DNA of 64,000 bases, from NCBI GenBank assembly GCA_024278955.1, contig JAJRSE010000050.1, forward strand, positions 1,474-65,473. The letters are read 5' to 3'. The DNA comes from Planctomycetota bacterium (lineage in GTDB: Bacteria; Planctomycetota; Planctomycetia; Pirellulales; Lacipirellulaceae). Positions 1 to 64,000 of the stretch are shown one piece after another. How positions within the stretch are numbered: position 1 is the stretch's first letter; each line of letters begins with the position of its first letter. Made by a program: the position numbers and the translations under genes. The notes under the pieces are model-generated. The model had not been told where the DNA came from. It did not search any database and worked only from the letters and a program-made list of their open reading frames with translations.

Positions 1-31
1 AACGGTGTTTTACCAGAAAAACGTTGGGCAA

Positions 32-55
32 GCCCAGGGATTGCAATCCCTGGGC
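32..55. repeat. Perfect 24-bp palindrome GCCCAGGGATTGCAATCCCTGGGC (REP-like), copy 1
   Basis: Self-complementary; the 27-mer CAAGCCC...GGGC recurs identically at 30284-30310. Confidence 0.85.
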
Positions 56-209
56 CTTATCATTGAAATAGCTTTATCACTGGAATAACCGTGATCGTCG
101 TTGCCGTGTTAACTAGGTCTGGAAGCAAGTTTCCGCTCTTCCGGCGTGACTCCCGGCTGGAGAAACGATAGAATAAGAGAACGCTCCCTCCCAAATTGTA
201 CCTCAAGGA

Positions 210-1868
210 ATGTTGGCTATGGACCAGATCCTGGAACAAGTATCGCGGGCACGCCGCCGGCTGAGTTGGGAGCTATTTCTGAATCGGCTGATTCGCTGTT
301 GGTTTGCGGCGTTGGTAGTGGCAATGGTTGCGATTGCGGTGCCCAAAGTTGCGGCTTTCGAGAACCTGCCCACCCAATGGTCGCTGAAGTGTGGCCTCGT
401 GGCAATGGTTGCCGGTACAATCGTCGCGGCTCTTTGGACTTGGCTGCGAGGGCGCAGCGAGCTGGAAGCTGCGGCTGAAATCGACGAGCGCTATGGCCTC
501 AAAGAGCGGGTGGCAAGTAGCCTTTCGTTGTCGGCCTCTGATGCCGAAACTCCCGCGGGCCAGGCACTGCTTGCCGACGCAGTGCGCGCGGTACGTCGAG
601 TGGATATCGACGAGCGTTTTCGTATTCGCCTCGCATCTCGTGCATGGTTACCAATTGTTCCGGCGCTGCTGGCTTTTATGCTCGCCACGTTGGTCGACAA
701 TCGAGAAGCTCAGAGCCATGTTGATCCGCAAACCAAGATAACCAAAGAGCAACAAGAGAACGTTGCCAAGACTTTGCGCAAACGAATCGCCGAACGCCGC
801 AAGCAGGCCGCGAAGAAGGGCCTCAAAGATGCGGAGGGGCTCTTTCGTGAGCTAGAAAAGCAAACCGAGAAAATGGCCGAAGCTCGCGAGGCCGATCCCA
901 AAAAGACACTCATTAAGCTCAACGACTTAGCCAAGCAGCTCGAAAAGCGCCGGCAGCAACTGGGCGGCGATCAGGAGCTTCGTAAGCAGTTCGCGAAAAT
1001 GAACAACTTGAATCGCGGCCCTGCCGACAAAATGGTCGACGCGATGAAAAAAGGCGACTGGAAAAAAGCGATCAGCGAACTCGATAAACTGAAAACCAAG
1101 CTTGAAAGCGGTAAGCTCGCTCCCGAGGCAAAAAAAGAGTTGGAGAAGCAGCTTGAACAGCTTAAAGAGAAGCTGCAGCAGGCGTCGGAGTCTCGCAAGC
1201 AGGCCATGGAAGAGATCAAGAAACGAATTGAACAAGAAAAGAAAAAGGGCAACCTATCGCGCGCTGGCGATTTGCAACAGAAACTCGACAAAATGCAGCA
1301 ACAGCAACAGAAGATGGAGCAGCTCAACCAGCTCGCCCAAAAAATGGGCGAGTGCCAACAGTGTATGAAAGAAGGCGATTCGCAAGGAGCCGCCGAATCG
1401 CTTGGCCAGATGATGAAGCAAATGGAACAGATGCAGCAAGCCATGGAAGAGAGCGAAATGCTCGACATGGCCATGGATCAATTGCAAATGGCCAAAGACT
1501 CGATGAGCTGTCAGCAGTGTAACGGCGAGGGCTGCCAAGCCTGTGAAGGCGGCGGGATGGGCGATCAGTTTAGCGAGAATCCGGGCAACGGCATGGGAGC
1601 GGGGCGAGGGTTTGGGCCAAGACCCGACGAAAAGAACGCGACCAATTTCCGCAATTCACGAGTTCGCCAGAAGCCTGGCAAAGGGTCCGCCGTGGTTGTA
1701 GGCGAGGCCGAGGGTCCTAACCGCCGGGGACTAGTGATTGAATCGGTCAAAGAGCAAATGGCCGTCGAGGGAGGCCAGCCGGCTGACCCGCTGGTGGTCG
1801 AAAAGCTCCCTAAACCACACCGCGAGCATGCCGAGGAGTACTTTAATAGGCTCCGAGACGGCGAATAA
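210..1868 (+). CDS. Planctomycete-type membrane-anchored coiled-coil hypothetical protein
   Basis: 552-aa ORF; three N-terminal hydrophobic segments, long K/E/Q-rich coiled coil, CQQC..CQAC cluster, Gly-rich tail; start may be ATG 219. Confidence 0.8.
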   Translation: MLAMDQILEQVSRARRRLSWELFLNRLIRCWFAALVVAMVAIAVPKVAAFENLPTQWSLKCGLVAMVAGTIVAALWTWLRGRSELEAAAEIDERYGLKERVASSLSLSASDAETPAGQALLADAVRAVRRVDIDERFRIRLASRAWLPIVPALLAFMLATLVDNREAQSHVDPQTKITKEQQENVAKTLRKRIAERRKQAAKKGLKDAEGLFRELEKQTEKMAEAREADPKKTLIKLNDLAKQLEKRRQQLGGDQELRKQFAKMNNLNRGPADKMVDAMKKGDWKKAISELDKLKTKLESGKLAPEAKKELEKQLEQLKEKLQQASESRKQAMEEIKKRIEQEKKKGNLSRAGDLQQKLDKMQQQQQKMEQLNQLAQKMGECQQCMKEGDSQGAAESLGQMMKQMEQMQQAMEESEMLDMAMDQLQMAKDSMSCQQCNGEGCQACEGGGMGDQFSENPGNGMGAGRGFGPRPDEKNATNFRNSRVRQKPGKGSAVVVGEAEGPNRRGLVIESVKEQMAVEGGQPADPLVVEKLPKPHREHAEEYFNRLRDGE

Positions 1869-2132
1869 GGGCCGTTCTGCCCTCCGATTGGCCATCGAAA
1901 AATCTGGTTTGCCTATATTTTCCATCGACTCCGCCATCCGAGTAGAAATTCTGGCCATTTGGCGTAGGGCAGACAAAATGGGCGCTATATATTGCTAGTC
2001 TCAGGCGATCCCCTCAATGGGGCGGCGGCCAACCGGCATAAGCGGAATTTTCCGCCGATTCGCCGGAAACTGGCCTGTCTTGCTTGTGAACTAGAGTTAT
2101 GTAGCCATTTTTTATGCGACCCAAGGCCCCCC

Positions 2133-4397
2133 ATGAAACACAATTCCCCTCGGCTTTTGACAGCTTCTTTGCTGTTGATCGGGATGATTTCAATCTTTCC
2201 GACAAGTCTTTACGCGACAGCTCCGTCTGCCGACGCTTCTCGATTGACTTCTGCGCTCGACCAGCTCGATGCGTGGGTTGGCTCGGAAGCCAATGGCGAT
2301 AAATGGCGCAAGTACCTAGGCAGCCGCGCGCTACGATCGCAAATCGAGAAAGGCAACGAAGCCGATCCGGCAATCGTTTCGCGAGTACTTGAACAATATC
2401 TCACCGACGCCAAAGGCCTCGACAAAAAGCTGTTTGTCGAGGTGCGGCGTGAGATCGTAGCATGGCGCAACGCTTTGCAGCAGCAATATGTCGGCGACCT
2501 CCCCAAGCTGGCATGGGCATCGCGTGGCGACTATCAACCGGCCAGCCGCGAGGAGCGTCTCGGCCCAAGCCGCAGCCGGCTACGCCAAACCGCTCGGGCA
2601 TTGGAAAAAACTCTCGGCACGAATTCAGCATTTGCCAAAAAATGGAAACGCTATTTACGCTGGGATCGACTAGCACCACACCTCACCGACGAGGTGCCGA
2701 TTAACAGCCAAACCATTGCCGACCTCATCTCGGTTCTCAAACGCTTTCGTTCCAACGTCGCTGGACTAGAAAACCCTGCATTCACGAAAACGGCGGAGGC
2801 CTTAGATCAGCACCTTGAAATGTTCCGCTGGTACCAACTGGTGGAGGAAGTGGGCCATCGGGCTCGAAAAAAGTACAGCGTCCGAGCACTTGAACGACGG
2901 ACCTACATGATCCAACTTTTAGAACTAGAGAAGCAACTTTCGCGGCATGGGCAGTCGTCTACCATTGAGACTTCTCGCAAGGTGGGCGAATTTTTAGCCT
3001 TAGTGCAGAGCCTTGGGCAGTCGCCCCTTTTGATCAAGACGGTTCACGCTAAATTCACCCAGCCCAATGTTTTTTCCGAAGTGGCCGAGTCGGCACTCCG
3101 CCGCCTTGCCGAACGACCTGTCGACGAGACCCAGCCGGTAATAGACTGCATTCTTGGGGCGAGAATCTTAGGAACCGCACGCTCGGTAGGGTGCCTCACG
3201 CTCAAGACACTTCCCTCGGACGATCATGTTGCCCTTGAACTGCAACTAACCGGCGTCATCCATTCAAACACCATCGGCCACAAAAAGCCTGTCCAAATCA
3301 CGAGCCAAGGCACCACCCGTTTTGTCGCGACCAAGCATTTAGAGATCAACGACGACCAATTTCTGGCACAAGCTTCCCTTGCTTCGGCTCGCACAAGCAC
3401 GAAGACTCACTCGATCAAGAAAACGGGCGGCAACTTTGGCCGGCGGTTTGTCGAACGAATTGCCTGGAAAAAAGTTGGTAAAAGCAAATCGCAAAGCGAG
3501 TCGATTGCCTCGCAGCACGCCGAGCAAAAAATAACCAAAAAATTTGACAACCAAGTTTCGGAAATTCTCTACGAAGCCCGAAAAGGCTACGAGCAAAAAG
3601 CTCGGCCCCCTTTGGTTCGGCTTGCGATGTTCCCCGAGTACTTGCAGATGTCTTCGACGGATCATTCGGTCAATATCGAAACGACACTTGCGTCGCACGT
3701 TCAGATGTCGACCGATACGATGCCAGTTACGGTGGTTGGTGCCTCGGATTTTTCGATGAAGGTTCACGAATCTGCTGTCAATAACTTGATCCCCAGCCTC
3801 CTTGCCGGTGTTGGGATCAAGCAAGAGAGCCCTTCGGAACCCCCTCAGTTGCTTGGCGATTATCCTCCTTGGCTGAAAAAAGTTGCCGACCAGCAAAGCG
3901 AGAAGCTCTCGGGCAAAGTCTCCGAAGAAGCGTCAGAGAACTTCAAACCGTTTTCTGTCATTCTTAATCGGACTCATCCCCTCAGCGTCCAATTTGACGA
4001 TCAGAAGGTGAAATTACGTATTCGCATTGCTGAGTTAATTACGCTTGAAGACGGCGAGGAGCAAATCCGAGAGAATTTGGATTTTATTCTTACTTTCGAT
4101 CTTATTCAAAACGGTAACGGCATTATTCTTCGACGTGTTGGCGATATCGAAGTCTTCCCGACGGGTTTCGATCCGAATCCTCTCTGGGGAGATCGTCTGC
4201 CGAATAAATTCGTTGGTACTCGTGGAGCTCTCTCGAAGATTCTCAAGAAGCGGGCCGAAAGCGAGAAGGGTTTGCCGAAGGAAATTTCTATTCCCTCCGT
4301 TCAAATCCCTCTTCCTTCAGGCAAGAAGCTTGCGCTTGTGATTCAGCACCTCGACTGCGACAACGGTTGGCTGAGTATCGGCTATCAAGTGCCCTGA
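2133..4397 (+). CDS. Secreted hypothetical protein
   Basis: Long ORF (track 1992..4397); ATG 2133 opens a signal-peptide-like MKHNSPRLLTASLLLIGMISIF; no family recognised. Confidence 0.75.
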   Translation: MKHNSPRLLTASLLLIGMISIFPTSLYATAPSADASRLTSALDQLDAWVGSEANGDKWRKYLGSRALRSQIEKGNEADPAIVSRVLEQYLTDAKGLDKKLFVEVRREIVAWRNALQQQYVGDLPKLAWASRGDYQPASREERLGPSRSRLRQTARALEKTLGTNSAFAKKWKRYLRWDRLAPHLTDEVPINSQTIADLISVLKRFRSNVAGLENPAFTKTAEALDQHLEMFRWYQLVEEVGHRARKKYSVRALERRTYMIQLLELEKQLSRHGQSSTIETSRKVGEFLALVQSLGQSPLLIKTVHAKFTQPNVFSEVAESALRRLAERPVDETQPVIDCILGARILGTARSVGCLTLKTLPSDDHVALELQLTGVIHSNTIGHKKPVQITSQGTTRFVATKHLEINDDQFLAQASLASARTSTKTHSIKKTGGNFGRRFVERIAWKKVGKSKSQSESIASQHAEQKITKKFDNQVSEILYEARKGYEQKARPPLVRLAMFPEYLQMSSTDHSVNIETTLASHVQMSTDTMPVTVVGASDFSMKVHESAVNNLIPSLLAGVGIKQESPSEPPQLLGDYPPWLKKVADQQSEKLSGKVSEEASENFKPFSVILNRTHPLSVQFDDQKVKLRIRIAELITLEDGEEQIRENLDFILTFDLIQNGNGIILRRVGDIEVFPTGFDPNPLWGDRLPNKFVGTRGALSKILKKRAESEKGLPKEISIPSVQIPLPSGKKLALVIQHLDCDNGWLSIGYQVP

Positions 4398-4612
4398 GTT
4401 CGCAGCTCCCCCACCCCTCCCAGGCCGAACCGCTAGCAAGTTCTTTTGCAGCGGCTCGTTTTGATGCGCTGCTAGCAAAAAAATCGATTTCCGCATTATT
4501 GACCAGCAATGTCAAAGTTTAATGATTGGGGTGACGATAACAATTGCACTGACTTTTCTGGCGGTAACTGCGCGACCAATATTGGCCGCCCTGTGCTAGC
4601 AGATGGTCGGTA

Positions 4613-4658
4613 CTAGTGCTTTGTCATTATCAAAAATTCGGGTGTGACAAAGCAGTAG
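4613..4658. repeat. CTAG-TGCTTTGTCA inverted-repeat mini element (MITE/REP-like)
   Basis: CTAGTGCTTTGTCA...TGACAAAGCAGTAG; 25 bp (4618-4642) is the exact reverse complement of 57086-57110. Confidence 0.7.
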
Positions 4659-4778
4659 GGGGGGTGGGGAATTTTCAAGGGTCGATTTGCCGTGGCAGGT
4701 CGTCTCGTGAAATTTCCTCGATGTCCCGTGGCGGCTAGTGGAGCCATCACGGACCACCCTCGCTAGGAACGCAGCATC

Positions 4779-7364
4779 ATGAATCGGCAGGCTCGATCTT
4801 CTATCTCGTTGGCCCTTTGTCTTCTGACAATTTTGTCAGGGTGCAAACCGTTGCAACCAATTTTCCTCTCCGAAGACGGGAATTTGTTTGGCAAGGGCGA
4901 TCTTTCGCACTACATGGATGTGGCGACACAAATCGAGTACCCCGATGTCAACGAAACCTCGCTCGACGAAGTCTATTCGGCCCATCCGCCGCTGACGCTC
5001 GGCAATGCCGAGGATTATGATTTTTGGGATCTGACGTTAGAAGAAATCACACGTATTACCTTGCAAAACAGCAAAGTCATTCGCCAGCTCGGTGGCCGTA
5101 TTTCGGATGCTGGAAGCAACATTGCGAATACCACTCCTACCACGCTTACCGGTAACGGGGTTGCAGTCACGACGTCGTTCGATCCGGCTTTGGTCGAAAG
5201 CGGTAACGGCACCGCGACGGGTAGCCAGTTGAGCGGCACCGGCGTCGAAGCGGCCCTGGCCGAGTTTGACGCGAGACTCGATAGTAGCATCAACTGGGGT
5301 TACGTTGACCGGCCCCAGAACTTTGGCGGCGGCATCGTGGGTACCTTTTTTGCCAACAACTTCCGACAAGACACCGGCAACGGCACCATTGGTATTACCA
5401 AAACCACGGCCAACGGTAGCACCTTTGAGGTTCGGAATAACACGCTTTACGATTTCAACAACAACGGCAGCCGGGCCCAGCCGAGCGACTGGCTCACCAA
5501 CTTTGAAGCGGCATTCACCCAGCCTTTGCTCCAAGGTGCTGGCACCCAATACAACCGTATTGCAGGTCCGTACTCTTTCCAGCAAGCGGCCAGCGGGTTC
5601 TTGAACCAAATCGATGGAGTGATGATTTCTCGAATCCGGCATGACATTACCCTAACCGATTTTGAACAAGCGATTCGCGACCTAATGCGAGACGTGGAAG
5701 AGGGTTATTGGGAACTTTACTTTACTTATCGCGATCTCGAAGCTCGCAAGACAGGACGCGACAGTGCTTTGGAAACTTGGAGACGAATCAAAACCATTCA
5801 ACGCGTCGGCGGTCAAGGCGGCGAAGCCAGCAACGAAGCTCAGGCTCGCTCGCAATATTTTCTCTTCCGTTCGCAAGCCGAGTCGGCACAGACCAATTTG
5901 TTCCGTGTCGAAAACCGCCTGCGCTATATGATGGGACTCGCGGTATCCGACGGACGGCTGATTCGCCCGATCGACGAACCAACGACGGCCCAAGTTCGTT
6001 TCGATTGGACAACCATCCACTGCGAAGCTCTGGCTCGGCGAAGCGAGTTGCGTAGCCAACGATGGCAAATCAAAAGACGCGAGCTCGAGTTAATCGCTTC
6101 TCGAAACCACTTGCTACCGCGGCTCGACGCCGTGGGGCGGTACCGTTGGTTAGGTGCTGGCGACGATCTGATCAATAGCGGCGGTACGGGGATTGCTCCT
6201 TTTGCGGATGGCTCGAATGCGTTTGAAGTTTTAACCAGCGGCAACTACCAAGAATGGGAACTGGGCGTTCAGCTCTCCATTCCAATCGGTTTCCGCAGGG
6301 CGATGGTCGGAGTTCGGCATCATCAATTGCTGTTGGCTCGCGAACGGGCGGTGCTCGAAGATATGGAACTTGAAGTGTCACATCAACTTGGCGATGCCAT
6401 TCGAGATATTGATCTTAACTTCGCAGGCACCCAAACCAACTTTAACCGTCGGGTTGCGGCGGTCGACGAAGTCGATGCGGTGAGGACGCTATTTGACGTA
6501 GGAAATACCACCCTCGATCAGCTTCTCGACGCCCAACGCCGGCGTTCGGAAGCCGACTCGGCGTATTACCGTTCGCTCGTTGACTACAATCGGTCAATCA
6601 TGCGAGCCCACCATCGCAAGGGATCTCTGCTCGAATACAACGGCGTTTACTTGGCCGAGGGACCTTGGCCTGGCAAGGGTTACTTTGATGCATTGCGGCG
6701 GGCTCGTCAGCGCGACGCAAGTACTTATCTCGATTATGGGTTCACTCGTCCGAATGTCATTAGCCGTGGCGCACATGGGCAGCATACTGGCCAAGCTTCT
6801 CTTTTCGTTGATCAGCCGACACCTGCCCCCGAGAAGCAGCCGGTCGAGGAGATGATTCCTGCTCCTGGAAATCCTGCTTCGGAAAACACCGAAGCAGGAA
6901 ACACCGAAGCAGAAAATATCGAAGCGCCTGACCGGACGACTGGCGTGACTATTTTCAACAAAGACCTGGCAGCCCTTCCCTCAGTTGCTGCTGAAGCAGC
7001 TTCGCCCAGTGGAGTCATTCCAGCAAATCCGCAAGCAAATTTGTCTGATTTCCAGACAAAAATCGCTACACTGTTAGCAGAGCCGATTGCTCTTTCGGCA
7101 CCGCAGCACGTGGCTCCTCAAAACCTCGCTAACGGAACAGTTTCCCTCCCGAGTAACCCGTATCGGAACCAACGGACAAGCTGGAACGACTTGTCGGCTC
7201 CTAATACCCCCAACGAATTGACACCGATCAATTCGTTGCGCCACCCGAACCCACAGCACCAGACTCCAAGCGACTTAACAGGCAAACTTCCGTCGACCGA
7301 CCTCCATGAATCTGTCTCGCATCATTCGACTTCTGAAACTTCTTCAAGCGTTACAAGCAGGTGA
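4779..7364 (+). CDS. TolC/outer-membrane efflux family lipoprotein with long low-complexity C-terminal tail
   Basis: Lipobox-like LSGC; OEP repeat motifs (FTQPLLQG, LLPRLDA, GVQLSIPIGFR); P/A/S/N-rich tail. Confidence 0.8.
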   Translation: MNRQARSSISLALCLLTILSGCKPLQPIFLSEDGNLFGKGDLSHYMDVATQIEYPDVNETSLDEVYSAHPPLTLGNAEDYDFWDLTLEEITRITLQNSKVIRQLGGRISDAGSNIANTTPTTLTGNGVAVTTSFDPALVESGNGTATGSQLSGTGVEAALAEFDARLDSSINWGYVDRPQNFGGGIVGTFFANNFRQDTGNGTIGITKTTANGSTFEVRNNTLYDFNNNGSRAQPSDWLTNFEAAFTQPLLQGAGTQYNRIAGPYSFQQAASGFLNQIDGVMISRIRHDITLTDFEQAIRDLMRDVEEGYWELYFTYRDLEARKTGRDSALETWRRIKTIQRVGGQGGEASNEAQARSQYFLFRSQAESAQTNLFRVENRLRYMMGLAVSDGRLIRPIDEPTTAQVRFDWTTIHCEALARRSELRSQRWQIKRRELELIASRNHLLPRLDAVGRYRWLGAGDDLINSGGTGIAPFADGSNAFEVLTSGNYQEWELGVQLSIPIGFRRAMVGVRHHQLLLARERAVLEDMELEVSHQLGDAIRDIDLNFAGTQTNFNRRVAAVDEVDAVRTLFDVGNTTLDQLLDAQRRRSEADSAYYRSLVDYNRSIMRAHHRKGSLLEYNGVYLAEGPWPGKGYFDALRRARQRDASTYLDYGFTRPNVISRGAHGQHTGQASLFVDQPTPAPEKQPVEEMIPAPGNPASENTEAGNTEAENIEAPDRTTGVTIFNKDLAALPSVAAEAASPSGVIPANPQANLSDFQTKIATLLAEPIALSAPQHVAPQNLANGTVSLPSNPYRNQRTSWNDLSAPNTPNELTPINSLRHPNPQHQTPSDLTGKLPSTDLHESVSHHSTSETSSSVTSR
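6882..6926 (+). repeat. In-frame 15-bp tandem repeat x3 (ENTEA-GNTEA-ENIEA)
   Basis: gaaaacaccgaagca ggaaacaccgaagca gaaaatatcgaagcg. Confidence 0.7.
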
Positions 7365-8280
7365 CGTACAAAACGCGGATGCGTTGGCCGATGCGTGTGA
7401 GGTAAGCCGCAGGACGATATTTCGCGATATCGAAACTCTTCGCGCAGCTGGCGTGCCGCTCGAGTTTGACCGCAAGGCCGATCGGTATTCGATTTCTAGC
7501 TCCTTCTTTTTGCCTCCGACCAACTTTACGGCTGAGGAAGCGTTGTCGTTGATCGCACTTGCCGGGCAAATGGGGTCGCATAAGGGGTTGCCTCTGTACG
7601 AACCGGCACGACGAGCCGTGTTGAAGTTGGAAAGCAGCCTCCCCGGCCCGTTGCGCGAAGAGCTTCAAAGCCTTACGCGGGCGATCCAGATTAACATCGA
7701 CCCGACCAACCCGCTGGAAGGAAAAAACGTAGTTTATCAACAATTGGTCCAATCGATTGCAAGTCGCAGGGTGGCGAAAATTCGTTACGCAAGTCTCACC
7801 GAGTTAGAAACAATTGAAACGAAGCTGCGTCCGTATCAGTTGTTGTTTAGCCGACGTAGCTGGCACGTAGTGGGCCGAAGCACGCTGCATGCGGAGATCC
7901 GTATTTTTAATTTGAGTCGAATTACTCGTATCGAGTTGCTCACGCAAAAATACTCGGTTGCTCGAAGATTTAACCTCGAATCTTACTTGGGAAATGCCTG
8001 GAATCTGATTCCTGAAAGAGGTCCCGATTCAAACGTGGTGGTACGATTCCAGCCGATGGTGGCCAAGAACGTAAGCGAAGTGCTTTGGCACAAAACGCAG
8101 TCGCTGAAATTCTTGAAAGATGGGTGCCTCGAATTCTCGGTTTGTGTTTCGGGGTTAAGCGAGATTGCTTGGTGGATCTTAGGGTACGGCGACCAAGCCG
8201 AGGTGCTCAAACCGGCCAAGTTGCGAAAGATCATTGCACACCGAGTAGCGAATATGCATGAGTTGTATAGAGGCGGGTAG
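7306..8280 (+). CDS. HTH-WYL-WCX transcriptional regulator (YafY/PafC family)
   Basis: N-terminal wHTH (LADACEVSRRTIFRDIETLRAAGVP), WYL-domain signature (RPYQL..RSWHVVG..RIFNLSRI), C-terminal WILGYGDQAEVLKP. Confidence 0.9.
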   Translation: MNLSRIIRLLKLLQALQAGDVQNADALADACEVSRRTIFRDIETLRAAGVPLEFDRKADRYSISSSFFLPPTNFTAEEALSLIALAGQMGSHKGLPLYEPARRAVLKLESSLPGPLREELQSLTRAIQINIDPTNPLEGKNVVYQQLVQSIASRRVAKIRYASLTELETIETKLRPYQLLFSRRSWHVVGRSTLHAEIRIFNLSRITRIELLTQKYSVARRFNLESYLGNAWNLIPERGPDSNVVVRFQPMVAKNVSEVLWHKTQSLKFLKDGCLEFSVCVSGLSEIAWWILGYGDQAEVLKPAKLRKIIAHRVANMHELYRGG

Positions 8281-8463
8281 CTGCTAGTTGCTGGCCATCT
8301 CTAGGATGTTTTTCATGATGTTTTCGGCCAAACAGACTACGACCTCCCCACTCTTTACCTCAGCCACCCCTGCTTACCAAGAGGTTCTGAAAAATCGTCT
8401 CCGCTAGCTACCCGCAATCGCGACGTTCGCACTGCGGCCCAGCAAGAAACGAGTTATACTTGA

Positions 8464-8587
8464 TTCTAGTATTTCATCGCGGCTTGGTTTTCGGGTGCCA
8501 CTGCTGGCTCGTCCAGCAGTGCGAAGCGGGTACCCGGCGTCCACTGCTGGGCAAGCCAGCAGTGGCACCCAACTCGAAAATTGAGCT
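8464..8587. repeat. REP doublet of the CACTGCTGG-N5-CCAGCAGTG family
   Basis: Two inverted hairpin units at 8493-8521 and 8542-8570; flanks shared with copies at 12640-12707 and 37069-37128. Confidence 0.85.
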
Positions 8588-8672
8588 ACGGTAGACTATT
8601 AGGCCCCGATTGGACTGCCCCGACGGGCATCCCCAGAAGAACGGTCGATTTCAAGGAACAACAGGCACGATC

Positions 8673-10322
8673 GTGAACCCGTTGCAAGCCAACAACCTCA
8701 GCCGCCCAAGCTCCGAACTCCCTCTGGAGGACACGGCTGCGCAGCCCCTAGGCGCTCTGGGCGAGGGTCCTCCCCCTGACGCACCCGATCAACCAAGCGA
8801 GGACAAGTCCGGCGGACGCCGCGGTTTGCTTAGCTCCCTCTTCGCAACTGCTGGCGTCTGGCTATTTGCTGGTCAGATGTCGTCTTGGCTGGCAAGCATG
8901 CTGATTCACGGAAGCATTGCTTTTGCGCTTTCGCTATTGATATTTATCGCGCCCAGCACAGGGCCCAGTTTGTGGTTGGAAGGGACGGTGCAATCAGACC
9001 AGGCCGATTCGCTTGATTTCGACCTGAGCACTCTCGAAGATTCAGGCGACAGTTCAGACACTTCCCACGATCAAGCGGTAACTCTTCCGGAAGTCGGAAC
9101 CTTAGGCACCAACAGCCTACTGGCGCCGCCGCAACTCGAGTCCTTTGAAAAGGCCGTAACCTCCCAGCCATCGACTTTCTCGATCGAGTCGATTGGCGAC
9201 CCGCTCGCTTCGCAGGGCGGAGGAGTCGAAGGCCGACGGCTACAGAATCGCCGCGCTCTGGCTTTAGGCAACGGAGGAACCGGCGCCAGCGAATCGGCAG
9301 TCGAAAAAGGACTCGCCTGGCTAGCGGCCCATCAGAGCGAAGACGGCGGGTGGCGATTCAATCTCAAACTTGCTCCCCAGTGTGCCGGCGAGTGTCGAGA
9401 CTCGGGCATCATCGATTCAACCACCGCTTCCACGGGCCTTGCGCTGCTCTGTTTTTTAGGGGCCGGTTACACCCAGCACGAAGGTCCGTACCAGAATGTC
9501 GTTGCAGATGGGCTGTATTACCTTTCCAAAAAAATGGTGCTTACCAACCACGGTGGCGACCTGCGAGATACCTCGATGCTCGACAAACTGGGCGAGGCGA
9601 TCCCGACTTTCCGCAAGAGCGGCGACATGTACTCCCACGGAATCGCCACGCTCGCGCTTTGCGAAGCCTATGCAATGACCCACGACCCCGAAATTGCCCA
9701 GTCGGCTCAACGGGCGGTCGACTTCATCGTCTACGCACAACACAAACAAGGCGGCTGGCGTTACGAGCCCCGCGAGCCCGGCGATACGACCGTTAGCGGC
9801 TGGCAAGTAACGGCCCTCAAAAGTGCGTTACTCGGAAAATTAAAAGTGCCACGCGAAGTTTGGTATCGAGCCTCCGACTATTTCGACAGCGTCCAAGACG
9901 ACCGAGGAGCCACCTACGGCTATCAGTCGCCCTCCAAAATGCGGCGATCTACTACCATCGTTGGTCTCTTCAGCCGCATGATTCTAGGTTGGCCTCGAAA
10001 TCATCCGCCGCTGATAAAGGGAATGAACCAAATCGCCAAGCAGCTGCCCCACAAAAACCATATGTATTTCAACTACTACGCAACCCAAGCCCTCTATCAC
10101 GTCGGTGGCACCGGCTGGAAGCGTTGGAATCCCCGCATGAGAGACTACCTCGTCGACACGCAAGCAACCGCCGGCCACGAAGCCGGCAGTTGGTATTTCG
10201 ACGAAGAATGGAGCGACCGCGGCGGCCGCCTCTACTGCACGACCCTCTCGATCCTCACCCTAGAAGTCTATTACCGCTACATGCCGATGTACCGCAAAGC
10301 TTTCGTCGAAGAAGCACCGTAG
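8673..10322 (+). CDS. Prenyltransferase/squalene-hopene-cyclase-repeat protein (planctomycete membrane-anchored type)
   Basis: QW-like repeats (GLAWLAAHQSEDGGW, YAQHKQGGWRY, GSW); N-terminal TM; GTG 8673 preferred over track start 8610. Confidence 0.8.
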   Translation: MNPLQANNLSRPSSELPLEDTAAQPLGALGEGPPPDAPDQPSEDKSGGRRGLLSSLFATAGVWLFAGQMSSWLASMLIHGSIAFALSLLIFIAPSTGPSLWLEGTVQSDQADSLDFDLSTLEDSGDSSDTSHDQAVTLPEVGTLGTNSLLAPPQLESFEKAVTSQPSTFSIESIGDPLASQGGGVEGRRLQNRRALALGNGGTGASESAVEKGLAWLAAHQSEDGGWRFNLKLAPQCAGECRDSGIIDSTTASTGLALLCFLGAGYTQHEGPYQNVVADGLYYLSKKMVLTNHGGDLRDTSMLDKLGEAIPTFRKSGDMYSHGIATLALCEAYAMTHDPEIAQSAQRAVDFIVYAQHKQGGWRYEPREPGDTTVSGWQVTALKSALLGKLKVPREVWYRASDYFDSVQDDRGATYGYQSPSKMRRSTTIVGLFSRMILGWPRNHPPLIKGMNQIAKQLPHKNHMYFNYYATQALYHVGGTGWKRWNPRMRDYLVDTQATAGHEAGSWYFDEEWSDRGGRLYCTTLSILTLEVYYRYMPMYRKAFVEEAP

Positions 10323-10410
10323 CGGGGGAATGACTCACGCACCCTATCTTCATGTCCTAGCGATCCAAGTCGACGTATCCAACGACTGCGACACGGGCAT
10401 TCGTTGCCCA

Positions 10411-12093
10411 TCAGGCGAGTCGGTCGGTCGCGATGTGGTATTGCGGATCTTCTGAGAGGTTGACTTCGACCAGGCTGCCCGCTTTGCCGAGGAGTCTCTG
10501 GCATTCGCGGCTCAGATGGGTGAGGTGGAGACGCTTGCCGGCGGCGCTGTACTTTTCGCTTAGCGAGTGGATCGCTTCGAGTCCCGATTGGTCGTACACC
10601 CGGCTGTAGTAAAAATCGATCACCACATCGTCGGGGTCTTGGTGGACATCGAACATTTCTTTGAACGAAGAGACCGACGCAAAGAAAAGCGGCCCGTGGA
10701 GTTGGTAAATTTTACTTCCAAACTTATTTTCTTTGGTGTCGGCTCCGATGTGGGTTGCGTGCTGCCAGGCGAAGACGAGTGCCGAGACCACCACACCCAA
10801 AATCACCGCCGTGGCCAAGTCGTGCATCACTACCGTGTAGCTGGCGACCAAAGTCATGACAAAAAGATCGGCGCGGGGCATTCGGCCAAACATCTTGATC
10901 GAAGCCCACTCAAAAGTTCCGATCACAACCATAAACATGACGCCGACAAGTGCTGCCATCGGAATCTGTTCGATCCAGGGCGACAAGAAAAGCACGAACA
11001 GCAACAGGCAGATCGCTGCGGCGATTCCCGACAGCCGGCCTCGGCCTCCGGAGTTCACGTTGATCAACGACTGGCCGATCATCGCACAGCCGCCCATGCC
11101 TCCAAACAGGCCGCAAATCACATTGGCGGCTCCTTGGCCGATACATTCGCGATTGCCTCGCCCTCGCGTCTCGGTGATTTCGTCAATCAGTGTCAGCGTC
11201 ATCAGCGATTCAATCAGCCCGACCCCTGCTAGAATGACTGCATACGGAAGGAGGATCCAGAGGGTCGCCAGAGTAAGGGGCGGAAGCGTGTATTGCCAGA
11301 AAAAGAGTTTGGGAAGTCCTCCGCCGATCCCAACGCTTCCGGCGGCTTGATTAGCTGCGGCCAGCACTTCCTCGCTAATCGGCTGGTCGCTCGGTTGGTC
11401 GCCTACCTCGGCAGCGACTGCGGTCGCCTTGGCGTTGCTCCGGAGCAAATCGCCAACGGTCGCGACAAAATTGTCGCCTGTTTTGGTGACGACCGATTGG
11501 TTGATCACGACCGAAGCGATCGAGATTATCAAAATCGCAGCGAGCGAAGCAGGCACTGCACGGGTCAGTTTGGGCAGGAGCCAAATGATGGCCATCGTCA
11601 AAACAACCAGTCCGCCCATTGTCCAGAGGGCCGGTCCGCGCAAAAAGTCGAGTCGACCGTTGGCCGGGTCGAACGTCTTAAAACTTCCGATCTGAGCGAG
11701 ACCAATCACAATGGCAAGTCCGTTCACAAATCCGAGCATTACTGAATGAGGCACCATGCGAATTAGCTTTCCCAGTCGGCCTATTCCAATCCCGATTTGC
11801 AGAAGCCCACACAAGATGACTGTCGGAAAGAGGTATTCGATTCCATGTTCTGCCACCAGGGTGACAATCACGACCGCCATCGCGCCAGTAGCGCCCGAGA
11901 TCATTCCAGGACGTCCTCCAAAAACCGCAGTAATCAGCCCGATGAAAAAAGCGGAATACAGGCCGATCAACGGCGAAATGCCTGCAACCAGCGCAAACGC
12001 AACCGCCTCGGGAACAAGAGCCAAGGCGACCGTAAGGCCAGAAAGGAGATCGTCTTTGATCGACGCGGAGTGGAAGCGAAAGAAATTGAGCAT
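10411..12093 (-). CDS. sulP: SulP family inorganic anion transporter with STAS domain
   Basis: [51 protein letters not shown]; C-terminal GPLFFAS STAS domain. Confidence 0.92.
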
Positions 12094-12151
12094 AAAACAA
12101 CAGGTGGAGTGAATGAGCAGGACGATTGCAAAGTCGTGTAATTGAAGAAAA

Positions 12152-12231
12152 ATTAGCCACAGAGATCACAGAGGACTCAGAGAAACCTTGGTTTCTAGTA
12201 CTCGGTGTTCTCTGTGATCTCTGTGGCTAAT
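12152..12231. repeat. 22-bp perfect inverted repeat element (CACAGAG-type REP)
   Basis: ATTAGCCACAGAGATCACAGAG (12152-12173) / CTCTGTGATCTCTGTGGCTAAT (12210-12231), with an inner mini-hairpin. Confidence 0.85.
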
Positions 12232-12639
12232 CTTCATTTGTTTGGTTTTTTGACTTTGCAATCGTCCTGAGTGAATGAGGGGAAATCTAGACAGGTAGCC
12301 GACGACATGGTTGGTGCTCGCGAGCGCAAAAGAGCAGCTTACGCTCGGATCAACAGAAAGGTGGCACGCCTCTGCGAGTCGCACTTTTTGCGTGATTTTA
12401 CGGCACGACTCGAAGAGGCGTGCCACAATGGTGCAACTCGAATTCTTAGCAGTAACCACGCACCAGAAGGCGACGCAATTGGCGGGACAATCCCATAGTA
12501 TACCAAGAGGGGGCGGGGAAGTCTCCCCATAAAATAGACGGCACGACGATTGACGATTGCCAAGGCGATATTCTGAAACGCCAAGTTCGCCAAGAGAGCC
12601 AAGCAAAGGAGGAAAGAAGCTGCTGGTCGCCCGGTCTTC

Positions 12640-12707
12640 CATCGTGGCTTGGTTTCGGCATCCACTGCTGGCAAGCCAGCAGTGGCACCCAACTCGAAAG
12701 TTGAGCT
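12640..12707. repeat. CACTGCTGG-family REP, single unit
   Basis: CCACTGCTGGCAAGCCAGCAGTGGCACCCAACTCGAAAGTTGAGCT is near-identical to 8541-8587. Confidence 0.85.
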
Positions 12708-12771
12708 GCGATTTCTCGCTGCTAGAAGCCCTATTGACCCGGTTTGCTAGGCTGCCTAGTCTTCGCTTGCT

Positions 12772-13809
12772 ATGGTAGGCACCTACTCGCGATTTCTGCT
12801 GTTGATGGGGGTTCTCCTGACTTTGAGTTGGGCTGCGTGCTCGCGCGCAGAATCTTCGGTTGCGGTCGAGGGGGTTTTGGTTTTGCGCAATGGCAACGTG
12901 CTGACTGGCAAGTTGTTGCAAATGCAAGACTATTACCAGGTGGTATTGTCCCATGGCCAGCTGCGGGTGCCGGTGGGGCAGGTTGAGTTCGCTTGCCAAA
13001 ATCTCGACGAGGCATACGAGCATCGTCGCCATTCGAGGACTGGGGCGACGGCCGATTCGCATCTGGAATTGGCTCGTTGGTGTTTGCGACATGAGATGCT
13101 GGAACATGCCGCACACGAATTGCTCGAAGCTCGTTCCATTGATCCGCATCACCGAAAGCTGACGCTGCTTGAACGCCGGTTGCAACAGTCTCGGAAATTG
13201 GCTTCGAAAAAAGACGCGGACAAGCTACTTGCAGAGACTCAAATCACACCGACTCGAAGAGCTTCGCCAATTCCGACAACGGTTTCGGATCGCTCGGAGC
13301 CGCTAACGAGAGTTCAGACGCTGCGTGAATTGTCTCCGAAGGCGAAGTCGTCATTTGTGCGACAGATTCAACCGATGCTGCTACATTCCTGTGCGACTTC
13401 GGGCTGCCATCAGTTGGGGTCGTCGCGGCAGATGGAACTGAACCGTCAAGCGATGGAGGGAGTCGGGAATCCGCGAGCCATGTTAGCAAACATGGAGGCA
13501 GTGCTTGTGCAGGCCGACCGGCAAACAGATGGCGAGAGCGCCTTGTTGAGCTATGCCCGAGCGGCGCATGGAGCGGACCGCGATAAATTATCGCAACCGC
13601 TTTCGCTTCGGCAGCTTCGGCTGTTGCGCGCATGGCTTTTGGAAACCGAAGCGAGTACCCGCGAGCAAAGCACAGGCTGGGACTCAACGCGCAATGTTTC
13701 TTCGAAGCCGTTGCCTGTGAACGCTAGAACCGTGCGAGACGATCTTTTTGATCCTTCCATCTTCAACCGTCGCTACGGTAAGCAAAAGGAAGCGTCGAAG
13801 GATCGGTAG
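12772..13809 (+). CDS. Secreted planctomycete hypothetical protein
   Basis: Signal peptide; VLVLRNGNVLTG beta motif, HLELARWCLRH helical motif, CATSGCH motif. Confidence 0.75.
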   Translation: MVGTYSRFLLLMGVLLTLSWAACSRAESSVAVEGVLVLRNGNVLTGKLLQMQDYYQVVLSHGQLRVPVGQVEFACQNLDEAYEHRRHSRTGATADSHLELARWCLRHEMLEHAAHELLEARSIDPHHRKLTLLERRLQQSRKLASKKDADKLLAETQITPTRRASPIPTTVSDRSEPLTRVQTLRELSPKAKSSFVRQIQPMLLHSCATSGCHQLGSSRQMELNRQAMEGVGNPRAMLANMEAVLVQADRQTDGESALLSYARAAHGADRDKLSQPLSLRQLRLLRAWLLETEASTREQSTGWDSTRNVSSKPLPVNARTVRDDLFDPSIFNRRYGKQKEASKDR

Positions 13810-13818
13810 TCGACCTTG

Positions 13819-14076
13819 CTATTCGCCATTTCCTGCGGTCGGTGAATCCTCGATATCGATGTTATCGACGTTGCGTTGCGGCAACTCGTAGCTTACGCCG
13901 GTAAATGCGGAACCGGCTCGACCTTTGACATGGGAATACGGCCCATCGAGCACAGGCGGTAAGTCATCGCAACAACTGGTACATGTGCGGCAGCCGCAGC
14001 TTGCGAAGAGCAAGAGCATGGTGCCGACTAGTTTTCGATCCAACATGGGCCCCCCCTGGGTATCGAAATGAGTCAA
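13819..14076 (-). CDS. Small Cys-rich lipoprotein
   Basis: Hydrophobic stretch followed by ASCGCRTCTSCC. Confidence 0.6.
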   Translation of the reverse strand: MTHFDTQGGPMLDRKLVGTMLLLFASCGCRTCTSCCDDLPPVLDGPYSHVKGRAGSAFTGVSYELPQRNVDNIDIEDSPTAGNGE

Positions 14077-14293
14077 TTCAGATTTGTCGTACGCTTTGTA
14101 TCGACTGCTGCGGCATGGGGCAGTTAGAGGAATTAGGGGAAGAAATTTGAGATGCTAGCGGCGAGAGTTGCCAGGGGATAGAAAAGATGGAGAACTGGGA
14201 AAGGTGCCTGAACTTTGCGGGCTACTGGAATCACTGAGAGAGTTTGGAGTATCCGAGAATTACTGGGGGAAGCTAGCCAGATTTAATTTCTAG

Positions 14294-14597
14294 CAACACA
14301 GTCGTAGGACAGCACCTCCCGGTTGATACGCACTAGTTTTTGGTAGCGAACTATTCTCAACACAAGGAAAAGGCGTTACTGTTAGAAATGGCTCCGATTT
14401 GAGTACTTCTTCCTATTTTTGGTTGGCAGCCAAGTGCTCCAAATCTCGGCTGGATCGACTTTTTCGGTGGTTCAATAAATCACCGTTTCGTAGTTGAAGG
14501 CACAATCATCCCTGAACCTGCGACAGCCCTCCTTCTAGGAACTTGGGGAATTATGCTTCTCCTTGTCCGTCAAAATCGTAGTCGATTGGGTACGTAA
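14294..14597 (+). pseudogene. Degraded PEP-CTERM protein C-terminus (not in ORF track)
   Basis: Manual translation: APPG*YALVFGSELFSTQGKG...SSYF, then +1 shift at the T5 run near 14416-14420, GWQPSAPNLGWIDFFGGSINHRFVVEGTIIPEPATALLLGTWGIMLLLVRQNRSRLGT* (TAA 14595-14597). Confidence 0.75.
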
Positions 14598-14827
14598 AAC
14601 GCACCAATAGGCCTGCAAAACGCAAACATCGAGGACACAAAACGTGCGTTCCGCTATCGCTGCACGCATGCTACGGATTGCCCCACTCACGACTTCCCCC
14701 GAATCAAAAATTTGCCGCTTCGCTCTGGCTCATCTTGCTAGCCAAAAAACCCCGTCCTGCCCGTCGTGTCGTTGTGGTTCCTCTTCAAAGAATTGCAACC
14801 AAAACCCCATCAGCGGTTCCAATCCCC

Positions 14828-15823
14828 CTAAGCCACCAAATCAATCCCCAACCCGAACTGCAAGAACGCCAAATCAAGATCCTCGATCGTCACGCTCCCA
14901 TCGCCGTTCAAATCGCCATCGGCCCAGGTCGCCCCCGTCATGCCGAAGTTGGCCGTGATAGTATCCAAATCGTCGGCATCAATATCGTTGTCCCCATCCA
15001 AATCGGCCAACACCCAGACGTTTTGAAGGTTGGTTTCCCAATTGTAAATGCCGAGCCAAACAGCATCGAAAAGATTGATAATGCCGTCGCCGGTAACGTC
15101 GCCCTGTTCAAACAGTAAATCGATCGAGCCCACGTTGGCAAGCAGGATATTGCCGTCCGCCATATTCACCACGCCATCCAGATTTACGTCACCGGCCAGC
15201 AGCGTCATAAAGAAATTAAACCGTCCGCCCGGGTTGCCATCACCCGAGGGAAATTCGCTCACCGCCGCGTTCACGGTCGAAATGCTCGCCGGGTTGGTCC
15301 ACTCGCCGTCCAGCAAGTTCCCATCCACATCCGTCACACTATCCGAAAGCGACTCGCCCCGAAGCTGATCCACAAATTTGTAACCCACCGATTGCCAAAG
15401 ACGCGAAACGTTCGACTTGCCGACACCAGGGCTACGAGGTTTTACGTCGGAGATTTCGCGTGTGCTCACACCTGCCATCAACGCCAATACAATCGAGGCT
15501 TGAAGTTCTTCTGGATTACTGGCACTTTCGTAACTCGCAAGCGTCACCTCCGAGGTTGAGCCCTTCTGCTGACGCTCTCGAACACGTGGGCGAACCACCT
15601 CTTCACGTTCGCCGTCAACCAGAACGCGACCTGAACTGCTACCCGCACGGAACATGGCACCGCCGGTAGGCTCGTGCTTCGGGCCGCAAAGCTCGTCGAC
15701 TTCGGACGCCATGACTTCACAAATCATCTTCCGAACCAAGCCGCGAAGATGCTCGCGGAAAACTTGGGCGGCTTCGCCGCCCGAAACTTGTCCAAGCTGC
15801 TGAAAAAGATTACGATTTCCCAT
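14828..15823 (-). CDS. Chimeric ORF: IS256-family transposase N-terminus fused in frame to a dockerin-like Ca-binding C-terminus
   Basis: About the first 157 aa are IS256-like (EVDELCGPKH, VVRPRVR, LASYE, LMAGVSTR, KSNVSRLW) and stop before the DDE core; then LAGDVNLDG, GDVTGDG, ADLDGDNDID, GDLNGDGSV. Confidence 0.8.
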   Translation of the reverse strand: MGNRNLFQQLGQVSGGEAAQVFREHLRGLVRKMICEVMASEVDELCGPKHEPTGGAMFRAGSSSGRVLVDGEREEVVRPRVRERQQKGSTSEVTLASYESASNPEELQASIVLALMAGVSTREISDVKPRSPGVGKSNVSRLWQSVGYKFVDQLRGESLSDSVTDVDGNLLDGEWTNPASISTVNAAVSEFPSGDGNPGGRFNFFMTLLAGDVNLDGVVNMADGNILLANVGSIDLLFEQGDVTGDGIINLFDAVWLGIYNWETNLQNVWVLADLDGDNDIDADDLDTITANFGMTGATWADGDLNGDGSVTIEDLDLAFLQFGLGIDLVA

Positions 15824-15935
15824 GGTGGTCTCCCCGTCGGCGACAACCGACGACTAAAAACTTGAAAATTGCGATGAGCGATTCTCGCTCATCGGGAGAC
15901 CACCTTCAAGTTTTAACAATTATTGGGACACTTCC
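15350..15935 (-). mobile_element. Truncated IS256-family element (left end plus transposase 5' part)
   Basis: Transposase N-terminus; candidate terminal IR GGAAGTGTCCCAATAATTGTTAAAA ending at 15935; no second end seen. Confidence 0.75.
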
Positions 15936-15953
15936 AGATGGGAAGCCCTGCGG

Positions 15954-18107
15954 TCAGTGCGGCGGGTAGTGGGGTGTGACTGCGATAGCCCAAGATTGAC
16001 GGATACCGGACGGCAGCGTAAGCGAGGTTTCCAGATGCACGACTGCCGTTCCATCTGGCTTGGTAGCCGTTCGCGTCTTGAAGTTGTTCAGCATCTCCGA
16101 AAGTATCTTGGCATGTTCTTCCTTTACCTTAGGATCGTCCTGGCCGACCTTCTCAAGTTCAGCTTTCGCTTCGGCAGAGCCTAGAGAAAAGACCAAATCG
16201 ATTCCCTTCTCAACAAGTTCGGCTTCCTTGCGGCTTGCACACAAAAACTGCATCTGAATACAAAACTGGTGGGTCTGATCGTGCCAATCGAAGCTGGATC
16301 CGATCTGCTTGATGTTGTCGAACACTTGATTCAACGCATTACTAGTCGGTATGCTAGACTCTCCAACCGAGGCTTCGATGCTTTTGTCGGTGGTAAGCAG
16401 CGAGAACAATCCTCGGTCCACGGCATTCCAATCCTCTGCCCATCGGGCGCTCACCGTATTGGTTGCTTCGACCTTCTTCCAGAAATTTTCGCTATCTTCT
16501 GTCGCAAAAACTAGCGTGTGGCTATCGCGGGCCGCGACACAAAGCGCCTTGGGGCCGAGAGCCGGAATGACCGGCAACTGAAAGTAACTGACCTCACCGT
16601 GCTGCAACTCTTCAGCGGCAGGAGCGTTTTCCCTGATCCACTGCTGCCAGGAAGAGATGTCGCGGTTGAATCGCACGACCCAGCAGTTGGATCCGAACAT
16701 GACCTGAGAATTGCGCTGCATTGCCGGAGTCCGTTCGAAACGCTTTATTTTGAACTCTGCTTGCCCTACCACATAGTCGATCATTTTTAAGTCAAAATCG
16801 GGCAGATCCGGCGATCCTAACCACGCCTTACAAGCGGCACTCACCGCGTGGTTGAGCCCACGAATCATCGGTTTGAACGAATCTCGTTTCAGCAATTCAC
16901 CAACTCGCAATACAAAAATACCGTCTTCGTTGTCACCGATCATCGCAGGATCGATCGGAGGATATTGAAACACCTCGTCGGTCGCGTCTTGCACACTCTT
17001 GGTTTGAACGGTCGGCGTCGCACCATCAGCCGGCTCAGCAAGCCCTCGCAGCGCAGTCGTCACTACGGCTAACAGGACCACTGTACCGACGACAATCGCC
17101 CGCACCGCAAAATTCATTCCACGGCTTTGCGTTCGTTCCTTTGTTCGCAACATTTTTATTCTCCGAATCAAATGGTTTGACGAGGTTGGCAGGAGGATTG
17201 GCTCCGGACGGAGCCGTAAAAGATCGTCCTGTCGTATCGCCAACTGAGACAACGCCTTCAGATACTTTTCTCGGTTGCCAAGCGTCTGGGCAGCCAACTG
17301 GTCGGCGGCGACTTCTTGCGAATACGCTAGCCGATTCAACAACCAATGCGCAAGCGGGTGGTAATAGTGGACCGCCCGCGCGATCGTCCCTATTCCACGC
17401 CAGAGATAATCTCGACGCACGACGTGTGCCAACTCATGAGCCAAGACAACTTGCAATTGCTCCCGGGGCCAAGTTTTCCAATCTGTCGATAGCACCACGA
17501 GTGGCCGTAGCCAGCCAAGCACCGCAGCCGACCGGACGTCCTCCGAAGTCGCGAGACGCGCCCGAGTCCTGCACCCCATCGTTTGAACTAAGTCTCTCAT
17601 TTGGGCATCTGCCTCGCTCCCGTCGATCGGGACACTGCCGCGGCGGATTTTCCAGGCCGTGAAAAACGCCCCACCTAGTCGCAACAAACCGACCGAAATG
17701 CCAATCGCAGCAAATGCGGTGAGGCACTGAATTGCGAAGCTAGGCACCGGGTTTGTTTCGACGTCTGTGTGAATGGCAGTGCGTACTTTCGACAGTAGCG
17801 CGCCGAGATCAACCATGGCAGTATTCGAGCTGTCTGTGTTCGTATCTACTCTGCCTGATTCTGCGTCTGTCGACGAGATGGATGTGACGCTCATTTCCAC
17901 GATCTGATGTCCAGGCAAAACCCAATGCGGAATCTGAACAGGAATAAGCATCGTTGCAACCAGAACAATTCCCGCGGTAGCCGACATCACCGCTGCGAAG
18001 GACGCCGGATACCGGCGCACTACCAGCAGTGACAGCGCGACTCCAGCGGCACACAACAGGCTGACCTGAAAAACACACCAAAGGCAGGAAACAAAAAATG
18101 GGCTCAT
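15954..18107 (-). CDS. BlaR1-like M56 metallopeptidase with uncharacterised C-terminal domain
   Basis: TM segments; VLAHELAHVVRRDY zinc motif; HPLAHWL..QEVAADQLA; start overlaps blaI stop (ATGA). Confidence 0.9.
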   Translation of the reverse strand: MSPFFVSCLWCVFQVSLLCAAGVALSLLVVRRYPASFAAVMSATAGIVLVATMLIPVQIPHWVLPGHQIVEMSVTSISSTDAESGRVDTNTDSSNTAMVDLGALLSKVRTAIHTDVETNPVPSFAIQCLTAFAAIGISVGLLRLGGAFFTAWKIRRGSVPIDGSEADAQMRDLVQTMGCRTRARLATSEDVRSAAVLGWLRPLVVLSTDWKTWPREQLQVVLAHELAHVVRRDYLWRGIGTIARAVHYYHPLAHWLLNRLAYSQEVAADQLAAQTLGNREKYLKALSQLAIRQDDLLRLRPEPILLPTSSNHLIRRIKMLRTKERTQSRGMNFAVRAIVVGTVVLLAVVTTALRGLAEPADGATPTVQTKSVQDATDEVFQYPPIDPAMIGDNEDGIFVLRVGELLKRDSFKPMIRGLNHAVSAACKAWLGSPDLPDFDLKMIDYVVGQAEFKIKRFERTPAMQRNSQVMFGSNCWVVRFNRDISSWQQWIRENAPAAEELQHGEVSYFQLPVIPALGPKALCVAARDSHTLVFATEDSENFWKKVEATNTVSARWAEDWNAVDRGLFSLLTTDKSIEASVGESSIPTSNALNQVFDNIKQIGSSFDWHDQTHQFCIQMQFLCASRKEAELVEKGIDLVFSLGSAEAKAELEKVGQDDPKVKEEHAKILSEMLNNFKTRTATKPDGTAVVHLETSLTLPSGIRQSWAIAVTPHYPPH

Positions 18108-18490
18108 TCGTTTTGCTCCTTCAAAATTTGTTCCAGCAACGCACGTTCTTTTGCTGAAAGTTTCTTGCGACTATCCAAGACTTTGACCAGCAGTTGTTCG
18201 CGAGAACCGCGGAAAACACGCTTCAGCAAGTCGCCCACCAAGTTGCCCGACACCTCGTCGAACGTACGCACAGGCCGATAGCGAAAGGGGCGTTCGTCGT
18301 TGGCCGATTCGAGAAATCCTTTGTCCACCAACAGCCGAACCAAATTAGCGACTGTCACATACGCTCGGTCGACTCCGACAGCAGCAAGCTTGTCACGGGC
18401 CTCGGTTGCAGCCAATTCGCCCGCCTTCCAGAAGACATGCATGACTTCCAGCTCACGTAGAGTCAGCTCTTTGGCGGGAGGTCGGACCAT
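18104..18490 (-). CDS. BlaI/MecI/CopY family repressor
   Basis: LTLRELEVMHVFWKAG..TVANLVRLLVDKGFL..FRYRP..LLKRVFRGS; start ATG 18490 (MVRPPAKE). Confidence 0.9.
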   Translation of the reverse strand: MVRPPAKELTLRELEVMHVFWKAGELAATEARDKLAAVGVDRAYVTVANLVRLLVDKGFLESANDERPFRYRPVRTFDEVSGNLVGDLLKRVFRGSREQLLVKVLDSRKKLSAKERALLEQILKEQNE

Positions 18491-18762
18491 CTGTGCGGCT
18501 CTCTGTCCTGTTTGGTATTTGGTTCTGCAAATTTGATTACCCAAATGTACCGGAGTGGGCAAACCTCGCCAACAGCAATTTTTTGGGCCCCTCTTAAACC
18601 AATACCAGCAGACGTGCAAAGTGCGACTTGCTAGATCAATGGGCCTCCAAAACCGCCTTTGACACAGTCGGGCTCGACTCGTATGCTTCCGCTCCGTTCA
18701 GTTGCACAGGCAACTGAACGGCCTGCCCCATACGCTCCCTCCTTAACAATTTCCAACGCCCG

Positions 18763-19158
18763 ATGGAGATTAGACGGTTGTCCACCAGCCCTCGCATTCT
18801 GATCGTCGACTCTTCGGTTGAAGCCCGAGATATCCTCAGCACGTTGCTTCGCCGTCAAGGTGCCGAGACGATTGAAACGGCCCATACGGCCTCGGCCACC
18901 GCCCTGCTCCAACAGCAAGAACCCGACCTGATTGTCTACGACGACGAATCTGCTTCGAGCTCTTCTTCGCAAGAAAAACTCGACCTGAGTCGCTCGGCAA
19001 GCCGCAGTGCTACCCCAATCGTCGTACTTGGAACAGGTAAACGGCAAATTCGCCCTTTACCTACCGAACATTTCGTCACCAAACCCTACCATTACGGCCC
19101 ATTGATCCGTAGAATTGAGAGTCTGCTAGAGATTCGCGGTGCAACGAGAGATCGGTAG
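18763..19158 (+). CDS. Single-domain response regulator receiver
   Basis: RILIVD, PDLIVYD (phosphoacceptor), TPIVVLG, FVTKPY. Confidence 0.75.
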   Translation: MEIRRLSTSPRILIVDSSVEARDILSTLLRRQGAETIETAHTASATALLQQQEPDLIVYDDESASSSSSQEKLDLSRSASRSATPIVVLGTGKRQIRPLPTEHFVTKPYHYGPLIRRIESLLEIRGATRDR

Positions 19159-19283
19159 GACGTCTGATGTGGTTGGAGGTTGTTGGTTGAAGATCAGGAA
19201 ACTGATTTCTGCCTTCTCCGCCGCCCAGCTTCCGACCTCTTTGCTCCGCGTGCAGTTTCTTTTCTTACGGAGAATGCAACTCG

Positions 19284-21113
19284 GTGCCGTCGTTGTTTGT
19301 TATCCAAGGAAGCGATCAGGGAACACGCTTCTTGCTGGAAGAACCCGTTCATTCGATCGGTCGTACTCAGAACAATTCTGTACGACTGCACGACACCGAG
19401 ATTTCGCGCGCCCATGCCGAGTTGTTTCTTCGCGGCAAAAACTACGTGCTCCGCGATATGGGAAGCTCCAACGGCACCTTTGTGAATGGCCAGGCAGCGA
19501 CCGAACACGAGCTCGTAAGCGGCGACCAAATCCAAATAGGCAAGTCGCTACTGCTTTACACTGGTTTTGTTGAAGAAGCCAGCGAGAACCTCGCCGACAA
19601 AATCGACATCGTTGCACGAGCAGCCCAAAACGACGAGTCCCGAATTGTCGCCGCGTTAAGCCATTCGGAAGGCAGCGAATGGTTGATGCCCGAGGCGGGC
19701 GAATCTTCAAATCCTTGGATCGCACGCGCTCGAAGCAATCTGCAAATTATGTATCGTACAGCGCTTGCCGTAAGCCACACGATGGACATCGATCAGCTGC
19801 TTGCCCGGATCATGGAAATGATTTTCGATTGGGTCGACGCCGACCGTGGCTGCATCATGCTCAAAGACAATCAAGCCGACAAGCTCGTGCCGAAAGTGCG
19901 CAGACACCGCCGAGGGGTGCGGTCGGACGAAAAAATCACGATCAGCAAAACCATTCTCGACTACGTCGTCGAACATAACGAAGGCGTCCTCACCAGCGAC
20001 GCCCGCGACGACAAGCGTTGGGACCCGGCCCAAAGCATTGTCAAGTTAGGCGTCCGCGAAGCCATCTGTGTTCCGATGCAAGGGCGTTACAACATGGTGG
20101 GCGTAATTTACATCGATACTTCGATTACGCCCCAGCGGATGCTGTTGAACGAAGGCAAGGCCGATCAGTTTACCGAAGAACATCTCCGACTGATGATCGC
20201 GATCGCCCATCAAGCTGCTTTAGCCATTGAAGACACTTCGTACTACAAAGCGATGGTCCAGGCCGAGCGTCTTGCTGCAGTTGGGCAGACGATTGCCTCG
20301 CTTTCGCATCACATAAAAAATATTCTCCAAGGAGTACGAGGCGGCAGCTACTTGATCGAATTGGGCCTCGGCGACCACGAGGGAGTCGCCGGACTCGACG
20401 ACTCCGACGACGAGAAGGCGGCCAAAGCCGTTGATACGATTCGTAAGGGATGGAAAATCGTCGAGCGCAACCAACAGCGTATCTCTTCGCTTGTGATGGA
20501 TATGCTTACTTTCAGCAAAGAACGTCAGCCCGAGCCCAAACCTTCCGATCTCAACGAGGTGGCCGGCGAAGTGGCCGAGCTTATGCAATCTCGCGCTGGC
20601 GAGCTTGGCGTCGAACTTCAATGGCTTCCTGCGGACGAGATGCCGATCTTGATGTTCGACCCCGAGGCAATGCACAGCGCGATTCTCAACGTCATTACCA
20701 ACGCTTTGGACGCCTGCGAAGAAGCAGAGATCGGCAAAGTTACGGTACAAGCGAAGTACGACCACGACAGCAAAATGGCCCGCCTCGAAATCCAAGACAA
20801 CGGAGCCGGTATTGCCCCTGACGATTTGGAATCGATCTTCAATGTTTTCGTCTCGCACAAAGGAGGACGCGGCACTGGCCTCGGCCTGCCTGTGAGCCAA
20901 AAAATCCTTGAAGAGCACGGTGGAAAAATCACGGTTGATAGCAATATCGACGCGGGGAGCCGCTTTACGCTTGAGTTTCCCGCAAATCCCCAAGCGGCTG
21001 CCCACGAACCTTCCGAGGCTCAAGCGGGGCCAACTCTCGCTTCTGCCGACTTAGCTTCCCCCGATCTGGCCTCTGCCGACCTTTCCGATCTTTCTGACAC
21101 CTCTTCGCCCTGA
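19284..21113 (+). CDS. FHA-GAF-histidine kinase
   Basis: FHA (IGR..N, ISRAHA, DMGSSNGTFVNG), GAF (AICVPM..GVIYID), H-box (LSHHIKN), N/G boxes (ITNALDA, DNGAGI, GTGLGL). Confidence 0.92.
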   Translation: MPSLFVIQGSDQGTRFLLEEPVHSIGRTQNNSVRLHDTEISRAHAELFLRGKNYVLRDMGSSNGTFVNGQAATEHELVSGDQIQIGKSLLLYTGFVEEASENLADKIDIVARAAQNDESRIVAALSHSEGSEWLMPEAGESSNPWIARARSNLQIMYRTALAVSHTMDIDQLLARIMEMIFDWVDADRGCIMLKDNQADKLVPKVRRHRRGVRSDEKITISKTILDYVVEHNEGVLTSDARDDKRWDPAQSIVKLGVREAICVPMQGRYNMVGVIYIDTSITPQRMLLNEGKADQFTEEHLRLMIAIAHQAALAIEDTSYYKAMVQAERLAAVGQTIASLSHHIKNILQGVRGGSYLIELGLGDHEGVAGLDDSDDEKAAKAVDTIRKGWKIVERNQQRISSLVMDMLTFSKERQPEPKPSDLNEVAGEVAELMQSRAGELGVELQWLPADEMPILMFDPEAMHSAILNVITNALDACEEAEIGKVTVQAKYDHDSKMARLEIQDNGAGIAPDDLESIFNVFVSHKGGRGTGLGLPVSQKILEEHGGKITVDSNIDAGSRFTLEFPANPQAAAHEPSEAQAGPTLASADLASPDLASADLSDLSDTSSP

Positions 21114-21155
21114 ACGGGTTGCGACGTTCCACACACGAGCGTACCTCCAAACGCA

Positions 21156-21770
21156 ATGGCTGACGTCTTCGATAAATCGGCAATAATCAAGAAAACGTTT
21201 CTCGAACATGTCGAGGTTTTCGAGACCCTTGGTTCGACCCAAGATCGTGCCCTCACGCTTGCCAACGATCCTTCGATTGTTCTCCCTGCACTGGTTATTT
21301 CTGAACGCCAGACAGCGGGCCGCGGGCGCAGCGGTTCTAGCTGGTGGTCGCCGGAGGGAGCATTGTTGCTAAGCCTGGTTCTCCCGCTCCCAAAAAAATT
21401 CGCCGAGCCTGGTAGTTCTGGCCAACTCTCGCTAACGATTGCTCGAGCTATTGCAGACTATGTGCAAGAAACACTTGGGAAGAGCGAAATGGCCGGCGCG
21501 GTTCGAGTTAAACCGCCAAACGACGTCTACCTCGCCGACGCCAAAATCGCTGGCCTGATAATCGACGTGCCTCACCACGCTGGTCGCAGCCAGCGGCAGG
21601 CAATTGTCGGCCTCGGCCTCAACGTCAACAACGATGGCAACCAAAGTCCCAAAGACGTCCAAGTTCGTGTCACTTCAATCAGCGAACAAACCGGTCAGAA
21701 ACACAACATGCAACAATCGCTAATCGCGTTGCTAGGGCATATCGAAAAAAGCCTGGAAAAAAAGAACTAG
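21156..21770 (+). CDS. birA: Biotin-[acetyl-CoA carboxylase] ligase (no HTH)
   Basis: STQD, QTAGRGR..W.SP.G.L..S, VKPPNDVY..AKIAG, GLGLNVN. Confidence 0.88.
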   Translation: MADVFDKSAIIKKTFLEHVEVFETLGSTQDRALTLANDPSIVLPALVISERQTAGRGRSGSSWWSPEGALLLSLVLPLPKKFAEPGSSGQLSLTIARAIADYVQETLGKSEMAGAVRVKPPNDVYLADAKIAGLIIDVPHHAGRSQRQAIVGLGLNVNNDGNQSPKDVQVRVTSISEQTGQKHNMQQSLIALLGHIEKSLEKKN

Positions 21771-22038
21771 CCATTTCCCCATTCTCTAGGCAACCTCTAA
21801 GAATCCATTTCCACGTTCGCCGCACTCATTGCGTGCGATTTTGCTGAAGAAACCACCGGTCAGAGCCTAATTTGGCCGGATTGTTATTGGTATTCCTGCC
21901 TGTTTTTCTTCTCTGGAAGGCCGATTTTCGTCGGCTTTTCCATCGTCAGCGTCCACTTTTCCCATCCGCTGCTCTTCTTCGATATCAGGAGCACTGCCAA
22001 GTAGCCAACCAGGCAGGAAGAATAGAGGAAATCCCGGC

Positions 22039-22509
22039 TTACTTTGGTGTTTGTTTCGGCTTCGATAAAAATGGCCTTAGCTCATCAACGAAGTCTCCTG
22101 CGTCGGCGAACTGCCGGTACACGCTGGCAAAGCGAACAAAGGCAACCTCGTCGAGGTCGCGCAGATGATCCATGACCAACTCGCCTAGCCGGCGGCTGTC
22201 AATTTCGGATTCAAAGGACGAGTAAACGTCGTTCTCGATTGCTGCGACCGTGCGATCGATATCTCGATCGCTAATCGGCCGCTTCCAACAGGCACGTTCT
22301 AGGCCGTACTTGATCTTGTCTCGCGAGAAGGGGGCACGAGACCCATCCTTCTTGACTACCTTAATTGCCGACTCCTCAATGCGTTCGTAGGTCGTGTAAC
22401 GACGTTTGCATTTAAGGCACTGTCGGCGCCGGCGGATAGCATAGCCGTCCTGGCAAGCACGGGAATCGATCACGCGGTCGTTGTCCATACGACAAAATGG
22501 GCATTTCAT
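22039..22509 (-). CDS. nrdR: Transcriptional repressor NrdR
   Basis: MKCPFC..DRVIDSR..IRRRRQCLKCKRRYTTYE; ATP cone; LDEVAFVRFASVYRQF. Confidence 0.97.
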   Translation of the reverse strand: MKCPFCRMDNDRVIDSRACQDGYAIRRRRQCLKCKRRYTTYERIEESAIKVVKKDGSRAPFSRDKIKYGLERACWKRPISDRDIDRTVAAIENDVYSSFESEIDSRRLGELVMDHLRDLDEVAFVRFASVYRQFADAGDFVDELRPFLSKPKQTPK

Positions 22510-22784
22510 AGTCATCACTATACACGAGCCCGGCATCCAGTAAACCGCCTCGCCCAAACTCTCTCGAAACAAGTTGCTTGGTTATGTCGTTCAAGAGAGA
22601 ACCAGCAAGTCTCAGCGGCAAATAGCACCTTGCGATGCAGTAAAAGGTGCTGCAAGTCAATGAAGAGATGCCAGTCATCCATTAGTTACAAGTTTGTTTT
22701 TTCTCCATCCCCCCCCGAATGACAAGGTACTCTCGAAATGACGATCCTAGTATTCAATACTGACAAAGCACTCGTTGCGGCTTG

Positions 22785-23603
22785 TCACCGGCGTATCAGC
22801 TGCGAGAAATCTTCGCGGTTGGCATGCATGATTGCTTTGGGGGTGACGTATGCCCGGGCTTTGGTTTCCTCAAAAGTGCCGCTGTGCTGGATGAGGCCTT
22901 CTTTGTACGCGAGTTTGTCGGAGTAGCCAGGGAGCAAAATATGGTAGTCGTAGCGCAATCGGTTGGGGACAATACGGTTGATGTGTCGTGCGATGTTGGT
23001 TGTGCAGTTGTTGGTGACCGTATTGTAAAATTCGGGGCGGCTTGCGAGCTCGTTGGTGCGACCTAGTACGTCGACTAAAAGTTGCCGCGATTGCTCGGGG
23101 GTTGCGGTCGTGCGGTACAGATAGACGTCCTCGCCGCGGTTGTTGGCGCGTACCAGAACAGCGTCGCGTTCGTCGGCTAGTACGTACATCAGCTCGTATT
23201 GCCGGGCAGTGCCCTTCCAGGCAGCGTACTCCTCGCCTTCTTCTTTGCGAATTTCCACGCTTGCGATAAGGTGCTCTTTTTTCCCCTCGTCAGAAACGAA
23301 CTCAAAGCTCAGCATGGTGTGAGCAATGGCCGGCATGTTCTCGAAGGGGATGATAAAGAAGTCGACACTTTTCAGATCGTTGAGATCATAGGTTTGATCG
23401 TAGTGGTTGACGACATAAGCGTCTTCGTTGAAATAACGGCAATACCGAACATTGCGAACCGTGACTCGATTGCCTTGAAACTGCGCGTAAGGCAACACCG
23501 CTTGGTCGGCAGACCAATTTCGAGCATTGGAGGGTGCAAGGACTTTAGTAAATCCAGAACAACCTAAGCAGGTAGCGACCAGTAGCAGCAGAGTTGCCCG
23601 CAT
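22785..23603 (-). CDS. DUF4105 domain lipoprotein
   Basis: Lipobox-like CLGC; AHTMLSFEF, SVEIRKE, RQYELMYV.ADERD, FYNTVTNNCTT. Confidence 0.8.
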   Translation of the reverse strand: MRATLLLLVATCLGCSGFTKVLAPSNARNWSADQAVLPYAQFQGNRVTVRNVRYCRYFNEDAYVVNHYDQTYDLNDLKSVDFFIIPFENMPAIAHTMLSFEFVSDEGKKEHLIASVEIRKEEGEEYAAWKGTARQYELMYVLADERDAVLVRANNRGEDVYLYRTTATPEQSRQLLVDVLGRTNELASRPEFYNTVTNNCTTNIARHINRIVPNRLRYDYHILLPGYSDKLAYKEGLIQHSGTFEETKARAYVTPKAIMHANREDFSQLIRR

Positions 23604-23766
23604 GGCGTGTTCGATAGATCGAGTTGGAAAAAAGAAAAGCGAGGAAGCTTAGCTAGCCGAGGGAATTGAGACAAGAGAAAAAGAGCAGAGAGGTATTAGC
23701 TAGCAGTCGCTCTCTTGATAAGATAGAGAAAACGCCACCTAAGCTTCTCTCGATTGGATTCCCGTC

Positions 23767-25053
23767 ATGACGACTCCCAGCCATCCCCTGATTCGCCCTC
23801 TTGAGCTTGTGCCGCTCGGGGAAGACCGCGAGGGGAGGTATGCCTTGCGAGACCCTTTTAGCATTTCTAGCACGGTCGCGTTAACGTTTGAGGCGGCGAT
23901 GTTGGTGACGATGATGAACGGCGAGCGGTCGCACGAGGAGTTACGGAAGCATCTTGCGGAAAAGTATAGCGGCGTACTTACCTTGCCAGAGATCGAGCGT
24001 GTGGTGAACCAGCTCGACGAAGAGTATTTTTTGGAGAACGATCGGTTTGAGCAGCACAAGAAACAGGTGATTAGTGAGTACGAGTCTCTAGAGATTCGCC
24101 CCGCGGCGCATGCTGGAGCGGCTTATCCTCGGGACGAAAAATCGATTCGCGAGCAGCTCGGCGAATTCTTTACCTGCAAACAAGGGCCAGGCCTTTTGCC
24201 TACAGAAGGCGGCACAGCGAGCGACTACACTTCGGAGGCGGTCCAGCGGCTTTGCGGGGTGATGAGCCCCCATATCGACTTTCAGCGTGGGGGGCCAACA
24301 TTCGCATGGGCGTACGACCGGATCGTTACCGAGTCGACCGCCAAGGTGTTTGTGATTCTTGGGACGGCGCATACTCCCTTGCAAGGAATGTACAGTGTGT
24401 CGAAAAAACATTTCGATACTCCGCTGGGGACGGTTGCGACCGACCGCGATTTTATCGACTCGCTTTCCCGACGCATGTCGTTGCTGTCGAGTGCAAAGGA
24501 AACGGCGGTCGACTTCGACGACGAATTTCCGCATCGCAAAGAGCACTCGATTGAGTTTCAGGCTTTGATGCTTCAGTATATCCTTGGAGGGCAACGCGAT
24601 TTCAAAATTGTGCCGATCCTTGTGGGTTCGTTTGCCTCGTTTGTGAGCAAAAACTGTTCTCCCGGCGATTCGCCTGCCGTAGCTGACTTTGTGGCAGCAC
24701 TGCGAGAGACGATCGGTGCCTGTGGCAGCGAGGTTTGCTTTATTGCGGGGGTCGACCTGGCACACATTGGCCAACAATTTGGCGACGAGCAGTTGCTCGA
24801 GAAGAGCCGGCTTACAGAACAATGGACCGACGACCAACAGCTGCTTGCCGCTGCCTGCGAGGGCGACCCCGAGGCGTGGTTTATTCATGTCGCTGCCCAA
24901 CAAGATCGCAACCGAATCTGTGGGCTAGCGCCAACTTATACGATGCTCGAAGCCATGCGCCCCGATCGAGGCGAGCTGCTAAAGTACGACCAAGCGGTTG
25001 CCGAAGACGGCAGCTCGTGCGTGAGCTTTGCGAGTGCCGCTTTTTATGTTTGA
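23767..25053 (+). CDS. MEMO1 family (AmmeMemoRadiSam protein B-like) with N-terminal extension
   Basis: RPAAHAGAAYP, MSPHIDFQRG, ILGTAH, FDTPLG, HRKEHSIEFQ, IAGVDLAHIG, ICGLAP, VSFAS. Confidence 0.88.
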   Translation: MTTPSHPLIRPLELVPLGEDREGRYALRDPFSISSTVALTFEAAMLVTMMNGERSHEELRKHLAEKYSGVLTLPEIERVVNQLDEEYFLENDRFEQHKKQVISEYESLEIRPAAHAGAAYPRDEKSIREQLGEFFTCKQGPGLLPTEGGTASDYTSEAVQRLCGVMSPHIDFQRGGPTFAWAYDRIVTESTAKVFVILGTAHTPLQGMYSVSKKHFDTPLGTVATDRDFIDSLSRRMSLLSSAKETAVDFDDEFPHRKEHSIEFQALMLQYILGGQRDFKIVPILVGSFASFVSKNCSPGDSPAVADFVAALRETIGACGSEVCFIAGVDLAHIGQQFGDEQLLEKSRLTEQWTDDQQLLAAACEGDPEAWFIHVAAQQDRNRICGLAPTYTMLEAMRPDRGELLKYDQAVAEDGSSCVSFASAAFYV

Positions 25054-25132
25054 TGTAGGATGTTTGATTGTTGATATAAAAACAAATTGAAAGTACCAAC
25101 ACATCAACAATCAAACATCTCACATCAAACAT
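25046..25132. repeat. Inverted repeat built from 7-bp tandem units between convergent genes (possible bidirectional terminator)
   Basis: 30-bp arms 25046-25075 and 25103-25132 with 28/30 complementarity. Confidence 0.8.
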
Positions 25133-25135
25133 TTC

Positions 25136-25990
25136 CTAGAGTCTGCAATTCGCGATTGCCGTTTCGAGAATGGCGGTTGCACCGAGGGTTTCTAAGCGCT
25201 CCATGATGTCGATGACCTCGCCTCGGCGGACCATGGCTCGAACGCTGTGCCAATTTTTGTCTTCAAGCCGATTGACGGTTGGCGAATTGAAGCCGGGGGT
25301 GATCTTTTCGGCTTCGGTCAATTTACCGGAAGGGACGTTGTATTCTAAGAGCGAGTAGGCACGGGCGATGACTACCCCTTCGAGGCGGCGAACGATACGG
25401 TCGGCTAACTCGGCGTGCTGAGTGTTAGGGTTTTGAACAAGTACGGTCTCGTAGCTTCCGATTTCGTCGAGTATGCGTAGGCGATTAGCAGCCAGCGTGC
25501 TGCCGGTTTCGACGAGATCGACAATCGCGTCGGCAACCCCCAGGGCGATCATTACTTCGACCGAGCCGGTCAGCTCGACCGTGTGTGCCGTGGCGCCGTG
25601 TCCCGCGAGATATTCTTGGGTGACATGCGGGAAACTAGTGGCAACCCGTTTGCCATCGAGATCCGCAGGTTTTTCGATGTTGCCTTTTTCGGGCACACAA
25701 ACGGCTAGGCGGCAATTGCCTACGCCTAGGCTGAGTCGGGTGGTTAGCTCGACGCCGCTTTCGGCAACGAGATCGCCGCCGGTGATGCCGAGATCGATCG
25801 CCCCCTCGGCGCAAAGCACCGAAATATCGTCAGTTCGCAGGAAGGTGACGTCGATCGGCATATCGCGCACTCGGGCAAAGAGGCTACGGTCTTGCCGGCG
25901 GAAACGTAGGCCGGCCTCTTTGAGCAGTTGTTTGGCGAGGTCGGCTAAGCGTCCCTTGCTAGGGATGCCGATGCGAAGGTTTTCGGTCAT
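25136..25990 (-). CDS. hisG: ATP phosphoribosyltransferase, long form
   Basis: LRIGIPSKGRL, FLRTDDI, DLGITG.D, VATSFP, GSVE, ADAIVDLVETGSTL, C-terminal regulatory domain; start ATG 25990. Confidence 0.95.
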   Translation of the reverse strand: MTENLRIGIPSKGRLADLAKQLLKEAGLRFRRQDRSLFARVRDMPIDVTFLRTDDISVLCAEGAIDLGITGGDLVAESGVELTTRLSLGVGNCRLAVCVPEKGNIEKPADLDGKRVATSFPHVTQEYLAGHGATAHTVELTGSVEVMIALGVADAIVDLVETGSTLAANRLRILDEIGSYETVLVQNPNTQHAELADRIVRRLEGVVIARAYSLLEYNVPSGKLTEAEKITPGFNSPTVNRLEDKNWHSVRAMVRRGEVIDIMERLETLGATAILETAIANCRL

Positions 25991-25994
25991 TGGG

Positions 25995-26058
25995 GTGGGA
26001 CTGTGGGACTGTGGGATTGTGGGACTTATAATCTCGCTACTCACGACTCGCGACTCAC
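25995..26058. repeat. Short tandem repeats between hisE and hisG
   Basis: (GTGGGAYT)x4 at 25995-26026, then CTCGCTA CTCACGA CTCGCGA CTCAC. Confidence 0.7.
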
Positions 26059-26405
26059 TTCCGCGATGCTTTTTCTTCTAAACCAGAGACACCGAAGCGA
26101 CGTGCAAGTTCAGATTCGACTTCTTCAAGTTTGACCTCTCGGGCAGCCAGCAAGACCAGCAAGTGGTAGAGCAGGTCAGCGGCTTCAAGAATTGTATGTT
26201 GTCGGCCTTCTTCGCCGGATTCTCCGGCCGCCTCGACCACTTCAGCAGCCTCTTCGGTAATTTTACTGCCGATTTTTTTGACACCTCCCGCCAGCAGCTT
26301 GGCGGTATACGACTTTTGGTCGGAGGCTGCCTTACGGAAGGAGATCGTCTCTTCGAGCAGGTCGAGGGGACGACGATCGTTGGGTTGTGGTTGCTGGTCC
26401 GGCAT
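26055..26405 (-). CDS. hisE: Phosphoribosyl-ATP pyrophosphatase
   Basis: SYTAKLL..G..KIGSKITEEAAEV..EAADLLYHLLVLL..VESELARRFG; only the 3' end of track ORF 26055..27398 is real. Confidence 0.93.
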   Translation of the reverse strand: MPDQQPQPNDRRPLDLLEETISFRKAASDQKSYTAKLLAGGVKKIGSKITEEAAEVVEAAGESGEEGRQHTILEAADLLYHLLVLLAAREVKLEEVESELARRFGVSGLEEKASRK

Positions 26406-26564
26406 CGGAATCCTAGGAAGTGGGCGCCTTCCCTGTTTGGGGCTATAGGATAACAATGGAGGGCAGACTTGAAGTGAATCGTATAGTTTAGATGCCGGCT
26501 TGCAGTGTGGCAATCGCCTCCCTGGCGGCTGGTTTTTTTGGGACGAGTGAGACCGTATCCGCCG

Positions 26565-27503
26565 ATGGAAGAATCTTTGCCGATCGAGAATTGTTGGTTT
26601 CTTACCGGGGCAACTGCTGTGGGGAAGTCTCAGGTCGGTTTGATACTGGCCGAGAAGCTTGGAGCGGAGATCCTGTCGCTCGATTCGATGGCGATTTATC
26701 GTGGAATGGACATCGGAACGGCCAAGCCAACTGCTGACCAGCAAGCTCGGGTACCGCATCATTTGATTGATGTTGCGGAGCCCGACGAAGACTACAGCAT
26801 CGATCGCTATCTTGTGGCTGCCCATGCCAAGGTTGCTGAGGTCAGGGGTCGGGGGCTTCAGGTGCTTTTTATTGGGGGGACGCCGCTGTACTTGAAAGCA
26901 CTGCTCCGAGGCCTCTCTTCTGGTCCGCCGGCGAATTGGGAGTTGCGAGCCGAAATCGAAGCGGAGGTGGCGGAGGTTGGCAATCAAGTCTTGCATGAGC
27001 GACTGGAACAACTCGACCCCTTGGCGGCTTCTCAGATTCATCCGCACGATACGCGGCGGCTGATTCGGGCGGTGGAAGTGTTCCGCGCAACGGGCGAGCC
27101 GATCAGTCATCATCAGTTGCAGTTCGAGGAGGGGCGCCCGGCTGAGGACTGTTGCGTGTTTGCTCTTCGGCGATCTCGTGAGGAGCAGCACGAACGGATC
27201 AACGCACGGGTCGACTCGATGATCGAGCGAGGGTTGGTCGAGGAAGTTCGGCAACTTACGTCGGACGGAAAAAAACTGGGGCGCACCGCAGGGCAGGCGG
27301 TTGGTTATCGTGAGGTAATCGACTATCTTGCCGGCGGAGATTCGGAGGTGATGCTTGCCAACATGAAAACTCGCACGCGACGATTCGCCAAGCGGCAAGG
27401 AACCTGGTTCCGTAGCCTTTGCGAATGTCGGTTCGTCGACCTCGAAGGCGAAATTGATGTCGAAGCGGTCGCCGACAAAATGATTGCCTCGGCAGGCGAG
27501 TAG
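26565..27503 (+). CDS. miaA: tRNA dimethylallyltransferase
   Basis: GATAVGKS, ILSLDSMAIYRGMDIGTAKP, VPHHLID, GGTPLYLKAL, RRLIRAVEV, AVGYRE, TRRFAKRQ.TWF. Confidence 0.96.
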   Translation: MEESLPIENCWFLTGATAVGKSQVGLILAEKLGAEILSLDSMAIYRGMDIGTAKPTADQQARVPHHLIDVAEPDEDYSIDRYLVAAHAKVAEVRGRGLQVLFIGGTPLYLKALLRGLSSGPPANWELRAEIEAEVAEVGNQVLHERLEQLDPLAASQIHPHDTRRLIRAVEVFRATGEPISHHQLQFEEGRPAEDCCVFALRRSREEQHERINARVDSMIERGLVEEVRQLTSDGKKLGRTAGQAVGYREVIDYLAGGDSEVMLANMKTRTRRFAKRQGTWFRSLCECRFVDLEGEIDVEAVADKMIASAGE

Positions 27504-27517
27504 TTGTTTCGTCGGAA

Positions 27518-28084
27518 TTACTTCCTGAAGTTTTCAGTTGCAAGTCTTTTTTTCATTCGTTCGGCTACTTCGCTAGTGATGTCGGCCCCCGGGGTATGGG
27601 TTAGCACGACCGATTGATTTTTTGTCAGCACGATGTCAAAGCCGCGTTGCTGAGCCACTTCGGCACAGATTTGTTCGGCTTGCCGTCGGTAGCTTTTGAT
27701 GATTTGGCTGCGTTGTTGGCTCAGATGTTGTTGGGCCTTAGTTTGTGCTTGACGCAGTTTTTTGTTGAGTTCTTCCTGGTAAGTGGCAAGGCGGACTTTT
27801 TGGTCTTCGGGAAGCTGATTGGCTGTGCCGACCGAGGTCGCGATCTCGGAATGTTTCTGTTCGAGTTGCTCGTTGAGCTTTTGCTGAAAGCCGACGAGTT
27901 GCTGTTTGACGGCCGACTGAGTTTCTGAAAGTTCGGCCGACCACTGTTCGCCAAGTCCAAGCTGATTGGCGACTTCGTCGAGATCGACGATCGCGACATT
28001 GCCCTGAGGGGCATTAACAGATTGTCCGCAACCTACGAGAAGGCAAGGTGCGAGACAGACGGCGGCAAACCAATGGCAAGACAT
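27518..28084 (-). CDS. OmpH/Skp family periplasmic chaperone (lipoprotein-like)
   Basis: LLVGC; VAIVDLDEV; long Q/E/K coiled coil; VAQQRGFDIVL..DITSEV; start ATG 28084. Confidence 0.8.
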   Translation of the reverse strand: MSCHWFAAVCLAPCLLVGCGQSVNAPQGNVAIVDLDEVANQLGLGEQWSAELSETQSAVKQQLVGFQQKLNEQLEQKHSEIATSVGTANQLPEDQKVRLATYQEELNKKLRQAQTKAQQHLSQQRSQIIKSYRRQAEQICAEVAQQRGFDIVLTKNQSVVLTHTPGADITSEVAERMKKRLATENFRK

Positions 28085-28494
28085 GGCGAACCCTCGGGCG
28101 TTTTTGATTGTTGGATGAGTAAGAATTGGGGTGGAAGGATAGAGATTCTTCGCCGAGGGGGCCAGGGAGGTTTTTGCTAGCATGGAAGAGGAAAAGCGGA
28201 ATAGTTGCTGGGCGCTAGTTGCTGGGCGATAGGTCGCTGGTTTTTCGAGTATGGGTGATGAGTTGTGAGTGGCCTTGTCGAACAATTCCTTCAGAACAAT
28301 CACATAACAGGCAAGAACGGAGTCGCCTAGTTTTAAGAAGGAGCTTTTCAATGGCGATCAAAGTTAAATCGAGTTACAAGGTGACTAATTGGAGAGGGCC
28401 TTGTTGACTAATCCATTTGGAAAGAACTTTCTGACAGGATGAACAGGGTTTTCGGGATAAGGGTTTGCGGTTGCCCACTGAAGGTTTCATCTTT

Positions 28495-29232
28495 TCAAAA
28501 GGTCTTCCTCAAAAAATCCCGCACTACTTCTCCCCCATCAAGCGTACAGCTCTCGGTCTCCGAATACCAGCTTTTGACGCATCGCATCTTGTTAAGCACA
28601 CTAAGCTGTGACCCTGCCGGGAAAGCAACCGTTATCTCGGCCTGCTCGCCCTCAAACCGCGTTTCGTTCGACGAAACCCAATTCAGGGCAACAAGCTGAT
28701 CGACCGACCGCTCGCCTGCTTGCCAGCTGGGAATTACTCGACGGGTATAGACTCGAGACGGTTGCGCATCGCTCAATTGCGTCTCTTTCTCGGTCGCACG
28801 AAAGCGAGCTTCCATCAGCGTCAATCCATTGTGTACGAGCCGGCTATTGCATCGGTCGTCCTCGCGTTCAACAACAATCGAGTCGGCATACCGTTTCGGA
28901 AATCCCCAAACTTCCCGGCCGATCGTAATCGGCAACGACTCGTCGAGAAACAAAGCAAGTGCAAACAGCCCCGGCTGCCCATCACAAACCACCGGCACGA
29001 AAATGCCAAGCTCGTGGTAAGGCTGCGGCAACGGCTTGGCCGCCGCAATGTGAACTGCATAGATCCAAAGCATTCCCTCCGGGTTCGCTGCGAGAGGCTC
29101 CGGCACAAGCGAAGCCAGCACTTTTGGAGGCAGCGTACACAGGAAATTCGCTCCTTCGAGCGGCCCTAACCGATAAGGCGGCGACGAGTACTCGGGCATA
29201 CAAAGCGGCATGCTATAAGGTGTTTCAGCCAT
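28495..29232 (-). CDS. Acetoacetate decarboxylase-family protein
   Basis: YSMP, LASLVPEPL, YHELG, GREVWGFPK (Schiff-base Lys motif); start ATG 29232. Confidence 0.82.
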   Translation of the reverse strand: MAETPYSMPLCMPEYSSPPYRLGPLEGANFLCTLPPKVLASLVPEPLAANPEGMLWIYAVHIAAAKPLPQPYHELGIFVPVVCDGQPGLFALALFLDESLPITIGREVWGFPKRYADSIVVEREDDRCNSRLVHNGLTLMEARFRATEKETQLSDAQPSRVYTRRVIPSWQAGERSVDQLVALNWVSSNETRFEGEQAEITVAFPAGSQLSVLNKMRCVKSWYSETESCTLDGGEVVRDFLRKTF

Positions 29233-29298
29233 CCTGTCTCTTCCTCTCCTGGTCGTTCTCAGCAAGCTTCGAGTTAAAAACAACTTGACGATCGCAGC

Positions 29299-30192
29299 TC
29301 ACGCAAGTCTCTGAGCTTGCTCAACAATTCCGATGCCAACAAGCTCATCCCAAGCCGCCAGCAATTTTTTGAAAACCGGCCCCGGCGTCCCTGCTGCTAA
29401 CGGCTGGCCTTCGATGCGCACGATCGGCAGCAAACAACTCGACGTACTTGTCAGGAAAGCTTCGTCTGCCGCAGCAAGTTGTTCTGGCAGCAAGTCGTCT
29501 TCGCAGCAAGGAATCTCCAACGAAGCAGCCAGCTCAAACAGCACTTGCTGGCTAACGCCGGGCAGGACCTTACTTCGCGGTGGCGTCACAAGACCTCGGC
29601 CCTCGAAGTAAGCCACCAAATTAGCCGTCGAGCCTTCGCCGACGTACCCTTCTTGGTCGAGCAACAACGCTTTCGACCCAGGCGACTTGGCTTGAGCCTG
29701 CTGATCGGCCAAATAGTAGTGCATCCGACTACGACACTTCAACTCCGCAGGCCAGCACTCCGAAGGAACCTGCCGAACATCAACAATCACCGCCTCCACG
29801 CCGCTTTCGTACTCACGTACCCAATTACGGAAGGGCAGGGGGTGTCCATGAACACAAACGGTCGGCTGCCGAGCGTCGCTCGTCGAGCCAGGCGTGATAA
29901 AAACTACCACGCTACAGTCGTTGCCACCCTCAGTAAGCGAGGCATTCCGCGGTAGGAAATTTTCGCACACCACAGAAACTTGCTCGCAAATCGCGGAAGC
30001 ATCCCAGCCGACTATTTCCAACGAGCGGCGCAATCGTTCGAGATGGTCGTCCAACCGAAAAATCTTTCCCGAAAACGTACGCATCCTCTCCACAACCGTC
30101 GCCCCCAGCAAAAAACCAAGGTCATCGATCGGCAAGCACAGCGCCTCGGAGGGAATCCAGCGGCCGTTTAGGTAAGCAGTCGTATCAAGCAT
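29299..30192 (-). CDS. Aminotransferase class IV (BCAT/PabC/D-AAT-like)
   Basis: YLNGRWIP, DLGFLLG..V.E.MRT, IFRLDDHLERL, LKCRSRMHY, GEGSTAN, LPGVSQ, DEAFLTST. Confidence 0.9.
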   Translation of the reverse strand: MLDTTAYLNGRWIPSEALCLPIDDLGFLLGATVVERMRTFSGKIFRLDDHLERLRRSLEIVGWDASAICEQVSVVCENFLPRNASLTEGGNDCSVVVFITPGSTSDARQPTVCVHGHPLPFRNWVREYESGVEAVIVDVRQVPSECWPAELKCRSRMHYYLADQQAQAKSPGSKALLLDQEGYVGEGSTANLVAYFEGRGLVTPPRSKVLPGVSQQVLFELAASLEIPCCEDDLLPEQLAAADEAFLTSTSSCLLPIVRIEGQPLAAGTPGPVFKKLLAAWDELVGIGIVEQAQRLA

Positions 30193-30286
30193 CCCCCTAA
30201 TATGACAGGCTTAGCAACCAGCGCGTAGGCCCATCAGCCAGAATCTCCCCCCAGCCACAAGGTAAATGACAACCTCAGCAATTCAA

Positions 30287-30310
30287 GCCCAGGGATTGCA
30301 ATCCCTGGGC
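30287..30310. repeat. Perfect 24-bp palindrome, copy 2
   Basis: Identical to 32-55. Confidence 0.85.
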
Positions 30311-30582
30311 TGCATTTTGGTGTAACGATTTTTCAACACCCCTCCCAAAGAATGTTGCGAAAAATCATCGCGCTGAATTTGCACATCATCCAGAGTGTTG
30401 TAGAGTTGCTAGGCCCACCGTTTTTGCAAGCATGCAGCGGTTCTGACGATTACCCACCGATTGGGGCTTTCACCAGGAACGTCCTGAAGCCACGTCAAAC
30501 CAAATCGTTACAACCGCTTCCCTGCAAGACACCCACCCCCGCCAAGCCGCTCTGACCATGAGCACCCTCCGTGGAGTAGACG

Positions 30583-31029
30583 ATGATGAGGAATACACTA
30601 GTTCTATTGGCCTTAGTTGTTGTGACAACCGCAAGCGCCGGCTGTAGCAGTCGCCCATGCCGAAACCTGTTCCGACGTGGCTCGCCATGCTTGGGCACTA
30701 CGAGAATTGCTCCCGCAATGATGGGTGCGCCCATGGCAATCGCTGCCCCCCTCCCTGCAGCTCAGCCCGTCGTGATGCCGCAGATGATACAACAACCCTG
30801 CTGCCCTCAGGTTCCAGCTTGCGTCCCTTGCCCAAATGAATGCATGCCATGCGAGTCGGAAGGCCAGCAGTTTCAAGGCGAGTACTTCGGTGGCTACCTC
30901 GAAGGAAGCGTCGTAGGCGATTGCCAGGACTATGGGCCGGTCACAACTTACGGCCTAGAAACACAGAACGTAACTCCTCCTGGCGGATCGGGAACAAGAA
31001 CCGACCCGGGACCCACCACACAAAACTAA
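30583..31029 (+). CDS. Cys/Pro-rich lipoprotein
   Basis: Hydrophobic signal ending SAGC; CCPQVPACVPCPNECMPC. Confidence 0.7.
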   Translation: MMRNTLVLLALVVVTTASAGCSSRPCRNLFRRGSPCLGTTRIAPAMMGAPMAIAAPLPAAQPVVMPQMIQQPCCPQVPACVPCPNECMPCESEGQQFQGEYFGGYLEGSVVGDCQDYGPVTTYGLETQNVTPPGGSGTRTDPGPTTQN

Positions 31030-31206
31030 CGCATTATTCGTTGTCCCGTTTGGCTCCGTTGGCAGAGAAACCACTTTCCCGCTTCCCAACTGCTGGGTCT
31101 GCCAAAACCAACGCGACACACCGATTAAAGACGCCTCGGCGTAAAAACAAAAAAACACCAAACCGCGTCCGCCTGTGCCATCCTGAACACGGGCGGGCCG
31201 GTTTCG

Positions 31207-31276
31207 ACCCGCACAAAAAGCAGTACTCATTTGCTGGAAACCAGCGTCAATGATTATTGCTGGTGCGGGTTTTTTT
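31207..31276 (+). terminator. Long bulged hairpin with T-tract upstream of mscS
   Basis: ACCCGCAC...GTGCGGGT followed by T7; inner stems AGCAGTA/TATTGCT, TCATT/AATGA, GCTGG/CCAGC. Confidence 0.65.
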
Positions 31277-31331
31277 ATGTCTCGGCAATAGGCCCACAGC
31301 CTCACCCGAAGAACTTGCGAGGAACTAGACA

Positions 31332-33068
31332 ATGCGATTCGCAATTGGCAACAGCTTTACCATTTTCGCATCTCTCTTGTTCGCATACTTCGTGCCTTTG
31401 CAGCCGACTTGCGCGGTCGCTCAAAAAATCGGAACCATCCGAGCGGCTGACACCTCAAGCCCGCGGGACACTCTGAAAAGTTTCATTGATGCCTGCAACG
31501 AACTCAACGAGCTTATCCGCAACGAAAAGTTTCTCGACCAAAGCAAGCCGAATCATCGTGCTACGACTCAGAGGGTTATCGATTGCATCAACATGAGCCA
31601 GCTTCCTGCCTTTGCCCGCAAAGACCGAGCAGCCGAAGTTGCCGTCTGCCTCAAGGAAATACTCGATCGCGTTGACTTACCCGCCTGGGATCAAATCCCC
31701 GACACCAAGGAAATCGAGTCCGCCGGCGGACTCGAAAAACTCTCGACCTGGAGAATTCCCGACACAAGAATTACGATTGCCCGCGTTGAACAGGGATCTC
31801 AGAAGCACGAGTATCTTTTTTCCACTGGAACCGTGGATCGTGCCGTCGAGTATTTTCATACGATGGAGTCCCGCCCGTATCGCACCGAAGGGCCAACGAC
31901 TTCCCAAGGTCTGTTTCGATGGTTTATGTCGGCGCCAGGCCATCCTGCAGTTGCCGCCGTCATCGAACGTCTGCCAAAGCGAATCCAGCATAGTAGCTTT
32001 TTGGGGCTGACCACTTGGAAATGGCCAGGGCTTCTCCTCTCGGCGCTAATCGCAATTGCCACCATGGGTTTGGCCTACCGCGTCCAGCGTGCTCTCGCCA
32101 GTCGTCTTCAAGGCAAAAGTGTCTTCAAGTTCTGTTTGACCCTGGTGCTGCCCATCTTCGCAATGCTAACCCCCTTCGTCTTCAGGCATTTTGTCCAATA
32201 CTATCTGACGATCCGAGGCACTCCGTTGTATGTCGTTGGTTTCGTAGCCAACTTACTAGCCCTGCTGGCCGCGGTCGTGGTTGTCTTCGCCTTCTCTCAA
32301 CGCGTCGCAGAGATCATCATCGCCTCACCTCGAATCAATCCCAAAGGCCTCAACGCGCAGCTTATTCGAATCGTCTCGCGATTGATGAGTGTCTTTCTCG
32401 TAGTGGCTCTCTTTCTTGCCGGAGGGCAATACCTTGGTATCAACATCGCCACCCTAGTTGCCAGTGCAGGAATCGGGGGAATTGCCCTCGCTCTCGGAGC
32501 ACAAGACACCTTGAAAACTCTTTTTGGCACGCTTGCCCTCATGGGAGACAAGCCCTTCCGAGTCGACGATCGCATCCAATTTGGCAAGTACGATGGCATC
32601 GTAGAAGATATCGGCCTTAGGTCTACCAAAATACGACTCCTCACAGGCCACCTTGTCACGATTCCCAACGACCAACTCGCCGGCAGCGATATCGAAAACA
32701 TCGGTCTCCGTAATACAATTCGCAGGAAAGCAGAAATACATATCCCGCTCAACACCACGAGCGAAAAGCTTGAGAAAGCCGTGGCCATTATCCGCGAGAA
32801 GCTCGCAGACCACGAAGGAAGCACCCCAGATCTCCCACCACGAGTCTTTTTCGACGATTTCAAAGAAGACGCTTTCGTCATTCGTTTTTTCTACTGGTAC
32901 TCGCCTCCCGATTACTGGCAATTCATGGCTTTCGGGGAAAAACTAAATTTCGAAATTTTCCGCGCTTTCGAGCAACACGAAATCCACTTCTCCTTACCCT
33001 CTCGACACTCCTACTGGCAACAAGACCAGCAGCAAGGCTCACTCAACGTAAAAGTTCTCAGCGACTGA
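31332..33068 (+). CDS. mscS: MscS family mechanosensitive channel with periplasmic N-terminal domain
   Basis: SSPRDTLKSF; AGIGGIALALGAQDTLK, DKPFRVDDRI, GIVEDIGLRSTKIR, VTIPN. Confidence 0.92.
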   Translation: MRFAIGNSFTIFASLLFAYFVPLQPTCAVAQKIGTIRAADTSSPRDTLKSFIDACNELNELIRNEKFLDQSKPNHRATTQRVIDCINMSQLPAFARKDRAAEVAVCLKEILDRVDLPAWDQIPDTKEIESAGGLEKLSTWRIPDTRITIARVEQGSQKHEYLFSTGTVDRAVEYFHTMESRPYRTEGPTTSQGLFRWFMSAPGHPAVAAVIERLPKRIQHSSFLGLTTWKWPGLLLSALIAIATMGLAYRVQRALASRLQGKSVFKFCLTLVLPIFAMLTPFVFRHFVQYYLTIRGTPLYVVGFVANLLALLAAVVVVFAFSQRVAEIIIASPRINPKGLNAQLIRIVSRLMSVFLVVALFLAGGQYLGINIATLVASAGIGGIALALGAQDTLKTLFGTLALMGDKPFRVDDRIQFGKYDGIVEDIGLRSTKIRLLTGHLVTIPNDQLAGSDIENIGLRNTIRRKAEIHIPLNTTSEKLEKAVAIIREKLADHEGSTPDLPPRVFFDDFKEDAFVIRFFYWYSPPDYWQFMAFGEKLNFEIFRAFEQHEIHFSLPSRHSYWQQDQQQGSLNVKVLSD

Positions 33069-33081
33069 TCCTCTCAAAACT

Positions 33082-33201
33082 GCGAGTACAGGTCTTGATG
33101 CGTGCCTCGTGCATTTGGCGGTAACTGCTCTCGATGCCAAAACGTGTGCGGTACATCTCGCGAATCTTTCGCGGCGTGAGCCTGACTTTCCAGCCAATGA
33201 T
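33082..33201 (-). mobile_element. Internal fragment of an IS4-superfamily (ISH3-like) DDE transposase
   Basis: TPRKIREMYRTRFGIESSYRQMHEARIKTCTR matches the Y-x2-R-x3-E-x6-K/R (YREK) region; no full ORF. Confidence 0.7.
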
Positions 33202-33473
33202 TGGCACAGCCGTAACACGATGGCCCGTGCCATGCGTGAATGGACCTTCATAAGCCGTGTTCCTCAGCTTGCTATTTACAGCCATGTCGACACTCCCTCG
33301 CCAAAGCCGTAATTCCATTGAATGTCGGATCAAATCTGATTAGTATCCTAGGAGAGAAGTCGACGCCAAAGAGAACTTCCCCTGAAGCAAGTCCTTCGTT
33401 GCGAGTTCATGGCTTCTTAAGTTTATTGCCGAGTTAACCTGCCATCACGCGCAACATCCCGAAACCGCATTCG

Positions 33474-34757
33474 ATGCCCCAAATAAAATCTCTTTTGCTT
33501 TCCCGCGGTGCAACCCAGGGCATGCTCGCGCTTTTCGATCAGTCGATTGCCAGCGTCACCACTTTTCTCACGATGCTGCTGCTTGCTCAGTCCTGCTCGC
33601 AAGACGAGGTTGGCATTTATTCGCTCTGTTTTTCGCTTGTGATGCTTGCCAATGTGATTCAGGAGCGAGCGTTGCTGTCTCCCTATCTCGTTTTCGTTCA
33701 TCAACGAGAAAATCAATCTGACGACAAGCTGCTTGGTAGTACGTTGGTCCATCAAGCAGTCCTTGCCTTTCTAGTAACCCTCAGCGTGTCTGCTTACCTC
33801 GTTTACCTTTTTGTTTCCAATAGCAACCAGCAGATGACCACCAGTGTCGTGGTGCTGCTGTTTGCGACTCCGGCAATGATGTTGCGCGATTTTGTGCGTA
33901 CTATTTCTTTCACTCATTTGAAAATGCGAGGGGCCCTGGTGGTCGATGCCGCGGTCTTCGTCCTACAAATTGGCGGCATCGGCTTGCTTGCCTATCTCGA
34001 CTTATTGACGGTGCCTCGTGCGCTGCTTGTTGTCGGGGCCTCCTGTGCTGTCGCTACCGTCTTGTGGCTAGCAACCAAGCAACAGGATTTTTCTATCGAA
34101 TGGACGGAGGTCCCGGGAGATTGGAAAAAACATTGGGCCTATTCCAAGTGGCTGGTCGCGGGTCGGTTGCTCGGCAACGGCAGCCGACTGTTCATGCCTT
34201 GGGTTGTTGCCTGGATGATCGATCTCTCGTCGGCAGGCGCGCTCGCCGTTTGTGCCACGCTGGCGGGAATTTCGTGGGTTTTCGTCAGAGGAATCAACAA
34301 CCTCATGCGACCTCGCGCCGTGCAAGCATTAAACCATGGTGGCACCAAGGCTCTCGTAAGTGAACTCTCGTTGACTGCCATTATTTTCTCGATCTGCCTT
34401 GGCAGCATGTGTGTTGTTTATCTTTTTGCAGGCGACTGGCTGCTCCGCATTCTTTATGGGCCTGACTTTACCGACGCCACGCCGGCTCTTATCGTGCTCG
34501 GATTCAACACCCTCGCCACGAGCTTGGCCATGACCAGCTCCAACGGCTTGGCAGCCCTCGAACGACCCAAAGGCAACTTCCTAGGCGAAGCCGCAACCTT
34601 TGTTACGACGGTCGTCCTTGCCGTCCCGCTAATCAACGCCTACGGAATCACCGGCGCAGCAGGAGCCATTCTCGGCGGAAGCCTCGCCAGCGTGGTCGTC
34701 ATGACTGCGGTATTATCGCGCGAGCTGCGCACCCTCGACGCGACAACTGGTCGTTAG
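33474..34757 (+). CDS. Polysaccharide flippase (Wzx/MATE-like)
   Basis: About 12 hydrophobic segments; DQSIAS.TTF...LLA...S..EVGIY; no adjacent glycosyltransferases. Confidence 0.8.
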   Translation: MPQIKSLLLSRGATQGMLALFDQSIASVTTFLTMLLLAQSCSQDEVGIYSLCFSLVMLANVIQERALLSPYLVFVHQRENQSDDKLLGSTLVHQAVLAFLVTLSVSAYLVYLFVSNSNQQMTTSVVVLLFATPAMMLRDFVRTISFTHLKMRGALVVDAAVFVLQIGGIGLLAYLDLLTVPRALLVVGASCAVATVLWLATKQQDFSIEWTEVPGDWKKHWAYSKWLVAGRLLGNGSRLFMPWVVAWMIDLSSAGALAVCATLAGISWVFVRGINNLMRPRAVQALNHGGTKALVSELSLTAIIFSICLGSMCVVYLFAGDWLLRILYGPDFTDATPALIVLGFNTLATSLAMTSSNGLAALERPKGNFLGEAATFVTTVVLAVPLINAYGITGAAGAILGGSLASVVVMTAVLSRELRTLDATTGR

Positions 34758-34984
34758 TTGTAAGTGTCTTGTTTTCTAACGACTCCTCCTTCCAACGGAC
34801 ACAAAATTCCTGATCGCCTCAAAGAGGTTCTCTCTCATGTTGAATTACTTTTCACGGAATCGCGCAAGGGGACCGATTATTTGATCTTCTGTCGTTGATT
34901 TGCTACAAAATTCGCTATACTCGTGGGCTGTTTAGCGAAGGGGTTCTTAGTGCTTTGACTCGAAACCAAACGTAGGGTAAGACG

Positions 34985-35665
34985 ATGAATATCTGGACCA
35001 AGCAATCTCATCTTCCTTCTTGTGTCGCTAGAACACTGCGTGGGAGCACCGCTTTATTTGCCGTGCTGGCCGCCTGTAGTGGATGCGGAGGCGGCCCCTC
35101 AGCACTTCCTGTGCCTAGCTACGACCCTGTAGGAGGGGCTAGCAAAGCCATGGAGCTGTACGATAAAGACGGCGATGGGATTGTGGATGAGGAGGAACTG
35201 AAAGCAGCCCCTGGCCTCAGGGCAGCGATGGCAACCCTGGATACAAACCAAGACGGGAAAGTCTCGGGAGAAGAAGTCGGCGACCGACTTCAAGCTTGGG
35301 AGAATGCACAAATTGGCTTGATGATGTTTTCCTGCGATGTCCTACTGAACGGTAAGCCGTTGCACGACGCGACCATTACACTCGACCCAGATAGTTTTCT
35401 GGAGGGAACGATCCAGCAAGCGGTAGGGACCACCTCGCTAGCCGGTTCGGCCAGACCAAAGATCCCCAAAGAAAACCGCCCTACCCCAGATTCTCCTCCT
35501 GGGCTCCAGGCAGGAATCTACAAAGTAAGAATCTCTAAAATGGTAAGTGGCAAAGAGACCATTCCCGCCAGATACAACACAGAAACCATCTTAGGGCAAG
35601 AAGTCTCGTTCGAGGATCCTTCTATTCGCGACAATCGGGTTGTTTACAAGCTCAAAAGCAAGTAG
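34985..35665 (+). CDS. EF-hand lipoprotein of the type usually paired with DUF1559 genes
   Basis: CSGCGG lipobox; DKDGDGIVDEEE and DTNQDGKVSGEE EF-hands; G.YKVRISK..ETIPARYNTET.LG tail. Confidence 0.8.
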   Translation: MNIWTKQSHLPSCVARTLRGSTALFAVLAACSGCGGGPSALPVPSYDPVGGASKAMELYDKDGDGIVDEEELKAAPGLRAAMATLDTNQDGKVSGEEVGDRLQAWENAQIGLMMFSCDVLLNGKPLHDATITLDPDSFLEGTIQQAVGTTSLAGSARPKIPKENRPTPDSPPGLQAGIYKVRISKMVSGKETIPARYNTETILGQEVSFEDPSIRDNRVVYKLKSK

Positions 35666-35779
35666 GCGATGCTTCGAGAGAGCTTTGCGATACTGTCCTA
35701 TGCATCAGAAGTAGTCGTTGGCTTCCGCCAGCGGCTGTTTCTGAATGTGACATCGGGGCATGACGTCGCGTTTGCTTGG

Positions 35780-36910
35780 CTATTCTGAAATGACTTGGCC
35801 ATCGAATCGGCTTGATTTGTAGCTATGCACAAAGGGGTCGACATCGTAATTGATGCCATGAACCGATCCGTCGCAAAGTACCATGTTAAATGTTCCCGGG
35901 TGAGCACTTCCCCAAATAAAGAAGTTCTTTAGCTTTGGCGTATCGGACCGCGGCTGGTAATCCTCCTGGCTTGCGGGAGTGTCCCAAACTGGGCTCCACG
36001 CTACTTTCTGATTATCCCATTCGTAGCCACAATAGGCTGCTTGGTTGGTGTTAAATGAAGAACCCTCCTCTCCGGGAGTGGGAGCCCCTTGATACTCATC
36101 CGGATTGATATGCCTTTCGCCAAAGAGGTACGTGTTCGATACTCCATCTTCAATATTTCGCGAGCTGACCTCACTACGGCAAAAAACAGTACCGTTCTGG
36201 CAAAGTCGAACTCGGTTTGCCTCAAGCCCGGAGGTCGGATTAGCGCAAAAGTCCATCGGGGCCGAAGCTAATTTTTGCTTAAAAGTCGCTTCAGCTCCCG
36301 AATAATCACCAGACAAGGCACTGGGGGCTCCTGAGAACCAAGCTGAACCGTCCGATTGAAAAGTTGTGCCGGAGTTTGCGCCGTAGTCACCTCGGAAAAT
36401 TCCGCTCGACTGAGCTAAGGGCCGAACCCAGCTCCCTAGATTCTTTACCGGGTTATTCCAACTCGCTTGCGACAGTCCAGAAGTGCCTCGAGACGGGCAA
36501 GTATAGGCCTGGACCGGAGTTGTAATGAGTAGTGTCATCGCATCACGATGTGCCGCAGAATTGATCGCTTGCCCAGACCCTAAATCGCGAAGGTTCTGCA
36601 TCTCCATAAACGACAATAGGCTATACATCCACCCACCAGGCTGATTTTTTCCATAACCACGATTCGAGTCGGGGCCCCAATCGAAGCTCCAACCACCAGA
36701 AGGATAAAAGCCATAGGCGCTCTCGTGATTGAGTGCGGCTAGTCCCAATTGTTTGAGATTGTTTTGACATTGCATTCGACGAGCCGCTTCGCGAGCCGCC
36801 TGGACTGCGGGAAGCAGTAGGGCAACCAACACGCCAATGATGGCAATCACGACCAGGAGTTCGACGAGTGTAAATCCGCGAACTCGAGAGTTTCTTTGTC
36901 TCATAGTCAT
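35780..36910 (-). CDS. DUF1559 prepilin-type N-terminal cleavage/methylation protein
   Basis: [48 protein letters not shown]; DGVSNT; H-X9-DG ([14 protein letters not shown]). Confidence 0.95.
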
Positions 36911-37068
36911 CGCTAGTTTCCTGTCATAGTTCAGCTAGATGCATCCAAACACGGCTGCGCCGTCCGTTCGCCGAACCCGGGTGATCTGACGAACGAACGG
37001 CGAGAGCCCAACAAGCAAAGCTGCCATCTATCTCTATAATTCTGGTTTGTACGATTGGTTCCGACGAC

Positions 37069-37128
37069 AGCTCAACATTCGAGTCGGGTGCCACTGCTGG
37101 CTTGCCCAGCAGCGATGAAATACCAGAA
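37069..37128. repeat. CACTGCTGG-family REP, reverse orientation
   Basis: Reverse complement reads TTCTGGTATTTCATCGCTGCTGGGCAAGCCAGCAGTGGCACCCGACTCGAATGTTGAGCT; both ends match 8464-8480 and 8544-8587. Confidence 0.85.
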
Positions 37129-37183
37129 CCACTTCGCTCTATGTCAATTCTTGGCAGTTTCAACAAATAAGGCAATGCGAGAC

Positions 37184-37210
37184 AGCGCAGATATTACTCG
37201 GTTTTGCGCA
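37184..37210. promoter_or_regulatory. Candidate operator AGCGCA-N15-TGCGCA upstream of DUF1559
   Basis: Same spacing as the sites at 39928-39954 and 43771-43797. Confidence 0.55.
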
Positions 37211-37242
37211 TCAGTAGCCTGCGGCATACTGGACTCCGTATC

Positions 37243-37292
37243 AAAAAAAGGGGGCTCGCGGCTCGGCATAACGCCTACACCTTGAGCCCCCC
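37243..37292 (-). terminator. Intrinsic terminator candidate downstream of the PEP-CTERM pair
   Basis: GGGGGCTC/GAGCCCCC stem with an A7 run on + (T7 on -). Confidence 0.55.
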
Positions 37293-37356
37293 GTCTACCT
37301 CTATCAAGTTTCAAAAACTGTCAAGCAAATCATCTTAATCCTCGTGCTTGAAGACC

Positions 37357-38244
37357 TTATCTTCTTCGACGCCCCAACAGGACCAGACCCCCCAGACCGA
37401 GCAGCATCATCGAAGCAGGTTCAGGGATCGCAGTCACCGAGAGATTGTCAAAGATGACAAAGTTAGACTGTAACGGAGTAGCAACCGAAGCAAACAAGTC
37501 CGCGTAGCTAAGACTGACTTGGTTACCATCGGAGCCATCGTAGGCTGTGGCGATGATCGGCGTCCCGTTGAACGCATAAGTAATCGTGCCAGCAAGTACC
37601 TCGACGGTAAGCGTAGCCCATCGGTTCCCAGGGGAACCAGGGAAGTCTCCGTCAGGGAAAATCGCCTGGTAAGTATCTCCCGTAGCGTTGGTCGTGTTCG
37701 TACTGTTCAGGTAGGTACTGTCACCACTGGGAACCGCAAGAACCGTCGGGGTGCTGTGGCGGAAGTCAGAAGCCGAGCCTCCCTCACCGGTGAAGGAGAC
37801 AAAATGACCGGCACCAGCAACAGGAGAGAAAATTGTGTTCACCGAGACTCCATCGCCAGCAACTCCGACGTTACCGAATTCGGTTGTTCCAAAGGAAGCT
37901 CCCACATTCATGTAGACATCCACCGAGAGAAGGTAGTTTGGCGCAGTCACCCCGATATTATTATAAATGGTGACCGCATCACTCGCGCCGACCGTATCAT
38001 TGGCTGTAATCCTTAGCCCAAGAGTTGTCCCGCCGTTGGCCGAAGGGATACCATCAGCCGAGTAGTCGTAGGCGAAATCAATGGTGCCATCGTGGTCCAC
38101 GCCACCACCCACAATGGTGTAGTCGCCGGACGTATCGGTATCGAAATCATCAGTAATAATTACAGCCGAGGCCGAGGCCGAAATCATTAGCCCAGCCGCT
38201 ACAGCAAACAGGGAGCAGGTAGCAACACGAGTGGTCATTTTCAT
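37357..38244 (-). CDS. PEP-CTERM surface protein (paralog 2)
   Basis: Signal peptide; IPEPASMMLLGLGGLVLLGRRRR. Confidence 0.92.
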   Translation of the reverse strand: MKMTTRVATCSLFAVAAGLMISASASAVIITDDFDTDTSGDYTIVGGGVDHDGTIDFAYDYSADGIPSANGGTTLGLRITANDTVGASDAVTIYNNIGVTAPNYLLSVDVYMNVGASFGTTEFGNVGVAGDGVSVNTIFSPVAGAGHFVSFTGEGGSASDFRHSTPTVLAVPSGDSTYLNSTNTTNATGDTYQAIFPDGDFPGSPGNRWATLTVEVLAGTITYAFNGTPIIATAYDGSDGNQVSLSYADLFASVATPLQSNFVIFDNLSVTAIPEPASMMLLGLGGLVLLGRRRR

Positions 38245-38316
38245 AAGACATCCCCTAAAAAAGAAAAAAACAGTATCCTAAAACAAGTACTAACAAACCT
38301 GAAACCAACTTAACTA

Positions 38317-39615
38317 CTAGCGATTCCTTGCAGCTGCCAAGGCGTTGCGTGGCGAAGCGATAGCGTAGCAAAGGCCCGCAGCGACCATCAGCAACAGCCA
38401 AGTGCTAGGCTCGGGTACCGCGGCAATGCTCGCGCCCACTAGCGGAGCGGCTCCGCCGTATTGGGTTTCCCAAATCGCAAGGTCATCGGCATCGACGTCT
38501 AAGTCGCCGTCGGCGTCGCCATCGGAATTGAGAGCATCAGGCGTGCTAAGATTCCGTTGCCAAGTTAAAAAGTCTTGGCCATCGACGAGCCCACTGTCAT
38601 TGAAGTCGGCGTCGTCGACTGCGGTAATCGCATTGACTTCGATGTTGTCAATCAAGGTGAATAACAGATCGGCTGCATTGAGAGAGGTTGAAGAACCAAA
38701 GTTAATATCCGAACGACCAAAGGAGAGATTTCCCCCAAGGGTTGGTGTCGCGAAGTTGGTCATATCTACGGTAATGAGCTTGAAGCCGTTTACATACCAT
38801 TCGACCAAATCGCCGACCTTGCGGATCTCGTTCTGCTGCCAAGCAAATGCGGTCGCACCATCGCGAAGAATTCCGCTCATGTCCTGACCAGGAAAAGCAT
38901 CGATTACGGTTTGAGGAACCGTTCTGCCCGTTCCGAAAGTGTCGAGATAGAGCTGCTCAGGAGCATTACGGCCCCCAGCGTGATAAACAGCATTTGGCTC
39001 TGCCGGAGATGCATCGTAGCTGTTGTCGTCTTCAACCGAATAAGCGCGAAAGTCGGCACCAGAACCAGCATCGCCCGTGTAGGCAAAGAAGACGCCATCG
39101 GACGAGAGAATCGTCTGGCTCGTTGTTCCCTCGGATAGAATGCCGAACGTGGAAAGATTGGTCGATCCGCTACCGCCACCAGGGAATGGGCCCAGTGTAC
39201 TCGCCCACGCGTCGAAAGTTACAGAATAATCACCGGTAAGATTCAAGCTATTTGGGGAGGCGCTAAACCCGCCAAGTGCGTTCGAGAATAAACTGGCTTG
39301 TAGCTTCATGCCAATCGTCGTGCCACCAGTTGAGTTGGGGGCTGAAGGAATACCAGCCGCGCTGTAGTCGAACATGAAGCCCGAGAAATCGTCGTTGATA
39401 CCATCAACACCAGTAAAGGGGGCGGTATCGAAGTTGGTATCCATCGGAACAGAAGTCAGGAGGTTGTCAAATCCAACGCCCGCGTTGGCAGTCCAACGAC
39501 TAACGGCATTGAGGTCGTCGAAGTTTTCGGTGAAGAGCTGGCCTAAGGTCGGGCTAGCGCTGGTGACAAAAGCCAGCAGGCAGGCGGCGCAGCTGACAAG
39601 AGTTTTTGTTTTCAT
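38317..39615 (-). CDS. PEP-CTERM surface protein with dockerin-like repeat (paralog 1)
   Basis: Signal peptide; ADFNDSGLVDGQDFLTWQR..GDADGDLDVDADDLAIW; VPEPSTWLLL. Confidence 0.92.
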   Translation of the reverse strand: MKTKTLVSCAACLLAFVTSASPTLGQLFTENFDDLNAVSRWTANAGVGFDNLLTSVPMDTNFDTAPFTGVDGINDDFSGFMFDYSAAGIPSAPNSTGGTTIGMKLQASLFSNALGGFSASPNSLNLTGDYSVTFDAWASTLGPFPGGGSGSTNLSTFGILSEGTTSQTILSSDGVFFAYTGDAGSGADFRAYSVEDDNSYDASPAEPNAVYHAGGRNAPEQLYLDTFGTGRTVPQTVIDAFPGQDMSGILRDGATAFAWQQNEIRKVGDLVEWYVNGFKLITVDMTNFATPTLGGNLSFGRSDINFGSSTSLNAADLLFTLIDNIEVNAITAVDDADFNDSGLVDGQDFLTWQRNLSTPDALNSDGDADGDLDVDADDLAIWETQYGGAAPLVGASIAAVPEPSTWLLLMVAAGLCYAIASPRNALAAARNR

Positions 39616-39927
39616 AAGTTCTGTCCTTAGATTTCTGAAGCGGGGTAGTGGATAAAAAAACCGAGCGAGGGAAGGCTGCTTAGTCTTCTAGGGAACTCTG
39701 ATCTCGTAACAAGGAGTTGAAAGTAAAAACGAAATACCGAAAAGAAGACGGCGGAATCTACAAAACGCGAATCTACAAATCGCACAGCCAACGTCCACTC
39801 GCAGCATCTCATAAGAGACAGCCACCTCGTGTGCTTACCCATGCCGGCCTCTGTTACCCACGGCAAAGGTAAATCACCTTCCACACCCCTATACTAAAAA
39901 GAAGAACTCAAATATCCAAACGATATG

Positions 39928-39954
39928 TGCGCAAAAATCTATCTCAATTGCGCA
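39928..39954. promoter_or_regulatory. Candidate operator TGCGCA-N15-TGCGCA upstream of the PEP-CTERM pair
   Basis: TGCGCA AAAATCTATCTCAAT TGCGCA. Confidence 0.6.
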
Positions 39955-40202
39955 GACCTCACAACGGATTCAACCCTAAGCTCGAATGCCCCACGACAAG
40001 AAGTTTTAAGCAATCGGAAATCGCCCTAAGTGTTTTCAGGGAATGGGTTTACAAAATACTCTGATCCTAGGATTCGTGCCACCAGGAAGTCGGGGATACT
40101 ACGGACAAGAAGGGGTTGTTTCGAGTATTTCTCAGCGACACGAGAAGGTCCTGAGAGTTTGCTCGCTAAAGAGCAGCCCCGAAAAGCTCAGATACGTCGC
40201 AA

Positions 40203-43200
40203 CTAACGTCCGAAGAAGTCGTGTTCGTCAAAGTCGGCGAAAGCTTCTTCCAAGGACTGGCTAAGGCTCTCGGCTTGGTCCCGCTGCTGGCGGTACGACG
40301 GAAGCCGCGATTTGCCTTGCAAGCTATGCCGGCTGGACAAATCGTCCTGGAAGCTTTCATGCCCTAGCTCTCGGCCGTATTCCAGTGCAACTTCAGATGA
40401 CATGTCTGCCACTTCGCCGAAGGCTACGGACGCCTCCTGTGAAAACCAAAATAACCTTGCTGCGTTTCGTAATAAACCGGAATCAGAGGAATCTGAGGCC
40501 GACGTAGCAGCAACGGGCTCTGAGAGAGCGGCCTGCAAAGGAGCACTCACCGCTGCTGCTGCGAGGGCGGTTGTGGTGCCGTATTGAGTTTGCCAGATGA
40601 CGAGATCGTCGTTATCGACGGCCCCGTTGGCGTCGGCGTCGCCTTGTTCTAAAGTTGCCCCACCGCCTGGAGTGCCAAACCCGCGTTGCCATGAGAGGAA
40701 GTCGAAGCCGTTGACTGCGCCATCGGTGTTGAAGTCGGCAGTGTTGAGAGTAGTTGGGGCAGCCAGGACGATTCGTACCGCATCGGCAATCACCACGGAA
40801 CCACCTGAGCTTGCCTCTGCATCGAGCAATACGCTACGACTCCCCGAAGCAAAGTCAAAAGTTCCTAAAGAAACCCAGACCAAGCTATTGTTTTTTTGGT
40901 TAATACTTGCTTGCTGAACGCCATTGCCGGTATCGATTTGATATACCGTATCAGAGGTCCGATTGGCACCTGCAAGATATTGGACAAATACTTCGCCCTG
41001 GCCTGCGAAGGGCAAAGTGAAATCCCATTGAGCCGTTGCTACGTTGCTAGCAAGGGCAAAGCGGTAGGTCGTGCCATTGTACCCGGTGCTTCCCGAGGTG
41101 GTCCAGCTACCGGTTTCGCTATAGACGGAAGGGCCGTCGTCGTTGTCGAGAATTAGCTCAACATCGGATAGGGTCACCTGGAAATCGAAAAATTCGAGGA
41201 CCCTCGAAAATACTGAGTTTCTTAGGCTTTCGGAGGTGATCGTTTCAAACGGAAAGGCGAAGTTGACAATTTTGGTCGACCCACCGCTGTCGTACTGAGT
41301 TGCTGCTGTTCCGCCAGTTCCTCCTACGTATTCGAGCGAGCTAGTGGCCCCGCCCAAAGGAGAAATAACGTCGGGGAAATCAACGTTGTAAAACTGAGAG
41401 CCATCGTCGAACGAAAATGAAAGCCCCTCGAAAATCGAGCCCGAGGCACCCTGGACGTTGTAGGTGTTGGCGCCGTCAGAAACATAATCCGCACGTAGAG
41501 TGTTGTTATAAAACGACTGCCCGTTGCCAAGGCTATCGAGATCCCAGGCGACTTCCGATCCTGAGAAAAAGAGTTTTCCACCGCCAGATAAAAACGTGGA
41601 GATCAAAGCTTGTTCGGTAGGGTCGAATGTTTTGTCGTCAGAAGACTCCTCGCCGAGAATCCAAATCACGGCATCGTAATCGGTAAGCACGATGTCGCCA
41701 GAAATCACCTTCTCGTTCGATGCGGTATCGACAGCCAAACCCTCGGTAGAAGCTTCGATAGCCGAGGCAACCTGCACCGAGTAGTCGAAGGAATTACTTT
41801 GCCGAGGTCGGACTCGCTCTGCCCCCGATTGTACCGGGTTTTGTGCACGACCGAGGCGATCGAAACCATTGACAATCAAAATATCCTTGCCGGTGCCGTT
41901 AGGCAGTGCGGCGACCACTTCCGAGCCACGCCCCTCGCCGCCCGCGTTCACAGCAACAACTTTGAAGTAATAGGCTTCTTCACTCACATTGAGCCCGTTG
42001 TATGTGAAGCTGCTGGTAGCCCCTCCGGCCACAAAAGTACCGCCATCGAAGCCGTAGCCATTGGTTGACCCATAGACCATGTAGCCCGTGGCAGCATCTC
42101 CGTTGGCATCGCTAGCAACCGGCTGGTCCCAGGAAACCGTGACGCTCCCCACGCCAACCGACTCAGCCGCTACGCCCGAGACTTGGCCCGGAAGCATCGT
42201 GATCGGAGTCGCCCCGCCATCAACATTGTTGAAGTACTTCACCAAGCCTTGATAGGTGCCCCGGGCAATCGCATCGCGGACCTTAGGGTCGCGAATCATC
42301 TGAGTATCAAGCGTATTGTCGTGAAACCCCGTTTCGATAATCGTGGCATCAAACTCGCCGCCAATGCGATTATTGTTGATTTCCCCAAAGCCAGAACCGA
42401 GTGTAATATTTGCCCCTCTGTCATTCCAGTTATGCTCGAATGTCCCGTTTAGATCGACAAGATCGTCATTCACTTCTTGTGCTAAAGTACTGGCCAAGAG
42501 GAACTGATTCGGGGTTGGCTGACTCGAACCGCCGCCCGTGTTATATAACCCAAGCACGCCACGAGCAGTGGCAGTAGCAGGATTTCCGGTGGTTGCGTTC
42601 GAGTGGAAGATGACTAAGACGCGATCAGAAAGCGATCCATCCGCTTCGCGATTCATGTACTCTGAATAACGAGGGGCGAGAGAAACTGTTGCCGTACGAT
42701 CGTTGCTTGAGGTTCGATATTCGCTATCAGGAATCCCTTGAGAACGATCCACATGCCACTGAATCCAATAGAGCCCTGCTTCATCTTCGCGGGCGCGTCC
42801 CGAGATGGTTCCGCCCTTCACAATATCGCCCATGCCGTTGCCAAAGCGAATCATGTCGGCAATGACCACTTTTCCGGCCTCGGTAGAGCGGTTGCTTATC
42901 TCGACCGAACCCGTCGTCCCGGCGTCAAAGTAGTAGGTTCCCAGATAGACCAAACCGTTGCCCACGCGGCGATGGTTGACGGTCACTTCGGTCGACCCGC
43001 CCGAGTAGTTGACGCGGTAGACTTGATCGGCAGCGCGATCAGAGCCGTAACGCGCCCAAGAGTAAACAGGGTAAAAGCCAGCTTCAGAGATGTTGGGGCG
43101 ATATTCGGCGGTTGCGGTTTCGGTGAGTGAAGTCGAGGCAAACCGGTAAGGAACATCGCCGGGATCGCCAAAGTAAATCGACGAACCACTATCGCTCCAA

Positions 43201-43646
43201 GCACCAGAGAAGGTGACCTCTACGTCGTCGTTGTCGAGCACCACTTCGTTCGGTTGATTTCCAATCGGTCGCATAGGTACTACGGTAGCCCCTGCGCGGA
43301 AGAGATAGTCGGCAAAGAACGTCATCTGATCCTGGTTCCCCAGGTCTTCGATCATATTGAGCAGTAAAGGACGCTGAAAGTTCCAGTCGCCCGCATTGGG
43401 GAAATTGCCGGTAATTCCATGCCCGCCATTGACGTAAACAATTTTATCGGTCAGCGCACCGTCTGGTTGAGCGCCAACATCGACCAAGCCCGTAGCCGAC
43501 AAAGCAATCCGCGGCTCGAGGGGCTCGAATTTCAGCGACTTGCATTTTTGCGACTGACGAGTCCTAGGAGCTGATCCAAAGGTAAGCCAATCGTTCTGGG
43601 CGCAACGCCACATTGATTTGAATAATTTCTTCATCTGTCCATTCAC
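40203..43646 (-). CDS. Large secreted N-acetylmuramoyl-L-alanine amidase (Amidase_3-like) with Xly/golvesin-type CBM-like domains, Fn3 and dockerin-like repeat
   Basis: LEPRIAL leader; GHG..IED..FHSNA..IIETGFHD zinc/catalytic pattern; two LDN.D..G.W..S..ADA(I/V)RF/I domains; VSW..P..ATGY.VY Fn3; ADFNTDGAVNGFDFLSWQR. Confidence 0.8.
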   Translation of the reverse strand: MNGQMKKLFKSMWRCAQNDWLTFGSAPRTRQSQKCKSLKFEPLEPRIALSATGLVDVGAQPDGALTDKIVYVNGGHGITGNFPNAGDWNFQRPLLLNMIEDLGNQDQMTFFADYLFRAGATVVPMRPIGNQPNEVVLDNDDVEVTFSGAWSDSGSSIYFGDPGDVPYRFASTSLTETATAEYRPNISEAGFYPVYSWARYGSDRAADQVYRVNYSGGSTEVTVNHRRVGNGLVYLGTYYFDAGTTGSVEISNRSTEAGKVVIADMIRFGNGMGDIVKGGTISGRAREDEAGLYWIQWHVDRSQGIPDSEYRTSSNDRTATVSLAPRYSEYMNREADGSLSDRVLVIFHSNATTGNPATATARGVLGLYNTGGGSSQPTPNQFLLASTLAQEVNDDLVDLNGTFEHNWNDRGANITLGSGFGEINNNRIGGEFDATIIETGFHDNTLDTQMIRDPKVRDAIARGTYQGLVKYFNNVDGGATPITMLPGQVSGVAAESVGVGSVTVSWDQPVASDANGDAATGYMVYGSTNGYGFDGGTFVAGGATSSFTYNGLNVSEEAYYFKVVAVNAGGEGRGSEVVAALPNGTGKDILIVNGFDRLGRAQNPVQSGAERVRPRQSNSFDYSVQVASAIEASTEGLAVDTASNEKVISGDIVLTDYDAVIWILGEESSDDKTFDPTEQALISTFLSGGGKLFFSGSEVAWDLDSLGNGQSFYNNTLRADYVSDGANTYNVQGASGSIFEGLSFSFDDGSQFYNVDFPDVISPLGGATSSLEYVGGTGGTAATQYDSGGSTKIVNFAFPFETITSESLRNSVFSRVLEFFDFQVTLSDVELILDNDDGPSVYSETGSWTTSGSTGYNGTTYRFALASNVATAQWDFTLPFAGQGEVFVQYLAGANRTSDTVYQIDTGNGVQQASINQKNNSLVWVSLGTFDFASGSRSVLLDAEASSGGSVVIADAVRIVLAAPTTLNTADFNTDGAVNGFDFLSWQRGFGTPGGGATLEQGDADANGAVDNDDLVIWQTQYGTTTALAAAAVSAPLQAALSEPVAATSASDSSDSGLLRNAARLFWFSQEASVAFGEVADMSSEVALEYGRELGHESFQDDLSSRHSLQGKSRLPSYRQQRDQAESLSQSLEEAFADFDEHDFFGR

Positions 43647-43770
43647 AAAAAACGCCTCCGTAAGAAATAAACATACAGAGGCTAGTTGTGCTACCTGCGA
43701 CTAAGGTTCGCATCCCGCATAGGTGCCATTATAGCCAGACTAGCAAGTCTTCAAAGAATTAGGAAACAAT

Positions 43771-43797
43771 TGCGCAAGACTAACATTCTTCTGCGCA
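43771..43797. promoter_or_regulatory. Candidate operator TGCGCA-N15-TGCGCA upstream of the large amidase; TATAAT on - strand at 43728-43733
   Basis: TGCGCA AGACTAACATTCTTC TGCGCA. Confidence 0.6.
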
Positions 43798-43929
43798 AAA
43801 CAGCAGGTAACGGAGAGAGCCCTTCATTCGCAAGGCAGACAAGACGGTTGTTTCAAGTCTTGCTACCGTAGGCTCACCCCAAGAAGTTTTGCAGTAGAGG
43901 TTAAGCGGCATTTTTTTCGAGAGCTTGCA

Positions 43930-44904
43930 CTATCGTCGGAGGGTGACCGGGCTCTCAAGGATCGTCAGCTGTCGGTGATCGGCATCCAATTCCACCTCAA
44001 CTCCCAAAGGCAATGTCACATTGTCGGAAGAATGGCCTGCCGGGAAATTTTGCAGCACCGGAACACCTAAATCTGCGAAATAGTCGTCGAAAACCTCTGC
44101 CAGCGATAAGCTCTCTTCATCGGTTCCGGCGTCGCACCTAGAAAATTTCCCTAACAAGATGCCGTCCAACATGTCCAGTTTTCCCGCCAACCGTAGCTGA
44201 GACAAGAGCCGATCGATGCGGTATGGTGCCTCGGCAACGTCCTCCAGAAATAAGATGTTGCCTCGCGTCTCGATCTCGTATGGCGTTCCCATTACCGCAC
44301 AGACCAACGAGAGGTTTCCCCCAACCAATTGACCACGGGCAATGCCAGTTACCAGAGTTGAGAGCTTGTCTCGTTCAGACTGTTCGCTAAGAACCTCGTA
44401 CCCCGCCTGCTGAGAATCACGAAATCTTTTTGCCAACACAGCGCGCCAAAAAGTTTGGGACGACAGCTTCGTGAAACCTTTGGGCCTACCAAATCCATCC
44501 ATGGGATTAGGGCTATGAAAAGTAACCAGCCCAGTTTGTCTCTGAACAGCCAAGTGAAGCGCGGTAATATCGCTAAAGCCGGTCAGTATTTTCGGGTTCC
44601 GGCGGATGACTCCGTAGTCCAAAGAATCAAGGATCCGTGTCACGCCGGTCCCTCCTCGGGCAGGGAAAACTGCAGAAACTTCGGGATCGGCAAACGCCTG
44701 CATCAGCTCCTTCGCCCGGGTCTCATCGTCTCCAGCCAAATACCCTCGCGAGCGATAAATATCGCGGTATTGCTTTACCTTGAAACCTTCTTCCTTAATG
44801 CGTTTTATGGCAACTTCCGTACGAGCACGGTTCAGCAATCCTGCCGGAGCAACCAGCGCGATGGTGTCTCCCGGTTCAAGTGCTGGAGCAAATATTCGTT
44901 TCAT
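43930..44904 (-). CDS. ldcA: S66 LD-carboxypeptidase (muramoyltetrapeptide carboxypeptidase)
   Basis: GDTIALVAPAG, YLAG.DE.RA.EL, RGG.G, GFSDIT (Ser), GGNL, FLEDV (Glu), AGH (His). Confidence 0.93.
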   Translation of the reverse strand: MKRIFAPALEPGDTIALVAPAGLLNRARTEVAIKRIKEEGFKVKQYRDIYRSRGYLAGDDETRAKELMQAFADPEVSAVFPARGGTGVTRILDSLDYGVIRRNPKILTGFSDITALHLAVQRQTGLVTFHSPNPMDGFGRPKGFTKLSSQTFWRAVLAKRFRDSQQAGYEVLSEQSERDKLSTLVTGIARGQLVGGNLSLVCAVMGTPYEIETRGNILFLEDVAEAPYRIDRLLSQLRLAGKLDMLDGILLGKFSRCDAGTDEESLSLAEVFDDYFADLGVPVLQNFPAGHSSDNVTLPLGVEVELDADHRQLTILESPVTLRR

Positions 44905-44911
44905 TCGTTAC

Positions 44912-45469
44912 CTATCCAAACAAGAGGTATCCGAGAAATATCGCGGTAAAAATGCCTACCACGTCTGCGATCAGGCAGGCGGGAAGCGTGTGACGAATCT
45001 TCTTCACTTGTATCGATCCGAAATAGACCGTGATGATATAGAAAGTCGTCTCGGTGCTTCCCATCATCAGCGAAGCCGTATTTCCAAGAAAACTATCGGG
45101 ACCGTGCTCGTCAAACACTTCGAGCAATACCCCACGGGCACCGCTACCGGTAAGCGGCCGGGTCAATGCCAGGGGTAGTAAATCGAGCGATTCGCGATAG
45201 CCGCCTAAGCCAATCTGATCCATCCCCCATCCCATGACCAGCTTTATGTCTTCAAATGCGCCGCTGGCAACGAACATCTTTATCACAAACAAGATCGCAA
45301 CCAGATACGGGATAATCGTGATCGCCACGCTGAACCCCTCCTTCGCGCCAGTGACAAACGACTCGTACATGGGCACTTTTTTGTAGTACGCCCACAGAAT
45401 GATCAGCAGGATCACAAAATGGATGGTCCATTGGCTGAGCGTATCCAAAATAAGTTGTAGGGAATCCAT
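44912..45469 (-). CDS. spmB: SpmB/YjiG family membrane protein
   Basis: KVPMYESFVTGAKEG, IIPYLVAIL, RPLTGSGA, GPDSFLG, MGSTETTFY..VYFGS. Confidence 0.93.
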   Translation of the reverse strand: MDSLQLILDTLSQWTIHFVILLIILWAYYKKVPMYESFVTGAKEGFSVAITIIPYLVAILFVIKMFVASGAFEDIKLVMGWGMDQIGLGGYRESLDLLPLALTRPLTGSGARGVLLEVFDEHGPDSFLGNTASLMMGSTETTFYIITVYFGSIQVKKIRHTLPACLIADVVGIFTAIFLGYLLFG

Positions 45470-46224
45470 TATTCGCCCTCCCCGCTAGTTGATTTCTGTA
45501 GTTTGTCGCTCTTAGAAATCGCATATCGAGGTAGTTTTGAAAGCAACCGGACGGCAAATACCGCCACAATCGTGGTGACCATCGTTGTAAGGATGATGCC
45601 AAACACGGGGGCGGTTGGATTCTCGCTTCCGCTCAGAACGCGGTAGCCGATGATTCCGAAGGGGACAATGGTCACGTTGCTGGTATTGATCGCAAGAAAC
45701 ATGGCCATCGAGTTGGTTGCAGTATCCTTTTCGTTATTGAGTGTCTGCAGTTCTTGCATCGCCTTCAAGCCAAAAGGAGTCGCCGCGTTTTCGAGGCCAA
45801 GGATATTGGCAGAGATGTTCATCAGCATTGCCCCTTGCGCTGGATGACCGTCTGGCACATCGGGAAAAAGCCATCGCATCAAGGGCATCAACATACGGGC
45901 TAATGCATCGACCAGCCCCGCATCGCGAGCGATATTAAGCAAGCCCAGCCAAAGGGCCATGATGCCAATCAAACCGATGCAGATTTCCACCGAGACTTCC
46001 GCCGCATCGAAGGCCGCTTCGTTGATGTCGCGTCCCATTTCTTGTAGGTTGCGATGATCTCGATCTGAAGTCGAGGCTTCCTTTTCGGCTCCTTCTACAG
46101 CGGCAGACTCTTCGGAGCCTTTGGCTGAGAGTCCCGAGAATGTATTCACGCTGGCCTTGCCGAACCCATAGACAATGCCAATCAGAAGCAGCCAAAACCA
46201 AACCTTGTTGAGCATCCTACACAC
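45469..46224 (-). CDS. spmA: SpmA/YjiH family membrane protein (nucleoside-recognition Gate domain)
   Basis: MLNKVW, LWLGLLNIA..AGLV, LFPDVP..HPA, NISANILGL.NAATPFGLKAM.EL, FLAINTS. Confidence 0.93.
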   Translation of the reverse strand: MCRMLNKVWFWLLLIGIVYGFGKASVNTFSGLSAKGSEESAAVEGAEKEASTSDRDHRNLQEMGRDINEAAFDAAEVSVEICIGLIGIMALWLGLLNIARDAGLVDALARMLMPLMRWLFPDVPDGHPAQGAMLMNISANILGLENAATPFGLKAMQELQTLNNEKDTATNSMAMFLAINTSNVTIVPFGIIGYRVLSGSENPTAPVFGIILTTMVTTIVAVFAVRLLSKLPRYAISKSDKLQKSTSGEGE

Positions 46225-46259
46225 CTCCTGCTGCTTGTTTGTCTACCTGAGGGCAACTT

Positions 46260-47957
46260 TTACTCGGCAAAGCGGCTCGTAAGAAGCCTGCCTCCCGTGT
46301 GACTAAGAAGTTCGCCTTCGTTGAAAACCACCGTACCGGCGACCATCACCTGCTGCAAGTCGCTGCATGGGATAACCGAAGAAGATTTTTTTAACTCGTT
46401 GTCTTTAAGCAAAAGAAGATCGGCTTCCATTCCCAATTTGATGCTGCCTCGATTCTTGAGTCCCAAAAGATTCGCCATCTCCCAAGTCGATCGCGATAAA
46501 TTGGCCAGTTCAATCGATTCGTCAGTCGCGGAAACAAGGTCGTGCTCATTCAGCCGCGGTATCTTGAAATACTGTAAAAAGCTAGCGATATCTTCGGAGA
46601 CGTCCTTTGCGATAACTCCAAGGAGACCTAAAGAAGCCGCTCGAATAAGACGCTCCAAAATATCGGCAGGCGGCTTCTCTAAGCTGCTAGGTACGACCGC
46701 AATAAAACCTAAGTTCACCGGAAGGTTTAATCCTTCTTTCAGCCCAATAAGTGCATCCAACTGCGTAGGAACAGCCAAATCTAGCTGACCAATGACGCTT
46801 GTGACTCCCCGGGCTAGAAATTTCTTCGCTTGTTGCTGGTCAGGAAGCTTGCACGGGGAGATTTCCGGCGCGTAAACAATTTTGCCCGGAACGCAGATCA
46901 GCTTGGTCCCGTCGACCGAAATTTTTCCCGAAGTGATGCAAAGATCACCGAGATCTTCGATCTGCCCCGTCTCGCCCAAGTTAATCCCCAAGTCGGCAAC
47001 AAACGGAGTCTGTGCTCCGCCGTTGGCCACCGTAATTCCACGCAGCAAGAGATCGAAAAGATCGTGCTCTGCCGAGCGCGGAAGTGTATCGTATTCGGCA
47101 GGGTCCTCTTGCAAATATCTGCCCGTGGCAATGGCTTCAAGGGCGCTTACTAATCCGGTGAAATGCAGTTGTACTACTTGCGAAAGGTCAGAGTTGGGCA
47201 TAGTCCAGCCGCCCGCCTCGACCGTTAAAGTAGGAACCCCTTGCTGCTGCACCCATTCCCCAAAACATCGTGGCATGAAATCAGCGTCGTAGCGAGAAAT
47301 CATGCCTTCGCAGTAGGGGCGAACCGCTTGTAGGAACGAGACCGCCACCTGCTTTGCCCGACGTATCTCGTCGGTTTCGGTATTTTCGCGGTTGATCGGA
47401 GGAACAAGTAGCGAAACCGCTGCGACTTGCTGCGAAGTCGTATGGACCGAAGTTCTTGGTTTTTGGTTATGCAGATTGAGGGCAAAGTGGGGCTGAATAG
47501 TTTTTACCATTTCATTGAGCAGTTTCCCCTCGGGGCTCTGTAGGTGGAGAGCATCTCGGTTGATGTCGATGTCCTGCGCGTTTCGCCGAGTGGTACGCTC
47601 GACCCCGTCTGGGTTGAGCATAGGCAGCAAAAACAAGGTGCAACCAGACAAGATCGCCTTCGAGGTTGGGTGTTTAGGGGAACTTAACAAAAGGTTCACC
47701 AAGGCGAGCAGCACTGCGGTATGCGTAGGTTCGTTGCCATGCATTTGCGACCAAGCGAAAATGCGAACAGGGCCAGTACCAAGTTTAAGGAGAGGAATTG
47801 AACGACCTTCGTACGATTGGCCTACACAACTCAGCTCCACAGCCTCGGGGCTACCCGAATGCAGATTGCCGAGCAGGCCAACCAAATCATGATGCCGCAA
47901 CTGAGGCGGCGATTTGGTCGAAACCTGCACGTCAAGAAAATCTTCCCACAAAGACAT
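46260..47957 (-). CDS. M14 zinc carboxypeptidase (MpaA-like) fused to a degenerate amidohydrolase-like C-terminal half
   Basis: GQSYEGR, HGNE, NPDG, RRNA..DINRD, LNLH, TVEAG; C-half ADLGI..IEDLG, RGSIKLGMEADLLL, VMVAGTVV..G..GRLL. Confidence 0.82.
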   Translation of the reverse strand: MSLWEDFLDVQVSTKSPPQLRHHDLVGLLGNLHSGSPEAVELSCVGQSYEGRSIPLLKLGTGPVRIFAWSQMHGNEPTHTAVLLALVNLLLSSPKHPTSKAILSGCTLFLLPMLNPDGVERTTRRNAQDIDINRDALHLQSPEGKLLNEMVKTIQPHFALNLHNQKPRTSVHTTSQQVAAVSLLVPPINRENTETDEIRRAKQVAVSFLQAVRPYCEGMISRYDADFMPRCFGEWVQQQGVPTLTVEAGGWTMPNSDLSQVVQLHFTGLVSALEAIATGRYLQEDPAEYDTLPRSAEHDLFDLLLRGITVANGGAQTPFVADLGINLGETGQIEDLGDLCITSGKISVDGTKLICVPGKIVYAPEISPCKLPDQQQAKKFLARGVTSVIGQLDLAVPTQLDALIGLKEGLNLPVNLGFIAVVPSSLEKPPADILERLIRAASLGLLGVIAKDVSEDIASFLQYFKIPRLNEHDLVSATDESIELANLSRSTWEMANLLGLKNRGSIKLGMEADLLLLKDNELKKSSSVIPCSDLQQVMVAGTVVFNEGELLSHTGGRLLTSRFAE

Positions 47958-48002
47958 ACGATTGCTTTTCCGTACACGCCTAGTAAGTTTTAGTTTGAAA
48001 TT

Positions 48003-49049
48003 TCACTTTCCCAAAAGCTGGTTGGCTCCGTTGATTACCTTTTCCCAGTTAAATGCAGGGCCGGGGTCGGTCTTGTTTTTTTGGACATGGTAGTGCCCCA
48101 AAACTCCCTGGTAACCTCTCCATTGCCTGTCGGTCAGCTTGTGAGGAATGAGGTTACCCTGGTCGTCCTGGGGGTAAGTACAGTTGATTTTTGGGAAGAT
48201 GCGACATAGCGTCGCAGTGAGCTTGATGAGCGAATCATATTGTTCAGGAGTAAAATCGTACTGGTAAAGTTCAACGCCTTGAACCGTGCCCACGACAACC
48301 TCAGAGCGATCGGGGCGTCCAAAGAAGGGCGACTTCCGTAGAGCAAGAGTCCCCAGTGTACGAGGTGGGCGAAGCAGAGTTCCTCCTTCTTTGTCGGGGA
48401 AATACCAACGATCGAGCACCTCCTTGCCCTTAGCCGGATAAGCACCGATGCCCGCGATTTCGATGCCTATCGACCTCGAATTAGAGATCGTCGCGTGCCA
48501 GGCTCGTTCTTTGAGATCAAGAGTTTGATAGATGGTACCATCGATATCGAGCATGAAATGGACGCTCAACCCTCGACGGTCGTGCAATACTTTGAAACAA
48601 AGTTGGCTTACGCCGCAAACATCATAGTGCATAACAAACTGGTCGACGACCTCTTCGAGCATCGGAAGCGTCCACCCACCCCCTCGAACTTCTTCGAGTT
48701 GTTTCGCGGTGAGAAGATCCTTACGAATTCCATAGCGATTGGGACTATCGAGAGAGCCGTCTTTGACAGACTCTTTCCAAGAAGATTTCTCGAATTTTCC
48801 AAACCGACGCTCGACACGATAGGCGTCGTAGCCTTTGGGATCAGTCCACAAGACCACCGGAGCCGTCGTGTGAAAAAGCTGGCCACAGACCATAATCTCG
48901 TCGCCAGAACGCTCGATCTGTTCGCCGATCTCTACGCCCTGCGAAAAATGAGCAGCAGAAAGCAGCAGTAAAAACGCCATCAGCCCAGAGACACTCGGAA
49001 AGAGGCTCTTAGCCAAAACGGATCGAAAAGATTTTCTATTTTGCAGCAT
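48003..49049 (-). CDS. Secreted N-acetylmuramoyl-L-alanine amidase (Amidase_2/AmpD-like)
   Basis: Signal peptide; VMHYD, SVHF, ERAWHA, SIGIEI, GHYHV..KTDPG. Confidence 0.88.
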   Translation of the reverse strand: MLQNRKSFRSVLAKSLFPSVSGLMAFLLLLSAAHFSQGVEIGEQIERSGDEIMVCGQLFHTTAPVVLWTDPKGYDAYRVERRFGKFEKSSWKESVKDGSLDSPNRYGIRKDLLTAKQLEEVRGGGWTLPMLEEVVDQFVMHYDVCGVSQLCFKVLHDRRGLSVHFMLDIDGTIYQTLDLKERAWHATISNSRSIGIEIAGIGAYPAKGKEVLDRWYFPDKEGGTLLRPPRTLGTLALRKSPFFGRPDRSEVVVGTVQGVELYQYDFTPEQYDSLIKLTATLCRIFPKINCTYPQDDQGNLIPHKLTDRQWRGYQGVLGHYHVQKNKTDPGPAFNWEKVINGANQLLGK

Positions 49050-49172
49050 GGCAACCTCGTAAGAGTTGGTGTCGGTAATAGAGCAATTCTAAATTCAAAA
49101 AGTTGATCACAAGGAGAATCGCGTGGAGAAATATCGAGACAGAAGGTGAGCGAATTTTAAGGTGCCTCGCCT

Positions 49173-50579
49173 TTATTGGCGATCTGAATTCTTGATAATC
49201 GCCTCGCGTTCGGAAATTTTCTCGTAAAACCCACCGCTGATGGCTTCTTTCGGTTCGGGATTTCGGCCTTGGTCTTCGGTTTCTTCCTCCCACCGCTCGA
49301 GTTCCGTTCGTAGGTGCAGCATCACTTCCTTGTATCTCGGCCGTCCGGCTAGGTTCACCGTTTCCCAAGGATCGTTTTGGAGATCGTAAAGCTCTTCGGC
49401 TGGCTTCGTCGGACGCATAATGTGGGCTTGTGCCTCGGTCATCTTGCCCGATTTGAAGATTTCCCACAGCACCGGCCTGATTGGGCGTACCTTTTCGAGA
49501 TAGCCCTGATAGGTGAAGTACGGCACCTCGGGCATGTCGTTGCGAATGTATTTGAATTTTTTCGAGGTCACTGCGCGACTCTTGTCGCACACTTCGTCCC
49601 AACGATCTCGAGCGGCAAAGACGTATTTTCGTGGTTCTACCGATTCTTCCAGGAAAACGCGGCCCTGCATGTATTCGGGAATTCTGACACCCGCTAGGGC
49701 AAGAACTTGTGCCGACACGTCAATCATACTGACTAATTGCTCGCGTTGCTCGCCCGCAGGTTGCCCTCCTGGTAAGCGGATAATGCAGGGTACTTTAATT
49801 CCATCTTCAAACAAAAATCCCTTGCCACGATGCACGCAACGACCGTTGTCGCCGATGAAGATCACGACCGTGTTGTTGGCAAGCCCCTCACGTTCTAGGC
49901 GCTTGAGGATTTCTCCGACTTGAGCGTCGGCGGCCTCGATCTGATCGAGATAGCTGGCCCAGTCTTTGCGGATGGCTGGGTGGTCGGGCAAATAGGGAGG
50001 CAGAGAAACTTTGTTTTGGTCGACCGGATCGCTTGATATCTTGGAAATCTGCTCCCACCAGATGCCCCGATGGGTCACAGAGAGTTGAATCTGAGCGAAG
50101 AAAGGCTGGCCCTCTTTTCGCTTTGACCAATCGTTGCCGTTGAACAGTGGAAGTTCGCCCTTGGGCAAGTTGAAATTTAGGTCTGTTTTTTCTCCGTACC
50201 CGCATCCTACCGCGCAGAAATATCCGGCCTCTTGCAAGTACGCGGTGATCGGCCGGACTGGAGCAGGTAGCAAGAAGCCATCTTCACGATGGCTACGGTG
50301 TTGGTGCGCTCCGATACTGGTTTGATACATCCCTGTCATCATGGCTGAACGGTTGGTCGAACAGATGGGTGACGTGCAGTAGGCGCGATTGAACTGGATT
50401 CCTTTCGCGGCCATCTGGTCGAGCACGGGGGTTTGTATTGCCGGCGTGCCGTAACAGGCCAGATCGCAACCGATATCTTCGGCCATGATCCAAACGATAT
50501 TGGGACGATCTTGGCCCTTCGCGAATAGGGGAGCCGCAAATAGCGCACAAACTCCAATGAATTGAAAAAACTGTTGCAT
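49173..50579 (-). CDS. Sulfatase (S1 family)
   Basis: Signal peptide; RPNIVWIMAED, CSTNRSAMMTG, FIGDNG, GKGFLFEDG, SMIDV, EELYDL..DPWE. Confidence 0.92.
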   Translation of the reverse strand: MQQFFQFIGVCALFAAPLFAKGQDRPNIVWIMAEDIGCDLACYGTPAIQTPVLDQMAAKGIQFNRAYCTSPICSTNRSAMMTGMYQTSIGAHQHRSHREDGFLLPAPVRPITAYLQEAGYFCAVGCGYGEKTDLNFNLPKGELPLFNGNDWSKRKEGQPFFAQIQLSVTHRGIWWEQISKISSDPVDQNKVSLPPYLPDHPAIRKDWASYLDQIEAADAQVGEILKRLEREGLANNTVVIFIGDNGRCVHRGKGFLFEDGIKVPCIIRLPGGQPAGEQREQLVSMIDVSAQVLALAGVRIPEYMQGRVFLEESVEPRKYVFAARDRWDEVCDKSRAVTSKKFKYIRNDMPEVPYFTYQGYLEKVRPIRPVLWEIFKSGKMTEAQAHIMRPTKPAEELYDLQNDPWETVNLAGRPRYKEVMLHLRTELERWEEETEDQGRNPEPKEAISGGFYEKISEREAIIKNSDRQ

Positions 50580-50651
50580 ATGGTTAACTCTTGATTGAAC
50601 TATTTTGCATTTTTCATTCTGAAGTACTTTCGTAGAAACGGCATGACTTCG

Positions 50652-50905
50652 CTACGTTTGTTGGTGCGCAATACGAGGTACAGGCAATGGGCGACATTTT
50701 ACCATATCGTTGAACAATGACTAGGAAAGCTCTCGTTGGCGATTTCGTCGGTTAAGCCATTTGAACACTCATGGTAAAATCGTTGCAATGCGGCATGGTT
50801 CTCATTGATCTCGTAGTATGCGTAATGTCTCCGAAGTTTCTGTCGCAACTTGGGGTGTAGCTTACTGATGGGTTGGTGTCGATTTAGGCGAAACCACTGT
50901 CCGAA
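50652..50905 (-). pseudogene. Group II intron RT/maturase domain X remnant (not in ORF track)
   Basis: Manual translation: QWFRLNRHQPISKLHPKLRQKLRRHYAYYEINENHAALQRFYHE / frameshift / VFKWLNRRNRQRELS*SLFNDMVKCRPLPVPRIAHQQT*. Confidence 0.8.
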
Positions 50906-50944
50906 TGGTCATTGGTTTTTCCTCAGAGCTCCCCCCGATTGGGG

Positions 50945-51103
50945 TTTTGTCCCATGGGTAGGGGTCCCATGTTTTGGGACAAAATTCGGTGGTTTTGTCC
51001 CTTGGGATTTTCGATTGATTCGAGAATCGTAAGGTTTTCCGCATGGGCCATGGGACAAAATGGGGTGAATTTAGGGTTTTGTGAGTTCCTTATTGGGACA
51101 ATA
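50945..51103. repeat. Cluster of five TGGGACAAAA-like motifs in both orientations
   Basis: 50945-50954 (-), 50975-50984 (+), 50993-51001 (-), 51051-51060 (+), 51094-51103 (+, TGGGACAATA). Confidence 0.75.
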
Positions 51104-51175
51104 TTATTGGCGATGCTTCAAGGAAATTTTTAACGCAGAGTTCGGAGAGGACCGCAGAGATTATGTTGAGTCGAG

Positions 51176-51255
51176 GTAGGCCGGAACAAGCCTGCGCAGC
51201 TCCGGCATTTTGTTCGATCTCTTGCCGGAACTGCGTAAAACTTGTTCCGGCCTAC
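51176..51255. repeat. GTAG-family REP doublet (REPIN-like)
   Basis: GTAGGCCGGAACAAG (51176-51190) / CTTGTTCCGGCCTAC (51241-51255); inner GCGCAGCTCCGGCA / TGCCGGAACTGCG. Confidence 0.85.
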
Positions 51256-51413
51256 TTCTGCGGAACTTGTGCAGAGGAGATTATCGCATTTTTGGGGTGG
51301 CGATGCGAAGGTTGTTTTTGGCCGGTTCGATGGGCTCAATCGCTGCATCGTTCGAGACGAGGCAGGCGGCACCGGCAACCTGCGGCATTTTCATTAGAAC
51401 CAGCAGTGGCAAG

Positions 51414-51574
51414 TGGCTACAATGCATCAACGAGCCGGCTACCGAAGCGGAGCTTGAAGCCATTCGCCAAAGCTGCCGACGAGCAGCTCCTGCGGTAGCA
51501 CGGATTGGACTGAGAAAACAGCAAGAAAGTTAGGCTTACAAGCAACAATGCGACGAGCGGGAAGACCTAAAAAG
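51414..51574 (+). pseudogene. C-terminal remnant of a Y1/RAYT-type (IS200-like) transposase
   Basis: WLQCINEPATEAELEAIRQSCRRAAP / frameshift / GSTDWTEKTARKLGLQATMRRAGRPKK. Confidence 0.7.
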
Positions 51575-51602
51575 GCCTCGTATGGCCCCGTCCGTTTCCT
51601 GT

Positions 51603-51691
51603 CTATGCAGCACATCACACGCTGATTCTCGCTCAACCGGTACATCGCCAGGACTAGCGATAAAGAATCTGACGAATACGCCCCGTTGCAC
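51603..51691 (-). pseudogene. N-terminal stub of a DUF4062-like protein
   Basis: GTG start after AAGGA; VRFFIASPGDVPVERESACDVL, truncated after about 30 codons. Confidence 0.55.
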
Positions 51692-51723
51692 TTGAATGTC
51701 CTTCCATGAATTTCTTATGAGGC

Positions 51724-52134
51724 TTACTTCCGCCAACTCGAAACGACGAGACCGTCTATCCACTCGAAGTGTGCCGTATTACCTGTTACCAAGGTGCGAT
51801 GCTGATTCAAAGCCGTGGCAGCGATGATGACGTCGGCATCCGTCCTTGGTTTACCGAGTTGCTTCCCTCTAGCCCACAAGCTAGCCGCTAGATCGAGGAT
51901 TTCGGCTGTGACTGGATAAATCGTCATGGACTGACAGAGCTGGTCAAAGGCGGACAGCTTCGTTGTGGCTTTAATCGCCCGTAGTCCACGCACGATTTCA
52001 AAGTACACCATCCCTGAAATAGCAAACTCGCCATGCTCACGAATATAGGCGGCAGCGTTAACAACTACGTCTTGGTTTTGTTGTTTCAGGATTTCTGACA
52101 GCGTGTCAGTATCCAGTACGCAGAGATCACTCAT
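51724..52134 (-). CDS. vapC: PIN-domain toxin
   Basis: LDTDTLSE, FEIVRG, AASLWA, DADVIIAATAL..TLVTGNTAHF. Confidence 0.92.
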   Translation of the reverse strand: MSDLCVLDTDTLSEILKQQNQDVVVNAAAYIREHGEFAISGMVYFEIVRGLRAIKATTKLSAFDQLCQSMTIYPVTAEILDLAASLWARGKQLGKPRTDADVIIAATALNQHRTLVTGNTAHFEWIDGLVVSSWRK

Positions 52135-52385
52135 AGGATCGGCTGGTCACGGCTAGGTGATCTTTGTATGGCTTCCTCGAAAAGTGCTGTCGTAGCATCA
52201 TCCAAGTCAGCAAGAATCGCATAGTCCTCGATTGAGGGTTGCGTCGTTTGCACATCTTCTGCGTCCACATCCAACACTTGTACGATGATGCGTTGATTGT
52301 CGGCAAGATGTTTGCCGAGAAACTGCTCGATGGCCACTCGTTCGTCAGCCGCCATGTCGGTGATATTGCGAGAAATAGTTTCCAT
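52131..52385 (-). CDS. Putative antitoxin (VapB-like partner)
   Basis: 84-aa acidic ORF (METISRNITD...) with ATGA overlap into vapC. Confidence 0.7.
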   Translation of the reverse strand: METISRNITDMAADERVAIEQFLGKHLADNQRIIVQVLDVDAEDVQTTQPSIEDYAILADLDDATTALFEEAIQRSPSRDQPIL

Positions 52386-52704
52386 GTTTGAATTATACCA
52401 CACATCGGCCGGCTCACACTGCGGTAGCCCACCACTTTCGGACAGAGTCGGGACCTTCGGTACTAGCTCCGAAGGAGATTTTAGATGGACATCCCGAAAG
52501 CCGATGGCGCACATCGGAAAACTACCCTCACAATTAGACGGGGCGCAAGCAGCGTAGGGGCGTCTTATTCAAAATTCCTACGTGGCGAAATCGCCCTGGC
52601 GCGAATAGAGTCGTTTGACATCGTGCAATCCTTCCAAAATGACCAATCCGGTAGTCTACCGAATTTTTCGTGGTTAGGACGCACAGCCAAGCGTTGGCCG
52701 GTAC

Positions 52705-52752
52705 ACGAAATGCGATTGTTTCGTCGGGATTTCTTGAAGCTCCTCGGGCAAG
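52705..52752. repeat. 48-bp direct repeat containing the tRNA-Asn 3' end (att-like), copy 1
   Basis: 47/48 identical to 53651-53698; last 16 bp match 54020-54035. Confidence 0.9.
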
Positions 52753-52802
52753 GAGCGGACGTTGCGGGCGACTGGAGTTGTTCTGGTGGGGGTGGTGGCG
52801 GT

Positions 52803-53561
52803 TTAAGAGCGGTATCCGTCGACTGTTTCTTTAACGTGAACAGGATTTTTGAGACCACCAACCATGATTTCAACTTCACCATGCCCAGCACTTGCTATCG
52901 AGACAGAACCGACGCCCATGATTCGCTGGAAAAACGACTGGTCGACCTGCAATAGCCGAACGTCTGAGTGCCTGACTTCCCGTGTTCGCTTTGACAAGAT
53001 TCCACGTCGGAGTATTGACCGCTTGTTTATAATGGTCAGCAACGTAGTGAATGACGAAAGGAAGTCCCGCAGTAGGATAAAAACTGCCAATGCTGGAAAG
53101 ACCCACAGCATTAGGATTTCACCATTGGCGGCAACAATCGAACCAACGAGCAAGACAGAAATCAGGAATAGCATAGAAACCGGCGCGTTGCGAAACACCT
53201 TTGGCCGAACAGTAAGGAGATCGTGCTCTTTTGAATACCCCGACTTGGCAGCTGTTGCATGCTGCACTACAGCCACTGGTCCTACTGGCGGCGATGCAAC
53301 CGGTGCATTGGTCCTATCGGACCCGTCTAAAAACTCGCCGCAATGGCGACACTTTCTAGCAGATGCCTGGATCAGTTCTGAGCAAAACGGGCAGGGCACT
53401 GTAGATGGCCTAGCCTCTTGGTTTGGTGGCAATGAGGGGGGGACTGTTTGCGGGATGCTGATCTTCCCGCCACACCCTGGGCACTTGGCCGACTTGCCGG
53501 CGTACTTGCTCGGCGCCTTGATCCCTTTGCCGCAGCTTGGACATTCAACACGTATCGCCAT
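52803..53561 (-). CDS. Zn-ribbon plus bPH_2-like membrane protein
   Basis: CPSCGK..CPGCG, CPFCSE..CRHCG; two TMs; TNKR-like IINKR..RGILSK...V.QSFFQRIMGVGSV. Confidence 0.85.
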   Translation of the reverse strand: MAIRVECPSCGKGIKAPSKYAGKSAKCPGCGGKISIPQTVPPSLPPNQEARPSTVPCPFCSELIQASARKCRHCGEFLDGSDRTNAPVASPPVGPVAVVQHATAAKSGYSKEHDLLTVRPKVFRNAPVSMLFLISVLLVGSIVAANGEILMLWVFPALAVFILLRDFLSSFTTLLTIINKRSILRRGILSKRTREVRHSDVRLLQVDQSFFQRIMGVGSVSIASAGHGEVEIMVGGLKNPVHVKETVDGYRS

Positions 53562-53682
53562 CGCTTCCCCTCGGAAAGATCATTCTATTGACAAATCTAG
53601 TGTACTTGGGCAACAATCAAAATCAAAAGGCGTCCTGCCGTGCCGCGTAAACGAAATGCGATTGTTTCGTCGGGGTTTCTTG

Positions 53683-53754
53683 AAGCTCCTCGGGCAAGAC
53701 TCGAACTTGCGACAAGGCGGTTAATCCCGGCGTGCCGGGACCTGCTCTACCAAC
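53683..53754 (-). pseudogene. Partial tRNA-Asn copy with the 5' anticodon-stem strand replaced by a 16-nt palindrome
   Basis: 53683-53724 identical to 54020-54061; 53741-53754 identical to the D-arm (54068-54081); TCCCGGCGTGCCGGGA lies between. Confidence 0.9.
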
Positions 53755-53761
53755 GCCAATT

Positions 53762-54021
53762 CTATTCTTGATCGGCCAACAGATTTCCGCGATTCCAACG
53801 CGCCGACTTCATGGAGTTAATTCGACGCTCTCGTCGAACGGCTGAGGGTCGGTCAGCATGTTCTTCAGACCAGACAAGCTTCCAGGGACCGTTCTTGGGG
53901 GCATATTTGGTTTTTGGCAAATCCAGATCGTTGTGTTCGCCAACCGCCGCTGTAGATCTTTGGTTTGCCCCGTGTAGAACTTTCCTTCCGGATTCCGCAG
54001 TATGTACACAAAGTAACTCAA
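53762..54021 (-). pseudogene. Frameshifted small GIY-YIG nuclease
   Basis: YFVYILR..GKFYTGQTKDLQRRL / 1-nt shift near 53940 / EHN..KYAPKNGPWKLVWSE..AVRRERRINSMKS. Confidence 0.88.
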
Positions 54022-54022
54022 G

Positions 54023-54095
54023 CTCCTCGGGCAAGACTCGAACTTGCGACAAGGCGGTTAACAGCCGCCTGCTCTACCAACTGAGCTACCGAGGA
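54023..54095 (-). tRNA. trnN: tRNA-Asn (GTT)
   Basis: TCCTCGG/CCGAGGA acceptor stem, AGCTCAGTTGGTAGAGC D-arm, anticodon loop CTGTTAA, GTTCGAG T-loop; CCA not encoded. Confidence 0.97.
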
Positions 54096-54265
54096 ATGTA
54101 TTAAGCAGGGGAACCGCATGCGGCTCTCCCGATTGGGCAGACTGCTATAATATCGAGAACTTGAGTCGTCAACAAGAGGCGATCGCCACCCAGACTGCTA
54201 TCTGGCTATCGGCAATTTGGCTCTCCGAAGGACAGAAAATCGAAGCATCGGCCCAAAAGTAGCGT

Positions 54266-54715
54266 CTATCCTGCCGGCGGGACGGTCTTAAGCTTCTCCA
54301 TTGTCAGGCACTTGCCACAAATGCTGTGTTCGACCGACGACATATAAGCACTAATCAGAGCCAACCCGCGTCCCCCCGGCACTTCGAGATTCTCGGGAGA
54401 GCAACAGTCGGGCACCGCGCTGGGATCGTAGCCTTCGCCCTCATCACAAATCCGGACCCAAAACCGATCGGCACTCATCTGGCATTCGATGTGGACCACT
54501 TTTGCAGGATCTTCTTTGTTGCCATGCCGTATGGCATTGCTAATCGATTCTTCTAGCGCCATGTGGACGCCAAAAAGTTCCCCCGCCTGCCACTCTAGCT
54601 TTGTGAGCGAATCAAGAATTTGCTGAACCAGATCGTGATATGCCGTCAGCGAACTTGGCAGGGCGCATTGAATCGTTTTGGGCGCATTGTTAGTAGACAT
54701 TCTACGACTCAGCAA
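54266..54715 (-). CDS. rsbW: Anti-sigma factor Ser kinase (RsbW/SpoIIAB family)
   Basis: VHMALEESISNAIRHGN, ICDEGEGYDP, GGRGLALI. Confidence 0.9.
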   Translation of the reverse strand: MLSRRMSTNNAPKTIQCALPSSLTAYHDLVQQILDSLTKLEWQAGELFGVHMALEESISNAIRHGNKEDPAKVVHIECQMSADRFWVRICDEGEGYDPSAVPDCCSPENLEVPGGRGLALISAYMSSVEHSICGKCLTMEKLKTVPPAG

Positions 54716-54778
54716 GAGGCTCGTTGCCCTAATAAAAGCGGCTCAGTTAAAAGGCAGCATCGCCGATGATGCCTTTTC

Positions 54779-55132
54779 CTATAGAACGGCTAGCGCATCC
54801 GCTTCGCTATCTTTAATTTGGAAAAGCTTGTCTAAGTTGGTAATCGAAAAAACCTGGTAAATCTCAGGCGAAATATTCGAGAGGATCAACTCGGCATCAT
54901 GCCGCTTGGCCTTTTTCTCAAAAGTGATCAATTTCCCTAACGCAGCGCTAGAAAGAAATTCGACGTTCGAGAAATTCAGCACCAACTTCTTACGATCGTC
55001 CTTTTCAACCAAATCAAAAAGCTCCTGCCCCAGCTCTTGAATCGCTTCGGGGTCGATGATCTTTTTATCGGTAAACCGGACGACGCTGATGTTGGCCGAC
55101 TCGCTGACATCGATACGATGTATTGTACCCAT
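54779..55132 (-). CDS. rsbV: STAS anti-sigma antagonist (RsbV/SpoIIAA family)
   Basis: LVLNFSNVEFLSSAALGKL, IYQVFSITNLDKLF. Confidence 0.9.
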   Translation of the reverse strand: MGTIHRIDVSESANISVVRFTDKKIIDPEAIQELGQELFDLVEKDDRKKLVLNFSNVEFLSSAALGKLITFEKKAKRHDAELILSNISPEIYQVFSITNLDKLFQIKDSEADALAVL

Positions 55133-55158
55133 GCTGCTCTTTCACCTTTTGCAACAAA

Positions 55159-55208
55159 CTAGTGCTTTGACAACTCTTAGTTATGACAAAGCGCTAGTGC
55201 TTTGTCAT
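55159..55208. repeat. Tandem CTAG-TGCTTTGTCA family units
   Basis: CTAGTGCTTTGACA..TGACAAAGCGCTAG followed by TGCTTTGTCA; near-perfect palindrome at 55183-55208. Confidence 0.75.
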
Positions 55209-55303
55209 GACCGAAATATCCAGCTAGAGAGACCCGGCCTAACAGCCTCTGTCTCCTAGCTACCCTCTTACCCGATCATATCGAAGCTCGTCTTGATGTC
55301 AAG

Positions 55304-55792
55304 CTACTGGGCTCCAGCAACCGGGCTGCGATTAGAGACTCGTTCGGGAACTGGAGGGGGCGCCGTCGACTTATAAACTGCCCGGCTGACCAAGATGTAG
55401 TTGCGACCCGCGAACTCCGTAATCAAGCCGCTTACCCGCCATCGAATACTCTTCGACTCGTCCGACCCCTTGAGGGTACGGGCAATACGTTCCAAATTCA
55501 GATTTGCTAGGCCGCCGAACTCAAGGCCTTCGTCGGTAACAAAAGTTGCTCCGTCGCCGTCTTGCCGAAAATGTCCGGCCGTATTCGTGATTGTCGACCC
55601 TTCACGCATTCGGCGCAGCTCGCTGTCGGTCTTCTTGACGGCCCCAGCAAACCTTAGTTCCGACCGACTTCTGCTCTTAGAACCCAGCGAAATCCTGTCG
55701 GGAGCTGCTCCTTTTACGCGGAACACTGAGGCAGCTAAAAAGATGAAGACCACAGCACCCAAAAGAGAACAACGATAAGCAGCTGACCTCAT
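55304..55792 (-). CDS. Hypothetical exported protein
   Basis: Signal-like N-terminus; OB-fold-like W.VSG.ITEF.GRNYIL tail (inference). Confidence 0.65.
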   Translation of the reverse strand: MRSAAYRCSLLGAVVFIFLAASVFRVKGAAPDRISLGSKSRSRSELRFAGAVKKTDSELRRMREGSTITNTAGHFRQDGDGATFVTDEGLEFGGLANLNLERIARTLKGSDESKSIRWRVSGLITEFAGRNYILVSRAVYKSTAPPPVPERVSNRSPVAGAQ

Positions 55793-55848
55793 TGTTATCT
55801 CCCTTACTCATGTTCCTTGAAGCAACGTCGCAAAAAAAACAGCGTCGT

Positions 55849-56136
55849 TTAAGAGCCCGGACCCCGAATGGCAAGGCTATGTAGTATCAATACCGAGCCC
55901 ACCGAAATCAGGCACCAGCCAAGCCAATCTGGGGGACGAATCACTTTGTGAGACGTACTGCCAAGATCGCTGGCAAACGTAACCATTGTGCTATGCGTAC
56001 TCGAAGCATTGCTGCGTTCTGCCAAAAACTGAGTCGCTTCATCGGTCAGAATGTAGGAACTGACCACACGAAATTGCAGTCCTAAGAGCAGAATCACAAT
56101 GCCCAGAAAAAAATACTGATTGCGGTTGAGTTCCAT
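55849..56136 (-). CDS. Small two-TM membrane protein
   Basis: MELNRNQYFFLGIVILLLG..PPDWLGWCLISVGSVLILHS. Confidence 0.7.
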   Translation of the reverse strand: MELNRNQYFFLGIVILLLGLQFRVVSSYILTDEATQFLAERSNASSTHSTMVTFASDLGSTSHKVIRPPDWLGWCLISVGSVLILHSLAIRGPGS

Positions 56137-56428
56137 GTCGCCAATCCCTGTTGCCCGGGCTGCTTCTCTCGGTAATCTACACAGACCGTTCTTGTTAACG
56201 AATTGCTCTCTCTGCCAAGCAAGCTTTTTACAGGAACGTGCGTAGCCAGCCGACAAGTATCATTATCGTGCTCTTGGCAAGGGACTCTCCATGTCGTCGA
56301 GACCTTTGATAGTCCTGTCGATCGTAGGGTTACCAGCGTAAAGACCGGCCATGCCGACTAACTCTGTTTTGTGGGCGCGAAGAGAGAGCCGAGGCAAAAA
56401 CGCCCAAGCATGAGATTGTGCCCGACCA

Positions 56429-56728
56429 CTAACGCGGAGCACTGCGGTTTAGCAGCCGATCTACCTCGGTTTGCAGCGTTTCAACAGCGTTGTTTTTCAT
56501 CAAGTTGCCTTGGTTGGCATTCAACAAAGCGGCGGCGATCTCGGGATGCTGGGCCCAATCGGCAACCGTAAAACCACGAACATCGACATAAGCGGCCGCC
56601 AGCTTCGGAGAGACTTTCGGTACAAAATGAACCCCGTCATGGGCTCGCACCACATGATAATTCATCGCTCCGAACAGCAAAAATGCTCCGGTTACCATAC
56701 CAAGGAAAAAAGTCATGAGGCGACGCAT
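56429..56728 (-). CDS. Small membrane-anchored hypothetical protein
   Basis: MRRLMTFFLGMVTGAFLLFG..YHVVRA.DG.HFVPK. Confidence 0.7.
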   Translation of the reverse strand: MRRLMTFFLGMVTGAFLLFGAMNYHVVRAHDGVHFVPKVSPKLAAAYVDVRGFTVADWAQHPEIAAALLNANQGNLMKNNAVETLQTEVDRLLNRSAPR

Positions 56729-57007
56729 AGTCTGGGCTCCCGGGAAAACAACTCCCGCTCTGTTCAATTTCCGATGTGACCTTTGACCACACAATCTACC
56801 CGGTATGGGACAATCCAGGCAACTCAGCTGACCAGGATCAGCACCAGACCCCTGCTTCTTTGGATTCAGCAGCTTGAATTATCGGTTGAAGCCCCTAAGA
56901 AGCCTCCAAGAAACTATCGCTGATTCCGGTTATACTACTGGTATTGGTTAGTGTGCTCAGAATGTTGGCAGGCTATTTTCTTGACACCGATTCCGATGCG
57001 GAGCATC

Positions 57008-57114
57008 CTAGGCTTTGTCAAATGCTAATTTTCGGGTGTGAAATGCCAGAAGTCATTACTGGACAAGTTGTTCTGGCATCTCACCCCCGAATTTTTGATA
57101 ATGACAAAGCCTAG
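57008..57114. mobile_element. 107-bp CTAG-flanked MITE-like long inverted repeat
   Basis: CTAG-GCTTTGTCA ... TGACAAAGC-CTAG; imperfect arms extend to TGCCAGAA/TTCTGGCA. Confidence 0.7.
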
Positions 57115-57217
57115 AAAAAACTGCCTTTCTATGGGACTTGGTCCGCAGATGTAGTACCTTTGCATGTCCCTATTTATTAGCAAAAGCAGCAGTCGCCCAC
57201 TACTGAAACGATTTCCT

Positions 57218-58585
57218 ATGAATTCTCTCCCTGGCCACAGACTGCGTGGCGTTTGGATACTGGTTGTAGCCCTCTTGCCAACCGCGATTGGCTGTGAACT
57301 CATTACTTCCTCGAAAGAAGAAGGCGAGACGCTCCCACGCCGAGTCTACTCGATGGGAAGACTCGAACCGGCCTCTGGCGTCATCAACATTCGCGCCACT
57401 CCTGGCGATCGACTCGTAGAACTTCGCGTCCTTTCGGCGGGTGATATTGTTCCCTCAGACGGAATCCTAGGCCTGCTCTCAAGCTACGAGATGGGCAAAG
57501 CCCAGCTTAGTGCCTTGCTTGAGAAAAAAAAGCTCGCTGCTCAGAAGCATTACCAGCAAAAACAACTTGCCAAAGCCCAGGTCGCTCAAGCCATCGCCTC
57601 TCAAGCACAAACCAAGGCCAGGCAAACCGAACTCGCACTACAAGCGGGCAAATTAGACGCTTTGAGCGTTGCCCGCGACCTTGCTGAGAGCGAGTTTGTC
57701 CGACTCAAGAAACTCCGTTCCTCCGACCTTGATCTTGTCACCCAACACCAGCTTGATAAACAAAAAAATCGGATGGAACTGGCCAGCCAGGATTACACTA
57801 TCGCGAGCGAGAGCCACAAGTCGGCCACCGTAGCCGCCGAGTTAGCCGTTCTGGCGGCCAATGCCAATCTCTCGGTTGCAGAAATCACCCGGAAGCAAGC
57901 GACAACGAACTTTGAAGAATTTGTCATCCAGCAGGAAATCAAAGTCGCCCGAGAAGCCCTGAAGCGGTCGATACTTCTTGCTCCGTACCAGCCGCCTAAC
58001 GCTCTGCAAAAGCTTCTCCTGCTCGAAGACTCGGAAACCGACCCGAGCGAAACAGAAGACTCAAAACTCGACGACACCCCGCAGTACACGGTCTTGTCAG
58101 TTGCCCTCCATCAGGGCGAGGTCGTTACTCCCGCAGCAGTGATGCAGTTAGGCGACCTGAGAGAGATGGTCTGCATCGCAGAAGTGTACGAAGCAGATGT
58201 TCAAGAGCTTTACGAAGGACAGGCCGTCACGATCAGAAGCCCAGCCTTCTCCGGGAAATTTGCCGATGGAAAAATCGATCCAAAAACTAAACGCCATTCC
58301 GGCGGCATTCAAGGCCATGTCAAGAGCATCGGCAAAATGGTTGCCCCACCTGGACTCTCGAATCGCAACCCGCTCGCACCAACCGACCGCAGCGTAGTCG
58401 AAGTTCTGATTACGATCGACGACAATTCGGGCGATGGCGAAACGGCGATCCAACATGCTGCGGAGAAAGTAAGCCTCAAGGTGACCGTCGAATTTGAGGT
58501 CGCTTCTGACGCAAAAGAAAAAAACAAGCCGAGCCAATCTGCTGAGGCAGCCGAGCAAGAGAAACCAGAGACCGACAATCCGTAA
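57218..58585 (+). CDS. devB: DevB-type membrane fusion protein
   Basis: GRLEPASGVINI, coiled coil, LGDLREMVC.AEVYEADV..L..GQ.V.I, D.SVVEV.I; ATG 57218 gives a lipoprotein-like AIGC. Confidence 0.85.
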   Translation: MNSLPGHRLRGVWILVVALLPTAIGCELITSSKEEGETLPRRVYSMGRLEPASGVINIRATPGDRLVELRVLSAGDIVPSDGILGLLSSYEMGKAQLSALLEKKKLAAQKHYQQKQLAKAQVAQAIASQAQTKARQTELALQAGKLDALSVARDLAESEFVRLKKLRSSDLDLVTQHQLDKQKNRMELASQDYTIASESHKSATVAAELAVLAANANLSVAEITRKQATTNFEEFVIQQEIKVAREALKRSILLAPYQPPNALQKLLLLEDSETDPSETEDSKLDDTPQYTVLSVALHQGEVVTPAAVMQLGDLREMVCIAEVYEADVQELYEGQAVTIRSPAFSGKFADGKIDPKTKRHSGGIQGHVKSIGKMVAPPGLSNRNPLAPTDRSVVEVLITIDDNSGDGETAIQHAAEKVSLKVTVEFEVASDAKEKNKPSQSAEAAEQEKPETDNP

Positions 58586-58653
58586 CACTCCTTTGCGAGT
58601 GCCCCCTGCCCCGACGGGAACACCCGCCTGCCTTGATGGGCACGGGCAAAACC

Positions 58654-59940
58654 ATGAAAACTCCACTCGCCTGGAAGAACATCGCGCACAATAGGGCCCG
58701 CACGGCCATCGGCGTTGCAGGCGTGGGGTTTGCGGTGATACTTATTTTTATGCAAATCGGCTTCAAAGGGGCCATCCGGAAAACGGCAACGCAGATTTAC
58801 GATGCCCTCGAATTTGACCTGATGCTGCGTTCTCCGGCCTATTTGCATCTTACCGAGCCGCGATATTTCCCCCGTTCAAGGGTTTTTCAAGCCGCCTCGC
58901 TAGCTGAGGTCGCCAAGGCTCGCCCTTTCTATTTAGGGCTCAGCGAATGGCAAGCTCCAATCTCACATTTGGGCCCTACTAGCGAAGTGCTTGGCGATGT
59001 TGAAGGCGGCAATGCCAAAGATTCTGATCCCGCTGGTCAATGGCGTAGCATTATCACGATGGGCACCCTGCCCCATGATCCGGCCTTTAAGCGTCAAGAC
59101 ATTTGCGCAAAAGCTGCGCAGCTTTCTGATTCTCGTTTTGTGCTCGTCGATTCTGAATCGAAGCCCGAGTACGGGCCCGTCGGCGGCAAAGAATTTGGTC
59201 CAGCAGACATCGGCGTTGAAACGGCTCTTGGTCCTCATCGGGTACAAATCGTGGGGCTCTTTAAGCTAGGTACCGGCATGGCATCCAACGGAGCTTGTCT
59301 AACAAGCCCTGAAGGTTATGTTCGCGCCTGCCCTTGGCAAACGATTGACCAAGTAAACTTTGGGCTGATCAAACTTCGAGACCCTAGCACTGCTGCTTCG
59401 GTAAGAATCCAGCTGCAAAAAATATACGGCATCCCCGCTTCGATCTCCAACGCCGAATCGTTTCGGAAACTCGACGCCTCGCTGTTAACCAATGTCGATG
59501 TTGAAATTCTTACCCGCGCCGAAGTCAACGCCCACGAAGAGCGCCGCTGGGTTGACGATACACCGCTTGGCCAAATTTTTCAGCTCGGCGTCTGGGTGGC
59601 AATTTTCGTAGGCATTGCCATTGTTTATCAAGTACTTTCCAGTGACATCGCAAACATGATGGGGGAGTATGCCACTCTCAAGGCGATGGGCTACAGCAAC
59701 AAGTATCTCACTCGTGTCGTCCTTCAACAGTCGGTAATGCTGGCTGTTGTCGGATATGTTCCCTCGCTCTTGGTCTCTACCATTCTCTACGAAGTCGTAG
59801 AATCCGCTTCGGGAATGCCTATGTTCATGACTTGGCAAATCATGCTCACCGTCCTGCTACTAGCCGTGGTCATGTGTGTCGTCTCGGGCTTAGGAGCTCT
59901 CCGGAAACTGTACCAGGCTGACCCTGCCGATTTATTCTAA
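58654..59940 (+). CDS. devC: DevC-type ABC permease, copy 1
   Basis: TPLAWKN, GVGFAVILIFMQIGF, VGLFKLGT, IVYQVLSSDI...EYATLKAMGY, RKLYQADPADLF. Confidence 0.9.
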   Translation: MKTPLAWKNIAHNRARTAIGVAGVGFAVILIFMQIGFKGAIRKTATQIYDALEFDLMLRSPAYLHLTEPRYFPRSRVFQAASLAEVAKARPFYLGLSEWQAPISHLGPTSEVLGDVEGGNAKDSDPAGQWRSIITMGTLPHDPAFKRQDICAKAAQLSDSRFVLVDSESKPEYGPVGGKEFGPADIGVETALGPHRVQIVGLFKLGTGMASNGACLTSPEGYVRACPWQTIDQVNFGLIKLRDPSTAASVRIQLQKIYGIPASISNAESFRKLDASLLTNVDVEILTRAEVNAHEERRWVDDTPLGQIFQLGVWVAIFVGIAIVYQVLSSDIANMMGEYATLKAMGYSNKYLTRVVLQQSVMLAVVGYVPSLLVSTILYEVVESASGMPMFMTWQIMLTVLLLAVVMCVVSGLGALRKLYQADPADLF

Positions 59941-60002
59941 TCTCAAATACAAAGCTCTTCACTCGTTTAGCAATCACTTCCTAAAGCCGATAGCCTTCCT
60001 GC

Positions 60003-61196
60003 ATGACACGAAGAAGCAAAACACCGCTGGCATGGAAAAACCTGACGCACGATTGGCGACGACTGGCTGCTGCGCTGGCGGGAATCAGTTTTGCCGTTTT
60101 GCTTATGTTCACTCAAGTTGGTTTCCAGAACGCCCTGTTCGATAGCCAGGTCAAAGTTATCGACGACCTCCAAGGCGATATTTTCCTCGTCAGCAAAGCA
60201 AAGTACACGCTTGCTGCTGAAAAACGGTTCTCGATCTCCCGTATTCACCAAGCGCAGTCTTGCTCAGGGGTCCAAGGTGCGTACCCGCTTTACTCTGAGT
60301 TGACCACTTCGGTTTTAAGAGAAATGGATCGAGGAATCGGAACTCGAGGGTTCCCCTTAAGAACGCTTGGCTTCTACCTCGACGATCCGATTTTTCAATC
60401 GGAGGAGATCAAGACAAAACTCCACCGACTACGCGCGCCCGGCACCGCATTGATCGACGCGAAAAGCAAAAAGAAGAAGTTCAACTTTCCAATGCAAGAC
60501 GAAGCCAAACTGGCTCAATACTCCCTCGAGCTGGCGAATAAAAACCTTACCCTGGTCGGCACCTTTAACCTGGGTACCGACTTTGCCCATGATGGCAATC
60601 TTGTCATGAATGCCGAGAATTTTGCCAAGTACTTTCCCCACCGAAAACGTTTTGGCGACCCCCTGAGCGTCGTCGACATCGGCATTGTCCATGTACAAAA
60701 AGACTTCAGCACCGGCGAAGTTATCGAAATACTAAAGAAAACTCTCGACGACGATGTCTTTGTCCTATCTCGAGAGAACTTTCGTGCTGCCGAAATTGAA
60801 TTCTGGGACAAAAGCACGCCCATCGGCACCATTTTCTTGGCCGGCAAGCTAATCGGCTTTGTCGTCGGCATGGTCATCTGCTATCAAGTAATTTACTCCG
60901 ACATTGCAGAGCACATGTCTGAGTTTGCCACCCTCAAGGCCATGGGGTACAAGACCTCCTTTTTCATCCAACTCATTGTCGTCGAAGCTCTACTTCTTTC
61001 CGTTATCGGATTTATCCCAGGAACTATTTTCAGCCGTCTGCTTTACGAATGGCTCGCGGGTCAAACGGGCCTACTTATGCTCATGACAGTCCCTGGCATT
61101 GTTTTTGTTTTCGCCATGACCGTTACCATGTGTGTCGCCTCCGGCCTCCTAGCAGTAAGAAAGCTTCTCGCCGCCGACCCTGCAAGCTTATTTTGA
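60003..61196 (+). CDS. devC: DevC-type ABC permease, copy 2
   Basis: TPLAWKN, GISFAVLLMFTQVGF, VGTFNLGTDF..DGN, ICYQVIYSDI..EFATLKAMGY, RKLLAADPASLF. Confidence 0.9.
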   Translation: MTRRSKTPLAWKNLTHDWRRLAAALAGISFAVLLMFTQVGFQNALFDSQVKVIDDLQGDIFLVSKAKYTLAAEKRFSISRIHQAQSCSGVQGAYPLYSELTTSVLREMDRGIGTRGFPLRTLGFYLDDPIFQSEEIKTKLHRLRAPGTALIDAKSKKKKFNFPMQDEAKLAQYSLELANKNLTLVGTFNLGTDFAHDGNLVMNAENFAKYFPHRKRFGDPLSVVDIGIVHVQKDFSTGEVIEILKKTLDDDVFVLSRENFRAAEIEFWDKSTPIGTIFLAGKLIGFVVGMVICYQVIYSDIAEHMSEFATLKAMGYKTSFFIQLIVVEALLLSVIGFIPGTIFSRLLYEWLAGQTGLLMLMTVPGIVFVFAMTVTMCVASGLLAVRKLLAADPASLF

Positions 61197-61269
61197 TTTT
61201 GGAATTTAAGAGACAAGCAACACCAATAGCCCCCCTAACGCCCAACGCCTAACAACCACCTACTACTCC

Positions 61270-62415
61270 ATGCCTTCACTCACTACGATCCCAGCTACGA
61301 GCGGCGCCTTTGTCGGCGACCTCCAATTACCCAAGACCGTGAAGGTCCAAAACCTGAACTATTTTTTTGGCGAAGGAGAGTTGCGTAAGCAAGCGCTGTT
61401 CAACAATAACTTGGAAGTCCGTCGTGGCGAAATTGTTATCATGACCGGCCCCTCGGGCTCTGGCAAAACCACCCTCCTGACGCTCATCGGTACGTTACGT
61501 ACTACTCAAGATGGCAGTCTCAAGGTCCTCGGCAACGAACTGCAAGGCTGCGACCGCGATCTCATCGTCCGTGTCCGCCGCCAGCTAGGATTTATTTTCC
61601 AAGCCCACAATCTTTTTGAATCGCTCACGGCTTACCAAAACGTCAACATGGCCGCCGAGTTGGCAGGACTCGACCCCATGATTGCCGAGGGGCGAATCAA
61701 ATCGCTTCTTACGCGTCTCGGACTTGGCGAACGAATTCACTACAAACCCAAGTCGCTTTCTGGTGGACAAAAACAACGCGTCGCCATCGCACGGGGACTC
61801 GTCCATAAGCCAAAACTTATCCTTGCCGACGAACCGACTGCCGCACTCGACGAAAAATCGGGCCGTGAAGTCGTGACTCTTTTCCAAGAGCTTGCCCGGG
61901 ACGAAGGCTGCACCATTATCATGGTCACCCACGACAATCGCATTCTGGACGTCGCCGATCGTATCATCAACATGGTCGATGGACAGATCAAGTCGGACGT
62001 CGCCGTACAGGAAGCCTCTGTCATCTGCGACTTCCTCAAAGAGATCCCTCTTTTCGATCACCAAACTCCGAATACGCTGGCAAAAATTGCCGATCAAATG
62101 ATGGTCCAAGAGGCCGAATCCGGCGATACGATTATCCGCCAGGGAGACCCTGGCGACCTCTTCTATCTGATACGAAACGGCACGGTCGAGGTTCGAGTCC
62201 ACGACGGAAAGCAAGAGCGAACCGTGGCTGAGCTAAAAGAAGGCCAGTACTTCGGAGAAGCAGCATTGATCACTGAGGAGCCGAGGAATGCTACGGTGGT
62301 TGCAAAAGGAAAAGCGATTTTCTACGCACTCGAAAAGAAAGACTTTCGAGAGGTGCTTGAAAGAAGTGCTTCCTTTGAAGAAGAACTACGGCAAGCACTG
62401 TTCGGCAGACAGTAA
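61270..62415 (+). CDS. devA: DevA-type ABC ATPase with C-terminal cyclic-nucleotide-binding domain
   Basis: GPSGSGKT, LSGGQKQR, LADEPT, VTHD; then IIRQGDPGDLFYLI..G.V...GQYFGEAALI..PRNATV. Confidence 0.92.
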   Translation: MPSLTTIPATSGAFVGDLQLPKTVKVQNLNYFFGEGELRKQALFNNNLEVRRGEIVIMTGPSGSGKTTLLTLIGTLRTTQDGSLKVLGNELQGCDRDLIVRVRRQLGFIFQAHNLFESLTAYQNVNMAAELAGLDPMIAEGRIKSLLTRLGLGERIHYKPKSLSGGQKQRVAIARGLVHKPKLILADEPTAALDEKSGREVVTLFQELARDEGCTIIMVTHDNRILDVADRIINMVDGQIKSDVAVQEASVICDFLKEIPLFDHQTPNTLAKIADQMMVQEAESGDTIIRQGDPGDLFYLIRNGTVEVRVHDGKQERTVAELKEGQYFGEAALITEEPRNATVVAKGKAIFYALEKKDFREVLERSASFEEELRQALFGRQ

Positions 62416-62420
62416 AACCG

Positions 62421-63764
62421 TTACTTGCTGCAACACACACTGCTCTTCTTGTGACACGTTTCTCCGACGCACTCGCAACAGACTCCCGTGTTGCAGCCCT
62501 CGGTGCATAGCTGGGGAGCAAAACCACATTCCAATGCCAACACCCCTTGAGCTTTGCGAAGGCTCACGTCCGCCAGCTTCAAGGCCACAAACTGCCTCAC
62601 AAGACGCGATTCGGCCTGGTAGAGCTGTGCTCGGTAGTTACTTATTTCGAATACTGTCACGTCCTCCACATCTCGCATCTTTTCTAGCTCGTACAGCCCT
62701 TCGCGGTGATCTTGTACATTCTGCTGCGCCACGACGACACGTTGATGCTGAAGATTAACTTTGTAGACAGCGCTTTTTATCTCTGCCGTCGCGAGCTTCT
62801 CGGTATCCGCATAGAACATCGACAACTGCCGGCATCGTACAGGCACTTCGTGCTCGTTACATCGGAAGCATCGCATGGCATGAACCAAGCCATCAATAGG
62901 TTCTACCGACCCTAAAGTCGAATCGGCAAATTTCAAAACTCCCCGAGCAACCGGCAACGTGCTCTTTTCCAAATTGCAAATCACCAAGGCAAGGCCACGA
63001 AGATCGGAGCGCGTCGCGAGCCCTTCGGCAAGCTCTAGCTCAGCATCCAAAGGAGTCAAATCGGGTTCCCAGCTCACTTCTGGCCAGTAAAACGAGTGTT
63101 CGTTCAAAGGACATCCCACAAGCTTTTGTAGCTGGCCATTCAGCTGGACTCGCATGAAATCTAACTGCAACTTCTGGTCGCGAAGCTCGCTAAGTTTCGA
63201 CGCAACCGAGCCACGATCTATAGCTTCGGGCAATGCAATTCCTTGGGCTCGCAGCTTAATCACTCGCTCAAGAGTTTGCTCGGCCTCGTCAATTCCCTTC
63301 AAAAGATAGCTTTCCTGAGCCTCAAGGCCGGCCAGTTGGTAAAAAGCTTCAAGCGCCGCAGCTGCCGAGGTGTTTCGCAAAGAGCAAGCGTGTAAGGAAA
63401 GCAAATCGCGATCGATGCAGAAGTTTTTGCGAACATTTTTCGTATCACATTCGATAATCACCTTCGCCCAATGGCGTTCTAGCTCTACCAAGTTTGCAAG
63501 ATTCGCATTGGTTGCCGCATTGCATTGGCAAGTGGAAGGATCAAGTAATTGAAATGTTTCTTCCGGCGAAGGGAGCGGCGTCAACTCACTTTCGAGACAC
63601 ACGAGCTCGGCCAGATTTTGGGCATCCTGTTCAACTTCAACGGTCTCACTCAAGCAAGGCGCAGACGGCGTCCCCGAAACGCGGCACCCCGAAGGACAGG
63701 CGCAACCCGTTACTGCCGCGATAAGCGGCGTTATCAGGAAAAAAGCAAAAAGCCGAATAAGCAT
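62421..63764 (-). CDS. TolC/OEP-like lipoprotein (divergent)
   Basis: VTGC lipobox (start about 63764, track start 63872); helical repeats, GLATRSDL, LYQAESRL..ALKLA; Cys-rich termini. Confidence 0.55.
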   Translation of the reverse strand: MLIRLFAFFLITPLIAAVTGCACPSGCRVSGTPSAPCLSETVEVEQDAQNLAELVCLESELTPLPSPEETFQLLDPSTCQCNAATNANLANLVELERHWAKVIIECDTKNVRKNFCIDRDLLSLHACSLRNTSAAAALEAFYQLAGLEAQESYLLKGIDEAEQTLERVIKLRAQGIALPEAIDRGSVASKLSELRDQKLQLDFMRVQLNGQLQKLVGCPLNEHSFYWPEVSWEPDLTPLDAELELAEGLATRSDLRGLALVICNLEKSTLPVARGVLKFADSTLGSVEPIDGLVHAMRCFRCNEHEVPVRCRQLSMFYADTEKLATAEIKSAVYKVNLQHQRVVVAQQNVQDHREGLYELEKMRDVEDVTVFEISNYRAQLYQAESRLVRQFVALKLADVSLRKAQGVLALECGFAPQLCTEGCNTGVCCECVGETCHKKSSVCCSK

Positions 63765-64000
63765 AGAAATCAATCGAGAGGGAACAAACACGCTGATTGC
63801 TATGGTTATCGAGCGCCACATATGCTGCAAGCAGCAGTTGCCACTGTTTTTCCACATACTCTGTTCAGGCAAACTTTGTGGGTTACGAACTCAATAGCAG
63901 TCGCGTAAACATTGCCTCGAAGGGCGCGACCACTGGTCAATTTATGTAACTCGGCGCGACGGAGTCGCGACGCTTCTTTTTGGAGTTCTCTTGGCCCTGG

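What the first reader, a model, noticed from the sequence alone, without database searches (positions are those of the whole stretch)
40203..49049. Candidate peptidoglycan-scavenging system with SpmAB as the peptide importer
Six co-oriented genes: Amidase_2, M14 (MpaA-like), spmA, spmB, S66 LdcA and secreted Amidase_3. The enzymes would cover stem release, D-Ala4 removal and gamma-D-Glu-mDAP cleavage. The only membrane proteins in the cluster are SpmA/SpmB, in a non-sporulating organism. SpmAB are known from B. subtilis dacB-spmA-spmB and E. coli yjiH-yjiG-iadA, both beside peptidases, and carry Gate-type transporter domains with no assigned substrate as far as I know. Inference: SpmAB is an AmpG/Opp-independent muropeptide or stem-peptide transporter, here used for recycling or for feeding on bacterial necromass.
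Basis: partly seen in the sequence, partly recalled or inferred. Interest (0 to 1): 0.78.

Follow-up and report, generated by a model that had tools for sequence, protein, structure and literature searches.

The report
Cell-wall peptide salvage cluster with SpmAB
A planctomycete gene cluster for breaking down bacterial cell-wall peptides contains the membrane pair SpmA/SpmB, and across at least five phyla this pair sits next to the same peptidases, which makes it the best candidate yet for a new cell-wall peptide importer.

Summary
The six co-oriented genes are real: exported Amidase_2, cytoplasmic M14 peptidase (565 aa, with an extra non-catalytic domain), SpmA, SpmB, cytoplasmic S66 LD-carboxypeptidase. 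After a 283-nt gap comes a secreted 1147-aa protein whose Amidase_3 match is below threshold.

Of 161 loci carrying SpmA relatives, 78 carry an S66 gene, and 72 of those lie within 260 bp of spmAB. The linkage occurs in several gene orders and in Planctomycetota, Gammaproteobacteria, Bacillota, Fusobacteriota and Marinimicrobia.

Other recurrent neighbours are DD-carboxypeptidases, Amidase_2, AmiE/NamZ, YkfC-like NlpC/P60, MpaA-like M14, L-Ala-D/L-Glu epimerase or DgcA/DgcN, alanine racemase and LysA. The wall-cleaving enzymes carry export signals; the peptidases that follow do not.

A model of a natural SpmA–SpmB fusion weakly resembles elevator-type secondary transporters.

Best reading: SpmAB imports free stem peptides, most likely the tetrapeptide, and delivers them to LdcA. 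Transport and substrate are inferred, not shown.

- Relatives carry an AmpG-like gene in the same array.
- E. coli YjiHG is only a remote relative.
- Verrucomicrobial SpmAB fusions show no such linkage.

I found no publication making this assignment.

The parts
48003..49049 (-). Exported N-acetylmuramoyl-L-alanine amidase (Amidase_2, AmiD/AmpDh2-like). Proposed to release stem peptides outside the cytoplasm.
   Evidence: Pfam Amidase_2 74.9 bits, above the cut-off of 26. Best solved relatives are AmpDh2 and AmpD. N-terminal hydrophobic segment at residues 11-29. Among the loci, found next to the core only in L001 and L009. Lipoprotein Amidase_2 genes recur beside SpmAB in other phyla.
46260..47957 (-). 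Cytoplasmic M14 metallocarboxypeptidase with a C-terminal non-catalytic amidohydrolase-like domain. Proposed to remove C-terminal mDAP from the tripeptide (MpaA-like step).
   Evidence: Pfam M14 64.4 bits. H73, E76, R124, N133, R134, H163 and E247 are conserved in 34 orthologues, and the C-terminal domain has no conserved His. 26% identity to the MpaA-like M14 of Marinihelvus fidelis, E 6e-12. Only E 3e-4 to E. coli MpaA. No signal peptide. Directly upstream of SpmA in about 38 loci.
45469..46215 (-). SpmA, the first half of a two-part Gate-domain membrane transporter.
   Evidence: Pfam Gate 55.1 bits, above the cut-off of 29.6. 6262 relatives, many named spore maturation protein A. 3020 clusters at 50% identity with E<=1e-3. 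Hydrophobic helices.
44912..45469 (-). SpmB, the second half of the transporter. Its start overlaps the SpmA stop by 1 nt.
   Evidence: Pfam Gate 26.4 bits, just below the cut-off. NCBIfam YjiG-type model, E 4e-5. Always follows SpmA in 161 loci, and is fused to it in Verrucomicrobia and other lineages.
43930..44904 (-). Cytoplasmic LD-carboxypeptidase (S66, LdcA-like). Removes D-Ala4 from the tetrapeptide.
   Evidence: Pfam S66 N and C domains, 131.6 and 135.1 bits. NCBIfam muramoyltetrapeptide carboxypeptidase, E 1e-53, below the equivalog cut-off. No signal peptide. Within 260 bp of SpmAB in 72 loci.
40203..43646 (-). Secreted 1147-aa multidomain protein: Amidase_3-like core split by Golvesin_C, then fn3, a second Golvesin_C and a dockerin-like domain. 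A peripheral, uncertain member of the cluster.
   Evidence: Pfam Golvesin_C 192.5 bits. Amidase_3 scores 20.9 bits against a cut-off of 27, and 24.1 bits with the insert removed. The C-terminal Golvesin_C resembles the xanthan lyase C-terminus, PDB 6f2p. 283-nt gap from LdcA. Present downstream of LdcA only in L006, L012 and L027.

Best explanation
The cluster is a peptidoglycan stem-peptide salvage and catabolism unit.

Proposed steps:
1. An exported Amidase_2 cuts stem peptides off muramic acid outside the cytoplasmic membrane.
2. SpmA and SpmB together form one secondary, probably ion-coupled elevator-type, transporter. It carries the free peptide into the cytoplasm. The most likely cargo is the tetrapeptide L-Ala-gamma-D-Glu-mDAP-D-Ala, possibly also the tripeptide.
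3. The S66 LD-carboxypeptidase removes D-Ala4.
4. The M14 enzyme removes mDAP, leaving L-Ala-D-Glu.

In related genomes the same core is extended by exported DD-carboxypeptidase, AmiE-NamZ and M19 enzymes. It is also extended by cytoplasmic DgcN/DgcA or dipeptide epimerase, LysA, alanine racemase, and the AmpG/NagZ/AnmK/MurQ sugar branch.

Shown here: gene content, conservation of linkage, which proteins carry export signals, and intact M14 catalytic residues.

Inferred: that SpmAB transports, the direction of transport, and the substrate.
For: Linkage. The M14-SpmA-SpmB-S66 core is conserved in about 40 Pirellulales-type loci. With a query built only from non-planctomycete SpmA, S66 was adjacent in 33 of 80 metagenome loci. 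It occurred as LdcA-SpmA-SpmB, SpmA-SpmB-LdcA, divergent, or SpmAB-S13-LdcA. Overall 78 of 161 loci carry S66, and 72 of those are within 260 bp of SpmAB. The loci total about 2.0 Mb.

Taxa with the linkage:
- Planctomycetota.
- Marinihelvus and other Gammaproteobacteria.
- Romboutsia and Eubacteriales.
- Fusobacterium.
- Marinimicrobia.

Other recurrent neighbours:
- S11 and S13 DD-carboxypeptidases.
- Amidase_2.
- AmiE-like plus NamZ.
- SH3b-NlpC/P60.
- MR_MLE (DgcA or L-Ala-D/L-Glu epimerase) and DUF1611 (DgcN).
- LysA and alanine racemase.
- M20 and M55 peptidases.

Compartments. Amidases, DD-carboxypeptidases and AmiE-NamZ have signal or lipoprotein N-termini. LdcA, M14, epimerase and racemases do not. 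A membrane passage of the peptide is therefore required between them.

Transporter evidence:
- SpmA and SpmB occur as natural fusions.
- The AF2 model of a fusion (pTM 0.73) has as its top PDB fold hits only elevator-type transporters: YdaH/AbgT, NaS1, VcINDY, vcCNT and CNTnw. Foldseek probability is up to 1.0.
- Gate-family SpoVV is an experimentally supported small-molecule transporter (PMC5629000).

Established knowledge (my own, Templin et al. 1999): imported tetrapeptide is harmful unless LdcA trims it. This would rationalise the tight LdcA-importer coupling.
Against: - There is no direct evidence of transport, direction or substrate.
- TM-scores to known transporters are only 0.35-0.42, with E about 1e-3. 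The SpmA-alone model matched nothing.
- Many SpmAB genes have housekeeping or unrelated neighbours: Verrucomicrobia fusions, KSB1 and several unclassified lineages.
- Other transporters sit in some arrays and could carry part of the traffic: AmpG-like MFS, Na:Ala symporter, SSF, NhaC-like and amino-acid permease.
- The enzymes most consistently linked all release or convert D-Ala (LdcA, DD-carboxypeptidases, alanine racemase). A D-Ala-related substrate is therefore not excluded.
- No RNA data exist for co-transcription.
- No fusion of SpmA or SpmB to a cell-wall enzyme was found.
Confidence: 0.55

Rival explanations
1. SpmAB carries a smaller wall-derived solute rather than the tri- or tetrapeptide. 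Candidates are D-alanine, D-Ala-D-Ala, mDAP or a dipeptide such as L-Ala-D-Glu. Direction could be import after extracellular trimming, or export.
For: The common denominator of the neighbours is D-Ala release or conversion:
- LdcA.
- S11 and S13 DD-carboxypeptidases.
- Alanine racemase in 9 of 80 metagenome loci.
- M55 D-aminopeptidase.
- Exported M19 dipeptidase.
- Na:Ala symporter in some arrays.

B. subtilis spmAB follows the DD-carboxypeptidase gene dacB (PMC13188902).
Against: - LdcA is cytoplasmic and releases D-Ala inside the cell, so a D-Ala importer has no logical need to be welded to it.
- LdcA is linked about 3.5 times more often than alanine racemase (33 against 9 of 80 loci).
- The minimal recurrent unit is LdcA plus SpmAB alone.
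- Dedicated alanine or amino-acid carriers co-occur with SpmAB in the same arrays, which argues for distinct substrates.
Confidence: 0.2
2. SpmAB imports sugar-linked muropeptides (MurNAc-peptide or anhydromuropeptide), functionally replacing AmpG. The peptide is then freed in the cytoplasm.
For: LdcA also acts on MurNAc- and UDP-MurNAc-tetrapeptides (established knowledge). The window itself has no AmpG-like gene within its 64 kb. NagZ, AnmK and MurQ genes lie in related arrays.
Against: The linked Amidase_2 and AmiE-like amidases are exported or lipoproteins, so peptides are freed outside the cytoplasm. No cytoplasmic AmpD-type amidase is linked. An AmpG-family MFS gene co-occurs with SpmAB in the same co-directional arrays in relatives, which argues for a different cargo.
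Confidence: 0.1
3. SpmAB is not the importer of this pathway. It could be an exporter, a sensor or regulator of wall turnover, or a membrane partner of the enzymes. Peptide uptake would then use an unlinked Opp/Dpp-type system.
For: - Function is unknown in any organism (bioRxiv 2022.02.25.481979).
- Fold matches are weak.
- The B. subtilis phenotype is spore core hydration, not a nutritional defect.
- Many family members lack cell-wall neighbours.
Against: Gate domains are so far known only in transporters: CNT, FeoB and SpoVV. Top fold hits are exclusively secondary transporters. The compartment split of the linked enzymes requires an importer, and no ABC peptide system was found among the recurrent neighbours of the sampled arrays.
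Confidence: 0.12
4. The neighbourhood is coincidental or merely inherited synteny without functional coupling.
For: Most genome loci come from one order (Pirellulales), where shared ancestry alone could keep the genes together.
Against: The linkage recurs in at least five phyla with different gene orders and orientations, and with different partner enzymes performing the same chemistry. S66 lies within 260 bp of SpmAB in 72 of the 78 loci that carry it.
Confidence: 0.03

Closest known systems
E. coli murein-peptide recycling: MppA-OppBCDF uptake, LdcA, MpaA, YcjG (mpaA-ycjG and mppA loci)
   Same: Same chemistry in the same order: free stem peptide is imported, LD-carboxypeptidase removes D-Ala, and an M14 amidase splits gamma-D-Glu-mDAP. 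An epimerase handles L-Ala-D-Glu in relatives. The E. coli loci were confirmed. The MpaA-like M14 of Marinihelvus is 47% identical to E. coli MpaA.
   Different: The membrane component here is a two-part Gate-domain secondary carrier, not an ABC system with a binding protein. The window's M14 enzyme is a 565-aa two-domain protein only distantly related to MpaA. No Mpl ligase is linked, and catabolic enzymes (DgcN/DgcA, LysA, racemases) are. This points to consumption rather than re-use.
Bacillus subtilis ykfABCD beside the dpp operon (LdcA-like YkfA, epimerase YkfB, NlpC/P60 YkfC, DppA D-aminopeptidase)
   Same: The Gammaproteobacterial and Marinimicrobia arrays hold the same enzyme set: S66, MR_MLE and SH3b-NlpC/P60. 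Romboutsia adds M55/DppA and M20.
   Different: The Dpp/YkfD ABC transporter's place is taken by SpmAB. The window uses an M14 enzyme instead of NlpC/P60 for the gamma-D-Glu-mDAP bond.
Bacillus subtilis dacB-spmA-spmB (spore maturation proteins)
   Same: Same protein family by Pfam and by source names. The pair again follows a D-Ala-releasing carboxypeptidase gene. S11 and S13 DD-carboxypeptidases are recurrent neighbours elsewhere too.
   Different: The host does not sporulate. The linked enzyme is a cytoplasmic LD-carboxypeptidase. Direct orthology to B. subtilis SpmA/SpmB was not tested because I held no B. subtilis sequence. The B. subtilis phenotype (wetter spore core) has no known biochemical basis.
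SpoVV/YlbJ, and the E. coli yjiH-yjiG-iadA operon (other Gate-family proteins)
   Same: Pfam Gate domains. SpoVV is a supported transporter of dipicolinate, a small dicarboxylate. yjiH-yjiG also sits immediately before a dipeptidase for an unusual peptide bond, the isoaspartyl dipeptidase IadA.
   Different: Only remote similarity: SpmA against YjiH gives E 0.25, and SpmB against YjiG gives E 4e-4 over 39 residues. The substrates are certainly different for SpoVV and unknown for YjiHG.
AmpG muropeptide permease
   Same: Brings wall fragments to cytoplasmic NagZ, AmpD and LdcA. It works in the same pathway.
   Different: AmpG is an MFS protein, unrelated in sequence. AmpG-family genes co-occur with SpmAB in the same arrays in relatives, so SpmAB is a second route, probably for sugar-free peptides.
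AbgT/YdaH, DASS (VcINDY, NaS1) and CNT elevator-type transporters
   Same: These are the best structural matches of the fused SpmAB model. CNTs also share the Gate domain.
   Different: TM-scores are 0.35-0.42 and sequence identity is 11-16%. There is no sequence-level match to any solved structure. Membership in any of these families is not established.

Membership tests
SpmA/SpmB (Pfam Gate PF07670 pair; 'spore maturation proteins A and B') | Gate domain in each of two adjacent small polytopic membrane proteins | tested here: met
   SpmA scores 55.1 bits, above the cut-off of 29.6. SpmB scores 26.4 bits, just below the cut-off, and has a YjiG-type NCBIfam hit at E 4e-5. The genes overlap by 1 nt.
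SpmA/SpmB (Pfam Gate PF07670 pair; 'spore maturation proteins A and B') | Full-length similarity to proteins annotated SpmA or SpmB | tested here: met
   Relatives at 57-99% identity are named spore maturation protein A, or nucleoside recognition domain protein, by JGI and NCBI. Fused forms are named SpmA/SpmB.
SpmA/SpmB (Pfam Gate PF07670 pair; 'spore maturation proteins A and B') | Orthology to B. subtilis SpmA/SpmB and a role in spore core dehydration | not tested
The host phylum does not form endospores.
LdcA (S66 LD-carboxypeptidase) | Peptidase_S66 N- and C-terminal domains | tested here: met
   131.6 and 135.1 bits, far above the cut-offs.
LdcA (S66 LD-carboxypeptidase) | Equivalog-level match to E. 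coli muramoyltetrapeptide carboxypeptidase | tested here: not met
   NF008424 scores 182 bits against a cut-off of 378. It is a family member but not a curated equivalog. The GFSD, EDV and GH motifs are visible in the translation, but mapping them to the catalytic triad rests on my memory.
LdcA (S66 LD-carboxypeptidase) | Cytoplasmic location | tested here: met
   No N-terminal hydrophobic segment in the window protein, in 41 of 42 orthologues, or in any of the metagenome copies.
MpaA (murein tripeptide amidase, M14) | M14 fold with Zn ligands and catalytic Glu | tested here: met
   Pfam M14 64.4 bits. H73, E76, H163 and E247 are conserved in 34 sequences.
MpaA (murein tripeptide amidase, M14) | Close sequence relationship and single-domain architecture of about 240 aa | tested here: not met
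   E 3e-4 over 62 residues to E. coli MpaA. 26% identity to the MpaA-like protein of Marinihelvus. Best PDB hits are 3l2n and 4a37, not MpaA. The protein is 565 aa with an added domain.
MpaA (murein tripeptide amidase, M14) | Hydrolysis of gamma-D-Glu-mDAP in the free tripeptide | not testable with these tools
   This needs an enzyme assay.
Amidase_2 (AmpD/AmiD/AmpDh2) | Amidase_2 domain; an export signal for the AmiD/AmpDh2 type | tested here: met
   74.9 bits. Best solved relatives are AmpDh2 and AmpD. Hydrophobic N-terminus at residues 11-29. The AmpD equivalog cut-off is not met (51 against 143 bits).
Amidase_3 (AmiA/B/C, CwlD type), for the 1147-aa protein | Amidase_3 domain above Pfam threshold | tested here: not met
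   20.9 bits, and 24.1 bits after removing the Golvesin_C insert, against a cut-off of 27. Only profile positions 68-172 align. No solved amidase was matched.
Known peptidoglycan-fragment importers (AmpG MFS; Opp/MppA, YejBEF-YepA ABC) | MFS or ABC architecture | tested here: not met
   SpmA and SpmB match only Gate. The pair would work like these importers but is not a member of either class. A 2024 review of muropeptide transporters does not list SpmAB (PMC11509177).
Elevator-type secondary transporters (CNT, AbgT, DASS) | Structural match of the whole transporter unit | tested here: inconclusive
   The fused SpmAB model has pLDDT 72.6 and pTM 0.73. Top hits are 4r0c, 8w6n, 6okz, 3tij and 5l2b, with Foldseek probability 0.98-1.0. 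However, E is 1e-3 to 2e-2 and TM is 0.26-0.42. SpmA alone gave no hit.

The most novel reading that the evidence does not exclude
SpmAB would be a third, widespread class of peptidoglycan-recycling permease, after AmpG and Opp/MppA-type ABC systems, specific for free stem tetrapeptides.

Its original 'spore maturation' phenotype would have the same cause. In Bacillus, DacB trims cortex stems to tetrapeptides, and CwlD and LytH cut them off. Mother-cell SpmAB must then clear the released peptides from the intermembrane space. Without that clearance, these osmolytes stay behind and the spore core cannot dehydrate fully.
Probability: 0.3. Interest if true: 0.85.

Novelty: new variant of a known kind. 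Interest (0 to 1): 0.72.

Why it matters
SpmA/SpmB is a large orphan family: 3020 clusters at 50% identity, spread across many phyla. Its biochemical role has been open since the 1990s. A 2022 survey still calls the mechanism unknown.

A substrate assignment would have four consequences:
- It would add a new transporter class to peptidoglycan recycling. The known importers listed in a 2024 review are AmpG, Opp/MppA, MurP, NagE, CadB and YejBEF-YepA.
- It would give a concrete, testable explanation for the spore-dehydration defect of spmAB mutants.
- It would identify how abundant marine and sediment bacteria (Pirellulales, Marinimicrobia, Gammaproteobacteria) and gut Fusobacterium and Romboutsia take up D-amino-acid-rich wall debris. 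That debris is a major pool of refractory organic nitrogen and a source of immune-active muropeptides.
- It would supply a genetic marker for that trait in metagenomes.

Tried and rejected
1. Structure of SpmA alone (pLDDT 73): no PDB fold match, best E 0.9. Half a transporter is uninformative.
2. Sequence and profile search of SpmA against solved structures: nothing.
3. Rosetta-stone search: long SpmA homologues are SpmA-SpmB fusions or carry unrelated domains (Kelch, LTD). None is fused to a wall enzyme.
4. Promoter and terminator scan of 39.6-51.2 kb: counts no higher than in shuffles, so no operon boundaries could be called.
5. Transcription evidence: only DNA metagenome contigs of related strains were found, and no RNA runs.
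6. The C-terminal domain of the M14 protein as an IadA-like second enzyme: rejected. It has no conserved His or metal ligands and no significant similarity to IadA.
7. Rescue of the Amidase_3 call by deleting the inserted domain: still below threshold.
8. Search of the 64-kb window for AmpG, NagZ, DgcN/A, M19, S11, NamZ, LysA and related genes: none present. The genome-wide ampG question cannot be answered from the window.
9. Literature: seven full-text searches found no paper linking SpmAB, YjiHG or the Gate family to muropeptides (and reading in 39, 90, 98). Subscription journals are not covered.
10. Greedy longest-ORF gene calling failed in GC-rich loci. I replaced it with conservation-supported ORF choice.

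Full report
**Observation**

The stretch 40203-49049 holds six minus-strand ORFs exactly as described. Pfam and NCBIfam assign them as follows.

| Coordinates | Size | Assignment |
|---|---|---|
| 48003-49049 | 348 aa | Amidase_2 |
| 46260-47957 | 565 aa | Peptidase_M14 plus a weak amidohydrolase-like C-terminus |
| 45469-46224 | 251 aa as the ORF; 248 aa from the start below | Gate (SpmA) |
| 44912-45469 | 185 aa | Gate, just under threshold (SpmB) |
| 43930-44904 | 324 aa | Peptidase_S66 N and C domains (LdcA-like) |
| 40203-43646 | 1147 aa | Two Golvesin_C domains, fn3, dockerin-like; Amidase_3 at 20.9 bits against a cut-off of 27 |

- SpmA's probable true start is the ATG at 46215, because that form is the one recorded on a public contig.
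- Gaps between the first five genes are 45 nt, 44 nt, a 1-nt overlap and 7 nt. The sixth gene follows after 283 nt.
- A sulfatase gene lies 123 nt upstream on the same strand.
- The window comes from a Planctomycetota MAG (GCA_024278035.1). DNA contigs of close strains occur in hydrothermal-vent metagenomes.

**Conservation within Planctomycetota**

A scan of one genome per species, using a SpmA alignment, returned 80 loci. I compared them with the window proteins by tblastn/phmmer and clustered the neighbouring ORFs.

- The four-gene core M14(565 aa)-SpmA-SpmB-S66 is present in about 40 Pirellulales-type loci.
- The Amidase_2 gene accompanies it only in L001 and L009.
- The 1147-aa protein follows LdcA only in L006, L012 and L027.

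The recurrent further neighbours were annotated with Pfam and NCBIfam.

| Neighbour | Loci | Assignment |
|---|---|---|
| MR_MLE | 20 | Best model N-acetyl-D-Glu racemase DgcA, next best L-Ala-D/L-Glu epimerase |
| DUF1611 | 19 | DgcN |
| Beta-lactamase2 + PG_binding_1 + Peptidase_S11 | 18 | DD-carboxypeptidase |
| GH3 | 16 | NagZ-like |
| Peptidase_M19 | 15 | Dipeptidase |
| MFS | 15 | Best model AmpG family |
| SIS | 15 | MurQ-like |
| Beta-lactamase-family + NamZ fusion | 14 | AmiE/NamZ-like |
| AnmK | 14 | Anhydro-MurNAc kinase |
| SSF | 12 | Sodium:solute symporter |
| Na:Ala symporter | 10 | Sodium:alanine symporter |
| PLP enzyme | 10 | D-Cys-desulfhydrase family |
| BadF-type kinase | 10 | Sugar kinase-like |
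| LysA | 6 | Diaminopimelate decarboxylase, above the equivalog cut-off |

- In L022 and L046 eleven genes run head to tail: AmpG-like, NagZ, DgcN, DgcA, S11, M19, M14, SpmA, SpmB, LdcA and the Na:Ala symporter.
- An independent gene call with precomputed Pfam labels in a 5.6-Mb Bythopirellula contig shows the same picture.
- In Phycisphaerae, M14 and LdcA are missing, but the AmiE/NamZ-like gene or the MR_MLE gene lies next to SpmAB in several loci.
- None of the extra genes is inside the 64-kb window.

**Test outside the phylum**

Shared ancestry could explain synteny within one order. I therefore built a second query from 14 non-planctomycete SpmA sequences only, and scanned metagenome contigs with it. 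These sequences are 36-56% identical to the window SpmA.

S66 was adjacent in 33 of 80 loci. The arrangements were:
- LdcA-SpmA-SpmB.
- SpmA-SpmB-LdcA.
- Divergent LdcA and SpmAB.
- SpmA-SpmB-S13-LdcA.

Locus G+C content ranged from 28 to 64%.

Other recurrent neighbours in these loci:
- Alanine racemase (9 loci).
- S13 DD-carboxypeptidase (8).
- Amino-acid permease (6).
- AmiE/NamZ-like (6).
- SH3b-NlpC/P60 of the YkfC type (5, plus 3 of a second type).
- Amidase_2 (5).
- GATase1/C26-like (5).
- M20 peptidase (5).
- MR_MLE (5).
- LysA (4).

Exact-sequence look-ups and homologue names place these loci in the following taxa:
- Gammaproteobacteria (Marinihelvus fidelis and MAGs).
- Romboutsia.
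- Fusobacterium spp.
- Marinimicrobia.

L068 of the first scan is an Eubacteriales MAG with LysA-SpmA-SpmB-LdcA.

Precomputed annotations confirm three of these arrangements:
- M. fidelis: lipoprotein Amidase_2+PG_binding_1, SH3b-NlpC/P60, MR_MLE, S66, Gate, Gate. Nearby lie two alanine-racemase-fold genes, an amino-acid permease, an Asp/Glu racemase, an M14 protein 47% identical to E. coli MpaA, a lipoprotein beta-lactamase-family protein and a MurR-like regulator.
- F. mortiferum: Gate-Gate-S13-S66.
- Romboutsia: M55 and M20 on the opposite strand, then Alr-Gate-Gate-S66.

Pooled over 161 loci and 2.0 Mb, 78 loci hold S66, and 72 of those lie within 260 bp of SpmAB. Genomes carry about one or two S66 genes (my own estimate). 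At that density, chance would give roughly one hit in that amount of DNA.

**Compartments**

I used a simple hydrophobicity test of N-termini.

Proteins that carry an export signal or lipobox:
- The window Amidase_2 and the Amidase_2 and S13 proteins of other phyla (several with L-x-G-C lipoboxes).
- S11 (13 of 18).
- M19 (13 of 17).
- AmiE-NamZ (12 of 14).

Proteins that do not:
- LdcA (41 of 42, and all metagenome copies).
- M14 (37 of 38).
- DgcA, DgcN, the PLP enzyme, LysA, NagZ, AnmK, MurQ, alanine racemase, M20 and MR_MLE.

The peptide is thus released outside and consumed inside. SpmA and SpmB are the only polytopic membrane proteins in the window cluster, and the only membrane component that travels with LdcA across phyla.

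**Is SpmAB a transporter?**

- SpmA has no sequence relative among solved structures. A model of SpmA alone matched nothing.
- Many lineages fuse SpmA and SpmB into one protein of about 430 aa, so the two act as one unit.
- An AlphaFold2 model of such a fusion (Verrucomicrobia, pLDDT 72.6, pTM 0.73) has only elevator-type secondary transporters as its best PDB matches. These are YdaH of the AbgT family, NaS1, VcINDY, vcCNT and CNTnw.
- Foldseek probability for these matches is 0.98-1.0, but E is 1e-3 to 2e-2 and TM is 0.26-0.42. This is consistent but weak support.
- Gate-family SpoVV is a genetically supported dipicolinate transporter with HHpred similarity to CNTs (PMC5629000).

**The enzymes**

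- The M14 domain keeps the zinc ligands, substrate-binding Arg and Asn residues and the catalytic Glu in 34 orthologues. The C-terminal domain has no conserved His and is probably structural.
- The M14 domain is only distantly related to MpaA. 'MpaA-like' therefore describes the proposed job, not membership. A carboxypeptidase that removes mDAP once LdcA has exposed it is the simplest reading.
- The Amidase_2 is closest to periplasmic AmpDh2 and to AmpD.
- The Amidase_3 assignment of the 1147-aa protein stays below threshold even after the inserted Golvesin_C domain is removed. Its C-terminal Golvesin_C resembles the C-terminal module of a xanthan lyase. I treat this gene as a possible but unproven accessory.

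**Mechanism proposed**

1. Exported DD-carboxypeptidases (in relatives) and amidases produce free tetrapeptide.
2. SpmAB imports it.
3. LdcA removes D-Ala.
4. M14, or NlpC/P60 in other phyla, splits off mDAP.
5. The products feed LysA, alanine racemase, dipeptide epimerase or DgcN/DgcA.

From established knowledge (Templin et al. 1999, my memory): tetrapeptide that reaches the cytoplasm untrimmed is mis-incorporated and lethal in E. coli ldcA mutants. This would explain why the importer and LdcA are so tightly linked.

The absence of an mpl-type ligase, together with the presence of catabolic enzymes, points to consumption of wall material. Whether that material is the cell's own or foreign cannot be told from sequence.

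**Limits and rivals**

- Nothing here shows transport.
- Alanine- and amino-acid carriers, an SSF symporter and an AmpG-like permease share some arrays.
- The most constant partners all release or convert D-Ala. A D-Ala, D-Ala-D-Ala or dipeptide substrate is the main rival. I rate it lower for three reasons: LdcA releases D-Ala inside the cell, it is linked 3.5 times more often than alanine racemase, and LdcA plus SpmAB alone is the minimal recurring unit.
- Import of sugar-linked muropeptides is less likely, because the linked amidases are exported and AmpG co-occurs.
- Verrucomicrobial fusions sit beside EamA, an alpha/beta hydrolase and an SBF-type carrier. KSB1-type and some unclassified loci have PriA, GcpE, thiamin pyrophosphokinase or an S9 peptidase as neighbours. 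The linkage is therefore common but not universal.

**Comparison with what is known, and novelty**

- B. subtilis dacB lies upstream of spmA and spmB, and their loss raises spore core water content (PMC13188902).
- A 2022 survey states that the biochemical mechanism of SpmA and SpmB is unknown (bioRxiv 2022.02.25.481979).
- A 2024 review of muropeptide transporters does not mention them (PMC11509177).
- Seven full-text searches found no paper making the link. Subscription literature is not covered.

The pathway is a known kind. A Gate-family carrier in the importer's place would be a new variant, and would be the first substrate proposal for a family with 3020 sequence clusters at 50% identity.

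As a further inference of my own, the same activity could explain the Bacillus phenotype. Stem peptides cut from the cortex by CwlD and LytH would have to be cleared from the intermembrane space.

Noticed in passing
window 50931-51159: This intergenic stretch has about 5-20 times the depth of its surroundings in three metagenomes, with many contigs breaking at its edges. The sequence is built of repeated TTTTGTCCCATGGG / GGGACAAAAT-like motifs. This suggests a multi-copy intergenic repeat. No tRNA is present.
   Followed up: partly
window 46260-47100 (C-terminal ~270 aa of the M14 protein): A domain with amidohydrolase-like N- and C-terminal sandwich motifs but no conserved metal-binding His is fused to the M14 peptidase in all Pirellulales orthologues. 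Its role is unknown.
   Followed up: partly
window 40203-43646: The 1147-aa protein begins with a ...FEPLEPRIALSA... motif and ends with a dockerin-like segment. A Golvesin_C domain appears to be inserted inside a divergent Amidase_3-like core.
   Followed up: partly
L022:54-13804 and L046:3-13804: An eleven-gene co-directional array in Pirellulales MAGs: AmpG-like, NagZ, DgcN, DgcA, S11/beta-lactamase, exported M19, M14, SpmA, SpmB, LdcA and Na:Ala symporter. This is a complete candidate peptidoglycan-utilisation locus.
   Followed up: partly
L166:8001-10236 (Verrucomicrobia): The fused 429-aa SpmAB is followed directly by an SBF/Mem_trans carrier and preceded by EamA and an alpha/beta hydrolase. 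There are no cell-wall genes nearby, so this is a different context for the same family.
   Followed up: no
window 45469-46215, SpmA residues ~27-60: Planctomycete SpmA proteins carry an acidic, low-confidence loop after the first helix, about 30-45 residues long in the window and over 100 in P0081. Other phyla lack it.
   Followed up: no
window 49173-50579; L007, L060: A sulfatase gene lies immediately beside the cluster in the window, and also next to the core in two related loci. This may be chance, since my own knowledge is that sulfatase genes are numerous in planctomycete genomes.
   Followed up: no
window 35780-39615 and 51724-52514: Upstream region: a DUF1559/prepilin-type protein and two PEP-CTERM-tailed secreted proteins, one with a dockerin-like segment. 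Downstream region: a PIN (VapC-like) ORF overlapping a small upstream ORF, which looks like a toxin-antitoxin pair. These assignments were read from the translations only.
   Followed up: no
L162:6355-8681 (E. coli K-12): yjiH and yjiG overlap by 4 nt, and iadA follows 12 nt later. A second Gate-family pair is therefore welded to a dipeptidase for an unusual (isoaspartyl) bond, hinting that atypical peptides may be a theme of the wider family.
   Followed up: partly

Follow-up and report, generated by a model that had tools for sequence, protein, structure and literature searches.

The locus lies on the minus strand of the window, that is, the whole 64-kb stretch of DNA that was analysed, and consists of a tRNA-Asn(GTT) gene, a gene for a small stand-alone GIY-YIG nuclease and a partial copy of the same tRNA in which a palindrome takes up part of the anticodon arm (Table 1). 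This layout had been proposed in an earlier reading made from the letters of the DNA without database searches (the sequence-only reading), and ARAGORN, Rfam, Pfam and the exact repeats all bore it out. The tRNA-like copy is identical to 41 nt of tRNA-Asn, from the anticodon loop to the 3' end. Positions 53685-53724 are identical to 54022-54061 over 40 nt, with no mismatches and a chance expectation of 0, and the identity continues 2 nt past this block, to 53683/54020. The hairpin stands where the tRNA has its 5' anticodon stem and the first half of the loop. The period of the unit at this locus is 337 nt, and the flank displaced behind it has a weak stem (ACGAAA..TTTCGT).

Table 1. Features of the tRNA-Asn locus, in window positions.
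Feature	Position	Strand	Evidence
Intact tRNA-Asn(GTT), target or host gene	54022/3-54095	-	ARAGORN; Rfam RF00005, 67.6 bits
Stand-alone GIY-YIG nuclease gene, 86 codons when repaired	53762-54021	-	ORFs; Pfam PF01541
D-arm fragment GTTGGTAGAGCAGG, 5' part of the tRNA-like copy	53741-53754	-	14/14 identical to 54068-54081
Palindromic hairpin TCCCGGCACGCCGGGA, 16 nt	53725-53740	no strand	In place of CGGCTG (alignment A3)
tRNA-Asn copy, anticodon-loop TTAA to 3' end plus 2 nt	53683-53724	-	100% identical to the functional gene
Native tRNA-downstream flank, now displaced behind the cassette	53647-53682	-	Sequence; repeated at 52701-52736
Third, partial repeat (3'-terminal 16 nt of the tRNA and 36 nt of flank)	52701-52752	-	50/52 identical to 53647-53698

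The downstream copy has neither a 5' acceptor strand nor an anticodon and thus does not meet the cloverleaf criterion for a functional tRNA. It was not called by ARAGORN, and an Rfam scan of 51-56 kb at E<=1 returned the true tRNA only, with no match for the tRNA-like copy or the hairpin. A promoter and terminator scan of the window region found nothing on the tRNA (minus) strand. The duplication could have been an artefact of assembly, which would have refuted the sequence-only reading. It is not, because an independent metagenome contig (run X1, ~95% identical) that covers 53683-54049 spans it. The third repeat in Table 1, which the sequence-only reading did not list, marks a separate insertion with a 252-aa gene and is outside the GIY-YIG unit. 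A transposase-like fragment suspected at 51163-51533 had no Pfam support.

The nuclease gene starts with a TTG at 54021-54019, 1 nt past the tRNA 3' end, and stops with a TAG at 53764-53762, with a change of frame near 53937/53938; both the position of the start codon and the frameshift were as first described. In the metagenome contig X1 an additional C after 53937 brings back the frame (..RRLAEHN..), and the window copy therefore has a 1-nt deletion, which is either real or a sequencing error of the assembly. With its reading frame interrupted the window copy does not qualify as an intact gene; the related strain has an intact frame. The frame-repaired 86-aa product matched Pfam PF01541 over residues 3-70 (E=3.8e-15, 56.4 bits; cut-off 22.6 bits), and intact homologs are 66-70% identical to it. 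In alignment A2 the catalytic residues Y6, G18, R26 and E65 do not vary, Y16, H30 and N31 reach a conservation of at least 90%, and the window protein has all of them. As judged from sequence comparison (dN/dS ~0.26), the protein is under purifying selection.

A search of PDB sequences returned 1zg2 (BH0048, E=9.3e-7) and 1ywl (EF2693, E=2.3e-5), both of which have been assigned to the Slx1 family (PMC1564403). The window protein, at 86 aa and with the nuclease core alone, fits the stand-alone Slx1-like/UPF0213 type (about 80-110 aa); no separate DNA-binding domain was identified in it. It had no match among the PADLOC defence models. No relatives were identified in IMG/VR viral contigs, and there is therefore no sign of a phage origin. 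Since its start lies directly at the tRNA 3' end, the gene is probably transcribed together with the tRNA, for which there is no expression evidence. RNA-seq data for one homologous locus, L078, gave tRNA-level word matches only (shares 0.04-0.08).

The sample of homologs comprised 80 genome loci with 98 gene copies from Planctomycetota, Verrucomicrobiota and Acidobacteriota. An association of such homologs with tRNAs and hairpins, proposed in the sequence-only reading as a check, was almost always found in this sample. In 50 of the 80 loci a same-strand tRNA-Asn ends -3 to 139 nt before the gene, and the upstream tRNA is tRNA-Met in two loci and tRNA-Thr in one. A further 19 loci had no tRNA call, and most of these show tRNA-Asn remnants or hairpin-bearing pseudo-tRNAs. 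Relatives in Bacteroidota lie behind tRNA-Ala and tRNA-Pro and have the whole anticodon arm exchanged. Each of the cassettes at tRNA-Thr, -Met, -Ala and -Pro has a hairpin-substituted copy of the local tRNA, and the three-part module is found in at least four bacterial phyla. The syntenic locus L001 has exactly the layout of the window, down to the TTG at +1 and the hairpin. In the window, L001, L003 and L010 the gene begins directly at the tRNA 3' end (+1 to +3). About 20 loci have tandem arrays of 2-6 units each. Other copies are truncated, frameshifted or otherwise pseudogenised, or solo with tRNA remnants only.

Three parts make up a unit: a gene for a minimal Slx1-like/UPF0213-type GIY-YIG nuclease, a short remnant of the D arm that is often fused to the ORF end, and a duplicate of the neighbouring tRNA that starts at the anticodon loop and runs to the 3' end. 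We regard this architecture, and the existence of the family, as practically certain. The 3' tRNA-like part had a mean identity of 0.89 to the tRNA of its own genome, with 100% identity in 21 of 39 loci, compared with 0.72 to those of other genomes. At the tRNA-Thr locus the copy is Thr-derived, yet the GIY-YIG gene is 65-70% identical to Asn-linked genes. These data demonstrate that the copy derives from the local tRNA, that the family has changed its tRNA target and that the units amplify in tandem. The sequence-only reading had the element copying itself behind tRNA genes; a recurring unit does exist, but its tRNA-like part comes from the local target tRNA and is not carried along unchanged.

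The GC-rich TCCCG-N-CGGGA hairpin follows 78 of the 98 gene copies, and 65 of these hairpins abut the (T)TAA of the anticodon loop. The background in 255 kb of flanking sequence was eight occurrences (0.031 per kb), which corresponds to an enrichment of about 240-fold. In the window the hairpin folds as an 8-bp stem. Within the family the stem interior covaries (GGC/GCC, GAC/GTC, GAT/ATC, GAG/CTC) and the centre varies freely, and TCCCG/CGGGA is kept across proteins that are only about 40% identical. In some lineages the hairpin replaces the T loop or the D loop, not only the anticodon arm, and second hairpins occur inside the duplicated segment, in the T loop. At three mirror loci (L046, L078 and L085) the hairpin is upstream of the gene. 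Of the tRNA copies on either side of the gene, one carries the hairpin and the other is intact. The earlier claim that the palindrome sits in the downstream copy stood in that one flanking copy is always disrupted, but either copy can be the one affected.

Several candidate identities for the hairpin were rejected. It is not a dispersed REP-like repeat, as it occurs once in the window. We do not believe that it is an intrinsic terminator: no T run follows it, no minus-strand terminator was found in the scan, the ORF runs through it in 9 of 25 homologs and it is upstream in the mirror loci. A resemblance to a collapsed tRNA-Asn acceptor stem (TCCCCGA/TCGGGGA versus TCCCGA../..TCGGGA) was also considered. 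By eye, there was no covariation of the hairpin with the tRNA-Asn acceptor stem of the same genome, and the idea fails as well for the Ala and Met types.

Empty sites, a comparison that the sequence-only reading had suggested, were found with a protein-anchored synteny scan. Within the conserved STAS/HATPase/tRNA-Asn synteny, four loci (L093, L095, L097 and L098) have the tRNA-Asn without a GIY-YIG gene, and the tRNA is followed directly by unrelated flank or a terminator. A metagenome scan with the exact pattern of the point where the flank meets the tRNA 3' end gave 0 matches. The locus has the hallmarks of a homing-type site, with a nuclease gene beside a conserved target gene and both occupied and empty alleles. 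These observations establish that a conserved site can gain or lose units. The lack of an integrase, already remarked on in the sequence-only reading, extended to the homologs: no integrase or transposase was found within 10 kb in the window or within 1.5-3 kb in seven annotated loci, and no tyrosine or serine recombinase between 43.9 and 61.2 kb of the window or in the annotated homologous loci. The tandem arrays, the pseudogenised copies, the Asn-to-Thr switch and the absence of an integrase fit a small autonomous element, in line with the suggestion of a mobile one, with the mechanism being inferred. We are fairly confident that the unit is a selfish element that is gained and lost.

On balance, and without great assurance, we favor reading the window region as a small selfish, nuclease-driven cassette of a kind that lives behind tRNA genes, here in a decayed (frameshifted) copy; the mechanism and the role of the hairpin are inferred. 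The nuclease would break or nick tRNA-gene DNA at stem-loop regions, an inference for which there are no cleavage data. Recombinational repair would then copy the cassette, with the tRNA sequence on both sides providing the homology, in a homing-like process such as that of phage SegB, and would leave one intact tRNA and one redundant partial copy. In the redundant copy the hairpin would take the place of the nuclease-sensitive stem-loop, which may make that copy refractory to cutting and may also interrupt a direct repeat through which the cassette would otherwise be deleted. If the 41-nt repeats that remain recombined precisely, the site would be empty again. Homing-like repair, for which SegB is the precedent, is a credible candidate to which we would not yet commit, and the protective role of the hairpin is more tentative still.

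Several points count against this mechanism. How a GIY-YIG core of 86 aa could recognise a sequence is not obvious. The tRNA that is intact beside the cassette would stay cleavable, and the element-bearing allele therefore lacks classical immunity. If homing took place between species, a chimeric tRNA would be expected, with a recipient 5' half and a donor 3' half. The conservation of the hairpin sequence exceeds what simple disruption of an anticodon arm would need. In addition, the spread across phyla and the Asn-to-Thr switch are a better fit to a mechanism that duplicates the target itself.

A mechanism of that kind would be structure-specific insertion with a long target duplication, in which only the GIY-YIG gene, the D-arm relic and the hairpin are mobile DNA. 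The Slx1-like nuclease would nick extruded stem-loops of the tRNA gene, once in the anticodon loop and once at the acceptor-stem or terminator base, the unit would be joined between the two nicks and fill-in would duplicate tRNA positions 35-76. The hairpin would then be the right end of the element and serve as a cis site, or else stop the polymerase and so fix the junction at the loop TAA. Membership of the protein family in the structure-specific Slx1 lineage (PMC1564403; PDB 1zg2/1ywl) is consistent with this scheme. So is the origin of the duplicated segment: its source is the local tRNA in every case, mostly with 100% identity, and at the tRNA-Thr locus it is Thr positions 36-76 that adjoin a gene and hairpin of the Asn type. 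The junctions agree as well, with the hairpin usually abutting (T)TAA and the gene start abutting the tRNA 3' end at the four loci named above, and the D-arm relic is less faithful to its own tRNA than the 3' part (perfect in 19 of 49 versus 34 of 49). At L010, however, the D-arm part (19 nt) is also identical to its own tRNA, and target-like sequence is therefore present on both sides of the hairpin. Extra events would be needed to account for the second hairpins in the T loop and for the mirror loci, and the duplication at L088 runs on through the terminator. Moreover, we know of no transposition system that makes target duplications of 40-90 bp. We think this explanation unlikely, although it cannot be set aside.

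We doubt more strongly that the locus is a host-serving, non-mobile module, in which a housekeeping Slx1-like nuclease for repair or RNA processing is co-transcribed with tRNA-Asn and the tRNA fragment with the hairpin serves this operon in regulation or processing. The conserved synteny of the window and L001, the purifying selection, the abutting start codon and the lack of matches in IMG/VR viral contigs are all compatible with such a module, as is the vertical inheritance that an earlier survey attributed to the prokaryotic Slx1-like family (PMC1564403). The distribution of the units is not: the relatives closer to the window are empty (HATPase identity 62-71%), whereas the more distant L001 (50%) is occupied. 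Tandem arrays, truncated, frameshifted and solo copies, several tRNA partners and the switch between Thr and Asn are also against it, and the mirror loci, where the ORF has no hairpin downstream of it, speak against an mRNA 3'-end role. As the window and L001 share the insertion in synteny, long vertical residence, and hence some host-level function, is not excluded.

Less probable again is a guide-type system, in which the hairpin, as RNA or single-stranded DNA, would be a handle bound by the protein and its tRNA-identical flanks would pair with the tRNA gene, programming an otherwise unspecific minimal nuclease to its target in the manner of transposon-end-derived guide RNAs. The conserved base and covarying interior of the hairpin, the match of its flanks to the local target even after a change of target and the lack of a DNA-binding domain are what such a system would look like. 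There is, however, no evidence of a stable RNA. When folded as RNA and as DNA, the tRNA-like region was no more stable overall than shuffled sequences (z 0.17 and -0.20), the stem mismatches had no strand bias (G-T 10 versus A-C 7), which says little either way about an RNA hairpin, and the ORF often runs through the hairpin. To our knowledge, no GIY-YIG enzyme is nucleic-acid guided. If this speculation were correct, a bare 86-aa GIY-YIG domain would be programmed to the adjoining tRNA gene in a nucleic-acid- or structure-guided homing system far smaller than TnpB/IscB, and the retargeting among Asn, Thr, Met, Ala and Pro would be explained.

A remnant of an integrase island, with the 41-nt repeat as attL/attR of the tRNA 3' half and the GIY-YIG gene as leftover cargo, is very improbable: the identity block does span the tRNA from its anticodon loop to its 3' end, in the manner of a classical att site, and the separate 52-nt repeat at 52701-52752 does resemble one, but there is no integrase in the window region or any annotated homologous locus, the unit is only about 340 bp, and the D-arm block and conserved hairpin that precede the repeat, the identical tandem units and the single recurring gene are atypical of att duplications.

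A substantial part of the large, function-unknown Slx1-like/UPF0213 family is now tied to a concrete genomic behavior: adjacency to a tRNA, partial duplication of that tRNA, a hairpin in place of the anticodon arm, tandem amplification and turnover at conserved sites. At E<=1e-3, 3,325 clusters at 50% identity match stand-alone proteins of this type. The family raises the questions of how a domain-only GIY-YIG nuclease achieves recognition, why a hairpin-substituted copy is needed and how a target duplication of 40-90 nt originates. There are practical consequences too. The units break metagenome assemblies at tRNA-Asn (contigs L091, L094 and L096 stop inside or at the tRNA), give "tRNA-???" calls and yield ORFs with C-termini (..NGRVPTRRD) encoded by tRNA-derived DNA and the hairpin.

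Our literature search found no description of the module, and as far as could be found the cassette family is undescribed. The sole relevant analogue was SegB, a free-standing GIY-YIG homing endonuclease of T4-like phages (PMC2330249; PMC13096335). SegB cuts inside tRNA genes at the motif RAWTSGAAC, which reads as the T loop, is statistically enriched beside tRNAs of many isotypes and causes a segment of tRNA plus nuclease gene to amplify in tandem by way of recombination (PMC13096335). Its likeness to the cassette lies in a GIY-YIG nuclease gene among tRNA genes and in the tandem amplification. Unlike phage SegB, the cassette protein is a bare Slx1-like core on bacterial chromosomes, with none in IMG/VR; SegB, at about 2.5 times that size, also has a DNA-binding part at its C terminus. 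A partial tRNA copy with a hairpin substitution has not been described for SegB, and there is no detectable close sequence relationship between it and the window protein beyond the GIY-YIG motif.

Mobile GIY-YIG ORFs of fungal mitochondria carry or duplicate the 3' end of the gene they invade, for example Allomyces atp6. Like the cassette, they insert at the 3' end of a conserved gene and leave a functional gene with a displaced 3' duplicate downstream; in contrast, their target is protein-coding, the fragment simply decays, and they show neither tandem arrays nor a conserved hairpin substitution. At tRNA genes, tyrosine-integrase islands have a direct repeat from the anticodon or T loop to the 3' end, which restores a functional tRNA. 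The cassette differs in having no integrase, a 340-bp unit, an extra D-arm block and hairpin, and arrays. IS200/IS605-type elements, with their end-derived guide RNAs (PMC13565253), are like the cassette in being small and in having a conserved terminal hairpin beside target-matching sequence. The cassette is not one of these single-strand transposons by definition (an HUH/Y1 transposase and subterminal hairpins at both ends), as the GIY-YIG gene is its only ORF. It has no HUH transposase and no TnpB/IscB, its hairpin is on one side only and no RNA has been shown for it.

The remaining comparison is with the Slx1-like/UPF0213 family itself. The survey of this family, which treated its members as vertically inherited putative repair proteins of unknown function, makes no mention of a tRNA link, arrays or hairpin-bearing tRNA copies (PMC1564403). 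In their size, in having no auxiliary domain and in direct sequence similarity, these proteins are like the window protein.

The sole tRNA gene called by ARAGORN and Rfam in the whole window is that for tRNA-Asn(GTT), behind which a GIY-YIG reading frame opens on the same strand. The frame opened by the TTG encodes MSYFVYILRNPEGKFYTGQTKDLQRRLA and the remainder, in the other frame, EHNDLDLPKTKYAPKNGPWKLVWSEEHADRPSAVRRERRINSMKSARWNRGNLLADQE; the joined 86-residue product matched the Pfam GIY-YIG family (E=3.8e-15). From 7 nt past the stop the tRNA is repeated, with a hairpin in place of part of it, and neither ARAGORN nor Rfam called a tRNA in this downstream copy. The 40-nt exact repeat had a chance expectation of nil (0 in 100 shuffles). 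The coordinates, the repeat and the Pfam match confirmed as written the layout put forward in the sequence-only reading: a tRNA, a GIY-YIG gene and a hairpin-swapped tRNA copy. The gene, the D-arm remnant and the hairpin-bearing 3' copy are referred to together as the cassette, or unit.

Features of the tRNA-linked GIY-YIG cassette in the window
Feature	Position	Strand	Remarks
tRNA-Asn(GTT)	54095-54022	minus	ARAGORN and Rfam
GIY-YIG ORF start, TTG	54021-54019	minus	1 nt past tRNA end
GIY-YIG stop, TAG	53764-53762	minus	end of second-frame part
D-arm fragment GTTGGTAGAGCAGG	53754-53741	minus	14/14 identical to tRNA D-arm region
Hairpin TCCCGGCACGCCGGGA	53740-53725	minus	stands where tRNA has CGGCTG
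tRNA 3' copy, 41 nt	53724-53683	minus	identical to tRNA, anticodon-loop TTAA to 3' end + 2 nt

The window region was compared with public-metagenome contigs from hydrothermal-vent and marine samples. An independent contig from a strain ~95% identical to the window covers 53683-54049, from the tRNA-like copy through the gene into the tRNA, which ruled out the objection that the duplication is an assembly artefact. That strain and a second run have an extra C after 53937, restoring ..RRLAEHN.., the exact repair expected from homologs. The window copy is thus one base short, in line with the frameshift claimed earlier, and represents a decayed example of the family, with an assembly error at the missing base not excluded.

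Other features were observed beside the cassette. A 52-nt direct repeat (52701-52752 and 53647-53698, 50/52 identical), consisting of the last 16 nt of the tRNA-Asn, from just past the T loop, and 36 nt of downstream flank, encloses a 252-aa minus-strand gene (52803-53561) encoding a double zinc ribbon and a bacterial PH domain. The arrangement resembles a second insertion, of a different kind, at the tRNA-like 3' end, with an att-like duplication and no integrase nearby. In metagenome run X1, a related-strain contig joins 52798 directly to 53620 without the 252-aa gene, indicating a strain-level indel of this gene, with ends that do not coincide with the 52-nt repeats. Just past the repeat, a PIN-domain (VapC-like) gene (51724-52134) shares a 4-nt overlap with an upstream ORF of 127 aa that had no family match (together 51724-52514); the two are likely a toxin-antitoxin pair.

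A search with the repaired protein identified 42 homologs, the closest in Planctomycetales, and flanking DNA was retrieved for five of them (L001, L003, L005, L006 and L007). L001 has the gene order of the window (STAS, HATPase_c_2, tRNA-Asn, GIY-YIG) and matches its layout to the nucleotide, with the TTG abutting the tRNA and, past the stop, GTTGGTAGAGCAGG, TCCCGGCGCGCCGGGA and TTAACC through to the 3' end. L005 contains five tandem units with a period of 378 bp, each ending with a tRNA-like segment that bears two hairpins (anticodon arm and T loop), and L007 contains two units. The unit of L003 is preceded by the end of another, and that of L006 by a tRNA 3' remnant.

A genome scan with one genome per species yielded 80 loci in Planctomycetota, Verrucomicrobiota, Acidobacteriota and a few others, isolates and complete chromosomes included. 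These were re-annotated by tblastn and ARAGORN and scored for a same-strand tRNA upstream of the first GIY-YIG gene. That tRNA was tRNA-Asn(GTT) in 50 loci, ending -3 to 139 nt (median ~15) before the gene, tRNA-Met in two, tRNA-Thr in one, and in one an odd tRNA-like call, a pseudo-tRNA of full length in which the hairpin forms the anticodon arm. The contig start was too near to judge in seven loci, and no tRNA was called in 19, nearly all of which had tRNA-Asn 3' remnants or hairpin-bearing pseudo-tRNAs. A TCC(C/G)G...C(C/G)GGA hairpin was present ≤90 nt downstream in 78 of the 98 gene copies with enough downstream sequence, 65 of the 78 abutting (T)TAA; the background was eight hairpins in 255 kb of flanks >400 nt away, an enrichment of ~240-fold. 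The tRNA and hairpin association that the sequence-only reading had proposed for small GIY-YIG homologs was thus borne out. Two or more units occurred in ~20 of the 80 loci. Four family members of 166-214 aa (P0047, P0055, P0078, P0084) have two GIY-YIG stretches and are probably read-through fusions of tandem units. In L006/L008 (1-1350), a cassette whose upstream tRNA is cut to a 21-nt remnant adjoins ERF-recombinase and CsrA genes, which could be a prophage-like setting, though without relatives in IMG/VR.

Based on sequence identity, the tRNA-like part is derived from the local tRNA. Its 3' part had a mean identity of 0.89 to the tRNA-Asn of its own genome (100% in 21 of 39 loci, the lower values being due to second hairpins) versus 0.72 to that of other genomes, and in 30 of 39 loci no tRNA-Asn of another genome matched better than the own tRNA. 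At four positions of this part the tRNA of the window differs from that of L001, and each of the two copies has the bases of its own gene. L028 provides the clearest case: a GIY-YIG gene 65-70% identical to the Asn-linked genes lies behind tRNA-Thr(TGT), with TCCCGACGCGTCGGGA after it, joined to positions 36-76 of tRNA-Thr. A separate lineage (L050 and L082, 36-44% identical) lies behind initiator-type tRNA-Met; in its tRNA-Met copy, TCCGGCAGCTGCCGGA takes the place of the 3' anticodon stem. Among Bacteroidota relatives, L088, behind tRNA-Ala(GGC), has the whole anticodon arm swapped for TCCCGAAAGCATTCGGGA and a duplication extending over the terminator, and L089, behind tRNA-Pro(TGG), has a different hairpin, TGGCGCG-NNN-CGCGCCA. 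The phenomenon therefore spans at least five tRNA species and at least four phyla. Upstream of the L088 tRNA-Ala (1220-1390) are two tandem pseudo-copies, each a complete tRNA 5' half, hairpin TCCCGATAGCCATCGGGA and a truncated T arm, indicating that hairpin-bearing fragments build up on both sides of the functional gene.

There were 78 distinct hairpin sequences, the commonest being TCCCGGCGCGCCGGGA and TCCCGAC-NN-GTCGGGA. The outer TCCCG/CGGGA is conserved and stem pairs 6 and 7 covary (GC/GC, AC/GT, AT/AT, AG/CT, CC/GG); the stem is 7-9 bp long and the centre, of 0-5 nt, is free in sequence. This pattern argues for selection acting on a hairpin or palindrome, and against neutral decay. Hairpin position is structural rather than fixed. 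The usual site replaces the 5' anticodon stem and half of the loop; in Pyrinomonadaceae the hairpin follows loop TTAA in place of the 3' stem, and L059 and L040 have it on both sides. The T loop gives way to a second hairpin in L005, L007, L027, L038, L053, L057 and L077, and the D loop of L046 to a further one. The ORF of nine out of 25 homologs runs on across the D-arm remnant and hairpin and terminates at the anticodon-loop TAA (tails ..NGRVPTRRD). In all units that could be inspected, a hairpin is present in one or both of the tRNA copies that flank the gene. In the mirror loci L046, L067, L078 and L085 the hairpin-bearing copy is the upstream, full-length one, with an intact tRNA downstream. 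This speaks against a function at the mRNA 3' end and in favour of one at the DNA level, and shows that a full-length tRNA can receive a hairpin by transfer as long as a second functional copy is present. In L085 (2284-2361) and L013 (2962-3046), ARAGORN labelled full-length hairpin-bearing pseudo-tRNAs "tRNA-???" with 4-nt anticodons (cgcg, cctg), taking the hairpin for a surrogate of the anticodon arm; some odd tRNA annotations may arise in this way. In L018 (~2760-2810), adjacent hairpins TCCCGACTTATCGGGA and TCCCGATAAGTCGGGA are exact reverse complements flanking an anticodon-stem remnant.

The GIY-YIG protein is maintained by selection: catalytic residues are invariant, and dN/dS had a median of 0.26 between loci (137 pairs) and was 0.05-0.4 within arrays where copies differ by more than a few bases, values being higher and unreliable for array pairs with only 7-8 nt differences. 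The family is large: a threshold of E≤1e-3 gave 3,325 clusters, and one of 1e-10 gave 115. By sequence the protein groups with the stand-alone UPF0213 proteins 1zg2 and 1ywl, which a superfamily survey placed in the prokaryotic Slx1-like lineage and described as minimal domains of unknown function, presumed to act in repair (PMC1564403). No match for the protein was found in a defence-model search, and no relatives in IMG/VR.

A metagenome scan anchored on the adjoining HATPase_c_2 protein gave 15 syntenic loci. The empty sites that the sequence-only reading had suggested comparing were found at four of them (L093, L095, L097, L098; anchor protein 62-71% identical), where tRNA-Asn is followed immediately by unrelated flank or a terminator with no GIY-YIG gene; L099 is occupied. 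Contigs L091, L094 and L096 end inside or exactly at tRNA-Asn (L091 in the anticodon loop), as expected if the repeated tRNA parts of cassettes break short-read assemblies. The occupied L001 is farther from the window (HATPase 50%, STAS 70%, GIY-YIG 66%) than the empty relatives, and this patchy occupancy indicates that the cassette was gained repeatedly, lost precisely or both. A plain tRNA would be left again after recombination between the 41-nt repeats.

We observed the module and its recurrence, duplication derived from the target, the formation of arrays, gain and loss, switches of target and selection acting on the protein; the earlier interpretation was supported in its testable parts, and nuclease-driven copying is inferred only. 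The nuclease would break or nick tRNA-gene DNA at stem-loops, and recombinational repair would copy the cassette with tRNA sequence as homology. The hairpins take the place of just those stem-loops that would be open to attack by such an enzyme, and also interrupt the direct repeat. SegB provides the precedent, as it cuts inside tRNA genes at RAWTSGAAC, is enriched next to tRNAs and amplifies a tRNA-segB segment in tandem by a process that depends on the nuclease and on recombination (PMC13096335); we read its motif as the T loop. Homing-like repair has its weak points: the intact tRNA would stay vulnerable, and homing from one species to another would yield chimeric tRNAs. Both the switch from tRNA-Asn to tRNA-Thr and a copy that is all but identical to the local tRNA are better accommodated by a process duplicating the target itself. 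One candidate, which we rank as the chief rival, is structure-specific nicking both in the anticodon loop and at the base of the acceptor or terminator; an Slx1-like enzyme, having no DNA-binding domain, would be suited to it. A guide-type role, with the hairpin flanked by tRNA-matching sequence, is not excluded, but nothing yet supports it. The conserved hairpin substituting tRNA stem-loops remains unexplained.

An integrase island was rejected since no recombinase is present at 43.9-61.2 kb of the window or in any annotated homologous locus; IS200/IS605 identity was also rejected. Membership of the SegB family was rejected because the cassette protein is far smaller, has no DNA-binding domain and does not occur on phages. 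Full-text literature searches gave no account of minimal GIY-YIG cassettes linked to tRNAs or of tRNA copies with a hairpin substitution, and an earlier description elsewhere is not excluded. We read the cassette as a nuclease-type selfish element at tRNA genes, of a design we did not find described. It would work in the manner of a free-standing homing endonuclease gene of the SegB kind, and resembles those mobile GIY-YIG ORFs of mitochondria that leave behind a displaced gene end.
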